From contig OZ024751.1 in the NCBI GenBank assembly GCA_964016885.1, positions 5,890,001-5,954,000 of the forward strand: DNA of 64,000 nt. Reading direction: 5' to 3'. The DNA comes from Eledone cirrhosa (lineage: Eukaryota). This document shows positions 1 through 64,000 of this stretch, in pieces. The number at the start of each line of letters is the position of its first letter. Within the stretch, counting starts at the first letter, position 1. Below the pieces are notes generated by a model. It did no database searches and was not told the DNA's origin. It saw nothing but the letters and a program-made list of their open reading frames with translations. The position numbers and the translations under genes were made by a program.

Positions 1-787
1 CTGTTATATATATTTTATGCTCATTGCTATTTTGATCTGTATAATAGATCTGATCTAAGCTAAGATCTTATGAGTATGATGTTCAGAATCCGGGTTAAGG
101 CTTCAACTAAGGAAATTATTCAATCAGAATTTCTAAGGCTGAATATAATAGGGGAACGAATTAACATGAATAAATCCTTATTTGAAAAATCTTGAGATTA
201 AGATGTGTCCCTAAGATAAAGATGACTGATTTTAATGCACATTCACGCCTATAATTAAAATGCCCGCCAATAGAATATAGAGTTACGTATTTTTAAAAAA
301 TAAATACATACATTCATAAACATATAACGGTTAAGTGTTATTTATTACATTCTATAATATACTAACCAATGTGTATAATGTTGATGGCAAAACAATATAA
401 TATATACAATAAAATATATACGATTAACATTTTAGACATTTTACAATATTCGAAAAATATTCTTCTTAACAAGTAGTTTCTTGTTTTTATTTTAAAACAA
501 ATAGCTTAAAATTACCGAACCTAAATATTATATCATTTAGTTATAGTCATGAATCATATTCGTGTCAACATGATTTTTAGTGACTTCGAATTATTAATTC
601 ATTGACATTCATATACAATACTTTAAATATAATTGCCTACAGAGAAAATTATATCCGGATCCGGATTCTCTAATATAGTCCTTAAACTGTAAAGTGCAGA
701 AGGAAAATATTTTTCAGAAACGTCATCGCAATATTTGTTAGGCTTACACACATATAATATCACTTGTTCTTTACACCTGCTTCTCAA

Positions 788-820
<33 letters not shown>

Positions 821-828
<8 letters not shown>

Positions 829-1089
829 GTGAGGTTTTTTTTACAAAATGAAAAATATCCGAGGTGTCCTACACGAGTGAAAGTATAAAGAAAAAGAGAT
901 GAAATCGAAAATGCAACTGGAGTCTTATTTTTTTTTTTTTTAAATATATATATTTATTTGGTTCCTTTACCGGTTTCGCAGTTCTTCTGCTTTTCAAAAG
1001 AACTGCGAAACCAGTAAAGGAACCAAATAAATATATATATTTAAAAAAAAAAAAAGACTCCAGTTGCATTTTCGATTTCATCTCTTTTT

Positions 1090-1095
<6 letters not shown>
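821..1095. mobile_element. Family A fold-back PLE pLTR-like element in (TA)n
   Basis: Inverted arms ~887-986 / ~998-1095. The same sequence recurs at 1801, 21120 and 51104. Flanked by (TA)n and carries an HHR. Confidence 0.8.
965..1000 (-). ncRNA. Minimal type-I hammerhead ribozyme, U3-A8 variant (family A)
   Basis: Minus strand reads CTT-TTGAAAA-GCAG aagaa CTGC-GAAA-CCGG-TA-AAG: stem I CTT/AAG, stem II GCAG/CTGC, palindromic stem/loop III ACCGGT, GUA cleavage triplet. Confidence 0.75.
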
Positions 1096-1124
<29 letters not shown>

Positions 1125-1317
1125 GAGGTTGTGAATACTTCGTATTTTGGATCGTTTTATTGTAGGGCGATGTTTGACTCAACAAGAGGTTCCCGTAGGT
1201 GGCGAGTTTATGAGTTCTTTTGTATTCCTATGTAAGTTTATCTTGGAGTAATAATATTGAAAGAGTGAAGAATAACATGGTCAACAGTACAAAAAAAAAA
1301 GGTTTTATTTACAGTCT

Positions 1318-1420
1318 TAGAAATTGTTTCACTGATTAAGTTGTCTAAAAATTGCTGAACACTTGAAGCTGTGCCACACAATTTTAAATGCGTTGTTAGC
1401 TTAACCAGATCATCAGTTTT
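1318..1420 (-). ncRNA. Degenerate hammerhead-like motif
   Basis: CTGATGA-T-CTGGTTAAG...CTTAATCAG-T-GAAA-CAATTTC. Stem II is good but stem I does not pair. Confidence 0.35.
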
Positions 1421-1453
1421 TCTTTGGATTTATTATTATTACTATATATATAT

Positions 1454-1644
1454 AGGGCGGTTGATTGGCAGTATCGGTAGAGGGTCAGACACCATGCTTT
1501 CCAGCACAGTTACGTCCCTTTATGATCTGAGTTCAAATCCCGCCGAGGTTGACTTTTCCTTTCATCCTTACGGGGTCGATAAAATAAAGTACCAGTAATG
1601 CACTGGGTAATTGCTGGCCTTGTGCCTAAAGTAGAAACAATTAT

Positions 1645-1647
<3 letters not shown>
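1454..1647 (+). mobile_element. tRNA-derived SINE (octopus-type) with (TTA)n tail
   Basis: A box TGGCAGTATCGG, B box GAGTTCAAATCC, conserved CCTTTCATCCTTACGGGGTCGATAAAATAAAGTACCAG domain, 3' GAAACAATTATTA. Multiple copies in the window. Confidence 0.85.
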
Positions 1648-1680
<33 letters not shown>

Positions 1681-1770
1681 CCTTATCGAGCCCTCTTTGG
1701 ATTTTAGTCTTCAAATTTATTATTATTACTATATATATATAAATACACACATACACACACACACACACAT

Positions 1771-1800
<30 letters not shown>

Positions 1801-1808
<8 letters not shown>

Positions 1809-2158
1809 GTGAAGTTTTTTTTACAAAATAAAAAATAACAGAGGTGTCCTACTCGAGTGAAAGTATAAAGAAAAAAAGATGAAATCGAAAATGCAACTGG
1901 AGTCTTATTTAAAAAAAATATATATATATTTATTTGGTTCCTTTACAGGGTTTCGCAGTTCTTCTGCTTTTCAAAAGTAGAGTTGAGATGGAGGGTCTGT
2001 GGTTTTTCTCACATCCGTGAGAAAAACCACAGAACCTCCATCTCAACTCTACTTTTGAAAAGCAGAAGAACTGCGAAACCCTGTAAAGGAACCAAATAAA
2101 TATATATATATTTTTTTTAAATAAGACTCCAGTTGCATTTTCGATTTCATCTTTTTTT

Positions 2159-2163
<5 letters not shown>
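1801..2163. mobile_element. Family A fold-back element with two opposed HHRs (1941-1977 -, 2052-2088 +)
   Basis: Near-perfect palindrome centred ~2014 with (TA)n on both sides. Both HHRs share the same CCCTG loop-III change. Confidence 0.8.
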
Positions 2164-2212
<49 letters not shown>

Positions 2213-2235
2213 GTGTGTGTGTGTGTGTGTGTGTG

Positions 2236-3338
2236 CTTAAGCGTATGGATGGTGTATAATATATCCGTGCACTCGTATGATCCCACTGAGTCGTCGAATT
2301 TATCTTCAAGATCAGATCGCTTTTACCAAGAGCTTCTTTATAGCGTGGCAAATCAGGTTGTGCTTTCGAATAGTGATCGTTGCGAAGGTTCGCGTGAAGT
2401 CTAAGGCCTTGCCTAGCAGCGGTTTGTTGATCGGATGGTAAAAATAGGTAATATCGAAATGGGTAAACTTAGCTATAGCTTTTGATGGGATGTCTTTAAA
2501 CCAGGATATAACTGATGTGATATTCCAATGTAAGAGGTTCGTGCTCCTTGTGATGCGTTTGTTTATTCCTCTTAATATCTTCTTTGTAGCTAGGGCCAAT
2601 TCTGTTTAAAACCGGGTTTATGAGCCTGCAGGATAATCTGCTTGTAATGTCTGTTGTGTGATCCTTCAGGGTAATGAAGACATCACGCTTTGCTAATCTT
2701 TCTAATCTATTTTAAAATTCTTAGTTAATTCTTTATCTTCATTGTTAATAGTTATACGTGTCAGGTTTCGCTTTCTGGTATTTGCTAGTCATACTGATAA
2801 GATATGTGTAATCTCGTTGGATTATACATCCTCCATACGCTTAAGCAGAAATTCCCGGACATAACATCGGTCTATACCGAGACGAGGTCTTTCTCTAACA
2901 GCCGACCGCAAGGCGCACGACATAGGTAAATTCCGTAAAGACCTGATAAGTACCTTTCGCGATATAGGCCTTAAAATCAGAGTTGACTGGAACCTATCCT
3001 GCGTAAACTTCCTCGTCGTCAACCTAGACCTAACATCAGGCACTTAGGACTCTTATCACAAACCGAGCGAGAGACAGAAATACATCAACAGAGGATCCTG
3101 CCACCCACCCACCCACCATTTTTATAAATCTAATAACCAATATTGACCGCAGGATCTCGAACTTGTCAACCAGCAGAAATATATTTGAAAAAAGCAGCAA
3201 TGTACGACATCTGAGCCCTCCAACCCACAAGATTTAAAGAACAGATCAAATATATTTCTAATAGTCATCCACCTAGAATCAACAATAGATGAAGAAACAT
3301 AATTTGGTTCACACCTCATCTCTCACGAAATGTAAGCA
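2236..3338. pseudogene. Decayed Naiad-type PLE reverse transcriptase with internal inversion (2236-2821 minus, 2822-3338 plus)
   Basis: Minus: LITLKDH..CRLINP, VISWFKDIPSK..FTHFDITYFYHPI. Plus: IGLYRDE, VNFLVVNLDL, YHKP..YINRGSCHPP, RNIIWF. Homologous to the 41-43 kb element. Confidence 0.8.
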
Positions 3339-3339
3339 T

Positions 3340-3520
3340 CATTATTTAATATAGAAATGGTTTCTGCGGGACTAGAACTGTTTCACTCGTGTGAAATTTT
3401 CAGGAATGCTAAGTGGCATAGAGAGTGGTTGATATTTATAGGTTTGCTAGTGGTTGAGGATGGTGCGACATATTCTAAAGAACATATATATAATAGAAGT
3501 CATTTCTATATTAAATAATG
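3340..3520. mobile_element. Family D pLTR-like fragment with degenerate HHR (3358-3408 -)
   Basis: Terminal inverted CATTATTTAATATAGAAATG. Minus reads CTGAAAA-T-TTC acac GAG-T-GAAA-CAG ttctagtc CCG. Homologous to 23835 and 25007-25380. Confidence 0.55.
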
Positions 3521-3529
3521 ATATATATA

Positions 3530-3727
3530 TATAGGAAAATGTTTGACCCTGATCGCAGAGCTCACGCCGTTTCGACGGCTATTTCTGAGTCCAGAAATAG
3601 CCGTCGAAACAGCCTGAGCTCTGCCATCGGGGTCAAATATTTTCCTATTACCCACTCTACTACCCTAAGTATTGAGTACTCCGGTGCCTAATGGTCCATC
3701 TGGTTCCTTACCACACCTCCTCGTTAT
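3530..3727. mobile_element. Family B short fold-back pLTR fragment
   Basis: Inverted arms around ~3590 match the 3' end of the 4488-6802 element. TA-rich flanks. Confidence 0.75.
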
Positions 3728-3764
3728 ATGTCTATATATATATATGCGTGTGTGTGTGTATATT

Positions 3765-4055
3765 AAAGGTAAACAGAAATAACAACACAATCGATACAGT
3801 ATATGGAAGGTATATATATATTAGGTTAACGCTTGATATAGCAGGAAGAGCGTCTTAACGTTTCGGACGCTAGTCCTTTCTCAGAAGAAAGAATGAGAAA
3901 TAAAATAGATTGAGGGGACGGGTGGGATTGAATTGGAAAAAATGTCTTTAGATAAAAATAACAGGTCCATTCATGTTGACATCCCTTGCAAAACTGTGGG
4001 CAATGGCGCGCGTCTACCTGAAATGGAAAAAAAAACAGTTTTGTGAAAAGAGCTA
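3765..4055 (-). mobile_element. Family F pLTR-like repeat with HHR (3853-3888, G8A)
   Basis: Homologous to 38440-38690. Minus reads TCTT-CTGAGAA-A-GGAC tagc GTCC-GAAA-CG-TT-AAGA. Confidence 0.7.
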
Positions 4056-4084
4056 TACTTGAACACACACACACACACATATAC

Positions 4085-4366
4085 TGTTATACTTTGGGAG
4101 GGTCTTGCTACAAATAGAAACACACGCACCTGTCGGCTTTCACTTCAATTTATTATAAATTTCCGGTTGGTTGGTTGGATAACCGGACAGTTGTTTATGC
4201 ATTGTAAAAGATCGTTCGTCATTCTGTCACCTCTTCAATCACTGGGTTTTTATTTTGTATCTCCTTTGTTCTGTCCCACATCATCTTGTATGACAAAAGT
4301 ATAAAAATATCGGTTTCAACACTCGTTTTCACATAAGAAATTTTGCAAAACAAATTCAAACACGAA

Positions 4367-4368
<2 letters not shown>
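4085..4368 (-). mobile_element. Family G pLTR-like repeat (degenerate HHR ~4205-4243)
   Basis: Homologous to 54665-55078, which carries an intact HHR. Confidence 0.6.
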
Positions 4369-4447
<79 letters not shown>

Positions 4448-4503
4448 TATAAATATATAATTATACACACACACATATATATATACATATAGGAGAAAGT
4501 ATG

Positions 4504-4600
4504 ACCCCGACGGTAGAGCTCAAACCGTTTCGGCGGCCATTTCTGGACTAAAGTAAGAGCTTTTAGTCTGGTAAATAAATAACCGAACTTTTCAAGGGGT
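4504..4600 (-). ncRNA. Type-I hammerhead, U3-A8 variant, intact core (family B)
   Basis: ACCCC-TTGAAAA-G[long stem II]C-GAAA-CGGT ttgagctct ACCG-TC-GGGGT: 5-bp stem I, 5-bp stem III, GUC site. Confidence 0.8.
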
Positions 4601-5120
4601 ACTTCCTTATATGGGAAGATTGTATTTTTCAAGGAGATTCGTCTAAATTTGTAGCAGACACAGAAAAGTCTATCATGGAAGTGGGTGTGGGTGGGGGTGG
4701 CTGAACTTGCCTGTAGAACGATAGGGGAGTGGGTAGAGCCGGTCAAGCGTTGAAGGTGAATGTATACGGCAAATTCTAAGGAATGTGTATGAAAGTAGGC
4801 CAGAGGAGGTTGACGATAAAAGGTTTCTTGAGAAATGGAGGAGGGACGTTATAGAATTGCTAAACCAAATGGGATTAGGAGACAATGAAACAAATATAAT
4901 AAAATAGAATATAATAAAAAATGAGAGGAGCCTAAAGAAGATTTTCCCGATAAGTGTTGTCACCTCGGCATTGTGTGGGGAGGATTGACCACGTTACGTG
5001 GCGTGAGCGGCGGCAACGCCTGCTGGTTACGCTAAGGGATGCTGGAAAAAAGGATATTTCCTCCCGGAAGCCACTCCGCTTGAGGGCATGTTTGTACTGA
5101 GGCGGATGTTCGTTGAATAT

Positions 5121-5822
5121 ACCGCCGCTCACGCCACGTAACGTGGTTCAATCCTCCCCACAATGCCGAGGTGGCAACACTTATCGGGCAAATCTTCTTT
5201 AGGCTCCTCGACAAACACTTCCCACTACAACACCGCTACCACAACATAATCAACAAAAACACTGTCAAGCTATCCTACAGCACCACACCTAACTTCGCAC
5301 AGAACAACGTCTTCTCAAACACCAAAAAACTCAACCTCTATGGAAGAACAACCTAGAAATTAGTGGAGAGCCGACCAGGAGGTGTAACTGCCCTGATAGA
5401 TCTACATGCCCCTCAACAACAGATGCCGAGAACGTAACATGATCTACCAGTGCAACGTGAGGACGGACACCTCCAACAAAGCTTATATAGGATTAAGCGC
5501 TTGTGACTTTAAGACCCGGCTCTACCAACACTGACATACGTTCCGAAACCCGGTCCGGCGACATGCCACCACACTTTCGGGCCACATCTGGGACTTCCAA
5601 GATAATAATATAACTTACCATCTTACTTGGAGCTTACTGTCCAGAGCTAACTCCTACAGGGGAGGACGCCATCCGTGTAACGTATGCTCGGAGGAAACAT
5701 TACAAATGCTGTTTACGAAGGATCAACTCCTAAACCAAAAAGACGAACTAGTAACTGCATGCAAACTCAGATTGCAGAAGACTTACCTCGCTCTCAAACC
5801 CCCTAACGATCCGGGTGGGTAG
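5121..5822 (+). pseudogene. Naiad-type linker and GIY-YIG endonuclease remnant
   Basis: VTWFNPP..IGQIFFRLLDKHFP..TVKLSYS, CNC..CP..C, IYQC..AYIG..FKTRLYQH, LSGHIW, CNVCSEE, LNQKDELVTACK..PPNDPGG*. Contains frameshifts and stops. Confidence 0.85.
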
Positions 5823-6611
5823 ACAAGGGCTGAAAAACCCCATTTGCCGAATAAGATAGGGAAAACCCCAACTTATATAGGTAGATGTACCTCTTTTCTT
5901 TTCCTGTATGTTTTCTTCATCCCTTTGTCTCCTCCTATCACTTCTTTCCACCACCGATCTTCTTCCTCGTTCGTTTCTTTGTTTTTTTTCCCTTTCGCCT
6001 ACCCCGAGGCAGCCCATCGGGCCTCTTTAACCTCAGTACCCCCACCCCGCTAACTTATAGATAGTATTGGCCGATTATGCTATACTAACTATTCATAGCA
6101 GCTGTGTTAGACCCCAGACATGTTGTATTAATTTATAATACCCAATTCTAAAATCTCAATAATTTTCATCTAGCAACACATTCTATAGCATTACCCGAAA
6201 AAGCAGAACCAACTAAATATAGCAGCTGTGTTAGACTCCTTAGTTTTTGTTTTATGTCACTTCTCACTTTCCAATCTTACATTCTGATACATCTTTCTCT
6301 CATTTTTATTATATTCTTTTTTATTATATTTGTTCATTGTCTCCTAATCTCATTCGATTTACCTTTCTATAACGTCCCTCCTCCTTTTTTTCAAGAAACC
6401 TTTTTTCGCCAACGTCCTCTGGCCTACTTTCATACATATTCCTTAGAATTTGCCGTGTAGATTTCACCTTCAACGCTTGACCGGCTCTACCCAATCCCCT
6501 ATCGTTCTACAGTGACCCCACCCCGCACCTACTGCCATGATAGATTTTCTGTGTCTGTTACAAATTTAGACCAATCCCCTTGACAACTACAACCTTTCCA
6601 TATAAGGATGT

Positions 6612-6708
6612 ACCCCTTGAAAAGTTCGGTTATTTATTTACCAGACTAAAATCACTTACTTTAGTCCAGAAATAGCCGTCAAAACGGGTTGAGCTCTGCC
6701 GTCGGGGT
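6612..6708 (+). ncRNA. Family B hammerhead, G12A mutated
   Basis: Same fold as 4504-4600 but AAAA replaces GAAA. Confidence 0.65.
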
Positions 6709-6814
6709 CATACTTTCTCCTATCACCCACTCTACTACTATAAGTATTGAGTACTCTGGTGCGTTAAGGTCCATCTGGTTCCTTACCACAACACCTTTGT
6801 TATATATATATATA

Positions 6815-6933
6815 TAACGAAGGAAATGTGGTAAGAAACCAGGTGGACCATAACGCACCAAAGTACTCAATACTTAGGGTAGTATTAGCCGTCGAAACGG
6901 CTTGAGCTCAGCCGTCGGGGTCTTACTTGTTCC

Positions 6934-6935
<2 letters not shown>
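6815..6935. mobile_element. Family B short inverted fragment
   Basis: Minus-strand pLTR tail joined to the plus-strand 3' half of the HHR, with TA flanks. Confidence 0.65.
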
Positions 6936-6992
<57 letters not shown>

Positions 6993-7153
6993 AGAGAGAG
7001 AATGATAGCGAGGGGGAGAGGTGGAGTGAGACAGCGAGAACAAGAGAGTTTGTGGGAGGGGTTCTGCTTTATACATTACACAATCATACATTTAGACACA
7101 GCTATATGCATATATCAGTCTTGCTCGGTGTTCCTGTTTCTCTCTCTCTCTGT

Positions 7154-7214
<61 letters not shown>

Positions 7215-7216
7215 CA

Positions 7217-7295
<79 letters not shown>

Positions 7296-7309
7296 TAGGT
7301 ATATATATT

Positions 7310-7360
<51 letters not shown>

Positions 7361-7450
7361 TTATATATATATTTATATATATATATATTTATTTATATAT
7401 ATATTTATATATATATTTATTTATATATATATATATTTATATATATATAT

Positions 7451-7533
<83 letters not shown>

Positions 7534-7565
7534 CACACACACACACATATATATATATATGTATA
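6936..7565. repeat. (TA)n/(TC)n microsatellite block
   Basis: Direct inspection. Confidence 0.95.
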
Positions 7566-8976
7566 ATAATTTTATTAATACAATGACAGACAGTATCACA
7601 AATTCCATCTATCATTAATGATTTTATGTCTATAATTCAATTTACTTTCTTTGCATCTCATATATCAGAGATAGCCCTATATTGTTACACTGACATTATC
7701 TTTTTTCAATATTAACTTTCTGTTTTGTCTCCGAAAAAGAAATATTTGGATAGCAAAATTCGGTTATCCTTTCAGCACGTCGGAACGTATCAAAGATACC
7801 GGAAGTACACTGAAATATAGTATAATGACATATTGTGGCTGATTTCTATCGTAAATAACTCAATAAAATATAAATATTTGGTAAAAAGGAACAATGGCAT
7901 TGATGAGAAGACATCGTAGTTTTAGGAAATTCAAATGAAAGATCGTTATTCAATATTCCCCATTTCTATTTCTGAGTCATCAAATTGATAGTCTTCGTTG
8001 AAATAAATGCTACAGATTATTCAGAAAGCCTGCTTAGAAAACGAATAGATAACGAATGCCATACATCCAAATATAAAGCAGTTTCTTTGTTCACATTAAA
8101 CATTTTGAATTTTATAAATGCTTCCCTTCAAATTTAATATATAAATTTTAAACTATATGACGATTGAGAGGAGATATTGAAAACTGTACTAAATATCTAA
8201 TCACGTTGTGTAGTTCATTCTGATATCGATTATTCAATTGCTCTGATATTTCTGGGTAGTAACATCATTTCATTGAATGCAATATTTTCATTCTCTTCTT
8301 TGGTGACAGTGGCATATGGCGCTAGAATTTGGTAGGGTCCTAATTTAATAAAGAAAAAGCGTCATATATATTTTATGGACACGAATAGAGAAAAACGGAT
8401 GAAGTGATAATAAAGCTTCATAGCGAAATGGATAAAGAAGTTTATATTGTCTAAATATTTGATAGGGATACTTATTTGCTATGTTGATAATATCCTATAT
8501 ATGTCGGTCATATTACATATTCTTTGGCTAGAATGGACAATACATAACCACCATGCCACCGAATGATATGAAGAGTATATCAAGAATCAACAACGGACGA
8601 ATATAAATGGACGGATAACTCCGTTCAGATAGCATTTATTCAGCTTCAGCGTCGAAATATAGATAGATTACTGCAAAGGTAGAGAAGTGTCTACATGTAG
8701 ATGTATTACATCTATTTAAATAGAAATGTTAACTGTATATTTTGCTATATATTTTGTCCTACAGGTAAATGTTGGGTTATTAAGCATTCATATTTCCCAG
8801 TAAAAGGCCACACGTGAAATTTCTCCGGAAAGTAATATTCTCTTGTTTGAACTACGAAATGAAATACATAAAACTATCTCCTTTATCATTTCAAATCCTT
8901 TATATCATATCTCAGCATAATAAAATATTCAAAACTATAACAATAATAGTAATGATAATCTTCTTCTTCTTCTTCT

Positions 8977-10452
8977 GACATGCGCCATTTCCGACAGATC
9001 CATCCACGACAACCTCCACCTCATGCGATACATCGTAGAGAATGTAGCTAGGGAACCTGGCACGGGTGGGTCCTTGATCAATTTAGATCAGTCGAAAGCT
9101 CTCGATAGGGTCGACCATCGTTACCTAGCGGCAGTCCTGAGGGCGGCTGGCTTTGGGCCCATCTTCAGAGGCTGGATCGCTGCCATGCACAGCGACATCT
9201 GCTCTGTGGTGAGAGTGAACGGTCACCTTTCGGAACCCTTCAACATCATGCGCTCGGTCCCCCAAGGATGTCCCCTCTCGTCCCTCTTGTACGTATTGAC
9301 TCTCGAGCCATTACTGCACAAACTGGAGACGTTGAGGGGGGTCCGCGCGAACTAAGATGCGGAAGATCCGTGTCAGCATATGCGGACGATGTCACCGTTG
9401 TGGTGTCGTACGCCAAACACATCGAGGCGATCGGCACTACACTAAGAAAATACGAAGCGGTGACAGGAGCAATGATCAACCAGGAAAAGTCAGTGGGCCT
9501 GCAGCTCGGCACCTGGAGAGGCAGGTCCATGCCGTCCAACAGCGTCGTCGGGCGCTGGACAGATGGACCAGTTAAATTGCTCGGGGTCTATAGAGGATTA
9601 GTGGAGGGGAAGAGCGACGACGTACTTGGGGAAACTCTAGGCGTCGACGAAAATCAACTAGCCAATCTCTTCGGAAGAACTTTCGGGCCGGGGCCTATGG
9701 ACAACTTCCAGAAATCCCTGGCCTGGCAGTGCTACCGAGGAGCTTTGCCAGTTCGGGATAAAGTCTACAGGCATGGAGGTGCCGTCAGCCGGGCATGTCC
9801 GAGATGTGCGCAGGGCGACGAAACCGTCCTGCACGCACTCGTCCAGTGTCCGAGCATTGCTGACTTGTGGGTTTATGTCGAACACCTGCTGTCGCGTGTA
9901 GGACGGATCCAGCTATCAGCTGAGTCCATCTTCCTTTACCCGGGAAGGGAAGGCAATTTTTATCTGTCTGGTGGCCATGGCGAAAGAGATAGTATGGTGG
10001 ACATGTTTGAAAAGGTTGAAGACGACCACTTACATCTTCGGTGATGCCCTGATTAACTTTTTCAAATTTCATTTGAAAAGGAAAATCAGGGTAGAAAAGG
10101 AAGTGCTCTCTTCCCAGCATTTTGTTGAAAGATGGGTGAGAGAAGCAAGAATGGCCCGAGTGAATGGGCCTAATCTGAGTATGTGTCTGTAAATTAAAGG
10201 TGGAAAACTGGGAGAGGGCACTTGCCCTGGTGGTCAGGGTCACTGTGGATTTTTAATGGGCTTTCTCTACCAATGTCCCTCGGAAGTCTCCCCCCTATTG
10301 GGGAATTTTTTCATTGTTCTATTATTACATCCTCTGTTTCTTTTTTTAACACGCAGAAATGCCCATTTCGTACCGCCCTGTATTCTCCTGTACTGTCCTT
10401 AATGTAAACCCTTGTGGTTAATAAAGAAATCATTATTATTATTATTATTATT
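8977..10452 (+). mobile_element. 5'-truncated, internally deleted Tx1-like LINE copy
   Basis: Highly similar to 14426-16460 but lacks ~15040-15573 and ~20 bp near 15915. Ends AATAAAGAAATC(ATT)n. Confidence 0.95.
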
Positions 10453-10670
10453 GAATGCTATGGTTGACGGAGGCTCGGCTCTGTAAGGTATTGTAAATTT
10501 TGAACACTATAACAATTGTAAATTGTTTAAAACTTTAACGAACTTGTAGACAAAAACACCCTCCTCCTCGTGAGAGGGGTCTTTCTGCCCGTTATTTGGC
10601 CCTTCGGGGTTGAATAACTGCTTATTGGGGTTTTGTACCCAATATTTATTTTAAACAAAAAAAAAACAAC

Positions 10671-12741
10671 ATGGCTACGAAAAAGAAATTTCATAGGTCA
10701 CTCCCACTCATTCCGTCTTCTTCTTCCTCAATCATCACTACAGCAGAGAGAAGATTGTCTCTCTCCCTCCCTTCTCTTTCGCAAGCGACGAAAGAAAAGA
10801 AAAGTCTCGTGCAAAGCGTGCAAGATTTCTCCACGACGACGACGACAGCGACGAAACAGGTGTGCGGGAAATACGAAAACCCAGTTCATTCGTCTGACGT
10901 CAGGAATAATAGCAGTAGCAGCCGTAATAACAACAGCAACAGTGACAATGAAAACAACAGTAGCAGCCGCAACAGCATCACCAGCAGCATAAACAACAAC
11001 AGCATTAGCAGCAGCAACACCAACAACAACCACAGCAACAGCGGCGGAGGCAGTAGTCGTAGTACCTGCAGCAACAACAAAAGTACCAGCAGCTCTGACG
11101 ACAACAACAACAGCAGAGAAAAACCAATCTCATTTGCAGGTATTGCGAAAAATTTGGAAACAATCCTCATAACAAATGAGGAATTAGAGGAAGCGAAGAA
11201 GATGGTGACAAAGAACGGACACCGAGCAATCTGCAAGGCAGCGAAAAATTTTTTCGAAACCCAAGAGCACTGTACGGTCACGTACCGTACAGTAAGTACA
11301 AAATCCCGTAGGGTGGAAAGAGCCACAGAGGCCCAAATACAAAAAGCCTTTGGGGTCTGTGTGGCAGAGGAAAACGCACATCACCCGAGGCAAAAAATAC
11401 GCCACCGTAGACGTACTTTTTGCCACACCCCAGGAGGCAAAGGCCCAATCAGTAGTGACCCTAAGGAGCGAGGAAATGGTGTTGGTGCACTCCTACTGCG
11501 GGCAAAAAATTGTGAGGGTCAAACTGACCCACGTCCCCCCCGGAATGACCCCTTCTTGGCTGGCCGCGTCTGTCCTCGTCGGAATCGAGGACAAAACAAC
11601 TGTACTGCAAGTACAGAAAAAAGTAAGAGAAGATTGGGTCGGCTCCTCCATTGAGATGCTAATCCAAACCAACCAGGAGTGCATCGAAGCTATCCCGGAT
11701 GTGATAGACTTCGATAACGGCACTCAACTGCCCATAAGTGTTGAGGGCAAACGCCCGAAATGCTTTCGCTGTGGATCGAAGACTCACCTCAGGGCCTTCT
11801 GCAACGAGAAGACCCTGAGAAAGGAGAAAACCCCCCTCCTTCCGAATCCGGCTCCACGGCTACCAGCAACAGGACAAGCGGCAACCAGGAACGATAGGTC
11901 CGTGGCACCCATACCCACTCCACGGAAATCAAAGACAGCAGCAGCAGTGGAAATATTAACAACAACAACAGCAATACCAAATGCAGCTGCAACAGAGACT
12001 CCAGTGCAAACATCACCAACAACAACAAGTGAAAGAGTGGAGCTGGTACCCCTCCCCGTGCTTACAGAATCAGACATGGAGTGTGAGGTGGGAGAGGGAT
12101 GGCAAACGGTCGCAAGAAGGCACAAACGCAGAAGCAGCGCATCGTCGCCTTTGAAAAGGGAGGAAAGAAATAAGAAAAGGGTAAAGTCTACTGCAAAGAG
12201 ACCCACAGCAGCAACACCACCAACACCATCACCACCCACACCAGCACCACCATCACCACCGGCGACAACCCCACCGCCAACAACACCTTCAACACCACCA
12301 CCACAAGCACCAACATCGCAAAAACAACAACAAAACACACACACCCAGCAACAACGACAAGAAAATAGCAGAACCACACCCCACCCCCAGAAAAACAAAT
12401 GCACGGCAATAAACACACACAACAAGAAACTAATGACTTACATAATTGAACACACAGACATTTCACAACAGGACTACATAATACCAGCACCAATCAAAAC
12501 GCCAACTAACATAAGACTGCTAAAAATAGCACAGAAACAATACACAAACACTAAAACGAAATTCCCCAACGCAGTTGGTGATTTCAGGGACCTAGGAGGA
12601 ACCATCAATCGAAGAGTATATTCAGACATTCTCTTAGAAGAGCCGACGACCAGCCGAAGGGACGATTCAACGGTCCCTTCACCAGACGATCAAGTGAAAA
12701 GGGATGTAAAAACCATCCCTCCTCTACCAAAAGTACGGTAA
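10671..12741 (+). pseudogene. Tx1 ORF1 (nucleic-acid chaperone with zinc knuckle), one frameshift near 11352
   Basis: N/S-rich N-terminus (10671 frame) joins the 11350 frame at TTTGGGGTCT. CX2CX4HX4C knuckle CFRCGSKTHLRAFC and P/T-rich tail. Confidence 0.85.
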
Positions 12742-12776
12742 GTGGTCTTTCCCATCTTTTCCACTCTATTTTAAAC

Positions 12777-15700
12777 ATGACCTCACTCAGAATAGGCAGC
12801 ATAAATGCGCGTGGCTTGGGGTCGTCATGGAAGCAGGGTCACCTGCTCAACGACCTCAGGTCACTAAACATAGATGTAGTGGCCATCAGCGAGACCAGAA
12901 TCTCCGAAGCACGGGCCTTCGCACCGATCTTCGGCGGCTACGATGTGTACGCATCTCCCAGCCGTCCTGGATCGGGTGGAGGAGTTGCTGTGCTTTTTCG
13001 GAGAGGTTTGGATCTCGCCATACGGGCCATCTTCCTGGACCCAGAGGGTAAGCTGGTGGTGCTGGACGTGACCAGCGGAGACGGGCAAGCTTTCAGGCTA
13101 GTGGCCGTCTATGCCCCGACAGGAGCAGGGCGGCCTGATTTCTTCCGGCGTCTGGAGACCTTTCTTGGAACGTCCCGCTCTTTAGTGTTAGTGGGCGACT
13201 GGAACGGGATCTTAGATGCACGCTGGGACTGTGTGGGATTAGCGGATAGGGGTGGAGGGTGCAAGAGCCTCACCAACCTGCTCAGGCGTTTTGAACTGTC
13301 TGACAGGTAGCGATTGGATTTCCCGAATGTGCCAATGTGGACTTGGACAAACCGCATAGGGTCATCCAGATCATATCTAGATAGAGTATTTTGTAGGGAA
13401 ATAGATAGGTCTAGCATAGGCTGTCCACAATTCAAGATAGTCAGCTACACGGACCACAAATTCGTGACCTGTGTGCTTGACTTAGATAGGCTTCATAGAC
13501 GAGGACCCGGCTACTGGAAGCTAAACGCGTCCTTACCAGCGCGCAAGGCCTACAGAGACCGGATTAGCGAACTAGTTAAGCGGGCGTTGACGGGGGCCAT
13601 CGTCAACAACAAGTGGTGGTTTGCTCTGAAAAGAGCGATTAGAATAGAATCGATTAGGTTTAGTAAGGCTTTAGCAATAGAGAAAAATAGAGCAGAGGGA
13701 GAACTAGTTAGAAAATTAGACGAGGCGCTTAGCAAAGGCATTGCGACCGACGTGCTTGCGGCGAAATTGGCCCTTGACCAATTCTTCAATGCAAAGCACG
13801 AAGGCTGCGTTGTCAGAGCAAGGGTGCGTGCTCTCAGACACGAGGGGACGAAAGCCGTTCAATGGGCCCGAGTGGCGGAGGCGCGTCGTGGCAACAAAGC
13901 CACGATCCGGTCTTTGGTGGACCACGACGGGCGCATGCTACTCGATCCCGGGCAAATGTGTGAAGCTTTTCAGCGACACTTCGCTCAGCTGTTCGGGGGC
14001 AGCGGTGGGCCGGGTAGAGGAATGGACTTTAGTGTCTACCTCGACGGACTGCCGCGGCTCTCGGCCACTGAGGCGAAGTGTTGCGAAAAGCCGATAACTG
14101 CCGCTGAAGTAAGGGAGGCAATGACTGGCTGCACAAGGGGTAAATCGCCTGGTTTGGATGGTCTGCCCTATGAACTTTACGTACAGATGCCAGACTTGTT
14201 CGGAGGCCTCTTGGCGGACGTCTACTGCAACTGGCAACAGAACGGGAGAATTCCAAGTTCTGTGAGCCGAGGAGCGGTGGCACTGCTGAGAAAGGATCCG
14301 AACAAGGGGGATAACATAGAAAATTTCCGGCCCATAACTCTGCTAAACACAGAGTTTAAGATTTTGGCCAAGGTGCTAGCAAAGAGGTTGGCGCTTGTCG
14401 TTGGTGGTCTGGTGGGAGAGGCGCAGACATGCGCCATTCCCGACAGATCCATCCACGACAACCTCCACCTCATGCGATACATCGTAGAGAGGGTAGCTAG
14501 GGAACCTGGCACGGGTGGGTCCTTGATCAATTTAGATCAGTCGAAAGCTTTCGATGGGGTCGACCATCGTTACCTAGCGGCAGTCCTGAGGGCGGCTGGC
14601 TTTGGGCCCGTCTTCAGAGGCTGGATCGCTGCCATGCACAGCGACATCTGCTCTGTGGTGAGAGTGAACGGTCACCTGTCGGAACCGTTCAACATCATGC
14701 GCTCGGTCCGCCAAGGATGTCCCCTCTCGTCCCTCTTGTACGTATTGACTCTCGAGCCATTACTGCACAAACTGGAGACGTTGAGGGGGGTCCCGCGCGA
14801 ACTAGGATGCGGAAGATCCGTATCAGCATATGCGGACGATGTCACCGTAGTGGTGTCGAACGCCAAACACATCGAGGCGATCGGCACTACACTAAGAGAA
14901 TACGAAGCGGTGACAGGAGCAATGATCAACCAGGAAAAGTCAGTGGGCCTGCAGCTCGGCACCTGGAGAGGCAGGTCCATGCCGTCCAACAGCGTCGTCG
15001 GACGCTGGACGGACGGACCGGTTAAATTGCTAGGGGTCTGGTTCGGTCCGGACCTCCAGACGGACAAAAACTGGGACGAGGTGACGAGCAGGGTGGCTTC
15101 TCTCACCCAGAAATGGGCCGAGAGGAAGCTATCCCTGAAAGGTCGAGCGGAGGTGGCTAACGCGTACATCGCGTCCGTCATCTGCTACCGCCTGACCGTC
15201 GTACCTTGTCCTAAGCCTCGCCTGACTGTGCTGGAGCGTTTGCTCTTTCGCTTTTTGTGGAAGGGACGCGCTCCGATGGTCAGGCGGTCCATCTGTTGTC
15301 AACACCCGCTACGTGGAGGGCTGGGCATGCCGTGGCTGATGATGCGCAGGCACGCGCTCAGGCTACGACATGTCCACCTCTTCCTCGACGGTGATCAGGT
15401 GTGGTCGCCGTTTGCTAGACGCGTGTTTCCCCAGCTCGTTTCCTTGACGGAGCTGCAGTCCTGGGTCAAGCGAAGACCGAGAGGGAGCGCCTGGAGACTG
15501 GAATGTCTTCAGGCGCTCACAGCCCTCGACCAATCGGGCAATGTGATCGGTGGAAACTCCACCTCGGCGTTCTATAGAGGATTAGTGGAGGGGAAGAGCG
15601 ACGACGTACTTGGGGAAACTCTAGGCGTCGACGAAAATCAACTAGCCAATCTCTTCGGAAGAACTTTCGGGCCAGGGCCTATGGACAACTTCCAGAAATC

Positions 15701-16196
15701 TCTGGCCTGGCAGTGCTACCGAGGAGCCTTGCCAGTTCGGGACAAACTCTACAGGCATGGAGGTGCCGTCAGCCGGGCATGTCCGAGATGCGCGCAGGGC
15801 GACGAAACCGTCCTGCACGCACTCGTCCAGTGTCCGAAAATTGCTGACTTGTGGGTTTATGTCGAACACCTGCTGTCGCGTTTAGGACGGATCCAGCTAT
15901 CATCTGAGTCCATCGTGAGGATTGCCCCGCCCTCCTCCTTTAGCCGGGAAGGGCAGGCAGTTTTTATCTGTCTGGTGGCCATGGCGAAAGAGATAGTATG
16001 GTGGACACGTTTGAAAGGGCTGAAGACGAGCACTTACCTCTTCGGTGATGCTCTGATTGACTTTTTCAAATTTCATTTGAAAAGGAAAATCAGAGTAGAG
16101 AGGGAAATGCTCTCTTCTCAGCATTTTGTTGAAAGATGGGTGAGAGAAGCAAGAATGGCCCGAGTGAATGGGCCGACTCTGAGTATATATCTGTAA
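12777..16196 (+). pseudogene. Tx1 ORF2 (APE endonuclease, RT, zinc finger), single in-frame TAG at 13308-13310
   Basis: NARGL, SET, GDWN, YLDRV, TDH; KSPGLDG, FRPITLLN, QGCPLS, YADD; CPRC..ETVLHALVQC. Confidence 0.93.
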
Positions 16197-16456
16197 ACTA
16201 AAGGTGGAAAACTGGGAGAGGGCACTTGCCTTGGTGGTCAGGGTCATTGTGGCTTTTTACTGGGCTTTCTCCACAAATGTCCCTCCGAAGTCTCCCCCCT
16301 ATTGGGGAATTTTTCATTGTTATTTTCATTGTTATTTTTGTTACATCCTCTGTTTTTGTTTTTTTACACGCAGAAATGCCCATTTGTACCGTCCTGCATT
16401 GTCCTGCACTGTCCTTAATGTCTACTTTATGTAAACCCTTGTGGTTAATAAAGAAA

Positions 16457-16525
<69 letters not shown>

Positions 16526-16527
<2 letters not shown>

Positions 16528-16703
16528 GGCAGTATCAGTAGTGAGTCGGCCGCAATGTTTTCCTTTACGGTCTGAGTTCAAATTCGCGCCGGGGTTAACT
16601 TTGCCTTTCATCCTTACGGGTTCGATAAAAGAAAGTACCAGTAACGTACTGGATAATTGCTGACCTTGTGCCAAAAGTAGAAACAATTATTATTATTATT
16701 ATT
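16526..16703 (+). mobile_element. tRNA-derived SINE
   Basis: Homologous to 1454-1647, with (TTA)n tail. Confidence 0.8.
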
Positions 16704-17393
16704 GGCGTCTGACGTTTGAAGATGTGAAATTGTGTGCTTCAACAAGGGTCTTAGACAGACACAACATCCCTGTATATATGTGTAGTGCCCAACAAGTCAG
16801 ATTGTGTAGGAGAGCAGTTTGGGATTCGAGGTAACATCTCAATACTATTGGTATCGAACTCAAAGCTCTGTTTATGACGAAAATCCTCCAAATGATGTTA
16901 GTTATTAATAAACACGATCCTGCAATTTCGATCCTGAAGACAGCGTATCTTGTGATTTATTCGGTGTCTTTCATGGCACCATTCTGTATCTGCTTTCAAT
17001 ATCTAGGGATATTTTACCCTATTTCCTCGTCTTTTGCCTCGAGAAAAGTTTAATTATGGCATACTGATGAGGGTAGTTTTTTTTTAGTTTGCTAATTATC
17101 CATTTCATTATGGTAATTGTACTGTTTTCTCAAGATCCGAAACAATGTTGTCCAGGACTGTAGTAGAACTCTCCAAGTCTACTGCTACCGTAATGGAAGG
17201 AATATTTGTAATGCGCTTCTCGACTCAATGTTATTTATTTACAAGATTAAAAATGTTCAACCCATAACATATTGTGAAGTAAGGGCGCTGTGGTTTTAAT
17301 ATTCTTAGCACTAATCTACATTCAGCGTTTAATGTGCATCGAGTCGAGATTTGGTATATCTATATATATTCATGTATATATTCATATACATAC

Positions 17394-17460
<67 letters not shown>

Positions 17461-18461
17461 GGTTTGTGGTTCACCACTGTATAGAGCTGGTCTATTCCGT
17501 ATGGTCAATCGTAATGTAATAATATAGAGAGTACTCAACGTAAAGCAGTTCAACCGTCTTTGTTTTTGTAGTTTGTGGTGCTATTACGGAGTTAAATATT
17601 ATAATGAAATGACAGCAGGCTGGATTTGTGTAAATCCTTGAACGGAGCGCGGCCGGTTTTTAACCGCCACATAGTACCTTTAAATTACAGATCAAATCAG
17701 AACTATTAGATATATCAACCTTAAAATGTTAAACTGTTTAACTTTAAATTTTCTAATTTCTTTGATATTAATTATTAATTATTAATTTTTAACTTCATCC
17801 TATAAGTCTAAACAAAAACGTAATGTTTCAATCTTCTGCTCACACATTATAACACACTGACCCCCACTATATTCACCTCTGCTAAGATACGGGTCCCTGT
17901 GAACATTTTCTCGCGCCACTCCTGGCCTGATTGTAGTCTGACATTAATATCGACCTTTCTTCCTCTTTCTTTCTATCTTCCTTCTTGTTGCCATCAACCT
18001 TTATACTTCTACTTCTTCCTTTTCTTCCTTCTTTTCTACCCTCTTTCTGTCTTCCTTCCCCCTTTTTGTTCGCCTATATCTGACCGGTAGTAGTTGTTTA
18101 GATACGGGTCCCGTGGAATAAAAAAATTTCTTCGCGACAATCCTGGCCTGACTGTAATACCGACCTTTGCTCCTCTTTCTTTCTGTCTTTCTTCTTATCG
18201 CTGACATTAACCCTGGCTTCTCTTCTTCTTCCTTCCCTCTTCTTCTCTCTCCTTCATTTCTTTCTTTCTTTTGTCTTGTAACTTATGTTCCCACCCCTTT
18301 CTGTTTTCCTTTATCTGACCGGTAGTAGCACACTGTGAGCCTTAGCCACGTCACTCGAGGGCGACCGGCTAAGATAGAGGGTGCAAGATAGCGGTCGCCC
18401 TCGGGTCCTCGATTTTCAGCCCCATGGATTTTATCTATTACATTCACGTATTATATTTCGA

Positions 18462-18519
18462 ATACCTGATGATATCACCGGATTCATACTGAACCCGGTC
18501 ATTGAAATGATCATAGTAT
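18462..18519 (+). ncRNA. Type-I hammerhead ribozyme
   Basis: ATAC-CTGATGA-T-ATCACCGG...CCGGTCAT-T-GAAA-T GATC A-TA-GTAT, with palindromic loop III and AUA site. Confidence 0.85.
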
Positions 18520-20723
18520 AATAAACCTTTCAAGGATTTACACAAATCCAGCCTCCTGTCATTTCATTATAATATTTAACTCCGTAATAGCACCACCAAC
18601 TACAAAAACAAAGACGGTTGAACTGCTTTACGTTGAGTACTCTCTATATTATTACATTACGATTGACCATACGGAATAGACCAGCTCTATACAGTGGTGA
18701 ACCACAAACCTGAATAAATAATGCTCCTGAGATGTCGAACACTTCCAAATGTAATAATGAACAGCGGCATGGGACTGAATATATCTAACCACCATTCGGA
18801 CTGTGGCTACTCGGTGTTTTCGCATACCGCCAACCTGGCCCATAGCTACTTCCCTCTCAGAATATTCGGACCTCGACGAAACTCTACGGATTATACCATC
18901 ACATGTATTGTACTGCACTGTATCAACTGAATTCGCTACCCTATACTTCTGGGCATGTCTAACTCACACTGAATTCCCAGATTCGAACACACAGTGACTC
19001 CATTTCCACATCTATATGCATTATCTGACTGTAACTTGAACTATATTGTATTTCTCCTGTGTCCTGAACTATCCATTTACCCGACTCTTGTTTGTTTATT
19101 TATATCTTTATATCTTTATTTGCTGTATTAATGCTTTTCCACATATTCTACCTCTATACATCCATGTACTTTTTACTTCCCTTATTCGGACTTTTACTCG
19201 CGTGTACCCTTAGCACACGACACTAGTGTGTCTCCCCCTGGGAACATTAATACTGCAACATGAACTATATTGTACTTCTACTATGTCTTGTTTTCTCCAT
19301 CTTACTCCAACACCACTCTTGTTGGTTTATTTACATATTTATATCTATATATTGATATATTTATATATTTATACCTTTGCTTTATCAATGTGCTCTTCCA
19401 CGTATTCCACTTCTATGTATCCATGTATTTCCACTCCTCCTATTGGGACTTTTGCTCACTTGTCCCCATTAGCACACGACACTAGAATGTCTCCCCCTGA
19501 GAACAAAAATAAATATTACCCGACTATATCCCGTACTGTACATCCCACTAAGACAAATTATAGATCTACATAATACAATTAACGTCTCTTCATAAAAGAC
19601 TCTCTTTAATTAAACCCCGCAACCCAAAACCTTATAAAAGTTTTTTTTATAGGTTTGATTTTCAATTTTCTGTTTGTTCAGTTCTTAATCCCCTTAATCT
19701 TTAATTTTATAATGTTATTCTGAATTCCTTCAACTTCATCCTATAAATTTAAACAATATTTTAAAGTTCCAACTTTCTGTCGGGCTGTTGGGTGGGTTTT
19801 AATGGCGGCGCCCCCTGAGGCAAGGGCCTACCTTGAGTGCTTGGAAAAATAAATTTCCCCTTCTTTCGGTAAATGAAAATACTCAGAGTGGCTTAATTCG
19901 TCTCGGAGTGCGGCCGGTTTTTAACCGCCACATAGTACCTTTAAATTACAGATCAAATCAGAACTATTAGATATATCAACCTTAAAATGTTAAACTGTTT
20001 AAATTTAAATTTTCTAATTTCTTTGATATTAATTATTAATTATTAATTTTTAACTTCATCCTATAAGTCTAAACAAAAACGTAACGTTCCAATATTCTGC
20101 TCACACATTATAACACACTGACCCCCACTATATTCACCTCTGCTAAGATACGGGTCCCTGTGAACATTTTCTCGCGCCACTCCTGGCCTGACTATAGTCT
20201 GACATTAATATCGACCTTTCTTCCTCTTTCTTTCTATCTTCCTTCTTGTAGCCATCAACCTTTATACTTCTACTTCTTCCTTTTCTTCCTTCTTTTCTCC
20301 CCTCTTTCTGTCTTCCTTCCCCCTTTTTGTTCGCCTATATCTGACCGGTAGTAGTGGTTTAGATACGGGTCCCGTGTAAAAAAAAAAACTTATTCGCGAC
20401 AATCCTGGCCTGACTGTAATACCGACCTTTCCTCCTCTTACTTTCTGTCTTTCTTCTTATAGCTGACATTAACCCTGGCTTCTCCTCTTCTTCCTTCCCC
20501 ATTTTTCTCTCTCCTTCCTTTCTTTCTTTCTTTTGTCTTGTAACTTATGTTCCCACCCCTTTCTGTTTTCCTTTATCTGACCGGTAGTAGCACACTGTGA
20601 GCCTTAGCCACGTCACTCGAGGACGACCGGCTAAGATAGAGGGTGCAAGATAGCGGTCGCCCTCGGGTCCTCGATGTTCAGCCCCATGAATTTTATCTAT
20701 TACATTCACGTATTATATTTCGA

Positions 20724-20781
20724 ATACCTGATGATATCACCGTATTTATACGGAACCCGGTTATTGAAATGATCATAGTAT
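20724..20781 (+). ncRNA. Type-I hammerhead ribozyme (second copy)
   Basis: Same core as 18462-18519, 2262 nt downstream. Confidence 0.85.
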
Positions 20782-20970
20782 AATAAACTTTTCAAGGATT
20801 TACACAAATCCAGCCTCCTGTCATTTCATTATAATATTATATATATATATATATATATTTAATACAGTTTTACAATAGATTAGAAGCACTCCAAAGTTAT
20901 GGTTTTCCGGAGTTATTAATATTAATTTAAAATATTAACAAATATAGACATTCTTGTGATCGAGTATATG

Positions 20971-21029
20971 TTATTATACATATTTCAGAGGTACTGAGCT
21001 ATTTACAACAGTACGTCCTCATCAGATAA
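20971..21029 (-). ncRNA. Type-I hammerhead within pLTR-like fragment 20860-21119
   Basis: TTAT-CTGATGA-GGAcGTACTG...CAGTACcTCT-GAAA-T ATGT A-TA-ATAA. Adjacent 30-bp inverted repeat at 21047-21118. Confidence 0.75.
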
Positions 21030-21119
21030 AATAAGATGATGCTTGACATACCTTGACTATGTTGATGGTTAAAATTTGAAATATCCTGAATTTTAACCAT
21101 CAACATAGTCAAGGTATGG

Positions 21120-21436
21120 CGCGAAATTTATTATAATTATTGACCAACCAATCAAATTACTTCTCGAAAAACTTGGCATTTCGAGCCACTTTTTCCATAT
21201 AAAACAAGTAACATTCAGAGACCAACCAGATGTGAGAAAAACCACAGACCCTCCATCTCAACTCTACTTTTGAAAAGCAGAAGAACTGCGAAACCGGTAA
21301 AGGAACCAAATAAATATATATTTAAAAAAAAAAAATAAGACTCCAGTTGCATTTTTCGATTTCATCTTTTTTACTTTATACTTTCACTCGTGTAGGACAC
21401 CTCGGTTATTTTTCATTTTGTAAAAAAAAACCTCAC

Positions 21437-21443
<7 letters not shown>
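21120..21443 (+). mobile_element. Family A pLTR-like copy with intact U3-A8 HHR (21267-21302)
   Basis: CTT-TTGAAAA-GCAG aagaa CTGC-GAAA-CCGG-TA-AAG. Ends in (TA)n. Confidence 0.8.
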
Positions 21444-21502
<59 letters not shown>

Positions 21503-22328
21503 TTTGACCTGTTTAGCTTGCCTCGTCTTTTTGGCTTAGGTGGTTGATGGCTTCTTCACCGTCATCTTAGTTTGTTTGGCCTTATAACCTATGTTTATTG
21601 CTCTAATCTCTATTTGGTCCACGGAGCGCTTGCCAGCATAACTCGGATATTGCGGTTCGCTTGTTTTCGACCATAGCCGAAATATGAATCATGCTGAAAT
21701 TATATTTGTATTAATCTCCCGAGTCTAATAATTAACCAGTTAAATATTTTTTTAGATAATTCTATTGACTGAGTCATTGCTTAAGTTTATTTTAAAAACT
21801 TCGCTGTTGAGAGCTTAATTTGATTTGTGCAGATTTTACAATTATTGCATTAATTTTACAGTTACTGAATTCATCTGCCAAAATCTGGGGTTTTCTCCTT
21901 TCAAGAGTTACACACGTGGTTTCACCACTACATAACACTGTGTGATTCTGAACGCTGGCGTAGAACAAAATACATGTTGACGAAGTGACAGCCTTGTTCG
22001 ATCATTATACCAAACGCTTATTATTTTAAGCAGGCAGTATAATTGATTTAAGTGTCGCAGAAACCCTATACTGGATTATACCATCATTTCCAGGGTCCGG
22101 GTAAATATTTCATTTATTTTGTTTGACCTGTTTTGCTTGCCTCGTCTTTTTGGCTTAGGTGGTTGGTGGCTTCTTGACCGCCATCTCAGTTTGTTTGGCC
22201 TTATAACCTATGTGTATTGCTCTGGTCTCTAATTGGTCCATGGAGCGCTTGCCAGCATAACTCGGATATTGTGTTTCGCTTTGTTTTCGACCCTGGCCGA
22301 AATACGAATCTCGCTGAAATTATATTTA
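21503..22328 (+). mobile_element. Family C retrozyme-like element, ~619-bp monomer plus ~205-bp terminal direct repeat, HHR-like motif 21971-22103
   Basis: Direct repeat 21503 / 22122. TTGACGA-A-GTGAC[long stem]GTCGC-A-GAAA-CCCT...AGGG-TC. Confidence 0.7.
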
Positions 22329-22713
22329 TATATATTTATATACATATATATATGGGAGAGATTCGGATTCGATTCTTCGTAACAGCTGCTATTATTTATA
22401 TCATTCTTCTGGCCTTGTGCCTATATAAGAAACCATTATTTATATCATATTCTGGCCTTGTGCCTATATAAGAAACCATTATTTATATCATTATTTATAA
22501 TAATCGACTGTGGTTACAGTTAATTTGTGTGGTTGAGATTCCTACATTTTTCAAGTATAGACACACACAGACACACATACGTGCGCGCGTGCACACACAC
22601 ACATATATAGACACATATATAAATACACGTTTACACAAGCCCGGCACGTCGAACTTTCTTTCCTCTTTGTGAAACTGATAAGACTTTTTTAACCTTTATG
22701 TGTTGTTCCCCTG

Positions 22714-22771
<58 letters not shown>

Positions 22772-23834
22772 ATTAATCATTTGAATCGTACAAGTCCTTG
22801 ACTTTTTAAATTATCGTGTTGAATAATTTAAATTATTTATTATTCCTATGGATTATTATCAGATTAAGATAGGCAAACAAAATGTAAAAGAATATCCCAG
22901 TTTCTTCCATTATTTCCATTCAAACGTGATGTATTTTCACATCGAATTTTTTATTTGATATTGTTTTGTTATTCTGGAATCAAGAATTTTCTATTTTTAT
23001 ATGTTATCCGATTCTTGCTCCAATCTGTGTACTAACATCATTATTTATTAATTACTCACACATTCTTTTTAATTTTGTTGTAATTATATATAGCCGGCTC
23101 TCCATTTAAAGCTTCATTGTTTAAATTGAAAGTAACAAGAACACAATAAAAAAAAACAAAACATTTATCATCTTCTTTCGAAATGGGGAAGTAACAGAAA
23201 AAAAGGGATCCTAAAACTGTGGAAAACAAACGGAATAAAAGTAATTGTAAAATTAGTATTGGAAAATTATTTAACTTCTAATCTCATACATTTGTTTCAA
23301 TTTTCCTTCTGTAACTGCCAATTGATTTTATGCTTTGGTTCAGGAAAAAATTCCGAAGCAACTTGATACATCCGTTATAGAGTATTTTTTCTGTTTTTGC
23401 TCTGATTTCTGCAGTTGTTAATTTTCAGGATATTAATGGTTTAACATAACATAATCTCATTATATATTACCAATTTTGTAGATTTTATGGCATCCACCAA
23501 ATGAAGGAATCATCTGTCATATTGTAACGAAGGAAGACAATTTACACTTGAGAATGAAGCCCATAGATTTGAGAGGATAAAATCTACAACAAAATGAAAG
23601 TCTGTGGTATTCTAGAAAAAGGTATTTTCTGTACATCATGACTGGGGACAATCAGTGCCTCATTTTAATCACTTTATTTAGTAGAGGAAGAGTTACAGTA
23701 CAGTTGTAATACTTCAGGACAAAATTAAAGCCACTCATAAAAACAACAACAACAACAACAACATATCAGGAAGGGAAGAATCTAGCTTTTCATGAGAGCA
23801 GATTAGAAATATGACGCTCACTTTACTGAAAAAG

Positions 23835-23890
23835 GGCTTTCTGATGATTTATTACGAATGAAACAGTTCTAGTCCTGAGATGTCATTTCT
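23835..23890 (+). ncRNA. Degenerate family D hammerhead
   Basis: CTGATGA-TTTattacGAAT-GAAA-CAG ttctagtc CTG; the cleavage dinucleotide is missing. Confidence 0.5.
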
Positions 23891-24018
23891 ATAATAAAAT
23901 AAATATGCCTATTCTTTATTAATGTATTGACTACTTTATGCACACACACAGATATATATAAATATACACACAAACACACACACATATATATATAAATATA
24001 TATATATACACATATATC

Positions 24019-24054
<36 letters not shown>

Positions 24055-24097
24055 CATATATCCACACATACATATATATATAATAGAATATATAATA

Positions 24098-24781
24098 CTA
24101 GCAGAATGGCCGGGCGTTGCTCGGAATTCTAAACATAGATTGGCATGTTTATCCCTCCTTTCTGAAACAGTACAGTGAAGTACGAAATACCTCGGCCTCG
24201 AGATGGTGTGTACATTTTGTGCTTATAAAAAAAAATCGTCGTAGATTACCAGCGGTTTAACTTAATTGGGTGCCTGAGAGTAAAATGTTCAACCCACGAA
24301 AGCCAAGACGACAGGGTTAAGTAAAAAGGCATTCGACAAACCGAACATGTATTTGTTGTGCTATGGTACAATGAAAGCAATAGTTACAGAACAGTTAAAA
24401 AAATCAATCTGTTAACGCAGAATTAAATATTTCGAAAAACGTTACACACTATATATATACACACACTATATATACACACACAGATAGCGAAGTCAATGTT
24501 TCCATAATATAGTAATGCAGACGGCCAGACATACACACAGGTATTATAAGGGCGCGATGTTATAGCTATGTATATATCTATAACGACAGAGTAAGAAAGA
24601 GATGGATCGCTAACCGGCGCCTAATGCGGTCCCTAGGACATTGAAAATTTGAAATATTATTTGCTCAAAACACTCAGACGACCATAAGTATTACATATGT
24701 AAAGTTTGAAAAAAATTGGTAGGGTGGTTCTAGAGTTTAAGAAGGACAGACAGACAGACATTCTCTGTTTTAGATATTAGA
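24098..24781 (-). mobile_element. Non-autonomous Helitron
   Basis: Minus strand begins TCTAATATCTAAAACAGAGAATGTCTGTCTG and ends with hairpin CCGAGC AAC GCCCGG plus CTAG. Inserted in A|T with no TSD. Confidence 0.8.
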
Positions 24782-25006
24782 TAATTAAAATTTCATACAT
24801 TAGACATATATGCGTGACCTTAGGGTTTCCAGTTATACCCACCACTGTGTAGTAGAGGAGCCGTTTAAATGTTGTTCTCTCATCGAGCGCCAGGGCAAAA
24901 TGAGCTTTCTTGCACCAGATTGTTTTTCATGGCCCTTTATCTACGGATATCCTGTTTATATATCATATATGTTTGGTTTGTTTCATTTATCAACTATATT
25001 TATATA

Positions 25007-25380
25007 TTTAATATAGGAATGGCTTCGACAGGACAAGAGCTGTTTCATTCGAAGGACATCATCAGGAAAGTCGACTATCGATGTGATATAGATGGTATTT
25101 ATACATTTTCTGTTGTTAAGGGAAGGTGGTGATTGGGATGGGGGGGGGGGGAGGTCATTGGCTGATGGATTTAAAGAAAGGGGATTCTTCTAAATTTTTC
25201 AAAGTATCCCCATTCTTTAAATCCCTCAGTCAATGACCTCCGCCCATCCCAATCACCACCTTCCCTTACCAACAGAAAATGTATAAATACCATCTATATC
25301 ACATTGACAGTCGGCTTTCCTGGTGATTTCTTTCGAATGAAGCATTTCTAGTCCTGTAGAAGGTATTTCTATATTAAATA
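25007..25380. mobile_element. Family D fold-back element with HHR (25022-25071 -; decayed + copy ~25314-25364)
   Basis: ~180-bp inverted arms centred ~25198. Minus reads TTTC-CTGATGA-T...T-GAAA-CAG ctcttgtc CTG-TC-GAAG. Confidence 0.7.
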
Positions 25381-25442
25381 TTTATACTCTGCTATATATT
25401 GAGCGCCTTACTTACTATGGTTACCCCCGATTGAACCGCGGA

Positions 25443-25620
<178 letters not shown>

Positions 25621-25634
25621 CATACAAATATAAA

Positions 25635-26230
25635 TTTAGCGAGAATCGCATTTCGGCGGGTAGAAATTAGCGAAACGTAACTTCCTTATTGTGTAGACAA
25701 GTGCTCTATGGATATGGAGATACCAGAGCTATAAACATAAGTTAAAATGGTCATACAAACTGAGATGATGGTTAAGAAGCCATTAACCACCTGAGCCAAA
25801 AAAGCGAACAAGCTAAACGGGTCAAACAAAATAAGATATGATTGAAATAGTTACCTGGACCTTCGGAAAAGATGATATACTCCGATATAGGGTTTCTGCG
25901 ACACCTAAATCAATAATACTGTCTGCTTAGAAAAAAATAATAAGCTTTTGGTATAATGCTCGATCAAGGAATCACTTTCTGAACAGGCATTTTGTTCTTC
26001 GTACGCCAGAATCTCACAGGTTAAGAAAGCACATGTGAGGTTCTAAGGGGAGAAAACCCCTATTTTGGCCAGTGAACAGCAATGTGTAGTTATTGCAAAA
26101 ATTTGCAAAAATAGCACAAAACGAATTAAGCTATCGACCGAGTTGTTTATAAAATACACTTAAGCGATTAATCAGTCAATAGAATTAACTAAAAGCCCCC
26201 TCAAAAATTAACTGGTTAATCGCTTGATAA
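25635..26230 (-). mobile_element. Diverged family C copy (HHR-like 25852-25989)
   Basis: Reverse-complement homology to 21730-22320. GCCTG-TTCAGAA-A-GTGAT...GTCGC-A-GAAA-CCCT...AAGG-TC-CAGGT. Confidence 0.65.
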
Positions 26231-26460
26231 TACATATATATATATATATATATCTCAGACGACATATAGCCTGTCATTTAAACTCATCTGCTCATACCTT
26301 TCCCACATCTCATTCAAGGCTTTCATTTATCATCATGGCTACTCCACTTCTTTTTATTACCAGGGGCAGCTTCTCCCTTTTCAACCTGGATTCTCTTTTT
26401 TTCTAGTATGAGCAGTTTAGTGGCATTTAATTAACTGCGGCTTAACACTCTGTCATTTCG

Positions 26461-26675
26461 CACCACACCAGACCACTACACACCATACCACACCACTCCA
26501 TACCACATCACTCCACACCACACTACTCCACACCATACCACACCACTCCATACCACATCACTCCACACCATACCACTCCACACCACACCACTTCACACCA
26601 CACAACACCACTCCACACCATACCACTCCACAGCACAGCACACCACTCCAAACCACACCACTCCACACCACACCA
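26461..26675. repeat. CACCA/CTCCA/TACCA pentamer-based minisatellite
   Basis: Direct inspection. Confidence 0.9.
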
Positions 26676-26684
26676 ATCCAATCC

Positions 26685-27063
26685 TATGTCACTTTACATC
26701 CTGAGTTCAAATCCTGCCAAGGTTAGTTTTGCCTTTCCATAAAATAAAGCACCAGTGACGCACTGCAGTCGATTTAAACGATTTCCCCCACCTCCCAAAT
26801 TGCTGTACCTGTGTCTAAATACGAAATCATTATGAGGGCAGTGGATTGCCAATATCGGTAGAGCATCGAACAACATGCTTCGCCTCATTCAGTTACGGCG
26901 CTTTAAGTTCTGAGTTCAAATCCCACGGAGGTTAGCTTTACCATTCATCTTTACGGGGTCGATAAAATAAAGCACCAGTAATGCACTGAGATCGATTTAA
27001 TCAACTTTCCCGTCTCCCCAAATTGCTGGCCTTGTGTCTAAATTAGAAACAATTATTATTATT
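26685..27063 (+). mobile_element. Two tandem tRNA-SINE copies (26685-26833 partial, 26835-27063)
   Basis: Two GAGTTCAAATCC B boxes, shared body, and TTA tails. Confidence 0.8.
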
Positions 27064-27658
27064 GCTGTTGTTGTTGCTTCTGTTATTATTATTTTCATCA
27101 TCATCATCATCAACAAAATTTTCATCAAGTTAATATATATAATTTTTTTAGTAAAACAGGTCAGTGCTACATATTGCTACAAAATTTAATATTTAGAAAA
27201 AGTAATTAAATCGTCTACCGAGCAATTAATAATTGAGGTATTTGCTATTTAAATAAATAAAATAAAATAAAATAGACCACATTGATAATTTATTATCGAA
27301 CTTCGTGTGGATTTTATCTTATTTTTGTTTACGATAATTATTTTAATTTAAGTATTAAATTTATTATTGATTTTTGTTCAGCTTAACCTAATCAAAATAG
27401 AAATTAGCATTTCTGCCCACCCCATGATGCATTGCAACACCTAACAATTACTCTAATGAGGAAAACATGTTCAACATCTCCGTGTTAGATTCAGTTTAAT
27501 ACAGAAACAATATCTCCATACACTCGCAGTCAAAGTCTAAAACTACATATAGGCACACATCTGTATGTGTATATACACACACATATATATATATATATGT
27601 ATACATACACACACGCGCGGCATATATATATATATATTTATTTATATTTATATTTATA

Positions 27659-27690
<32 letters not shown>

Positions 27691-27923
27691 GAAGGTGCAA
27701 GCAGTCGAAGAGTACGGTAAAGTTTTATTTGTACAGTCAATAAAACTACATACAGACACACATGTGTATATAAATATATGTACACGCACACACTCATACT
27801 CATACACACACTGAAAGACACAAACACATTCAAATACACACACACACACACATATATATATTACTTAGACAACGTAAGATAAACACAAACATAAACAGAA
27901 GGGGAATTCATACAGCGACTTTG

Positions 27924-27980
<57 letters not shown>

Positions 27981-27982
<2 letters not shown>

Positions 27983-29147
27983 TATATTATATTTTGAGAT
28001 TAAACTCTCAGTCGTTTACAATAAATCAGCTCCAAGAAACGGGCATTTCCAAGCAGTTAAATACATTAATATATATGATAAACACAAAACGTGTTTGCAT
28101 TGTAACAGACAAAGTTAGCTATCAATGAAATAAACTAATTAAAGTGAATACAATTTGTCTGTCACGATATAAGTCAATAAAGACAAGCTTATATTGGCAA
28201 AGGCCGTGATTCCTGGACAAATCCAAATTTCAAAATCCAAACCCGCTTCGTAGATGAATTTGAACTTCGAAACTTAAATATGTTTCGCAACGATGGTACA
28301 TGAATCGAAAAATAAAGAGAATCGAAATGGAATTGAAATAAAAAGTGAAATACCCAAATCTTCTGTGCTTATCAACAGGAATCCAGTAAAATTAGTATAT
28401 TTCACCATCAAACATTTTGCAGGTCTGACTACACGTGTGTGTAGCCAGGCCAAACTAGCCGTCCCGCATTCCCGGTGCTAGAAATAACAGCCGTTTATGC
28501 GGGATTAAAGATCAGCTCTACAGTTAAGGAGCAATATACTATATTATATTATTACAATGGAAACACGTTTTGTGTTTATCATATATATTAATGTATTTAA
28601 CTGCTCGGAAATGCCTCTTTCTTGGAGCTGATTTATTGTAAATGACTGAGAGTTTAATCTCAAAATATAATATAGTATATTGCTCCTTAACTGTAGAGCT
28701 GATCTTTAATCCCGCATAAACGGCTGTTATTTCTAGCACCGGGAATGCGGGACGGCTAGTTTGTCCTGGCTACACACACGTGTAGTCAGACCTGCAAAAT
28801 TTTTGATGGTGAAATATACTAATTTTACTGGATTCCTGTTGATAAGCACAGAAGATTTGGGTATTTCACTTTTTATTTCAATTCCATTCCGATTCTCTTT
28901 ATTTTTCAATTCATGTACCATCGTTGCGAAACATATTTAAGTTTCGAAGTTCAAATTCATCTACGGAGCGGGTTTGGATTTTGAAATTTGGATTTGTCCA
29001 GGAATCACGGCCTTTGCCAATATAAGCTTGTCTTTATTGACTTATATCGTGACAGACAAATTGTATTCACTTTAATTAGTTTATTTCATTGATAGCTAAC
29101 TTTGTCTGTTACAATGCAAACACGTTTTGTGTTTATCAAATATATTA

Positions 29148-29153
<6 letters not shown>
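27981..29153. mobile_element. Two opposed, differently permuted copies of a 557-bp non-coding unit
   Basis: Left copy repeats its start at 27981 / 28538. Right copy (reverse) repeats its start at 28552 / 29109. Both periods are 557 bp. (TA)n flanks. Confidence 0.85.
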
Positions 29154-29231
<78 letters not shown>

Positions 29232-29248
29232 TTATATATTTATATATA

Positions 29249-30290
29249 TAACGAAGGAGTTGTGGTAAGGAACCAGATGGACCATAACGCACCAGAGTAC
29301 TCAATACTTAGGCTAGTAGAGTGGGTAATAGGAAAATGTATGACCCAGACGGCAGAGCTCAAGCCGTTTTGACGGCTATTTCTGGACTAAATTAGAATTT
29401 TTAGCCTGGTAAATAAATAGCCGAACTTTTCAAGGGTACTTCCTTATATGGGAAGATTGTAGTTGTCAACATTTCTTGTAAACTCAATTAGATCTATCAT
29501 GGCAGTGGGTGGCAGGTGTTGGTGACCTGTAGAGCAATGAGGGAGTGGGCGGAGCCGGTCAAGCGTTGAAAGTGAAATCTATACCCAAAATTCTAAGGAT
29601 TGTGTATGCAAGTAGGCCAGAGGAAGTAGGCGACAAAGGGTTCTGGAGAAAATAGAGGAGGGACCTTATAGAATTGCTAAATCAAATGAGATTTGGAGAC
29701 AATAAAAAAAAATAAGAGAAAGATATATAAAAATATAAAATTGGATAGTAAGAAGTGATAAAAATAAAACCTGTTGAGTCTAAAACAGCTGCTATATTTA
29801 GTTGGTGTTGCTTTTTCTGCCAATGCTATAGAATAGGTTAATAAGTTGAGAATAGAAGATTCTAAATAAGAATTTTTAAAATAATAGAATTGGGTAGCAA
29901 AAAGTAATACAAAATCTCTGGGGTCTAACACAGCTGCCATCATTCGTTAGTATTGCGTTTTCAGCCAGTGCTATCTATAATTCACTGGGGTGAGGGTACT
30001 GAGGGTACAGAGGCCCAATGGACTGCCTCGGGGTGGGCGAAAGGGGAAAAAGAAAAGGAAAAAGATCGGGAGTGGAAGGAAGTGATAGGAGGAGATAAAG
30101 AGAAGAAGAAAACAGACAGGAAAAGAAGAGGTACATCTACCTATATAAGCTGGGGTTTCTCCTACTTTATTCGGCAAGTGGGATGTTTTAGCCATTGTCT
30201 ACCCACCCGGGTCGTTAGGGGGTTTGAGGGTGAGGTAGGTCATACGCAAAGGGTGTTTGCATGCAGTTACCAGTTTGACTTTTTTGTTCC
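29249..30290 (-). mobile_element. Family B Naiad 3' end/pLTR with HHR 29343-29437 (G12A)
   Basis: Reverse homology to 5730-6802, including LVTACK..KPPNDPGG*. Confidence 0.85.
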
Positions 30291-30479
30291 CAGAGTATAC
30301 ACATAGTTATTCGCTTCAATACAACACACGTGAACGAGTGCCTATAGTAGTTCCCGGACTCGAGTTTCGGCCACACCAAATGCAGCAGTAGGGTGCACTG
30401 CACCCTCTGCTTGGATATATTATGCAACAATGCATAATCGGCGCATGTGGCTTCATATATATATATTTATATATATAAA

Positions 30480-30501
30480 GAGAGAGAGAGAGAGAGAGAG
30501 G

Positions 30502-30583
<82 letters not shown>
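30480..30583. repeat. (GA)n microsatellite
   Basis: Direct inspection. Confidence 0.95.
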
Positions 30584-30586
<3 letters not shown>

Positions 30587-31440
30587 AAGCTATTGCTTCA
30601 AACTTCTTATATAAATACTTGAGTTTATTCGCAATGATTGGCTGTATTCCAAAATCTACTTGTAGCGGGTTATAGTTTAGCCATCATTTCTCATTTTGTG
30701 TTTTATGATACTTTTTTTTTACGTCTTCGTTATTTATGTTTATCACTTTGTCAATTCATTTAGACAAATTTCTAAATTTCCTAATTCAGTACATCCTTAT
30801 ATTTGATCTTCCATTATAACAGAACCCCTTCTCACGAATTTAATTTCGTAAAGCAAAACGAGCATTTTAAATCAGAAAAGATATTTGTAATTGAAATCTT
30901 TTGTAATGAAGTTAACAAAAGAACTTCTTTCGTAGAATATATTCTCGACGCCTCCTATTGCCTGAATGAATTATATGCTATTTATTTGAATTTATATATT
31001 TATATGCCGAACCATTACAATGTAAAGGAAAGCTTTACTATAATAAAGATTATATATTATGTGAGAAAAGACATTATCTATTGTTATCAGCTCTCGCCAC
31101 AATATCAAAGTACATTCTACTGGCGTCTAGTATCCTTTACTTCAAAGTAACTTATATTTTCGTTTGTATCTTTGATTTTACGATCATTCAACCACACCGG
31201 ATGTTTCACATTAAATACTGATTCATCTCAATCTCAGTGTTTACCTACTTGCTGAATTTAAAATAATATTCAACATTTATAAGAGATAAACCGAGGCAAC
31301 ATATGTCTTTATTATCTGTATATAAGCACTCTATGAAATAATATGTAACATTTACGAAGTGTTCATTGTATGATAATATGATAGGCCTCTGACAATTTCA
31401 CTCATACCACCCTACGATATATATACATATATATGTATAA

Positions 31441-31903
31441 TCTCCTTATAATATATAACCAGCAATTTCTCTGTCTGTCTGTCCGACGCGTAGAGAGAGA
31501 GAGTGAGAGTGAAAGAAAGAGACAGACTACAAGAGGGGGATAGCGGGAGGGAGAGAGAGAAAGCTATGTCTTGCTGTCTGCATTACGATACATATATATA
31601 TACACACACACACTGAGCGCGTCATAATGACGTAATGCAGACAGCCAGACATACAGACAGATATTATAAGGGCGCAACGTTATATCTATGTATCTATCTA
31701 TAAAGAAAGACTAAGAATTATATAGAGGGAACGCTAAATCGCCTAATGCGGTCCCTAGGACATTGAAAATTTGAAATAATTTTTGCTCAAAACACTCACA
31801 GGACCATAAGTATTACATGTCTAAAGTTTGAAAACAATCGGTTGGATGATTCTCAAGTTTTAGTGAGCTGACAGACAGACATTCTCTGTTTTAGATATAT
31901 AGA
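31441..31903 (-). mobile_element. Non-autonomous Helitron 5' portion
   Basis: ~31620-31903 is homologous to ~24500-24781. The TC terminus lies at 31903 on the minus strand. Confidence 0.7.
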
Positions 31904-31938
31904 CTAGCAGAAAACCGCCCCGGGTGGTTTTCTGCTAG

Positions 31939-34900
31939 TCTATATATATAAAACAGAAGATGTCTGTCTGTTTGTGTAACCGCATGCATTTCTACATTTT
32001 ACAACCGATTTGCACCAAATTTCATACATAGGTTTCTGAAGTCCTATTACGCGTCGTCGGCTATTTTATTTTTCGGTACATCTACTCTGGGGACCCTCAG
32101 GGACAGGTAGCCGCCTTAAGCCTCTCCCTTCGACTTATCTATTGAAGTTCACATTAACACTGTATTAGTACCTGATAACTTTTTAAGTTTACGTTCGATC
32201 TTCGTTTTCACTTTCAAAACAACAATCATCTTCGGATGAAATTTCAGAAATGTAAACATCTGATTCATTTGAAGATAAATCACTAATATTATCTTTTGTT
32301 TCTTGTTCATTTTGAATGTCGTCGTGTGTAAAAACTTGAAAGTCGGTATCGCTACTTTCATAAGCAATGTTGATACAAACAAAAAATCTATTCTACTTTC
32401 AACGTTAAAAAAACACGTGTTGTTTTAAGTTGTTTCACTATATTAAGTGTTAATTGTCGCGGTAAGGGCCTAATCTCTCAGTAACCTCGAATTGACGAGA
32501 TTTTGATGACGGTATTGTTTATTTTTAGAACGATATTTAAGTGTGGGTGTTACGGCGGTTTTGGGCGGTTTGAACAAATAAAGGGGAAATAATTCCGGCC
32601 GGTTTGAACAAATAAAGGGGAAATAATTCCGGCCGGTTTGAACACTAAAGGGTTAAAGGAGGTTTAGTTAATGTGTTTATGGTTCCAGTTTATCATGCTG
32701 TGATTTTTCGGCCATTTTTGCCTGTATCCTTTCAATGGTTAGTACTTACTTTGCGTTGCCCCTAACTTAAAACCTGAAATTTGACTGGTACACAATATCT
32801 TGCAAAATATATCCACTTTCTCAGACCACATAGATTTATCATATTTTTTCACAATTTATATCCGTGTTTTATTGCTTACTTAAACGTTTATTGTTCACTA
32901 TTTATCGTTCTCCCTGGTTAATTTTCTAGAAACAATGCGCCCCAAGAAAAGAACTCTCATTGTTCGATTATCTAATGATGCAAGTAGGTCAAAGCGAAGG
33001 CGTAAATGCAACTGCGATCAGGCTCTCACTGAATGCTGTGCAGACGGCAGCTGCAAGAGCGGAGGAGGATGACAGTCGGCGTGAACTTCGACGGAACAAA
33101 AGTGCTGCCGCGACTGCTGCTGCTCGCGCACGAGAGGATGAAGGATGACGTGCCGTTCGACGTAGCAGGGATGCCGCTGCAACATTTGCTGCTCGCGCAT
33201 GAGAGGATGAAGGACGACGCGCCATTCGACGAAGCAGGAACGCCACTGCCACTGCTTCTGCACGAAATACTGAAACCATAGAGCAACGACGTGGCCGTCT
33301 TCTGCAAAGTGAACAGCGGTGATCATCGTTACATGGCATTTCTAGGACTTGCAATTCACGATGGTTGTTGAAGGCCTTTAACTACGACCCCTCCTCGGAC
33401 TACGTCGTCCATGCAGATATTCAAATTGGGGAAATGACCTCTACTTGCTAGTTTTGTCGTACGAAAAAGTGGCCAGGGGAGAGAGATGGAATGTGTTGTT
33501 CAAACGATAAAGTTAGACTACCTCCTATTCGCGACTCTCCAGAGACATTGCAACTCCTTTTGACAGACACGACGAGGGAATCATCGAGGTTTCTGCGTAA
33601 TATCCGCCGCTACAATTCCGCGTTTCAGATGACATCTTTCGGAACGTGGGTTCATGCCAACTTTCAAGGTCCAGGGGCAGATTTACCACTTGATTGGATG
33701 TATGCAGCCTATAGAAAGGATCCTCAATTTCTTCAGTCATACTTCGTTGGAAACTATCAGGAGCAGGCAGAGATGCGAAATTCTATTTGGTCCGAAACTA
33801 ACATTGGAACCAGAATAAAACTTCAAGAAATGCTCACGAGAAAAACAGCTATGTTCGCAGTTTCAAGTACGCTTTGGAAACAGCTACCGACCAAAACTTT
33901 AGTGTGGTCATACATGCTGACCGAAGGCCATCTGGAGAACACGCTGGTCGGTTCAACGCACCAACATGTAATGAGATTGCTGCGGTTATTTGTGGTGAAC
34001 AGCACAACAAGAGAGATATCATTCTAAAGCACCGAGACAGCACATTACAGCGTATGAGACACACAGGTCCTACAATGCACTCCAGTATCCATTGCTATTT
34101 ATCAACGGCGAGGACGGATACCATTTCGGCATTCCTCAACATTCGGCAGGCAATGGTGAGGCACATCTTAGGAAAACTTTCACCTGCATGGATTTTGTAT
34201 GCTTTGCGATTTATGGTAAGGGACAATTCATTCAACCACCTACACCGTTCTCGTGACCTTTTCCAACAATTTGCTGTTCATATGGCCGTTAAAATGGAGT
34301 CCGAGAGATTATGGTTCATTAAATTAAATAAAAAGAAACTTCGATCTGAATGCTACATTCATCTATGCGATGGAATTAACAACGACTTATCCCCAGACAA
34401 TTTAGGGCAAGTGTGTATTTTGCCTTCAGCGTTCACAGGGGGACCCCGATACATGCACCTGAGGACTCAGGACGCCATAACCTACGTACGATATTATGGG
34501 CGCCCCGACATTTTCATAACGTTTACATGCAATCCCAAGTGGAGGGAGATTACAAATGAACTGTTCCACGGTCAAGCGCCAAGACACAGGCACGATCTCA
34601 TAGCAAGAGTGTTTCGCCTGAAATTATCCAGATTAATGGATTTATTAAAGAAAGGACAGGTTTTTGGGTCTGTCAGGTGCAACATGTACACGGTTGAATG
34701 GGAGAAACGAGGGCTGCCGCATGCCCATATCTTGATTTGGTTGGTTACAAAAATCAGTTCAAACTACATCAACAAATTCATTTCTGCCGAACTAACTGAT
34801 CTGTCGATTGACAAGGACCTCTTCTCTATAGTCACATCAAACTGAGTCCATGGTCCTCGTGGACATGGACTCAATATGAAGTCCCCGTGCATACACGACG

Positions 34901-37230
34901 GAAAGTGTACAAAACGATATCCCAGGCCGTTTTTACAGGAAACACAGACTGGCGGTGACGTATATCTGTTGTATAGGCGCAGGAGACCTGAAGACAGTGG
35001 GTTCACAGCAAAAAGTTGGTGAACGTGAAATCGGCAACAGCTGGATAGTGCCATATTGCCCCCTCCTTTTGAAAGCGTTCAACGCCAATATAAACGTCGA
35101 ATTTTGTAACTCAGTAAAACCAATTAAATACGTTTGTAAGTACGTAAACAAGAGATAGGATGCTGCCGTATTTGGTCTTCGTCATGAAAACAGTAGAGAC
35201 GAGGTATCTGACTACCAAGCAGGCCGATACATTAGCAGCAATGAAGCCTTTTGGCGCGTTTTCAGCTTCCCACTGCACCAACGACACCCCGTCTTTAAAC
35301 AACTTGCCGTTCACCTTGAAAACGGTCAACGGGTGTATTTCAATGATGCAACAGCTGCTCAGCTAGCGATCTCACCAAAGGAAACTACGCTCACCTCTTT
35401 TTTCAAACTTTGTCAACACGACGACTTCGTTCGAACTCTGCTGTATTCTGAGATACCGTCTTACTATACATGAAACAGGATAAAATGGCTACGAAGGAAG
35501 GTAGGGCAAGAGGTGTTTGGACATCCAGGCATCAAATTCGACAATTGCCTTGGGCGAGTTTATACGGTCCACCCTACCCAACACGAATGCTTCTACCTGC
35601 GACTTCTACTTCATGAGGTAAGAGGGCCGACTAGCTTCACTCATCTGAGAACCGTCGATCGATACGCCTGCGCAACGTACAGGGAAGCCTGCTTGAGGCG
35701 TGGACTTTTAGAAGATGACGCACAATGGGATGCAACCTTGACGGAAGCTGCCATCTTACATTTCTCCCGTAGTCTAAGAGCACTTTTTGCTATCCTCTTG
35801 CACGTCTGTGAATTGCGCGATCCTTACTCTTTATGGCAAAAGTTTAAAGATGATTTCGCAGACGAATATAGGCGTCTCGCTCAATTGCAATCTCAAAACT
35901 TAGATTTCAGACGCTATATATATAATAGAGCTCTGATCGATATTGAAGACAGACTGGCTTCAATGGGTGGAGATGTCTTGGAGAAATATGGGCTTCCGCA
36001 AAGACTTCGAGATGAGCCATCTGACATTCCCAACGTCATTATACGTGAAACGTCATATGATGTCGACGAGCTCAAAAGGTATGTTGAAGAGAATGAACCA
36101 AAACTTCTAATGGATCAAAAACAAGCCTACAACATTGTCGTTGATTCCATCTGTAATCGGGGAGGGCGTATATTCTTCCTGGACGCACCTGGAGACACGG
36201 GAAAAACATTTGTAATCACTCTTTTACTCGCTGCAGTGAGGCAACACGGAAACATCGCATTGGCCGTGGCTTCTTCCGGCATAGCAGCAAATTTGCTGCC
36301 TGGTGACAGGACGGCCCATTCTTCAGTATTTCTCTCAACGTGGCATCATCTCAGACACCCACATGCAAAATCAGCAAGTCTTCCGGAAAAGCGCTGGTGT
36401 TAAAGCGCTGCCTACTAATTGTTTGGGACGAATGCACAATGGCCCACAGGGCGGCTTTTGAGGCATTACACCGGTCACTCAAAGACATCAGAGACTGTTA
36501 AGAACGAATGGGAGGTGTCATGTTCCTGTTATCTGGGGACTTCCGACATACTCTGCCTGTAATCCCAAAAGGTACGCGGGCTGATGAGGTTGGTGCATGC
36601 CTTAAGGCCTCCCCCTTTGCCATTATGTAAGAAAGCTGACGCTTACAAAAAACATATGAGCACAACTGCAAGGTGATGAGACATCAGCGGGTTTTGCTGC
36701 TGCCATTCTGTTGTTGGGAGATGGCAAAGTCCCACTCGACGGAGATGGTACAGCCGACCTCACAGGGATTTGCAGATGCGTTAAGTCAATTGCTAAGTTA
36801 CGGACGTCTGTTTTTCCTAATCTTAAGGAGAACTACACAAATAAAGAGTGGTTGTGTGAACGCGTAATATTGGCTTCGAAAAACCACATAGTTGGAGGCA
36901 CCAATGAACAGCTCCTGCTGTGCTTGCCTAGAAACTTGCATGTCTTCAAGTCCCTTCACACTATGGCTGATCCGGAGGAAGTTGTTAATTACCCCACAGA
37001 ATTTCTTAACTCCCTAGACTCTCCCGGATTGCCACCACACTTACTGCGACTTAAGAAAGGTGCCCCTGTCATGCTCCTCAGAAATTTGGAACCCCGAAGG
37101 CTTTCCAACGGCACGCGTCTGGTCCTCCAAAAGGCGATGCCTCATGTTATTGAGGAAATAATACTTACAGGATGTGGTAAGGGGGATACTGTCTTCATAC
37201 CAAGGATACCTCTCATTCCATCCGGTAAAG
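31939..37230 (+). mobile_element. Decayed autonomous Helitron, 3'-truncated
   Basis: 5' TCTATATATATAAAACAGAAGATGTCTGTCTG terminus, 34-bp tandem repeat ~32567-32643, and RepHel coding remnants. Confidence 0.9.
32935..37225 (+). pseudogene. Helitron RepHel (HUH Rep plus PIF1-like helicase)
   Basis: GRPDIFITFTCNPKW, VEWEKRGLPHAHIL, IKYVCKYVNK; LDAPGDTGKTF, VWDECTM, SGDFR, PVMLLRNL..LSNGTRL, FIPRIPL. Many frameshifts and stops; last helicase motifs absent. Confidence 0.92.
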
Positions 37231-37232
37231 AC

Positions 37233-37511
37233 AAGTTCCTTATATTAAAAAATTCATCATTTTACGATCGTTTCTGCTATGTGTATGTGTGTTGGTATGT
37301 ATATCATATAGATCTATGTAAAAATATTACGAATTATCAGAGGAAATATACATACCTTCACATATATACGCGGCATCTATATGTGAAGGTATGTATATTT
37401 CCTCTGATAATTTGTACTATTTTTACATAGATATATATGATATACATACCAACACACATATACATCCCAGAAACGATCGTAAAATGATGAATTTTTTAAT
37501 ATAAGGAACTT
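37233..37511. repeat. ~135-bp-arm fold-back abutting the truncated Helitron
   Basis: Near-perfect inverted repeat centred ~37371 containing GAAACGATCGTA. Confidence 0.85.
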
Positions 37512-37683
37512 CTTCTTTGTTTTTATTTCATTGTTTTTACTAATTTATCTTGACTCTGTTTTCCTATGATTTTTATCGTAAATTTTTGAATGCATCTTCT
37601 CTTTTCATGATATCTTCTATATTTGGATTACATTGATTTCTTCATACGGATTGGACACTACCGTATATTTTGGTAGATTTATC

Positions 37684-37744
<61 letters not shown>

Positions 37745-37747
<3 letters not shown>

Positions 37748-37936
37748 AACATTTTTAACCACGACGGCAGAGCTCAAGCCGTTTCGACGGCTATTTAGAC
37801 GGCGAGTCCAGAAATAGCCGTCGAAACGGCTTGAGTTCTGCTGTCGGGCTTAAACATATTCATATTACGCACTCTACTACCCTAGTTCTCTGGTGCGTTA
37901 TGGTCCATCTGGTTCCTTACCACACTTCCTTCGTTA
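37745..37936. mobile_element. Family B short fold-back fragment
   Basis: Same structure as 3530-3727, with (TA)n flanks. Confidence 0.7.
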
Positions 37937-37990
37937 TATATATATACACACACGATGAAGAATTTGCTTCAATCTTTCCCGGTGGGAGCA

Positions 37991-38050
<60 letters not shown>

Positions 38051-38397
38051 TGTTATATGCACACTAAAATCTTCAGCTCATAATAAGTTTAAAAACAATC
38101 GAATTAGTCATTGACAGTTAAAGTTCTTGTTGTCGAGGATAGTCCAGGCAGCAGAGCATTAAAATTCAAAATGTCAAAATTCAAGGTTAACTTAAATCCA
38201 TTCTTTAATTTCTACGTCCGTATCAATAGGGTTACAATAGTTAATGCTTAGGAAAACAATCGGAAATAATTAATAAGCAATTATTAACACTATACAAAAT
38301 ATACATAACTGCTATCGGTATTCTTAATTCCTTGGCATATACAAATACATGCATATACTTGTGCGTTAATATGTATTTGCGTTTGATGTTATAGTCC

Positions 38398-38437
<40 letters not shown>

Positions 38438-38523
38438 TAAATGGTAAGCAGAAATAACAACACAATCGGTACAGTATACGAAAAGAATATATAAGGTTAA
38501 CGCTTTAAATAGCAGAAGGAGGG

Positions 38524-38559
38524 TCTTAACATTTCGGACGCTAGTCCTTCATCAGTAGA
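38524..38559 (-). ncRNA. Minimal hammerhead in family F copy 38440-38690
   Basis: TCTA-CTGATGA-A-GGAC tagc GTCC-GAAA-TG-TT-AAGA. Confidence 0.7.
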
Positions 38560-38713
38560 AAGAATGACGAATAGAAATTAGATAGATTGAAGAGACGGGG
38601 GCAGGGTGGAATTGGAAAAATTGTATTTAGATGAAAATAACAGGTCCATTCATGTTGACATATCTTGGAAAACTGTTGATGCTTGCGTTTTGTGTATGTT
38701 ATATTTTTTTAGA

Positions 38714-38750
<37 letters not shown>

Positions 38751-39146
38751 GATAGAACCAGTTTTCAACTAATTAGGCCAGTACTCAATAGAGTACTCGA
38801 TACTTGGGATAGTAGAGTATGGATATGTTATAAAGAGTCGGGACTCGACGGCTGAGCACTTGCCATTTCAACAGCTATTTCCAGACAGATTGCTATCCGA
38901 TGGCATGTGTCTCGATAGATGTACACTAACATTATCTCTGTATAACTGGACAAAGTATCAAACAACACGAAATAGTTTTCTATTTACAAGATGTCCTATA
39001 ATACTAAGCGTTTAATTAAATCAGATAGAGCAGCTTGTATTTTAAAGGAATTCTTAGAAATTTAGTCCGAACAATATATTACTGGTGTGTTGACATAGTA
39101 TTTGTTCCGTCTTCTGTGCGAAAATGTATCAATGAATATGTCTAGT

Positions 39147-39230
39147 GAAGGCACGTGGCTTAGTAGTTAGAGAGTTGGTGATGCGTTGTGTCCTTGAGTA
39201 AGACACTTTATCTCACGATGCTTTTTTCTG
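39147..39230 (+). mobile_element. Degenerate CORE-type SINE head
   Basis: GGCACGTGGCTTAGTAGTTAG head and TGTGTCCTTGAGTAAGACACTT core-like segment. Confidence 0.55.
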
Positions 39231-39400
39231 CCAGGAGTTGCGACCGGCTGATATAATCAGCAATGGAAAGACCCATGAAAACATTGTTTCCATGGTCCTA
39301 TTCGATAAGGCCTACCCCACTCGGCAAGCGAATGAGGTTTGGAATCTTGTAGCTCGATCAGAGCGAGCGAATGTCTATACATTTTTAGCTTACGTTGCCC

Positions 39401-39436
<36 letters not shown>

Positions 39437-39441
<5 letters not shown>

Positions 39442-39995
39442 AATCAAAGAACTGTTCAAAACATGTTTGTGCTTACAACTGTTACCTCCAAACCGAGGTT
39501 TGGCTTCTTCGGAGCAAGTTATTAATGAATGGACAGTTATATGACCTCCTTTTCATTTCTCCACACACAGAGTATAACAATCATATAAAGAATTTGCCAC
39601 CAGATCAACCAACCTAACACTCTTGTTTACCTATCTAAGGTCTTCTACTACACGTAACTCTCTGCCACACCATATAAACAAGACGCACGTGCTTGCCACA
39701 CATATAACATTTGCACTATATAACCGCTTATTTTCATGTTGTATTTTAACCTGTATTTTTGATTTTTGATTGTACTTTTTAATATGAATGTAATCTCTAA
39801 GTGTGTACTGCCACTCTAAATGCTGTAATGAATGTTGACCCACAATATTTGCATATGTATCTGTATGTCTCTTGGGTGAAAAGGAGGTCATATAACTGTC
39901 CATTCATTACTAAATTGCTCCGAAGAATCCAAACCTCGGTTTGGAGGAAACAGTTGTAAGCACAAAAATGTTTTGAACAGTTCTTTGATTCTTAT
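39437..39995. mobile_element. Family H fold-back element with HHR 39916-39962 (+)
   Basis: Arms ~39437-39560 / ~39875-39995. TGCT-CCGAAGA-A-TCCAAAC ctcg GTTTGGA-G-GAAA-CAGTTG-TA-AGCA. Confidence 0.7.
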
Positions 39996-40728
39996 ATTTC
40001 ATATAACTGCTCTGTAAATCATCTGATGTTTTTACATTGAGCTACTTAACTTACTGGTAATAAGGTAGTAATATATTACTGCCTATCACTATTTAGGGTT
40101 TGTATAAAAAAATACATATAACTGCAAAAGGTTTTTGTATTTACATAACCATAAATAGTATAATTAATACTATATATATATATATATCATTAACGTGTCG
40201 TTTTATTCAATGTATGTCACCATTTGTAAAATATCGTTAGTTAAGGGCTGTACTCTCATCGTTAGTTTTCTGCAGTGGTTCTCAAATATGAACTTATAAC
40301 CACTTTCACCAATTATCTCTTTAATTTTATCATTAAAATAATATAATTATCAGTCGACCATTTACAATATCTCCTTCCGTTCATTTAAGTGTATTGGATA
40401 GATTTAAGTAGCAGAATATTTAAGATATAATATAGATCATATAATCACACAAACACAAACTCAAGCACACTGCGAACACACACTCATGTACATACTCATA
40501 AACTCACTTATGTACACACACGCATGCACACAGACACATTCATTTTAACATACAATGTAGATCATAAAATCACACAAACACAAACTAAATCACTCTAAAA
40601 ACACACATACAGGCACATAATCCCACGAAAAAACACGCAAAAACACACAAAAAAAACACGCACGCATATACAGATCCCACGCAACGCCTGTTCCCGCACA
40701 CATACGAACGCATACAGAAAATACACAT

Positions 40729-40772
<44 letters not shown>

Positions 40773-41149
40773 CGCGTGTATACATAATATATATATAAAT
40801 ACACACATAAATACGTAAATAACGCGCGCACACACATACCTACATGTAAATACACATATGTACGCGGACTACGTCAACCAAAACACAAAGTACACATATA
40901 CACACACCCTACATACGTACGAATCCGCATACTCACGCAGACGCAAACACACGTATACACATAACATAATGCACATGTACCAGTATATATAATATATACG
41001 CCATAACATATACAAGCAAGTATACGTACCTTCACAAAACATACAAGTAATGTATGCTTACCTATACGAATAAGTAATGGTATAAACATAAAATATATTT
41101 AGCTACCACATCAAGACGTAAATTATCCGCGTATTGTTCGTACTATCCG

Positions 41150-43245
41150 TTAGGCTATAAAGTGGGGCTGTATTACAAGAAAGTTTTGTGAAACTTATGT
41201 TTACAAGCCGAAATTGCCTCAGATTTTTTTGTTTAAGATGTGGTCATTGGCGTAGAGAATTTCCAGGGCTTAAGCGGCGCAGAGGTCACAAGGTCTTTTA
41301 TTTCCGTTATACGATCTAGCCTTAGCTATGATTTCCCAGTGTAACCTATATTGGGTGTGGTTGTCTTTTAGACTCCAAATATAAGCTTAAAGTGACGTCA
41401 TATTCCTTCTTAAAGGGTTAAGAAAAGAATGGGCATGGATGTAAAGACGCTGCTTGAATCTATTGGCGGTTAACCTTATGTAGGCCCTATGGGACGTGGG
41501 TGTCTCAAAATTGCATTTGTAGACAATGTAACTAGAGAGGCATTTCCCGGATAGGGGGCAGTCAACCCGATTCCTACAATTACAGTTAGTACTAGCTACA
41601 GGGTTGCATGTATTCGTACGACTAGGAAATTTAGCTAGATTTGAAGCAGTGATGTTATGTGCAAGGTTAGGAGTCGTAGAGTAAGACATTTTAATGGTAT
41701 TTATATTCAAAATTATATTATATTTATGTGCTGGGGGGAAATTCTTCATAATAAGGGAGAGAAAGATCTTAGCTAATGGTGTGGCTACCTCCATATTATA
41801 TGGTGGGTTATACCATATAATGCGTCGGGATATATTTTTCCTAGGTCTATTCTCATACACGGTATATGCTACCTTATCGACAAATCCACTCTGAGCAAGA
41901 GCTTCATGTGGAATGGTCGGTGATAATATGCCCGTATGTAGATAGACGAGAAAGCCTCAAAGAAACGTTTCTTATCAGGTTCTTCGTTATGCTGGCAGGA
42001 TGGTTAGAATGCTTGCTTATGTAATTAAGCGTATCATTGGGCTTTCTATACGGGTAGTGCAAGCCATTCGAGAAATTGAGGGTAACGTGGATGTAATTAA
42101 CGACAGAGAGGTTGGCCTCAACCTGGATGGAGAGGCTGAAGCCTTTAAGGAAGGCTGTGAATTCTTTTCTGAACCTGTCGCAAGCGCCTGGGCCGCACTT
42201 AGTCATGGTCAAAAACCCGTCATCACGGTACAAACCACCGCCCACGTTGAGGAATTCTTTCTTGATAGAGAAAAGAAGGAAAACGCCGATAAGATCAGTA
42301 ACATCCGCAGAATCACTGGCGCCCATACTCACATCGAATGGGGTACTATTAGATTTTTTAATCCAAATAGAGTCGTCGAAATTAATCACCGACTTACGGG
42401 CATTGAGGATGACATCAACTTCGAAATCCTTAACCACCGTGAGTGTTTTAGCGAAATTGATAGTTCTAAGAAGAAGTGATAAAGTGACAGAGGAGTAGTA
42501 ATTATTGATGTCGAATTGGATAAAACGGCAATGTTCCTTTTTGCATATGCCGTTGAACCAATCAATCACCGCGAAAGAATTGTTCCACAGTGCAAGAGGG
42601 GCCAAGCTTCAAATTTAAGGTATAATTCTTTCTAAAATCTTTTTTACTAAGCCTACCTAAATCGGACTTCGTTGGGTTAATAAGCCGAATAGAGGGCTTG
42701 TTCGGGAAATTGGATTTCTGATCCTTCAGGGTAAAGTGGAGAGAAATAGGGCCCAGAAGAGGTTCAGTCCTGTCCATGATGTTGAGATCAAAGGAGATTT
42801 TAAACCCAGCATCATTGATGTCATTAATGACACTCCGATTAGTTTTACGGTAATCCTTAGTTACAGCATTATGCAGCAGTTGATGGTAAGTACTCCGCTC
42901 CACTTGATATAGATTGCCAGTTTTGTCGGATTGGACGTGGACGCCATTAGAATCCTTAATAGAAAGAATTCTATTCTTCAGGGCCTGATGGAAGGAATTG
43001 CTCCTATTCCGAAATTTGAAACTCCGTATGAGTTCCAAGACATCAATTTCGAAGGGTAGCAATGCTGCCTTACTCGGAGGGTTATTTTAGGTTTTAAACC
43101 CCAATTTATCTTGTTTGTTGTCCGCTTTTCCCTGATTATCGAAATAAAAGGCACGCCAACGCAACCTTTTAATGAACGAGTCTGTTTTCTGTAACAGGAA
43201 TTTTAGGTATTTCTTCCTGCTTGGTACGGGTATGTTATTTGTAGA
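41150..43245 (-). pseudogene. Near full-length decayed Naiad-type PLE ORF (RT plus GIY-YIG)
   Basis: NIPVP..FIKRLRWRAF, SDKTGNLY, TLKDQK..RLINPTKS, QFDINNYYSS, FDVSMGASD, GLYRDDG, WYNPPY, CNC..CP..C, IVYKC..YI, CDLC, LNKK..SACKH. 43270-43370 is an inverted copy of 40841-40940. Confidence 0.9.
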
Positions 43246-45284
43246 AGTATTCAGATGTTGTTTCTGAATTGTGTGTGTATGCGGGTTTGCACGTATGTAG
43301 GGTGTGTGTATATGTGTACTTTGTGTTTTCGTTGACGTATGTTCAGCGAACATATGTGTATTTACATGTATCGTCTTCCTGTCTTCCTTCGGTTGCAACG
43401 TTTTTCGAAATATTTACTTCTGCGTTCACAGATTGATTATTTTAGGTTTCAAAAGATCCCGTTAAGGGTGAAAGCAGTGATTCTTTGCTTAAACTTTAAT
43501 CTGTTATTTCAATAAATATATGCTCTACGGTTCTTATATATTTGATATATATTTATCCTTATCGAGCCCTCTTTGGATTTTAGTCTTCAAATTTATTATT
43601 ATTACAATATATATATATATATATATATATACATCCATATGTAAAATTATATTAGATAAATGCTTATCTGTAGATATGCATGTATGGCTCCTTTTGGAAT
43701 ACGTGTATGCGTCTAGTTTGTAATTTTACATAAAATATATCGGAAATGAAGTAGGAAATTTGAAGAAAATGTATAATATATTACACATGTGGCTCTATTT
43801 TTAAATATCTAATTATAATATAACTGATTGCAGTCTCCCCCCCCCCACTCTCTCTCTCTCAAAAAATGACATTTTAAAATGTCTGGCAAAGAATTTCGTC
43901 ATATTTTTGTTTTCCAACTCTACTTGAGAAATCATTCAGCCATAATATATTTTTATATGGCTGTTATCATCTTTGAGTTCAATAGAAGACAAACATTTTA
44001 ATAGTGTAGAGTTACACTGCATCAATAAATGTCGCCTTACGTAATATTCAGTGTCTTTTCAGTAGACTTATATTTGCTGATTCGAGCACATCGACATCTA
44101 GCTATTGTGAATGTGCATTTGTTAAAATAAGAATAATTCGGGCATAATAAGTACACCGGTAATAGCAATAACCTGTGTGATTATAAAATTACGCTTCGTC
44201 TGTGTAATTATACTTCGCGTCTTAATATGCCTCTCTTTTGATCAGGTTTACGTGTATGTTTAGTTTTAGATCTAGTATGAGATTTAATGTTATCGATAGG
44301 TTTAGTAGTATTATTGTTTGGGAAAAATTAGGTTTGCGGTTGGGTTTGGAGTTCGGGTCAGCTGTGGGTTTATGGTTAGTGTCAGATTTAGGTTAATATT
44401 TAGGGTTAGAGGTATGGTCAGGTTTATGCTTTGGATTAGGTTTCGAATTGCATAATCAAATATATTTGCCATAAAGGGAATTTGATAATCGATTATTTAT
44501 GTAATAAGAAAATACTATCCAAAACAATTCTGCCACTCGGTATTTTATTCATACTGTTAGAGACCGGCGATGTTTATTTGAACATTAACAATTTAAACTG
44601 ACGGCCGGCTTCTTGCTAACATGTTCGTAGAAATTCACATTTAAATGGGTATAAATTGGCACAAATAATAACAAACGACAAAATGGTTGGATAACATCCA
44701 TGAGCTTGACTATTCACGCTTGGGGATTCCAGCCGGATTAGTTGGAGACGGTTGTTTCTGACAGAACCCGGTGGAAGGAGTGTTTGAGGACTCTTCCCCC
44801 ACGAACCTCTTCCCCGGGAATAAGTGGGCGAAGAAAAAGAAGAAGATAACAACGAACATTTATCACCATGTAACACAAAACGACCATTTACACTTTAACG
44901 TATCGACCAGCCTAACTGGAAAGGTCATCTCAAGTACGTAGCTAAACTAATCTTTCATATGAATGACAAATACATCAAAGTAGCAACATACACATCAATA
45001 TTAGCTACCTGCAGAACAACCTGAAATATAGCTCGGCTCAAAGACTGCACTAAATCGTAGATTCATATAGAATAGCTTACTTTTTACATGGAATCTCTAA
45101 TAGCTTTTTTGCAGGTTTTACCTCTTTGTAATGCTGTGATCAGCAGTATCACACCTTTCAGCAAACAACTGTTCTGCAAACTTCATACTGTTCAGAGATG
45201 ACAAATCACTCTGCTATCGATCCACTATACAAGGGATTCTGACAGCTATCGCACCTCGTTGGGACAGCTGTGGACCCACCCGAT

Positions 45285-45481
45285 GAATAATTTTGTTTCT
45301 ACTTTTTGGCACAAGGCCAGCAATTATCGCAGTGTATTACTGGTACTTTATTTTATCGACCCCGTAAGGATGAAAGGCAAAATCCACCTCGGCGGGATTT
45401 GAACTCAGATCGTAAAGGGACGTAACTATACTGGAAAGCATGGCGCCCGACCCTCTACCGATACTGCCAATCCACCGCCCT
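45285..45481 (-). mobile_element. tRNA-derived SINE
   Basis: Reverse complement of the 1454-1647 family. Confidence 0.85.
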
Positions 45482-45974
45482 GTTATAAATACTGTTATAT
45501 AATGCCATAGATTTGGTGTAAGGATGGCATATTTGATGCAGAACTCGAGATAATGATAATCAAAGTGAAGCCTGGTAGGCATTAAAATTGTAATCATACC
45601 ATACTAAGGTATTTAGAATATACTAAATATGTTTAGTATTTTTGTTTTTTTCACTGTATTCTTATTTGTAGCAATGTCAATATAAAAAATGTCTATTACC
45701 ACATGCTACCAATGAAAGCTCTTTATGTCTTGTATCTTATCGAGTCACAGACTATGATATACGCACTCAACCAATGGAGAGACCAAAACGTTACTACTAC
45801 GAGGATAACTTTCCTGTATTCTAGTGGTTCTGTGTTTTTAACCCTTTAAATATGTGTAGTAATAATTCAATTTTTCTACATCATATAAGGTCTGTCTTAA
45901 GCTAGAACACTCCTTAAGATGGTGTTTATGTCGATTTAATAACGTAAATCGACTAAGAGTAAACAACCCTTCCT

Positions 45975-46158
45975 GGACAGGACGCCTGTGAATCGAAGGA
46001 TTAAATCTCCAGCTATTTCTGGTTCTCATCTTTAGCTGAGTATAGGGGAGCAACGTGAAATGAAGTGTTCTGCACAAGAACTTAACATGCAACCAAATCC
46101 ATGAATCGAACCGACTACATTATGATCGTACGTCCAACACCATTACCATTAAGCCGCG
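45975..46158 (-). mobile_element. Degenerate CORE-type SINE
   Basis: Minus strand has a tRNA-like head with GGTTCGATTC, then TTCTTGTGCAGAACACTTCATTTCACGTTGCTCC..ACTCAGCT. Confidence 0.55.
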
Positions 46159-46494
46159 TTATTTATAATTTAAGTTTATCCACATTGGGAAGCTTCGTGT
46201 TATGCTGTAACTTGAATCGATCTTTAAAGCATCAAACTTTAACGAGACGTCATAAGATTTATATTAGGATTGTCTGTTGCATATTAAGAACAGAGTCGTC
46301 TATTATGCAGTAGTTGTGGGAAATCGCGTCAGGTTAGCAAACAATCAATTCTGTCATCTCTACCTCTCATCACCATGAGTAGTTGGGAACACCTGCATTC
46401 CCCTTAACCTGAAGGAAATACAAGTATAAAATTTAAAATGACACTGTACACACCAGTTTCCTGTCAAATATATATATATATATATATATATATA

Positions 46495-47121
46495 CCAACA
46501 GGACCTCGAGGAAGTCGATCACTTTACCTATCTGGGCAGCATCCTGACAAGCAGCGACGACGCGGAGCTCGAAATCAACTGTCGGATCGGCAAAGGAGCC
46601 GCAGTTTTCCAGCGGCTGTGCCCAGCCTGGTCGTCTTCATGCATTAGCACCAAGACCAAGCTCCGCCTGTACAAGAGCATCGTGCTGCCAACAGTGCTTT
46701 ATGCGAGCAAGACCTGGAAGAGTACCTCAAAAATAGAGAGACGGCTGAACGCTTTCCACCAGCGGTGCCTGCGAAAGATCCTTCGTGTGTCCTGGCGCGA
46801 TCGAGAACGAAAGAGGAGATCCTGCGGAGAGCCGAGGCGTGGACGCTACAGAGAGTGGTCACGGAGCGTCGGTGCCATCTGGTTGGCCATATTCTGCGTC
46901 TGCCAAATGAATGGCATTCGAAAACAGCGATGAACTAGACTCCGCCTGGCGGTAAACGGAGGCGGGGTTGCCCAAGGATCACCTGGCAACGAATGTTCCG
47001 GAAGGACCTGATGGCAGCCAACATCACCTGGCACGGTCTCGAAAAAGTTGCCACTGATCGTGACCGTTGGCGAGTACTTACTGCTCGATGTACCGAACGG
47101 CGCGGAAGAATCTAAGACAAG
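46495..47121 (+). mobile_element. 5'-truncated RTE-clade LINE
   Basis: LEEVDHFTYLGS..EINCRIGK..TKLRLYKSIVLPTVLYASKTW..FHQRCLRKIL..GHILR..GKRRRG..DRDRWR, with stop at 47113-47115. Confidence 0.9.
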
Positions 47122-47659
47122 ATATATGTATATATATATAACGGATTGCCTTGATTATATTTTTTTAAATTCAGGTTCGTTTCTATTTTTATAACTAAAT
47201 TATATATGTTTTGTTAATTTGTTCCATTTTATTGATTTATTTTATGAAGATTTGACGGTGATTCCATTTTCCTAAGGGTTTGTTAATATCGTTTAAATTA
47301 TTCTCACTTATAGTTCGAAATTATCAGCCTTATTCCAGGTTTAAATTTTCTTCTCCCAAAATAGTTGCTTCTTCAACAGCAACATAGATTGCCATCAGCT
47401 CTAGAAATCTCTGAATCCTAGAAATACATGTCATCCAAAGGGAATACTAACAAGCAATCAAGTAAAATCATAATTGAAAATATTTCGAACAAGTAATTGC
47501 ATATATACATATAGATAAAAGATAAATATCCCATGACTCGTTGTGGAATGGTAGAGACACCGTGATACGGCATGTCAAGAACAGATTTAAACATGCTGGA
47601 GCCCAACCCTCTACACGTCTGAACAGAGCCGATTTTTTCTATATACGAAGAGCCCACCC

Positions 47660-47820
47660 CAGCAATGGACTGGTACATGTTTTATCGACCTTGATAGGAT
47701 GAAAGGCAAAGTTGCCCACAGCGGGATTTGAACTTTGAACTCAGAGCGCGAAATGAGATGGGACGAATAGCGTAAAGTATTGTATCCGACGTCTTAACCA
47801 TTCTGCCAATTTGTCGCCTA
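47660..47820 (-). mobile_element. tRNA-derived SINE (diverged)
   Basis: TTTATCGACC..AGGATGAAAGGCAAAG..GGATTTGAACT. Confidence 0.7.
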
Positions 47821-47988
47821 TATATATATAGAGAGAGACAACAGTAATACAGGTCTTCGGAAAAAACCCAAGGTGTGTATTATAGAAGGTGACCAAATAT
47901 CTGTATTATTTAAATATACACTGATGGAAAGGTATTCCTTTAAGTATATATGACATTACGCAGTTATATTCTTCAGCAATATAAGATT

Positions 47989-48172
47989 AATAATTGTTTC
48001 TACTTTTGGCACAAGGCCAGCAATTATTATACGTTTCTAGTACTTTACTTTATCGACCCCGTAAGGATGAAAGGCTAAGTTAACCTTGGCAGGATTTGAA
48101 CTCGGACCGTAAAGGGCCGTACTCTATGCTACAAAGCATGGTGTCCGACCCTCTACTGATACTACCAATCCT
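47989..48172 (-). mobile_element. tRNA-derived SINE
   Basis: Reverse complement of the 1454-1647 family. Confidence 0.8.
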
Positions 48173-49631
48173 CTAATTAAGGAATATTGAATTTCAATGA
48201 CCGATACATCATTATCTGTAGGTATCAAGGTAATGTAAAAAGTGTTACTGTTTTCTAACAGAAAAGTCCCAGTCTTGTAATTCTATGAGAAACGATATGA
48301 GAGCTGGGACAAGGTTGTAAATCCATTTATGGAATAGATAATATTATCTTGTCTCATTCCCGTATTCAACCCTTTTTATACCCATCCGACTCTGGTTCTA
48401 TGAAATAAAGTCACCCATTTTAAAGGTTTCTAATTCGAATTAAAATCTTCCAACATAATTTTATAACATATGTTGAGTTACTATCTTAGAAATGAAATAA
48501 AATATTTTAATAAACCGCTCAAAATTCTTCATTAATTAATTGAAACAGTGTATTTCATTAGTAATGCGGTGTTGAAAGGGTTGAGAGAGATAGGTGGAAT
48601 ATCACATAGTTTTTGTTATGTTATCATGGTCTTGCTAATCTATAATTAAGATACGAAATAATATAGATTATTATATGTTATGTATTAATACAGTAACAAT
48701 CCGGTATAACGAAAGTTACGGGTATAAAAAAATACGTTTTAACGAAACATTCGTTATAACGAGATCGATCGAACCTAATGGAGCATTTGTTTGTTATTAA
48801 CTCGTATTTAGAAATTAAACAATGAATGAAAACATATCAACAATATGATGTATCACGCAATCAAATATAAATATACATTTCAAATATGTTTAAATGTTTC
48901 TTTCATTTGTCATATTATAAATTTGCGCAAAACATTCTCAAAAACTAGTTACTGAATTACAGGAAAAATAAGTTTTCAATATTTAGTCATGTTCTAAGTT
49001 CTAAACTCTTATCTGGTCTATTTTGTGTATCATAATCTGTAACTCCATACAGTAGGTATCAGACAATCACTGTTGTCATTGACATCACTTACATCACACT
49101 TTAGAAATAGTTCAGAGAAAATATTAATTTTAAAATTATTTATTAATAGCCCTAGTAGAAATGAAAATAGCAACAAACAATGGATTACACCACGAAAAAA
49201 TGCCATTTAGAATATCATAATAAGAGATGTCAAAATATTTGTAGAGAAATATATCGTTTTAAGAGCCAAATAAAACGTGATAATTAATACACCACGAAAT
49301 TAATTCCGAATACAATATCTTCTTTTGTCCAAAATATCGATATCCTAAATTGTTTATATTAGAAAGAAATCTATTTATAGCTGTGAACGATGGTTTAAGG
49401 TTTTGAACAACACAATATACAATTTTATCGAAATATTAATTCTAGAATTTGAAAGATACATACATATTAGTTAACATTTATGGAGATTCGGTTACAGATT
49501 TTTATTTCAAAACAAATCTTTTATCTTTAGATTAATGGCGTATTTAAAGAATATTGATGACTTTTTAAAAGATAAATACATTATTTGTCTCTATATTTTT
49601 CATTCAATCTTTCAAAAAGAAATAAGAAATG

Positions 49632-49698
<67 letters not shown>

Positions 49699-49716
49699 AC
49701 CAACACACACACACAC

Positions 49717-49782
<66 letters not shown>

Positions 49783-50391
49783 TATGTATAATAAACTTAA
49801 AACTGGTTAACAAATTCCTAAATGTTTACGTTCCATCTCACACGTTGGAGATATTCAAATATACGTAATGTTGAAATATGAAATATTATTAGGATATTTC
49901 TTTGAATATATTGATATATATATATTTCATGATTTACATATATCTTTTCAGAAAGTTTGATATCTACACACTGCCACAGTTGGGAACTTTAACAGATATT
50001 TCATTATATATGAAGATAGATAGCTAGATCGATAAAATGTGAATGAAAGAGAACTTAGAAATTTTGGAAAGCTCATGCAATTATAACTTGGAGCTACTAA
50101 CTATACTGGTTAAAGAAATGAAAAGCTACGAGGCCAACAAGTTACAAAAGTGCACCAGGAACCAATTATTGTAGCACCCCTTCCCCTCCTACACACACAA
50201 ACACGCACATAGACACGCACATACACAAGCACATATACACAAAAACACACACACACATACATACACACATACACACTCATATACAGACAGAAACAGACAC
50301 ACATAAACACATACACACGCACACACAGACACCTGAACATACAGACACGCAGTCACACAGACGCACACAGACGCACACAGAAAGACATATA

Positions 50392-50457
<66 letters not shown>

Positions 50458-50929
50458 GCACACAATAATCAAAAACACAGGTTCACACAAATACAGACAA
50501 ACACACAGATACACACATACAAACGTACACACACATACATCTATGTATACATATTGATATTTGTATTATGGTTTAGTGATGTGTCCTGTTACGCTGGGGT
50601 TTCATGTATGTACAAACATGATAATCTTGTCTGATACGGCTGTAAATTCATAAGATATAGATTAATTTTCTCTCAGTAAGGGGTAAGGAAATGGAACTGA
50701 TGACGGATTGTAATCCACAAACAACCGCGTAACGTTCTCATGCAGCTACGAAGATAGCTGTGGCATGTATAAATATTAAAATATTTGTATGTTTATTATA
50801 CATAAACTTAACGTATGTTCCATCAGTGCTAAATCTAATAAAACACGCTATGCCAGTACTACTGATAATATATATCGCCTCAACCTGTCGGTTGGAGCAC
50901 GTAATAGAGGAACATACACATATATTTGT

Positions 50930-51026
<97 letters not shown>

Positions 51027-51069
51027 ACTAAATATGAATATGTGTGCCTCAGTGTTTGTGCATATGTGC

Positions 51070-51103
<34 letters not shown>

Positions 51104-51111
<8 letters not shown>

Positions 51112-52295
51112 GTGAGTTTTTTTTACAAAATAAAAAATAACCGGTGTCCTACACGAGTGAAAGTATAAAGTAAAAAAGATGAAATCGAAAATGCAACGTG
51201 AGTCTTATTGTTAAAAATATATATATATTTATTTGGTTCCTTTACCGATTTCGCAGTTCTTCTGCTTTTCAAAAGTAGAGTTGAGATGGGGGGTTTGTGG
51301 TTTTTCTCACATCTGGTTGGTCTCTGAATGTTACTTGTCTCATATGGAAAAAAGTGGCTCGAAATGCCAGGTTTTTAGAGAAGTAATTTGATTGGTTGGT
51401 CAATAATTATAATAAATTTCGCGCCAGTTCGCGTTACAAAGTTTTTCAAACAAAGGGGGGAGGGGAGGGGGACACAGGTTGTCTTTTCATATATGAGTTT
51501 TTGAATTTTTTTTAATTGAATTACTTTTCACCAAGGCTTTTTTAATAATAAACGTAATTTGATTGGTTATAAATGAAATTATGGCTGTCACGTGAACAAG
51601 TTTTCATTCAATTTTCGCGCCCTTATTTGGAAATCTATTCTGTAGCATTTTTAGAGAATTTTATGACAAGCAAAAGATAATGGTCAAGAGAAATTGGATG
51701 GGAGAATTGTTCTGGTTCAGTGAATATGGTTAGTTCGCTGGGGTGTATGTATATTTATTTGTGTGCTTGTATGTGTGTGTGTGTGTGTGTATGTGTGTGT
51801 GTGTGTGTTTGAATTTATTTTTACTTAAAAAAAGGGGCTCACGAAGGCTTTTTTTAAATAAACGTAATTTGATGGGTTATAAATGAAATTATGGCTGTCA
51901 CGTGAATAAGTTTTCATTAAATTTTCGCGCCCTTATTTGGAAATCTATTAATAGATTTCCAAATAAGGGCGAGAAATTTATTATAATTATTGACCAACCA
52001 ATCAAATTACTTCGCTAAAATCCTGGCGTTTCGAGCCACTTTTTTCCATATAAAACAAGTAACATTCAGAGACCAACCAGATGTGAGAAAAACCACAGAC
52101 CCTCCATCTCAACTCTACTTTTGAAAAGCAAAAGAACCGCGAAACCGGTAAAGGAACCAAATAAATATATATTTAAAAAAAAAAAATAAGACTCCAGTTG
52201 CATTTTCGATTTCATCTTTTTTTCTTTATACTTTCACTCGTGTAGGACACCTCGGGTATTTTTCATTTTGTAATAAAAAAAACTCACTGTCTAAT
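51104..52295. mobile_element. Largest family A fold-back element (HHRs 51240-51275 -, 52118-52153 +)
   Basis: Arms 51104-51425 / 51969-52295, internal ~110-bp direct repeat, palindrome 51929-51970, (TA)n flanks. Confidence 0.85.
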
Positions 52296-52297
52296 AC

Positions 52298-52344
<47 letters not shown>

Positions 52345-52376
52345 TATGTGTGCCTCTGTGTTTGTGCATATGTGCT

Positions 52377-52446
<70 letters not shown>

Positions 52447-52523
52447 AAATTTGATTAATTTCAGGATTTACATATATCTCTTCAGAATGTTTATCTCCAC
52501 AGCTGTGTGTGTATGTGTGTGTA

Positions 52524-53380
<857 letters not shown>

Positions 53381-53991
53381 TGGCTGCCAACTTGTTTACT
53401 TGTTTTCGAGTACGGCCACTACTTTATATCCATGTAGGAGAACCCCCACCGACGCGCTGAACGAGTGTGACCTTTTAGTCCAGCCAGCGACAGGAAAACT
53501 CTGGTACAAACATGGTACATGTGATGACAAGTGCAGAGAGATCTCCAGATATAAAGCAATGCCTGTGCCGTGAAGCTTTTATAGTGAGCAAAGTCATTGC
53601 ACAAAGCCAGTCCCACTCTCTTAACCAAGATGATATTTACCAAAAAGAAGAACAAGTCAACATCATTGGATACCATCAGGGTTGCAGGTGTTATATCAGA
53701 GTTTTCTTTCTCCTAGAATTCTGCCTTGACAAAGGCTAAGGGGTCATCTCTCCCATTGATTTTGAATGGCCATTGACTCTTAAGATCTCCTTTGCCCTTT
53801 GACAGGTTTTGTTTTTAGTCCTGCAGGATGTCCAAAGTCACCCTCCTCACCAAGAAACCTTGGTGGGGTTGCCAGTTTAGTCGCCAACGACCCGACCATG
53901 AGACAGGTTGTACTGGGATGCATGTTACCAGTAGCACCAACTATATACACACATATATATATATTACCAGTAGCACCAACTATATATACAC

Positions 53992-54076
<85 letters not shown>

Positions 54077-54091
54077 TATATATACACGTAC

Positions 54092-54210
<119 letters not shown>

Positions 54211-54214
54211 TATG

Positions 54215-54632
54215 CAAAAGTTTTATTTAAAATTGTTGGGTTACAACGAGTAAATATTTTATAACTGATATAAAGCACTCAACAAGTTTTCGAGTAGATA
54301 TACGATATTAAACAAATGGAAACTATATTTATAAAACCATATCTATTTCATTATACATATTTCAGGGATACCATATTAAAAATATGGCATGCCTTCTTCA
54401 GATAAAATACAATATATAAGCAGTTTTATAAATAAATTTGACGTACCATACCAACTTTTTTAAATGGAAGTTGATCAATATTTTATGGTACGTCAAATTT
54501 ATTTATAAAACTGCTTATATGTTGTATTTTATCTGAAGAAGGCATGCCATATTTTTAATATCGTATCCCTAAAATATGTATAATGAAATAGATATGGTTT
54601 TATAAATATAGTTTCCATTTGTTTAATATCGT

Positions 54633-54636
<4 letters not shown>
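54215..54636. mobile_element. Family I fold-back element with HHRs 54348-54405 (-) and 54529-54586 (+, G12A)
   Basis: TTAT-CTGAAGA-AGGCATGCCATATT ttt AATATGGTATCCCT-GAAA-T ATGT A-TA-ATGA, with (TA)n flanks. Confidence 0.8.
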
Positions 54637-54668
<32 letters not shown>

Positions 54669-54874
54669 CGTTTCTGAATTTGTTTAGCAAGATTCTTTAT
54701 CTGAAATCGTGTGTTGAAACCGATATTGTTATACTTTGGGAGGGTCATGTTGCCAATAAGAAACACACACACCCGGATGTGGCGCATGCGCAAACTGAGC
54801 ACGCAACCCACACACAAACAAAATGGCGTAGGATAGAAGAAAGGAAAGACACAGAAACGAAGAACGAAATCCCC

Positions 54875-54919
54875 AGTCACTGAAGAGGTCACAGAGTGTG
54901 TGACGAAAGAACTATGACT
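54875..54919 (+). ncRNA. Minimal hammerhead in family G element 54665-55078
   Basis: AGTCA-CTGAAGA-G-GTCACA gagtg TGTGAC-GAAA-GAAC-TA-TGACT: perfect 5-bp stem I and 6-bp stem II. Confidence 0.8.
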
Positions 54920-55070
54920 ATATATATATAAACAACTATCTGGTTGTGGAACCAACCAACCAACCAGAAATTTATAAATTTGTAAATTTATAAATATTTA
55001 ATAAATTAAATTGAAGTGAAAGCAACTGGTGCGTGTGTTTCTTATTGGCAACATGACCCTCCCAAAGTAT

Positions 55071-58409
<3,339 letters not shown>

Positions 58410-58513
58410 TATATAATAACTTGTGTGTTACACCTCTATTCTTTTAACTATATATATATATATATATATATAAGTATATACTGTATATATATATATATTT
58501 ATATAAGTATATA

Positions 58514-58955
<442 letters not shown>

Positions 58956-58971
58956 ATATATATATATATAC

Positions 58972-59074
<103 letters not shown>

Positions 59075-59086
59075 AGTTGTAATAAA

Positions 59087-59739
59087 ATGAAAACGAAATT
59101 TCATTTCTCACTCTTAGTACGGCACTTACTTAAATGTAAGTATTTATGGATACGTACATACATATATGTGTACAGACGTACAGTAGTATGTATATATATA
59201 TACATACATGCAAACATATATATGTGCACGTATCGGTTTACCGAACATTTATTATAATGTACGTATAATTATTATAATGTATGTATATATATATACATAC
59301 TACTGTACGTCTGTATAGATATATGTATGTACGTATACATACTTATATTTAAGTAACAGCCGTCCTAAGAGTGAGAAATGAAATTTCGTTTCATTTTTTC
59401 CGTTTATCGTTTTCGGTGCCCCGGCCGATTAACTCACTCGATATACAAATTAGGCTGCTCAGCCGTTGATATGCATAAGGAAAGTATATACTTTCAGAAG
59501 TTCAATCATCTGGCAGGAAGGTATACGTTGCTGACGATAGCTAATAGGCTTGAAACTGGTACAGCGTTCATTTGTCAGTGTTGAACAAATGAGCAACGAT
59601 GATTGCTAGACACTGTACAGCTTAATTCGGGATGTTTGTTTACAAACACACCGAGCATTGGAATAAATGTTCGGTGAATCCATACGTACATATATATATA
59701 TGTGTGCATGTATGTATATATATATACATACTACTGTAC

Positions 59740-59743
<4 letters not shown>
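59087..59743 (+). mobile_element. Retrozyme-like element, ~431-bp monomer with inverted 5' piece
   Basis: Direct repeat 59277 / 59708. 59087-59253 is an inverted copy spanning the monomer junction. Contains an HHR. Confidence 0.8.
59526..59566 (+). ncRNA. Minimal type-I hammerhead
   Basis: CGTTG-CTGACGA-T-AGC taatag GCT-T-GAAA-CTGG-TA-CAGCG. Confidence 0.8.
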
Positions 59744-59837
<94 letters not shown>

Positions 59838-60255
59838 GATTAATTATCTCCTCTACCCCGTGTATGTACCTTGGCTTGGTGGGTTACATCCAATATAAAT
59901 CTAAGACTGACCGGCGCATTGAATCTAGGGGCAACCAGGGATTGAGTATAGCCTTTCCTGTCTTATTAAATCCTGTGCTGCTTCAGTTTTGATACTTCTC
60001 GACTTTATCATTAATTTCACTAGTATGGATAACTAGGAATATATGGCATATATTACGACATCGACTGGCGGTTAATACCCTTCTAGCTGCGCTCGGGGCA
60101 CTTGGGTCTGTCCACCTCCTTGAGTGCTTTGGAATAAATTAAAGTTTCCTTTTCTACGGTTTACCGTAACACTTGGACTGGTCGGTTGGCCTTTGGGTCC
60201 TGGGTGTATTGGGGGGTCGCAATTTTCAGTTGTTGTTAACCGCCATACCATACTA

Positions 60256-60600
60256 CGTATGCCCCGTGGTGCTGTAACCGTGTATTGGAGGGAACACCCT
60301 ACAAATAAAGATATTTATGGCAATATACCACCTATCAGCAGGTCAATACGTGGACAGAGACTCAGATTTGCTGGCCACTGTTGACGCAGCAAGGAAGATA
60401 TAGCAGGTGATGTGTTGTTACGAAGTCCATCTCATGGAGCAAGAAACGCTGGTCCTCCTAAGAAGACATACGTCAAGCAACTTGAGGACGATACTGGATG
60501 CACTGCGGAAGAACTGGCAAACGCTATGAGAGACAGAGATGGATTGAGGAAACGTGTCTTAGAAAGCCCAACAAGCTCGACCTGATGATGATGATGATGT
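60256..60600 (+). mobile_element. 5'-truncated RTE/RTE-X-like LINE with (TGA)n tail and 10-bp TSD
   Basis: RMPRGAVTVYWREHPTN..RLRFAGHC..TYVKQL..AMRDRD. TSD TACCATACTA at 60246-60255 and 60601-60610. Confidence 0.85.
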
Positions 60601-61328
60601 TACCATACTAATACTATAGTATAGTGCGAGACTCACACTCCATAGGAATATAACATTGAATTACGAGAGGAACCCAAAGTCAAGCATAACTAACATTATG
60701 TTATTTGTTTATTAGGTCTCTGATTTACAGAACTCTATCATTAGAATCATTAACGTAACAAGTCTTTCTAATTGGTGATTGCCTAGCATACGGTACTTCA
60801 CCGACCAACTCTACTTACTTAATTAAATGTTAAACATCTTAATTTTCAATTCCTAAAATAAACCCTGACTTTCACTTCTAAACAATTTAAACCTGTAATT
60901 TCTTTTAAGCTCCGAATTTTTCTCTACTTTAAATGTTCCAAAATTCGCCCCGTCTAATGTATACTTTCTATGAGTGTCTAGACCTTAACCAATTAATCTC
61001 CCAGGCAGATTACCATTCTTTTTAACACGGTATTCTTCATCCCTCCCCCTTTTCTGGCCTGCAGTCCGAAGGTTGTCAGAATTGAGAGGTATTAGTGATT
61101 CGCCCAGTAAGCTATACGTCCCCTACCCGCTTAGCAAACTATCCGAAAGGATCTGTTAAAGATAATTCAGTCAGAGATGACGGGGCATTATGACAACATG
61201 GTGCTTTCTTTGTCTCTGGGTCAAAAAGATAAACACATTTTTTCTACTCTGTTTCTTTGCTTGTTTCCTTAAAGCTTCTTGGAATGGGTTTACCATCATT
61301 CCGTTGTTATACATCTATTACGCAATTT

Positions 61329-61386
61329 ACACCTGAAGATGTCACCGGATTCTTAGGCAACCTGACCACTGTAATGTGCATAGTGT
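61329..61386 (+). ncRNA. Degenerate hammerhead upstream of the PLE ORF
   Basis: ACAC-CTGAAGA-T-GTCACCGGATTC...T-GTAA-T GTGC A-TA-GTGT (A13 mutated). Homologous to the 18462 HHR. Confidence 0.65.
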
Positions 61387-61764
61387 TTGCAGAAATAAAT
61401 AATCAAGTAAATTCAACATATTTGACCTCCTGTCATTTTAATATATATATAGCCCCATATTTACACACACACCCCACACACACACGCACACACGCACGCA
61501 AACACACACACGCTTACACCTCCACTTATTCTCTCTCACACACACACATACACACACAAAGACCAGTTCTAACACGAGATAAAATCTATCCTCCACATTT
61601 ACGTATAGACATATCTTCTCGAAAATTAAGGACATTTAAATAAATCTAAGGTAAAAGACTAATTGTCAACAATATCTTTTGCATTTGCATTCTTTATTCT
61701 ATGTCCATACCTGCATTGTTTTGGCTTTATTATACATATACAAACGTTTATACCTCATTACACA

Positions 61765-64000
61765 ATGCTTCAAGTGAACTATAACCTCCTCCTTTCCTTA
61801 CGTCTGAGCCAGGCCCAGTTCACAACTGTAAAGAAACTCTTCCAGCTATCTGAAAAGTCCGCCAAAGCCGGCTACCAAATAAACTTCCTAAAACGATGCC
61901 TGAATAACAACATCATCCCCCAAACTATCAAAAACTTGCACCTACCAACATGCTTCAAATCACCAGGCTTCAAACGATCACTTAGTTACATACAAAAATT
62001 CTGCCTAAGAAAACTCATACAACACCTACACCGCACGCTACAACACATACGGACTATTTCCAGCCTTGTACCACAACTCGCTGAAACCCCAGAACCTCTG
62101 TCCAGAGTTATCTCCCCCGCTATAGACAGGTCATACGACCATCGCCGAGACTACGAGAAAATACGCCTAACGCAAACATTTCTCAAACTCAGCACGGCTA
62201 ACCGTCTTAACAACATCCCAACTCTAAGCACCAACAGAGGCGAACAAGACGGTACCAACATCGAACCTAGCGGCGCCCCGACCAACAACACACCTGACGC
62301 AAAACACCTCGTCACAGACTTGACAGGATCCCTCTCCCGAGAGGAATTAGACCTCCTCAGCCTGGGTCCCTAGTTCATATTAAAACAGAGACTGGACGAC
62401 AAAATGCTCGACATAGAAACGAATTTCTGTCGGGCTGCCTACCAACTAAAATGGATATCGACTCTCGGCAACAACACCACGGAATCTAACAAACCCAGAT
62501 TCCCGATATACCAACTGGATCGCCCACTCTCTCCACCGCCTGCCAACCGCGAGCTTGAAGAAAAACTCTGGAGGCTAAAACATTCCGTATTTAACATCTT
62601 ACAGAAACAGAAGATAGCCCCAAACCTCTCCAGGACACAACAACTCTCGCCCTGAAGAACCTACGGAATAGGGAACTTATATACTTACCATCCGACAAAG
62701 GTAAAGAGTTTTGCGTCATCTCTCAAGCCACATACAACAACCTAGCCTTTGAACACCTAAGCGACAATGAATTATATACAGAGATCCCGGACATGACTGC
62801 AGCCCAGATCGAAAAACAGACCAACTCCATCTGGTTCGATATATGTAGGAGAAGACAACTCCCAAATAAAGTTAAGTTCAACTACACCACTAGAAATAGC
62901 AGACTGCCCACTTTATACCACATCATCAAGACCCACAAGAATAGTACTAAGACGCAAATAAGACCCATCGTCTCTAGTATAGAAGGACCCCTATACAAAA
63001 TTTCCTGGCTCCTCTCCCAGGTCCTCAAGCCTCTACTCTCCACCTTTCCCGGGCATGTCAGTAGCTCCGACGAAGTTATACGTAGACTACACCAACTCAA
63101 GCCAGAACAACTTAAACTAAATAGATACGCCTTTAGCCTCGACGTTGTCTCCCTCTACACTACAGTCTCCGCTCATCCAGCTGTCGATTTATTGACGGAC
63201 TGCGTGGTCGAAGAGGACATCCATTGCTACGGCCTCCATCCGACGGACATACACCAGCTTTTGTCCTTCACAGTAGACAACACGTACTTCACCTTCCACC
63301 ACCACACATACAGACAGACAACAGGATTACCCATGGGATCCAGCCTATCGGGCCTGCTGGCCATCACCTATATGAACCAGCTAGAATGCAGAGCCCTCAA
63401 CACTTTCCATTGCCATACCTTCTTCACCCGATATGTAGATGATATACTCATCCTTACATCATCCCGCGAGGAGGCAGATAAAATATACACAACATTCTCC
63501 AACATGGACGCCAGTATAAAGTTCAGCATGGATAACTCCGATGACCGCGGACCCCTATCCCTACTGGACTTCCAACTCAGGGTAACAGAGGAAGGCAACA
63601 TCCACACCTGCTTCTATAAAAAAGCCGCCAGCAGGGACCTGTTCGTACATTTCAGATCGGCCCTCCCAGCCGGCGCTAAGTTCGGATACATAAGGAACGA
63701 ACTACATGTATCCGGAACAAATGCACCGACGCTAGAGACCGAGACACACACACCGCACATTTCCTGGAAGTACTCAAACTGAACGGATACACGACATCCA
63801 CCACAAACCGTGCCAGAAAGAACAGAGGACACCACACCCGAGGCACTAACACTTGCTTCCTGAAGCTCCCACACTTCAGTGAGGAAACAACAACAGCCAT
63901 CCGCAAAGCTATCAGACGAGAGGGACTAGATATCTAACTGGCCCACTCAGGTCCTTCTCTACGCGGACAGCTAACCAAAAGACACTCCACCAGACATGAC
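61765..64000 (+). pseudogene. Penelope-like element RT ORF (runs off the window)
   Basis: FLKRC..IP, LLSLGP*F, PSDKGKEFCV, PTLYHIIKTHK..IRPIVS, SLDVVSLYT, YRQTTGLPMGS, RYVDD, LLDF, HFRSALP. One stop and ~2 frameshifts, plus a stop near the window edge. Confidence 0.9.

Follow-up and report, generated by a model that had tools for sequence, protein, structure and literature searches.

Type I hammerhead motifs with U3–A8 cores at the 3′ ends of two putative Penelope-like element lineages in Eledone cirrhosa

In the hammerhead ribozyme, position 3 pairs with position 8, a contact known from structures, from mutagenesis, and from natural examples described earlier. The 2′-OH of nucleotide 8 is proposed to act as the general acid and G12 as the general base (PMC6155905), so that a Watson–Crick swap of the 3–8 pair could be expected to keep catalysis. 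Natural hammerheads in which U3–A8 stands in for C3–G8 are in print, and the initial annotation of the DNA analyzed here was right to call U3–A8 a known compensatory variant. The text of Perreault et al. 2011 gives several examples, cited there as earlier shown to be active in vitro (PMC3088659), and Cervera and De la Peña 2014 describe “U3-A8 instead of C3-G8” in the Cercyon elements of S. mansoni, with ~1,300 matches (PMC4209133). Of the 56 representatives in Figure S3 of the latter paper, two are U3–A8 (one of them UUGAAAA) and one is U3–G8; the S. japonicum representative given there reads CUGAAGA. The Poseidon PAc hammerhead of Anolis likewise belongs to a Penelope-like element (PLE) and has a natural C3–G8 core, unlike the motifs described below. 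Single changes at its position 3 or 8 abolish cleavage, and the C3G/G8C swap partly restores it (PMC11167929). As described in the same paper, this Poseidon-type hammerhead needs protein to cut, and cleavage is dispensable for insertion in vitro.

In the 64,000-nucleotide stretch of Eledone cirrhosa DNA analyzed here (the window), each of the 11 sites for which the initial annotation had reported TTGAAAA instead of CTGANGA does carry this sequence, at positions 3–9 within a type I hammerhead frame. Accordingly, UUGAAAA provides a Watson–Crick 3–8 pair in each of the 11, in its U3–A8 rather than its CUGANGA form. We regard it as likely, judging from sequence, that these motifs are type I U3–A8 hammerheads at the 3′ ends of two putative PLE lineages and that, in the master elements, they cut their own RNA, with U–A predicted to take the place of C–G.

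The motifs of family A follow a compact plan that comprises a helix I of 3 bp and a helix II of 4 bp (often 3 bp only), together with GAAA, the palindrome CCGG, and a site reading UA. The copy at 965..1000 (minus strand, U3 at 997) is a minimal type I motif with a U3–A8 core, with the two helix I arms as its ends; its helix I is CUU/AAG, its helix III is the palindromic ACCGGU, and the predicted cut lies between 968 and 967. The copy at 21267..21302 (plus strand, U3 at 21270), which served as the reference for read alignment, is intact, with a predicted cut between 21299 and 21300. The motifs at 1941..1977 (minus strand, U3 at 1974) and 2052..2088 (plus strand, U3 at 2055) are the left and right arms of a shared fold-back insertion, and the helix III palindrome is broken in both. 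The copy at 51240..51275 (minus strand, U3 at 51272) is intact, with a U–G wobble in helix III, and is likely the left arm of an inverted insertion whose other arm, at 52118..52153 (plus strand, U3 at 52121), keeps two of the four helix II pairs. The two P motifs, termed “Neptune pLTR” by the initial annotation, share the family A plan and the U3–A8 core, and GCAA replaces GAAA (A13C) in both. One, at 55233..55269 (minus strand, U3 at 55266), lies in the inverted upstream arm of a putative Neptune/Nematis-type element; the other, at 58250..58286 (plus strand, U3 at 58253), lies in the 3′ repeat, sense to the ORF, and is a homologue of family A. Across the eight A and P copies, the ACCGGU palindrome expected of a dimer design is present in five, a wobble variant in one, and a broken form in two.

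Family B has a more elaborate architecture, with a helix I of 5 bp, a lone G10.1–C11.1 pair, a branched helix II of 57 nt, and a normal 5-bp helix III, not the palindromic dimer design of A and P. The type I motif at 4504..4600 (minus strand, U3 at 4595) is the left inverted arm of its insertion and retains an intact U3–A8 core. In the other two full copies, the core reads AAAA (G12A), each with one more stem mismatch: in helix III at 6612..6708 (plus strand, U3 at 6617), which is sense to an ORF remnant, and at the first helix I pair at 29343..29437 (minus strand, U3 at 29433), which belongs to a second insertion. The G12A change would fit CpG decay; partial B copies at 3588-3640 and 6886-6936 keep GAAA.

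All core bases and stems are kept in four of the 11 copies only (U3 at 997, 21270, 51272, and 4595). The intact stems described by the initial annotation, together with an otherwise intact core, therefore hold for these four only; the other seven have stem or core defects. G12, A13, A14, A15.1, U16.1, and H17 are all present in seven copies, with A13C in the two P copies and G12A in two of B. The G12-A13-A14-A15.1 set is thus incomplete in P, and because both P arms carry A13C, the P template was already off-core. Three helices surround the core with helix I open, and at least one intact copy of this arrangement is found in A and in B. The dispersed, 5′-truncated, and folded-back copies in the window appear to be mostly dead and decaying.

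Similar to the Cercyon hammerheads, the motifs described here are of type I with a short helix I, a palindromic helix III (in A and P), a U3–A8 pair, and a location in PLE repeats, and they occur mostly as dispersed truncated copies, also as opposite-strand pairs (PMC4209133). They differ from the Cercyon form in that A9 is directly followed by G10.1 in family A, that its helix II is 3–4 bp long, that a 4-nt palindrome lies between A15.1 and U16.1, and that the neighboring ORFs are Neptune/Nematis-like and Hydra-like, not Cercyon. The additional base that separates position 9 from position 10.1, a feature of PLE minimal hammerheads, is absent in A, P, and B alike; it is not universal, because the Marsupenaeus representative of Figure S3 lacks it (PMC4209133). 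Family B resembles the Hydra-clade PLE hammerheads of Craig et al. 2021 in lying 3′ on the sense strand within a (TA)n context, in having a stable helix III, and in the CxCX5C linker of its ORF (PMC8557442). In File S2 of that source, all 26 Hydra rows (25 element names) have C3–G8 and a short unbranched helix II, in contrast to the U3–A8 core and the 57-nt branched helix II of B. The examples of Perreault et al. 2011 show the same compensatory covariation as the motifs here, and a tie to PLEs is not given in the text consulted (PMC3088659); unlike those examples, A and P lack a stable helix III.

The P motif at 58250..58286 lies 3′ of a 5′-truncated PLE ORF at 56325..57125 (plus strand), which encodes a CxxxxCxxC linker, reading CDRPNCGIC, and a GIY-YIG endonuclease that passes the Pfam cut-off (PF01541, E = 6e-07). 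A C-terminal GIY-YIG domain and a CX2-5CxxC linker are features of the Neptune clade, and P is probably of Neptune/Nematis type; the RT core is absent from this copy, and “Neptune” is the label given by the initial annotation. Upstream of family B lies a broken PLE ORF remnant at 5100..5810 (plus strand), interrupted by stops and frameshifts, in which the CxCX5C linker and the CxxC motif of a Hydra-clade endonuclease region are found at ~5380-5700; the DKT and RWK motifs are absent from this broken remnant. A longer broken Hydra-like PLE at 41000-43100 (minus strand) contains a DKT motif and the CxCX5C linker, and its protein at 41.4-43.1 kb is 50–54% identical to the B remnant. No hammerhead was found in the 550 bases after it. 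The B motif is located 3′ of the ORF remnant in two insertions, and both P and B motifs are sense to their ORFs. No ORF accompanies family A within the window, and its assignment to PLEs comes through its homology to P, so that a location in the PLE repeat, sense to the ORF, is given by position for P and B and by homology for A. Both lineages thus appear to be Penelope-like, with most or all motifs probably situated at the ends of PLEs.

Sequence comparisons reduce the number of lineages. A and P are 75.6% identical over 123 nt with the ribozyme included, 30 of 36 positions are identical within the ribozyme, and 74.4% identity remains over 82 nt upstream with the ribozyme excluded (E = 5e-09 pairwise, and 1e-06 when searched against the window). 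A global alignment of the parts downstream of the ribozyme is no better than shuffles (57% versus 57%), and the case for homology therefore comes from the motif and the sequence upstream of it. B shows no resemblance to either A or P (best blastn E = 0.067). Because A and P are homologous, the motifs represent two lineages, A/P and the Hydra-like B, not three independent families; the families described as unrelated in the initial annotation are so for A/P versus B but not for A versus the pLTR, which are homologous outside the ribozyme. Two origins of U3–A8 are likely, given that A/P and B share no similarity and adjoin different ORF types. With inverted arms counted as one event, the 11 motifs correspond to about seven insertions (four of A, one of P, two of B), of which 51272/52121 would be one, as suggested by its head-to-head layout. 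A CCAAT segment is common to A and P upstream of the ribozyme (21141-21155 and 57990-58120), with a tandem duplicate in P, and is a candidate pLTR promoter.

The window also contains five further families with C3–G8 copies, comprising 12 C3–G8 motifs (18466/20728/61333; 38555; 21025/54401/54533/58812/58856; 54880; 23841/25065), so that U3–A8 accounts for two of seven lineages. Blastn served to group four of these families, whereas the members of the fifth (3403/23841/25065) were put together by eye. Relatives with a single change are observed at 3884 and 3403 (C3–A8) and at 4238 (U3–G8). Two candidate families, 52485/49951 and 1714/43590, have weak or absent folds and were left out of the count. 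The presence of five C3–G8 families means that a U3–A8 core in every copy reflects inheritance from the master element, and since copies and fold-back arms inherit it in this way, “every copy” is not repeated evidence.

Family A was followed beyond the window by aligning reads to 21180-21370 with a similarity threshold of 80%, below which subfamilies are invisible, and with changes listed from 2% upward. In total, 1,935 raw RAD reads (X18), 2,909 contig pieces (X1), and 18 pieces with another organism label (X7) were placed; X1 may be the window's own sample, and RAD reads sample few loci. Coverage ended at 21300, which places the 3′ arm of helix I outside the read data. Among the changes listed (at least 2%), there is none at U3 (21270) or A8 (21275) in ~1,320 X18 core reads, 2,909 X1 pieces, and 18 X7 pieces; one further change with weak support falls outside this listing. 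Within the limits of read sampling, U3–A8 is the family A consensus beyond the window. The CTGANGA consensus that the initial annotation had named as the contrary outcome did not emerge for family A, with no C3 or G8 listed at 2% or more.

Other positions of family A are more variable. In the X18 reads, U4C is observed in 35/1,320, A13C in 27/1,202 (seven starts), G12A in 96/1,225, and C11.1U in 347/1,226, and position 10.4 is altered in 623/1,252 with no listed partner change. At the 11.1/12 CpG, C11.1U, which keeps a wobble pair, exceeds G12A by 46 versus 6 read starts and 73 versus 25 contigs; this excess may stem from one subfamily and hence from one event. The A13C change, seen in both P arms and in 27/1,202 family A raw reads, may also mark a subfamily. 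A literature search, with subscription papers and bioRxiv supplements outside its reach, found no paper on A13C. At 21265-21266, two changes co-occur, in ~32% of the depth of X1 and in the main contig of X7. Provided that the 3′ arm, outside coverage, is unchanged, the second of them (21266) would extend helix I by a fourth pair.

Conservation of the core and stems makes selection on the master lineage plausible. A and P agree at 22 of 23 positions in the core and the adjoining stems, against 71% identity upstream (binomial P ~0.003 at a 70% background, for positions picked after alignment). For the 12 core positions alone, 11 are shared (P 0.04 to 0.16), which is not clearly above the flanks, and within A a subfamily-level change is found at 0 of 12 core positions versus 10 of 109 places overall (P 0.29). 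One helix I pair is changed on both sides between A and P, from C–G to U–A, as one event. A covariation scan in which the helix I and 3–8 rows were used was not significant by shuffle control (25/500), the rows being related. Pair 4 of helix II also seems to change on both sides, but this was rejected as evidence, as there is an alignment gap there and family A reads often break the pair. The argument of the initial annotation that a double change in every copy implies selection thus fails as drawn from copies, and selection on the masters is plausible on other evidence (22/23 versus 71%).

In folding calculations, helix III of A/P forms between strands only. The family A monomer fold is at +4.0 kcal/mol and the palindrome duplex at −8.3 kcal/mol, and the cofold minimum, at −19.1 kcal/mol, is the A dimer in which helices II and III are formed. 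In the P cofold minimum (−17.9 kcal/mol), a competing hairpin replaces helix II. The hammerhead fold of B lies 1.0 to 3.5 kcal/mol above the minimum, is never the minimum-energy fold, and needs the lone closing pair. These energies are consistent with a model in which A/P would cut as a dimer only, two transcripts pairing through the ACCGGU palindrome, and B could fold as a monomer. U3–A8 would have arisen once per lineage by two transitions, probably via a U3–G8 wobble, and then been copied. The likely role would be the cutting of a tandem precursor RNA, a proposal of Cervera and De la Peña that is unproven in vivo. Not all copies are placed to do so. The plus strand at 900-1100 forms one long hairpin (−117 kcal/mol) with the 997 copy at the fold-back turn, and the minus strand of this fold-back also buries the core. 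Because of this position, and because 1974 and 2055 lie on arms complementary to each other, these three copies are predicted to lack a ribozyme fold when they are part of a read-through transcript. A TCAA upstream of the A and P cores (21258-21273 and 58241-58256) is complementary to U3-U4-G5-A6 and pairs with the core in the minimum-energy folds; this pairing is possibly due to chance or possibly an off-switch that would fit a U3 core only.

Descriptor searches find the motifs above chance, although both descriptors were composed after the motifs had been seen. The strict descriptor, which left positions 3 and 8 unconstrained, gives six matches with a score of at least 9 (five U3–A8, one C3–A8), compared with 0.3 in total and 0.07 U3–A8 per shuffle in 40 block-wise dinucleotide shuffles. 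The tolerant descriptor (score of at least 8, 30 shuffles) gives 13 matches (five U3–A8, six C3–G8, two C3–A8) against ~1.1 per shuffle and a maximum of 3; six of the 12 C3–G8 motifs pass it. A match at 13816, within a LINE ORF, was set aside as chance. A literal CUGANGA pattern misses the U3–A8 motifs, as the initial annotation anticipated for standard searches. Rfam returns no hammerhead for the whole window among 150 of 199 matches listed, and none up to E = 10 in targeted searches of 20690-21320, 4480-4640, and 3820-3910; this miss is not due to U3–A8, because the C3–G8 copies 20728 and 21025 are missed too.

The reading of U3–A8 motifs as ribozymes active in the masters must be weighed against other explanations. 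The U3–A8 cores could be near-dead relics, produced by AT-biased drift in masters that had no need of cleavage and kept, if at all, as protein-binding or structural pLTR elements. The dispensability of cleavage for insertion in vitro in another PLE (PMC11167929) would agree with such a history, as would A13C in the P template and in 27/1,202 X18 reads, the single changes in decaying copies of other families (C3–A8 at 3884 and 3403, U3–G8 at 4238), the nonsignificant core-only conservation tests, and a window GC content of 37%. We nevertheless judge it unlikely, given that the double change restores a Watson–Crick pair in two unrelated lineages, that the motif shared by A and P is more conserved than the flank and helix I has one two-sided change, and that in vitro activity is reported for U3–A8 hammerheads (PMC3088659, with reference to Przybilski and Hammann 2007). 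For family B in particular, the structured 3′ end might be no hammerhead, and TTGAAAA might stand between its stems by chance. The lone G10.1–C11.1 pair, the masking of CGAA by an alternative pairing in copy 4595, the G12A change of two of three full copies, and the absence of an Rfam match could be read in this way. The exact type I order in which helix I, the core, GAAA, the helix III of 5 bp, and the UH site occur makes this improbable, as do the placement of the motif 3′ of and sense to a Hydra-like ORF, as in published Hydra elements (PMC8557442), the fit of G12A to CpG decay, and the partial copies that keep GAAA.

Least credible is a scenario in which three or more unrelated families switched independently under strong convergent selection in this genome. 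It draws on the lack of similarity between A/P and B (best E = 0.067), on their different ORF types, and on the C3–G8 core of all 26 Hydra rows (File S2 of PMC8557442), which makes B look derived. It conflicts with A and P being one lineage and with the C3–G8 copies of five other families in the window, and two of seven U3–A8 lineages is unremarkable against the ~1,300 of ~3,300 minimal hammerheads given for S. mansoni (P 0.27; PMC4209133), albeit higher than the descriptor-biased 2/56 of Figure S3 in the same paper (P 0.02). A bolder reading, to which we give little credence, is that two deeply separated PLE clades in one genome converged on U3–A8 because the weaker 3–8 pair tunes cleavage down and so spares full-length RNA for reverse transcription; B would then be the first of the Hydra-like clade with a U3–A8 core and a branched helix II serving as a protein-controlled switch, and P a tolerated A13C variant.

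The U3–A8 core in PLE hammerheads is already published, and the window is less convergent than the initial annotation claimed. The new details are small: a Hydra-like element that combines a U3–A8 core with a long, branched helix II, and the A13C form. In the literature on octopus hammerhead ribozymes, the U3–A8 variant is undescribed among the matches listed by a search that excluded subscription papers and bioRxiv supplements. The natural swap confirms the 3–8 pair, which was already established, these elements included. The practical consequence is modest, namely that pattern searches should admit UUGANAA. If cleavage is tuned down by the swap, this would bear on what hammerheads do for Penelope-like elements, and family A, with its high copy number and subfamily variation, would be a usable test set for tuned cleavage.

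The window is unusually dense in hammerhead-like motifs, and several of the C3–G8 families have a long helix II. Repeat detection was swamped by microsatellites, and its inverted-repeat output alone was used. Short 5′-truncated 3′ ends are present as perfect fold-backs at 965-1000, 1941-2088, 3531-3640, 6733-6884, and 58706-58996, some of which turn inside or beside the ribozyme; the fold-backs yield spurious Rfam microRNA matches. A PLE-like RT ORF (Pfam RVT_1, DKG motif) is located at 61663-64000, with a C3–G8 motif upstream at 61333. Broken ORFs at 33452-37427 bear a possible resemblance to a Helitron Rep/helicase. By eye, two overlapping LINE copies are recognized at 8924-16193, with endonuclease and RT ORFs and an ORF1-like frame upstream.

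Follow-up and report, generated by a model that had tools for sequence, protein, structure and literature searches.

What is the 2.26-kb stretch that lies between two hammerhead ribozymes (HHRs) near 18 and 20 kb of the window (the whole 64,000-nucleotide stretch of Eledone cirrhosa DNA analysed here), and how was it moved there? The original prediction was an unusually large, retrozyme-like parasite derived from a Penelope-like element (PLE) whose coding copy lies in the same window. We find that 17451–20838 is an aged, protein-less PLE insertion of textbook layout, consisting of 1.41 copies of a 2,262-nt HHR-to-HHR unit and a 195-bp inverted copy, with the following parts:

17384–17457, unstranded: (TA)n microsatellite on the left side, into which the element inserted
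17451–17645, minus strand: inverted, 5′-truncated terminal copy, reverse complement of 18526–18720 (97.9%, blastn E 3e-93, 4 differences)
17643–18576, plus strand: upstream direct pseudo-LTR (pLTR), a 5′-truncated partial unit (935 columns, 31 differences from 19904–20838)
17885–18328, plus strand: pyrimidine-rich internal duplication, two copies of ~210–230 nt (67%), found again at 20146–20590
18516–20777, plus strand: the 2,262-nt unit from HHR to HHR, with 38% GC and lacking a convincing ORF
18552–18576, plus strand: CCTCCTGTCATTT box and the element's main 3′ end (runs X1 and X5 show a depth step here)
18577–18720, plus strand: tail extension of ~140 nt to a second end, on the inverted copy only; an ATG follows at 18721
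19028–19511, plus strand: second internal duplication, two copies of ~225–260 nt
19904–20838, plus strand: downstream direct pLTR with (TA)n at its end, paired with 17643–18576
20839–20858, unstranded: right (TA)n microsatellite

The direct pLTRs are 935 bp long and 96.7% identical. The inverted copy begins 11 nt past the place where the HHR is predicted to cleave, and its ~140-nt tail leads into (TA)n, which flanks both ends and makes a target-site duplication unreadable. Published PLE insertions have direct pLTRs, a tailed pLTR in inverted orientation and (TA)n as target (PMC3846280, PMC8557442), and the insertion matches this arrangement in its partial tandem forming the pLTRs, its inverted 5′-truncated copy, its one-sided tail and its target. 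The direct pLTRs, the tailed inverted copy and the (TA)n ends had gone unmentioned in the original prediction. The sub-repeats that it placed at ~17885/18100 and ~19040/19262 are present (17885–18093 and 18100–18328, 67%; 19028–19252 and 19252–19511, 70%), together with a third pair (19698–19779 and 20020–20099, 76%). Just past the right (TA)n, the minus strand holds a further HHR-like motif (20975–21025) that is unrelated.

The region is repeat-rich and microsatellite-flanked, as might be expected of a DNA-level duplication or an assembly artefact involving no retrotransposition. We consider this highly improbable, since there are 31 differences in 935 columns between the repeats, other sequencing runs have depth steps at both outer ends, a contig of run X5 (18514–18720) ends independently at 18720 and continues into TA-rich sequence, and the layout agrees with published PLE insertions.

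The CTGATGA cores of the two ribozymes start at 18466 and 20728, 2,262 nt apart, and each is followed by GAAA-TGATCA-TA.

18462–18519, plus strand: HHR1, type I PLE-like hammerhead, predicted cleavage after 18515
20724–20781, plus strand: HHR2, core intact and stem II decayed, predicted cleavage after 20777

HHR1 is built of stem I (ATAC/GTAT), CTGATGA, an interrupted 11-pair stem II, GAAA and a palindromic stem III (ATGATCAT); the pLTR HHR thus shows the features described for PLE hammerheads (PMC4209133), with a conserved core, a short helix I and a helix III that is palindromic. In HHR2, four substitutions in stem II remove two pairs and change its energy from −8.2 to −2.1 kcal/mol. The claim of two intact HHRs 2262 nt apart thus holds for the spacing and for both cores but not for the second stem II. 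Both ribozymes have an A-U pair behind a U·U mismatch at the place where PLE hammerheads typically have G10.1-C11.1. The predicted cleavage would probably be weak and take place as a dimer. Rfam searches gave no hammerhead match at E ≤ 10 in 17400–20900 (seven weak unrelated matches) and no match of any kind at gathering thresholds in the whole window. Single-strand folding of three HHR regions (z −0.8 to 0.2) and of the leader (z −0.8) was unremarkable, and the HHR pattern had no match in metagenome scans.

The description of the monomer as ORF-less is borne out. Read as a circle, the unit has no ATG-ORF longer than 96 aa on either strand, and a profile built from 66 proteins of related PLEs finds no match above 3 bits in it. 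The best tblastn matches of 74 and 86 homologues (E 0.016 and 0.009, respectively) are scattered over frames and strands and were rejected as an ORF remnant, apart from an inconclusive patch at 18781–18891 in the following frame:

18718–18927, plus strand: 69-codon open frame with weak likeness to the GIY-YIG C-terminus of the clade of the neighbouring PLE at 59.8–64 kb

Against the endonuclease (EN) profile, the frame scores 2.3 bits, which is reached by 27 of 2000 shuffles; in pairwise comparison (best of 74 homologues), 5 of 150 shuffles are as good. Its only phmmer match, P0075, was rejected as a 12-fold repeat protein that sums weak repeat scores. The ATG at 18721 opens with MLL, as do many homologue N-termini. 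This start codon and the patch in the same frame would fit an internal deletion, unique or rare, in an autonomous PLE of Nematis-like type with a ~2-kb 3′ UTR, of which the related copies would be 5′-truncated pieces of the coding parent. Such a deletion is a serious possibility, if not the one we prefer, and deleted PLE copies are common (PMC3846280, PMC8557442). However, another of the 180 tiles outscores the patch (2.6 bits), and the unit has no match at E<0.01 to any of the seven closest relatives. A clear remnant would be expected after a recent deletion.

The neighbouring element, with the unit's counterpart to its upstream region, is laid out as follows:

19831–19891, plus strand: island in the unit homologous to neighbour 60118–60181 (z 5.3, 0/100 shuffles)
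59836–61450, plus strand: neighbour upstream pLTR region, with insert
60256–60600: ~350-bp insert resembling an RTE 3′ end (a label that rests on its translated motif), with a 10-bp duplication at 60246 and 60601
61329–61386, plus strand: neighbour HHR, with compensatory changes in stems I and II; GAAA is replaced by GTAA, and it is predicted to be inactive
61765–64000, plus strand: disrupted RT ORF from a Nematis-like PLE, continuing past the end of the window (Pfam RVT_1, E 1.6e-15)

Judged by motif, the neighbour is Nematis-like. Its homologues have an RT and, at the C-terminus, a GIY-YIG; in the first 14 of 74, we read the C-terminal GIY-YIG, CCHH, a short Cys linker, DKG and GxKF, the last in 10 of the 14. 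The assignment compares these homologue motifs by eye with the Nematis rows in the supplement of PMC8557442, the neighbour's own EN lying beyond the window. Assignment to Naiad or Hydra was rejected on the C-terminal position of the EN and the presence of DKG, GxKF and CCHH. The RT had one distant locus (31%) in the metagenome scan. With stops at 62371–62373 and 63935 and frameshifts near 62640–62670 and 63700–63710, the copy reads as dead and unable to make protein.

As had been claimed, the HHR of the unit and the sequence downstream of it match the neighbour: 54 nt of the ribozyme align at 76% (E 4e-4), and CCTCCTGTCATTT occurs exactly at 18552, 20814 and 61426, with one mismatch at 17607 on the minus strand (0.08 expected by chance). 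The tile comprising HHR plus box reaches z 13.5 (0/100 shuffles). The island and the HHR are 897 nt apart in the unit and about 860 nt apart in the neighbour once the insert is subtracted. In a comparison of three sequences only (both unit HHRs and the neighbour HHR), 90.7% of cells are paired in the HHR structure versus 24–45% in slid controls, and three pairs are changed on both sides between unit and neighbour; the neighbour has G-C at the G10.1-C11.1 place where the unit HHRs have A-U. The proposed alignment with 59.85–61.45 kb was only partly significant: 3 of 25 tiles of 59836–61800, forming the two islands, match the unit at 0/100 shuffles, but the upstream region as a whole shows no significant collinearity with the neighbour (9/100 block shuffles). 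The leaders of the two elements are unrelated (248/500 shuffles), and a supposed leader island common to the two, near 18681 and 61562, was rejected on that count.

Kinship of the unit with the neighbour's lineage is seen directly in these islands; their collinearity and the compensatory changes in the HHR stems argue for common ancestry, the neighbour being a distant relative. Common descent with the neighbour's PLE lineage is supported, and the part of the claim that fails is the neighbour copy as autonomous partner, since that copy is dead (two stops, two frameshifts, GTAA core) and shares only two significant DNA islands with the unit. The window also bears HHR motifs and ORF fragments of several further PLE families, so that adjacency of the neighbour means little. 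It could still be argued that the unit derives from, and is moved by, the family represented at 59.8–64 kb, because the two have the same HHR type, the exact 13-nt box, the second island and the conserved spacing, and the RT of that family could recognise these common elements as cis signals. The condition of this copy, the weakness of adjacency, the match at only 84 of 123 columns (68%) over HHR plus box and the 3 significant tiles among 25 make this unlikely. Within the window, we found no intact helper, and no intact autonomous partner whose termini match closely. The neighbour's non-coding stretch upstream of its HHR exceeds 1.1 kb; its length, with the spacing conserved, also fits an internal deletion of a coding element.

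Evidence on other copies comes from four of 11 listed sequencing runs (X1, X5, X6 and X9) with three organism labels, in which summed depth is not a copy number. In X1, 5248 contigs match (758, 1067, 1859 and 1564 by identity class), and depth is present in 30/30 bins for X1, 26/30 for X5, 23/30 for X6 and 30/30 for X9. The family sequence is multi-copy, with many diverged copies, in runs with all three labels. Summed X1 depth runs from 596k (18482–18557) through 110k, 75k and 5.2k to 0.54k (18786–18861) and climbs to 29k towards 19905. Being highest at the ribozyme and lowest just past the tail, with steps near both ends, it fits the gradient of 5′-truncated retrotransposition. A depth spike at 19318–19393 was discarded as AT-rich low-complexity matching.

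The side of the ATG is where the deletion reading and an ORF-less family differ. If a 2.5-kb ORF normally lay between, depth should drop at 18731; at 1694 it is not below that of 18844–18982 (584–1019), which favours ORF-less relatives. An X1 contig of depth 312 covers 18760–18952 with 21 substitutions and 12 gap letters, indicating that this part is not coding-like in an abundant relative either. Among the contigs listed, none spans the unit and none is continuous over 18720–18760, as a deletion would allow; among the loose ends listed, none leads into coding sequence between 18721 and 19000, contigs breaking at branch points. Each of the four runs has the joint from 19900 to 17657, which both readings predict. 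Run X9 is weak evidence, as 14776 of its 14921 reads fit only in part. Its molecule-end positions, including 18576, were dropped: three of the six listed (17683, 19855 and 19898) sit at AATT and look like RAD-library restriction ends. A joint from 19603 to 17723 was set aside because it occurs in X9 only, with a 34-nt side.

On balance, we favour a family of non-autonomous PLEs whose unit is unusually long and was likely copied in trans by the RT-endonuclease that a related Nematis-like element encodes at another place in the genome. We infer mobilisation in trans, priming at two ends and the ORF-less state of the other copies. A longer-than-unit RNA, produced by tandem read-through or by reading an HHR-cut unit round more than once, would be bound by the helper protein, whose endonuclease would nick both strands of (TA)n. 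From one nicked end, cDNA synthesis would start at the main 3′ end (18576/20838) and extend for 1.41 units; from the other, it would start at the tail end (about 18720) and halt 195 nt later, with 11 nt left to the HHR site. The two cDNAs would meet head to head at 17643–17645. There is precedent for such steps: one PLE studied in vitro uses two internal RT start sites and cuts both strands of AT-rich DNA (PMC11167929), and both pLTR-flanked cargo moved in trans and non-autonomous PLEs are known (PMC3846280, PMC8557442). The ATG behind the tail, the borderline endonuclease-like patch and the neighbour's long non-coding stretch count against the family and fit a deletion, in which case the locus is an ordinary dead PLE copy.

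Canonical EN+ PLEs of the Nematis clade (PMC8557442, PMC3846280) share with the insertion the pLTR partial tandem, the inverted 5′-truncated copy, the tail at one end, a type I HHR in the pLTR and the (TA)n target, and the unit has DNA kinship to a Nematis-like RT element. Unlike them, the unit lacks an RT-EN ORF, its pLTR is 935 bp long, its HHR lacks G10.1-C11.1 and its tail is about 140 nt rather than 30–40 bp. The Chlamys derivatives, such as MRC1 of Chlamydomonas, and the Adineta vaga cargo likewise have pLTRs and no transposase, and non-autonomous PLEs show near-3′ likeness to autonomous families and two direct pLTRs plus an inverted one; the unit differs in belonging to the animal C-terminal-EN lineage with HHR and in that its kinship is only distant even to the nearest coding element observed. 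If the ORF-less unit does represent a family, non-autonomous PLEs and retrozyme-like elements extend to >2 kb and to cephalopods, and the PLE-to-retrozyme transition proposed in a preprint (10.64898/2026.07.22.740005) is caught with full PLE insertion anatomy kept.

The unit could instead be a giant retrozyme, whose transcript dimeric hammerheads would cleave and ligation would close into an abundant ~2.26-kb circular RNA, the template for insertion. Metazoan non-LTR retrozymes (PMC7229834 and the same preprint) are also non-coding, of <45% GC and of PLE origin, with type I HHRs at unit spacing. In addition to HHR cores at unit spacing and 38% GC, an insertion longer than the unit, the palindromic stem III (self-duplex −9.2 kcal/mol) and an inverted cDNA that stops 11 nt from the cleavage site fit such a template, and a circular-template model has been proposed for PLEs (PMC4209133). 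Nevertheless, we regard this as improbable. As a circle, the unit has an MFE of −389.6 versus −387.7 ± 12.6 for 11 shuffles (z −0.16, 47% paired) and so no excess self-pairing; G10.1-C11.1 is absent, HHR2 is decayed, and the HHRs are PLE-type rather than canonical. In one PLE tested in vitro, HHR cleavage is dispensable and uncleaved RNA is the main template (PMC11167929), and 8 of 9 Xenopus retrozyme dimers failed to cleave (10.64898/2026.07.22.740005). Retrozyme membership also fits poorly with the layout, a partial tandem with an inverted pLTR and not an array. Retrozymes carry HHRs in at least two consecutive units; here, two HHRs stand at unit spacing in 1.41 units, the second with a decayed stem II. 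Monomers measure ~170–400 nt, or 51–972 bp in the search described in that preprint (period limit 1000 at the tandem-repeat step), versus 2,262 nt.

More speculatively, and in our view doubtfully, the unit may represent an octopod family of protein-less PLE parasites whose RNA, unit-length or circular, would be freed by dimeric hammerheads, and which a Nematis-like RT would copy round the circle, beginning at two sites ~140 nt apart. The unit would then be more than twice as long as the longest reported animal retrozyme, invisible to retrozyme searches with a 1-kb upper limit on the period, and would link PLEs directly to retrozymes as an intermediate. The positions of the ends, which lie 61 and ~205 nt past the cleavage site, and of the inverted cDNA, which stops 11 nt short of it, yield predictions on whether PLEs are templated by HHR-cut RNA.

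The element extends from about 17451 to 20838 of the window and has a (TA)n tract on either side. It contains a direct repeat of 935 columns (17643–18576 versus 19904–20838; 31 differences, 96.7% identity), and its left end is a 195-bp inverted copy (17451–17645, the reverse complement of 18526–18720, with 4 differences). One hammerhead ribozyme (HHR) core lies in each direct repeat, at 18466 (HHR1) and 20728 (HHR2), and thus the unit (18516–20777) is 2,262 nt long and the plus-strand part amounts to 1.41 units. The right end is equivalent to position 18576, and the inverted copy extends ~140 nt beyond, to about 18720. In typical PLE insertions, two direct pseudo-LTRs (pLTRs) are combined with a single inverted one, and one end bears a tail (PMC3846280, PMC8557442, as far as available). 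The element matches in all of these, with a tail of ~140 nt compared with the 30–40 bp described for PLEs (PMC8557442). The spaced pair of HHR cores originally predicted is real and sits in an insertion of PLE anatomy.

The unit appears to be protein-less. A PLE protein profile was built from homologues (66 of the 74 longer ones) of the reverse transcriptase (RT) of a broken Nematis-like PLE at 59.8–64 kb (the neighbour). It picks up the neighbour and other PLE fragments, but no score in the unit exceeds 3 bits. The longest ATG-initiated ORF has 96 aa and is of low complexity. A 69-codon frame directly behind the tail (ATG at 18721) faintly resembles the endonuclease (EN) end: its EN-profile score is reached by 27 of 2000 shuffles, and the best of its 74 pairwise scores by 5 of 150. 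Another of 180 tiles, however, scores higher. This frame is unmatched by the seven closest relatives, and a phmmer search yields one repeat protein only.

HHR1 is made up of ATAC/GTAT as stem I, CTGATGA, a stem II of 11 pairs with an interruption, GAAA, and a palindrome, ATGATCAT, whose self-duplex is computed at −9.2 kcal/mol; cleavage is predicted after 18515. It fits the dimer-type PLE hammerheads in the available text of PMC4209133, with the exception of the conserved G10.1-C11.1 pair, where it has A-U behind a U.U mismatch. Stem II of HHR2 carries four substitutions, with two pairs lost and a change from −8.2 to −2.1 kcal/mol. An Rfam search gave no hammerhead match. When the three HHRs (HHR1, HHR2 and that of the neighbour) are aligned, 90.7% of cells pair, compared with 24–45% in slid controls; 3 pairs are changed on both sides, which is modest evidence because 40 of 500 shuffles reach as high a value.

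A loose hammerhead pattern gives 19 matches across the window versus 4.3 expected. The further motifs listed here probably mark the ends of several other PLE families.

Further hammerhead-like motifs, all of other sequence types
20975–21025, minus strand, pattern match
23841–23871, plus strand, faces the 25035 motif in opposite orientation
25035–25065, minus strand, faces the 23841 motif in opposite orientation
38527–38555, minus strand, pattern match
54352–54401, minus strand, pattern match
54880–54914, plus strand, pattern match
58763–58812, minus strand, faces the 58856 motif in opposite orientation
58856–58905, plus strand, faces the 58763 motif in opposite orientation
59531–59561, plus strand, pattern match

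PLE neighbours are therefore common in the window, and adjacency does not amount to partnership. This bears on the neighbour, which the original prediction had named as the likely autonomous partner. It encodes an RT (Pfam E 1.6e-15) with a relative at 63% from Octopus bimaculoides; the homologues measure ~830 aa and carry a GIY-YIG domain at the C-terminus, and their motifs, compared by eye, resemble the Nematis rows in the available part of the PMC8557442 supplement. The copy itself is dead, with stops at 62371–62373 and 63935, two frameshifts and, in its HHR, GTAA where GAAA is expected. Its pLTR carries an insert with a 10-bp duplication (60246–60610) that ends in (GAT)n and that we take to resemble an RTE 3′ end. 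Three of 25 tiles of 59836–61800 match the unit at 0 of 100 shuffles and form two islands, one being the HHR plus a short box just 3′ of it (84 of 123 columns) and the other 19831–19891 of the unit with 60118–60181 of the neighbour; their spacing agrees (897 nt in the unit, about 860 nt in the neighbour). The predicted match to the neighbour's HHR region thus holds, but no significant match is seen over the complete upstream region (9 of 100 shuffles) or in the leader (248 of 500). Kinship is real but remote, and this neighbouring copy is not the partner.

Copies were sought in four of the 11 sequencing runs covering 17645–19905 (X1, X5, X6 and X9, carrying three organism labels), aligned at 80% likeness. 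Depth is present in 30/30 bins for X1, 26/30 for X5, 23/30 for X6 and 30/30 for X9, most of whose reads match only partially. The 5248 contigs of X1 are distributed over all identity classes. Summed depth in X1, which is not copy number, peaks at the ribozyme (596k), goes down over 18576 (110k, 75k) and over 18720 (5.2k, 0.54k) and climbs again towards 19905 (29k). X5 takes the same steps (92, 35, 28, 2.4, 0), and an X5 contig (18514–18720, 3 differences) passes into TA-rich sequence at 18720. From these run data, the family is multi-copy and 5′-truncated, with two ends. Among the matches listed from the four runs, none spans the unit or bridges 18720–18760. The joint 19900 to 17657/17658 is present in all four, as expected with or without an ORF in other copies. 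X1 depth at 18731 (1694) is no lower than at 18844–18982 (584–1019), and a contig of depth 312 spans 18760–18952 with 12 gap letters; both mildly favour ORF-less continuity in other copies. At 17824, 17931 and 17989, the second repeat has the letter of nearly all X1 depth, and the differences between the direct repeats are therefore probably decay after insertion of what is probably an old copy.

At the 19900/17657 junction, where the pLTR of the studied copy is truncated and inverted, other family copies in X1 and X9 have different GC-rich, palindrome-like letters; palindromes are described at PLE inversion junctions (PMC3846280, available text).

The element had also been predicted to be retrozyme-like. 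Animal retrozymes are described as ~170–400-nt circles with strong self-pairing that derive from tandem arrays (PMC7229834), or as 51–972 bp long and of PLE origin in a 2026 preprint with a tandem-repeat search step limited to period 1000 (10.64898/2026.07.22.740005; both as far as available). The unit, in contrast, has 2,262 nt and a self-pairing z of −0.16, and we do not class it as a retrozyme because its size and self-pairing differ, although it may work like one.

We lean towards a non-autonomous PLE family. In the most probable scenario, the helper RT-EN belongs to a related but unseen PLE family; it would nick (TA)n and prime cDNA synthesis on either side, at two internal start sites of an RNA longer than one unit, which would give the head-to-head junction at 17643–17645. 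The Anolis PLE studied in vitro cleaves AT-rich DNA on both strands and uses two internal start sites, which define the tail, and HHR cleavage is dispensable (PMC11167929, available text). With its end 11 nt away from where cleavage is predicted, the inverted cDNA gives a hint of a template cut by the HHR, though this is a single observation. Non-autonomous PLEs and pLTR-flanked cargo mobilised in trans are already known (PMC3846280, PMC8557442, in the parts available). Our literature search turned up no earlier description of a cephalopod element of this kind, and the terms 'ribozyme' and 'non-autonomous' are absent from the searchable part of a 2026 Octopus vulgaris repeat paper (PMC13282606). 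The element may already be catalogued in repeat libraries, as an unnamed or Penelope consensus.

The window holds several other elements, among them a Tx1/L1-like LINE that flanks the element and whose closest named match is from Argonauta hians (69%). Together with the Octopus bimaculoides relative of the neighbour RT, this match makes an octopod host probable.

Other elements in the window
about 8900–10050, second, broken copy of the Tx1/L1-like LINE
11296–16196, plus strand, near-intact Tx1/L1-like LINE (ORF1-like, endonuclease and 961-aa RT frames)
33452–37430, plus strand, broken frames, presumably Helitron Rep-helicase by their motifs
41387–43176, minus strand, PLE in fragments that has DKT plus a linker of CxC type and, judged by eye, fits what is described for the Hydra clade
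56325–57128 and 5415–5597, both plus strand, GIY-YIG fragments of other PLEs (Pfam E 6e-7; profile matches), the first with a longer Cys linker that we take to be Neptune-like

Within the unit, the sole strongly structured 150-nt tile (19116–19265, z −4.9) lies inside the second internal duplication and is a possible cis element. To the right of the element, a stretch on the minus strand (20860–21120) adjoins the same (TA)n that closes the element. This stretch has an HHR-like motif of its own and a long, perfect-looking hairpin at approximately 21050–21118, and the microsatellite may have been the target of two insertions.

Follow-up and report, generated by a model that had tools for sequence, protein, structure and literature searches.

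How did a 557-bp non-coding sequence come to lie as two inverted, slightly overlong copies in a (TA)n tract, and did the template behind them depend on a ribozyme? The locus was examined within the window, the whole 64-kb stretch analyzed here, which is animal DNA rich in TA and CA repeats and carries a LINE, a Helitron-like ORF cluster, and several remnants of Penelope-like elements (PLEs). The reading we prefer, with a probability of roughly 55%, is a non-autonomous passenger of a Penelope-like retrotransposon that was copied from a head-to-tail RNA template and had no need of its own ribozyme.

Layout of the inverted pair

The element occupies positions 27981–29153. The left arm (27982–28550) is 569 bp, which is one 557-bp unit plus 12 bp; the excess is 13 bp if the A at 27981 is counted, and this A is ambiguous against the TA tract. 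The right arm (28552–29153) is inverted and 602 bp long, one unit plus 45 bp, and it crosses the unit junction. The excesses are terminal redundancies, 12–13 bp at 28539–28550 on the minus strand of the left arm and 45 bp in the right arm, where 28552–28596 on the plus strand is repeated at 29109–29153. The original prediction described two near-identical inverted copies exceeding the unit by about 13 and 45 bp, and alignment of the arms bears this out with 11 differing positions. It also placed the starts of the copies at different points of the unit and both copies within (TA)n. The starts are 79 bp apart within the unit (27982 versus 28061), and TA arrays flank the element at 27928–27992 and 29140–29250, with the left target tract at 27928–27981 and the right one at 29154–29250. 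A single extra base, 28551, separates the arms at their head-to-head junction; it fits neither arm and was presumably non-templated.

The inferred RNA sense is the minus strand in the left arm, whose RNA 3′ end would lie at the TA tract, and the plus strand in the right arm, whose 3′ end would lie at the inner of two end points. The offset leaves a one-sided tail of 79 bp (27982–28060, minus strand) running from an outer family end point (27982/3) to this inner one (28061), and the two points may be fixed reverse-transcription start sites bounding the tail. Because the right arm does not contain the left, a simple fold-back cannot account for the pair, and the template must have extended over at least about 680 nt with a 557-nt periodicity.

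The 64-kb window yielded neither another copy nor an array of the unit, and no full dimers or multimers were seen. The unit holds no coding remnant, and its longest stop-free frame is 72 amino acids. A profile of one PLE lineage scored −2.6 on the element, a value reached by 150 of 200 shuffles, compared to 279 for the control. Weak tblastn similarity to PLE proteins (best E 0.002) was rejected because 2 of 40 shuffles equaled it and the profile score was null. ARAGORN reported no tRNA genes in the element, and neither a Pol III A box nor a B box was matched. A splice-acceptor-like site at 28415–28424 and Sm-site-like words were judged chance occurrences in AT-rich DNA. The right TA tract adjoins a copy (29251–30460) of a separate TA-flanked family with short inverted end pieces, which is also present at 5733–6936, 4492–4890, 37744–37934, and 3535–3721.

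The family in public reads

Four of eight public runs, none of the eight recorded as RNA, were aligned to the left arm: X1 with 439 contigs, X4 with one contig, X6 with 1650 reads, and X7 with 1247 reads. X4 and X5 had small shares. The aligned reads and contigs are mostly 90–99% like the left arm. The best run shared only 39% of sampled words and may therefore stem from a related population or a related species. Of the X6 letters, the unit accounts for about 6 × 10−5, which would be roughly 100–350 units in a 1–3 Gb genome were the X6 library unbiased, which it is not. An exact 24-mer of the unit had no match in metagenome or viral contigs, and the element had no phage match. These data identify a real non-coding, structured, multi-copy repeat. 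The read statistics below cover 40 of the 136 substitutions, 12 of the 19 indels, and 12 of the 212 loose ends.

A 557-bp back-joint, the signature of head-to-tail units, is present in 29 X6 reads (6 starts) and 23 X7 reads (5 starts). The junction is crossed with different letters by 44 more X6 and 28 more X7 reads, giving at least two junction types; other members of the family therefore cross the head-to-tail joint. TA-type loose ends occur at 27983 in 67 X6 reads, with no X7 entry among those listed, and at 28061 in 97 X6 and 91 X7 reads, where the consensus is mixed. Both positions coincide exactly with the points where the arms meet the TA tracts, and read depth about doubles across 28061. 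At three positions the arms share letters from which the reads depart, by 741 of 742 at 28164, 486 of 522 at 28224, and 209 of 227 at 28274. The presence of these read-rare letters in both arms indicates one template lineage and, most simply, one event.

Most other read ends probably have a different origin. Those at 28140, 28152, 28229, 28260, 28331, and 28393 fall exactly on AATT sites, and the one at 28303 falls on an AATT site created by a common variant. Given their position on AATT, and with 93% of the reads running on in unlike sequence, we take them as library cuts rather than element ends. The end at 28509 is probably also a library cut, though the window letters do not explain it.

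Folding and polarity

The hairpin at 28423–28450 and the long stem at 28462–28504 that had been proposed for a GC-rich island are both present, with right-arm counterparts at 28764–28791 and 28710–28752. The hairpin is GC-rich and varies in length within the family. The second structure consists of an 8–9-bp stem, a 3 × 3 internal loop, and an inner hairpin, and it varies among family members. On both strands, none of 200 shuffles folds as well as the 126-nt island (z −4.3 and −4.1). The alternative CTAGC/GCTAG pairing, also part of the prediction, carries little weight as evidence: CTAG is self-complementary, so every two CTAG sites can pair, and counting such pairings added nothing.

Predicted structure extends beyond the island. 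The whole right arm has folding z-scores of −4.4 and −6.4, and those of five control arms range from −2.4 to 0.7. The longest predicted helix is a 24-bp hairpin with 8 G-U pairs on the minus strand at 28221–28279 (right-arm counterpart 28935–28993), which is predicted only on the inferred sense strand, and the island is one of several predicted hairpins and helices. The unit is predicted to fold as a compact circle with 59% of its bases paired on the inferred sense strand.

Variation in the reads was compared with these structures. Five of the 40 listed substitutions (of 136) stand at 42–61% of reads in or beside the long stem. They include one at the internal-loop position 28472, where 179 of 312 reads differ. 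The segment 28405–28451 holds 6 of the 12 listed indels. The sole compensatory pair change, G-C to A-U at 28466/28500, involves two CpG sites, and a second pair in the island stays paired as U-G on the minus strand. The island stems appear to be kept, without an invariant core that could be claimed. The hairpins are predicted to act in RNA stability or protein binding rather than in catalysis.

The same variants bear on polarity. Pairing is kept at 14 of 23 paired sites on the minus strand versus 4 of 14 on the plus strand (40 of 136 substitutions listed). In a post hoc subset of confident non-CpG Watson–Crick transitions, pairing is kept at 5 of 5 sites (p 0.03); dropping 28103, where almost every read has a different partner base, leaves 4 of 4 (p 0.06). 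Three sites at CpG, three with G-U pairs, and a single transversion that breaks its pair were kept out of this subset. On the minus strand, A>G sites occur per base at about twice the rate of the reverse change (p 0.03 in X6, 0.018 in X7, and 0.12 in X1, runs that are not mutually independent). This excess could fit G-U tolerance or RNA editing (A-to-I) of an RNA intermediate. Across 27981–28551, each of the four aligned runs has more T>C than A>G variant sites when read on the plus strand. By analogy with published PLE insertions, the left arm would have its RNA sense on the minus strand, and these two weak tests agree.

Ribozyme searches

The original prediction reported no hammerhead core on either strand, and core and descriptor scans lead to the same result. 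No CUGANGA...GAAA core occurs on either strand of 27981–29153. Two descriptor scans that allowed C3-G8, U3-A8, and G3-C8 cores gave no zero-deviation hammerhead hits in the element, and one-deviation hits from the relaxed scan did not rise above the background of shuffled sequences (8 and 11 of 60). Among the control regions, one scan retrieved 4 of 7 and the other 4 of 10, six distinct regions between them. The outer end carries a hammerhead look-alike (27983–28011, minus strand), scored on its right-arm counterpart near 28646–28678, that was rejected as a ribozyme: it is without N7, has A for G12, and lacks a helix I of at least 4 bp. None of the listed read variants restores N7, G12, or helix I. 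The absence of a hammerhead from the element is fairly firm. Minimal and U3-A8 hammerheads are documented (PMC4209133), and further ribozyme literature is available (PMC11620745, PMC11662667). The island differs from TS-like ribozymes as described there in having a 3 × 3 rather than a 5 × 6 loop.

Loose motifs for the twister, pistol, hatchet, and hairpin ribozymes were not found in the element. HDV-like ribozymes combine nested P1, P1.1, P2, and P3 pseudoknots with a catalytic C in J4/2. An HDV-like candidate in the island was rejected since its P3/L3-like seed at 28466 is accompanied by no G for P1.1 and no J4/2 motif, and the complete HDV-like topology had 0 matches on 4 strands. Rfam returned no ribozyme match up to E 10 and only hairpin-type matches far below gathering scores; it missed the window's own hammerheads too, so this blank is weak evidence. 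The absence of any known ribozyme is likely, and it is less well controlled than that of the hammerhead.

The hammerheads of the window belong to other sequences. The descriptor finds type I cores with helices at 21025(−), 54401(−), 58812(−), 54880(+), and 25065(−). None of these five reaches the Rfam gathering score, and E-value searches missed 21025, 54401, and 54880. A family of about 325 bp with a type I hammerhead is present at 822–1094, 1802–2163, 21118–21442, 51105–51426, and 51968–52293. Its hammerhead shows U3-A8 covariation, and the core at 21270 has a 4-bp helix II, a palindromic helix III, and a 3-bp helix I. Three of the copies share an approximate 5′ start, so the family looks linear rather than permuted.

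A probable Penelope-like insertion route

The published PLE signature comprises a partial tandem, an inverted 5′ copy, and a one-sided tail (PMC8557442, PMC3846280). Naiad PLEs have no canonical hammerheads according to the published account, yet they make partial tandems, inverted copies, and tails in (TA)n, and Octopus Naiads prefer (TA)n (PMC8557442). An anole PLE nicks and extends both target strands in vitro, starting at two internal RNA sites that bound a tail, and its hammerhead mutants are unimpaired in insertion in vitro (PMC11167929).

Fourteen loci in the window, the element included, were compared for layout; the eight among them that are partial, chimeric, or of other layouts were left uncounted. 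Five other inserts lie head-to-head in (TA)n, and their longer arms exceed the shorter by 63, 63, 85, 83, and 40 bp. The element shares this layout, an inverted head-to-head copy with a one-sided tail of 79 bp compared to 40–85 bp in the five, and it has two fixed 3′ end points in a microsatellite, at 27983 and 28061. A type I hammerhead points outward in two of the five (54214 and 58625), which marks the outer ends as RNA 3′ ends. One of the five, 55110–58450, has a GIY-YIG ORF inside. The prediction that the element used the same insertion route as the hammerhead families of the window thus agrees with the layout of five further inserts, and a PLE-type route is well supported.

The same prediction inferred a retrozyme-like RNA processed by a different, possibly new, ribozyme or signal, and the step to a different or new ribozyme is not supported. 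Hammerhead-less Naiads make the same structures (PMC8557442) and anole hammerhead mutants insert (PMC11167929), so there is no need to invoke a new ribozyme, and the element probably requires none of its own.

A sequence link to an autonomous PLE was found neither in the window nor, for two 12-mers, in the Craig et al. supplement text. Similarity of the tail to the hammerhead family at 20858 was rejected (by-eye z 4.3, with a window-wide E of about 1–2), and a multiple alignment of the tail with this family was uninformative. The locus itself, 20858–21442, is a chimeric head-to-head insert with one arm from the canonical hammerhead family and one from the U3-A8 family, which suggests either two different RNAs in one event or a nested insertion.

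Coding PLE remnants are found elsewhere in the window. The insert at 55110–58450 is a head-to-head PLE remnant with a C-terminal GIY-YIG ORF (56325–57128) and a 40-bp tail. Its terminal repeat (about 58250–58290) carries, in both arms, a U3-A8 hammerhead-like motif with C for A13 that was read by eye and left unscored by the descriptor scan. The PLE ORF remnants at 61663–63782 and 41387–43086(−) are apparently of different lineages (DKG and DKT motifs). Pfam GIY-YIG and RVT_1 domains were found in 2 of 6 ORFs scanned. Relatives of the reverse transcriptase at 62595 often carry both reverse transcriptase and GIY-YIG domains; among the few that are named, a protein of Octopus bimaculoides aligns over 35% of the query at 63% identity, which makes an octopus-like host plausible. 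A LINE with a 961-aa stop-free ORF2 frame lies at 10614–16196, with a broken partial copy upstream at 8924–10431.

Template of the two copies

In the mechanism that we favor, a tandem or partial-tandem copy would be transcribed from the minus strand (left-arm orientation) into a structured RNA that exceeds one unit in length. The reverse transcriptase/GIY-YIG endonuclease of a PLE would nick both strands of the (TA)n tract, and each nick would prime reverse transcription at one of two fixed AU-rich internal sites. Start sites 79 nt apart would leave the one-sided tail. Both cDNAs would run slightly over one unit and be joined 5′ end to 5′ end with one extra base.

Several observations count against parts of this scheme. 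The 79-bp tail is about twice the 30–40 bp published for PLEs. The start sites as published lie in an AC-rich stem-loop without target homology, and those of the element are AU-rich patches. Cephalopod Naiads are described as long inactivated (PMC8557442), which speaks against a Naiad helper for arms that differ at only 11 positions; recently active Penelope-like families are described in O. vulgaris (PMC13282606). Finally, a linear template with a fixed 5′ end would end at 28105, and X6 depth shows no step there (281, 269, and 258 over 28081–28140 in an enzyme-fragmented library).

The prediction of a circular or multimeric template holds in its head-to-tail part, since the unit junction is crossed in other members of the family; such a template may be multimeric, terminally redundant, or circular. 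If arms were truncated at random, both would end within 46 nt past the unit with a probability of 0.1–7% (mean arm lengths of 1200–150 nt). Both arms ending just past one unit hints at a unit-length circle, and a circular RNA template of whatever origin is a real though minority prospect.

The foremost alternative to the favored mechanism is a 557-nt circular RNA made without its own ribozyme and inserted by the same PLE route. The circle would arise from a host nuclease and an RtcB-type ligase, from cleavage in trans, or from a protein-assisted decayed hammerhead at the outer end, and each reverse transcriptase would go once round and stop shortly after its own start. The low truncation probability favors this account, but the locus was picked for its unit-plus-overrun arms, so that probability is post hoc. 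The flat depth at 28105 and the predicted compact circular fold fit it as well. RtcB circularizes animal retrozyme monomers in vitro (PMC7229834), and the outer end is where the hammerhead look-alike would cut; against a decayed hammerhead, the look-alike is without N7, G12, and helix I, and no variant among the 40 of 136 substitutions and 12 of 19 indels listed restores them. The same two arms would also result from a linear RNA about 680 nt long that carries a 124-nt terminal repeat. We regard the ribozyme-free circle as possible and rather unlikely.

An undescribed ribozyme is improbable, and equally so is the fuller account in which an animal circular-RNA retroelement is cut to monomer length by such a self-cleaving ribozyme, whether within the GC island or at another place in the unit, and copied once round by a Penelope-like reverse transcriptase. 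The arguments for a circle apply here too, the island surpasses every shuffle in folding on both strands, and the change at 28466/28500 replaces G-C by A-U on both sides while a second pair stays U-G on the minus strand. The scans were also imperfect, given the hammerheads that Rfam missed and the control recovery of 4 of 7 and 4 of 10. Set against this, the compensatory pair consists of two CpG sites, and no conserved single-stranded core is evident in view of the variation at 28472 and the indels at 28405–28451. The HDV-like topology is incomplete, and PLE insertion does not require a ribozyme (PMC8557442, PMC11167929).

A repeat propagated at the DNA level, as a satellite, an extrachromosomal circle, or a Helitron/Helentron array, and placed by repair or rolling-circle insertion with no RNA step, is less probable still. 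Head-to-tail units are typical of satellites; however, the (TA)n-ending X6 reads at the junction (67) are about as numerous as those crossing it head-to-tail (73), unlike a long array, and the window has no array of the unit. Helitrons and Helentrons end at a hairpin followed by CTRR and insert at A|T. On the plus strand, the GC-rich hairpin followed by CTAG (28423–28459) resembles a Helitron 3′ end, and the window contains a broken ORF cluster at 33452–37430 that we take, by its motifs, to be Helitron-like. A Helitron or Helentron was nonetheless rejected for the element: the CTAG at 28456–28459 is internal in both arms, neither arm ends there, no loose end falls there among the 12 of 212 listed, and the arms end in (TA)n. 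The tailed head-to-head layout matches the neighboring PLE inserts instead. The ORF cluster ends in a 279-bp self-inverted segment (37233–37511). An assembly or long-read fold-back artifact is scarcely credible: long inverted repeats in microsatellites are hard to assemble, no contig spans a whole arm, and no strand-change joint at the center is listed (one arm was aligned), but there are 11 differences between the arms, the right does not include the left as a substring, the sequences flanking the pair are unrelated, and independent reads contain the junction and both end points.

Implications and comparison with known systems

Animal retrozymes were found through hammerhead searches, so a hammerhead-less family with the same unit structure is invisible to such screens. 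If the element is a PLE passenger, Penelope passengers would be more varied than catalogued and the hammerhead would be optional cargo. The family bears on how PLEs make partial tandems, inverted arms, and tails and on whether a ribozyme matters; its two fixed end points and many short copies offer a clean test. Were the RNA circular, the family would represent a way of making mobile circular RNA in animals that either dispenses with a ribozyme or uses a new one. Searches of open-access papers listed no description of a hammerhead-less, PLE-mobilized head-to-tail family in an animal, and existing catalogues may already contain the family as an unknown repeat or SINE, for example in the octopus library of PMC13282606 (Zenodo).

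Three known systems resemble the element in part. The animal non-LTR retrozymes (Cervera and de la Peña 2020, PMC7229834; Li, Clavereau and Pollet 2026, bioRxiv 10.64898/2026.07.22.740005) share with it a non-coding head-to-tail unit, low GC content, a predicted self-paired RNA, dispersed near-monomer copies, and co-occurrence with PLEs. In the element, both arms exceed one unit, back-joints occur in X6 and X7, and high self-pairing is predicted from the right-arm z-scores. The 557-bp length is inside the 51–972-bp range given by Li et al. and exceeds the 170–400-nt circles given by Cervera and de la Peña. The unit has no type I hammerhead, the feature that defines the class, and the element is therefore not classed as an animal non-LTR retrozyme.

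The putative non-autonomous Chlamys elements, such as MRC1 of Chlamydomonas, have head-to-tail copies (PMC8557442). Like the element, MRC1 is non-autonomous and forms pseudo-LTR and head-to-tail copies, in a clade described as mostly without hammerheads. Chlamys elements are algal, have (CA)n or (C)n targets, and generally have 3′ ends like those of autonomous families (PMC8557442).

The endonuclease-bearing PLEs, including Naiads (Craig et al. 2021, PMC8557442; Arkhipova et al. 2013, PMC3846280; Frangieh et al. 2024, PMC11167929), share with the element the partial tandem, the head-to-head inverted copy, the one-sided tail, the (TA)n target, the lack of a discernible target-site duplication, and two fixed 3′ end points. 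The element differs from them in its 79-bp tail, compared to 30–40 bp in the published descriptions, and in having no reverse transcriptase or GIY-YIG coding remnant, and thus not the ORF of an autonomous PLE. In its mode of insertion the element resembles a PLE passenger, in its appearance an animal non-LTR retrozyme.
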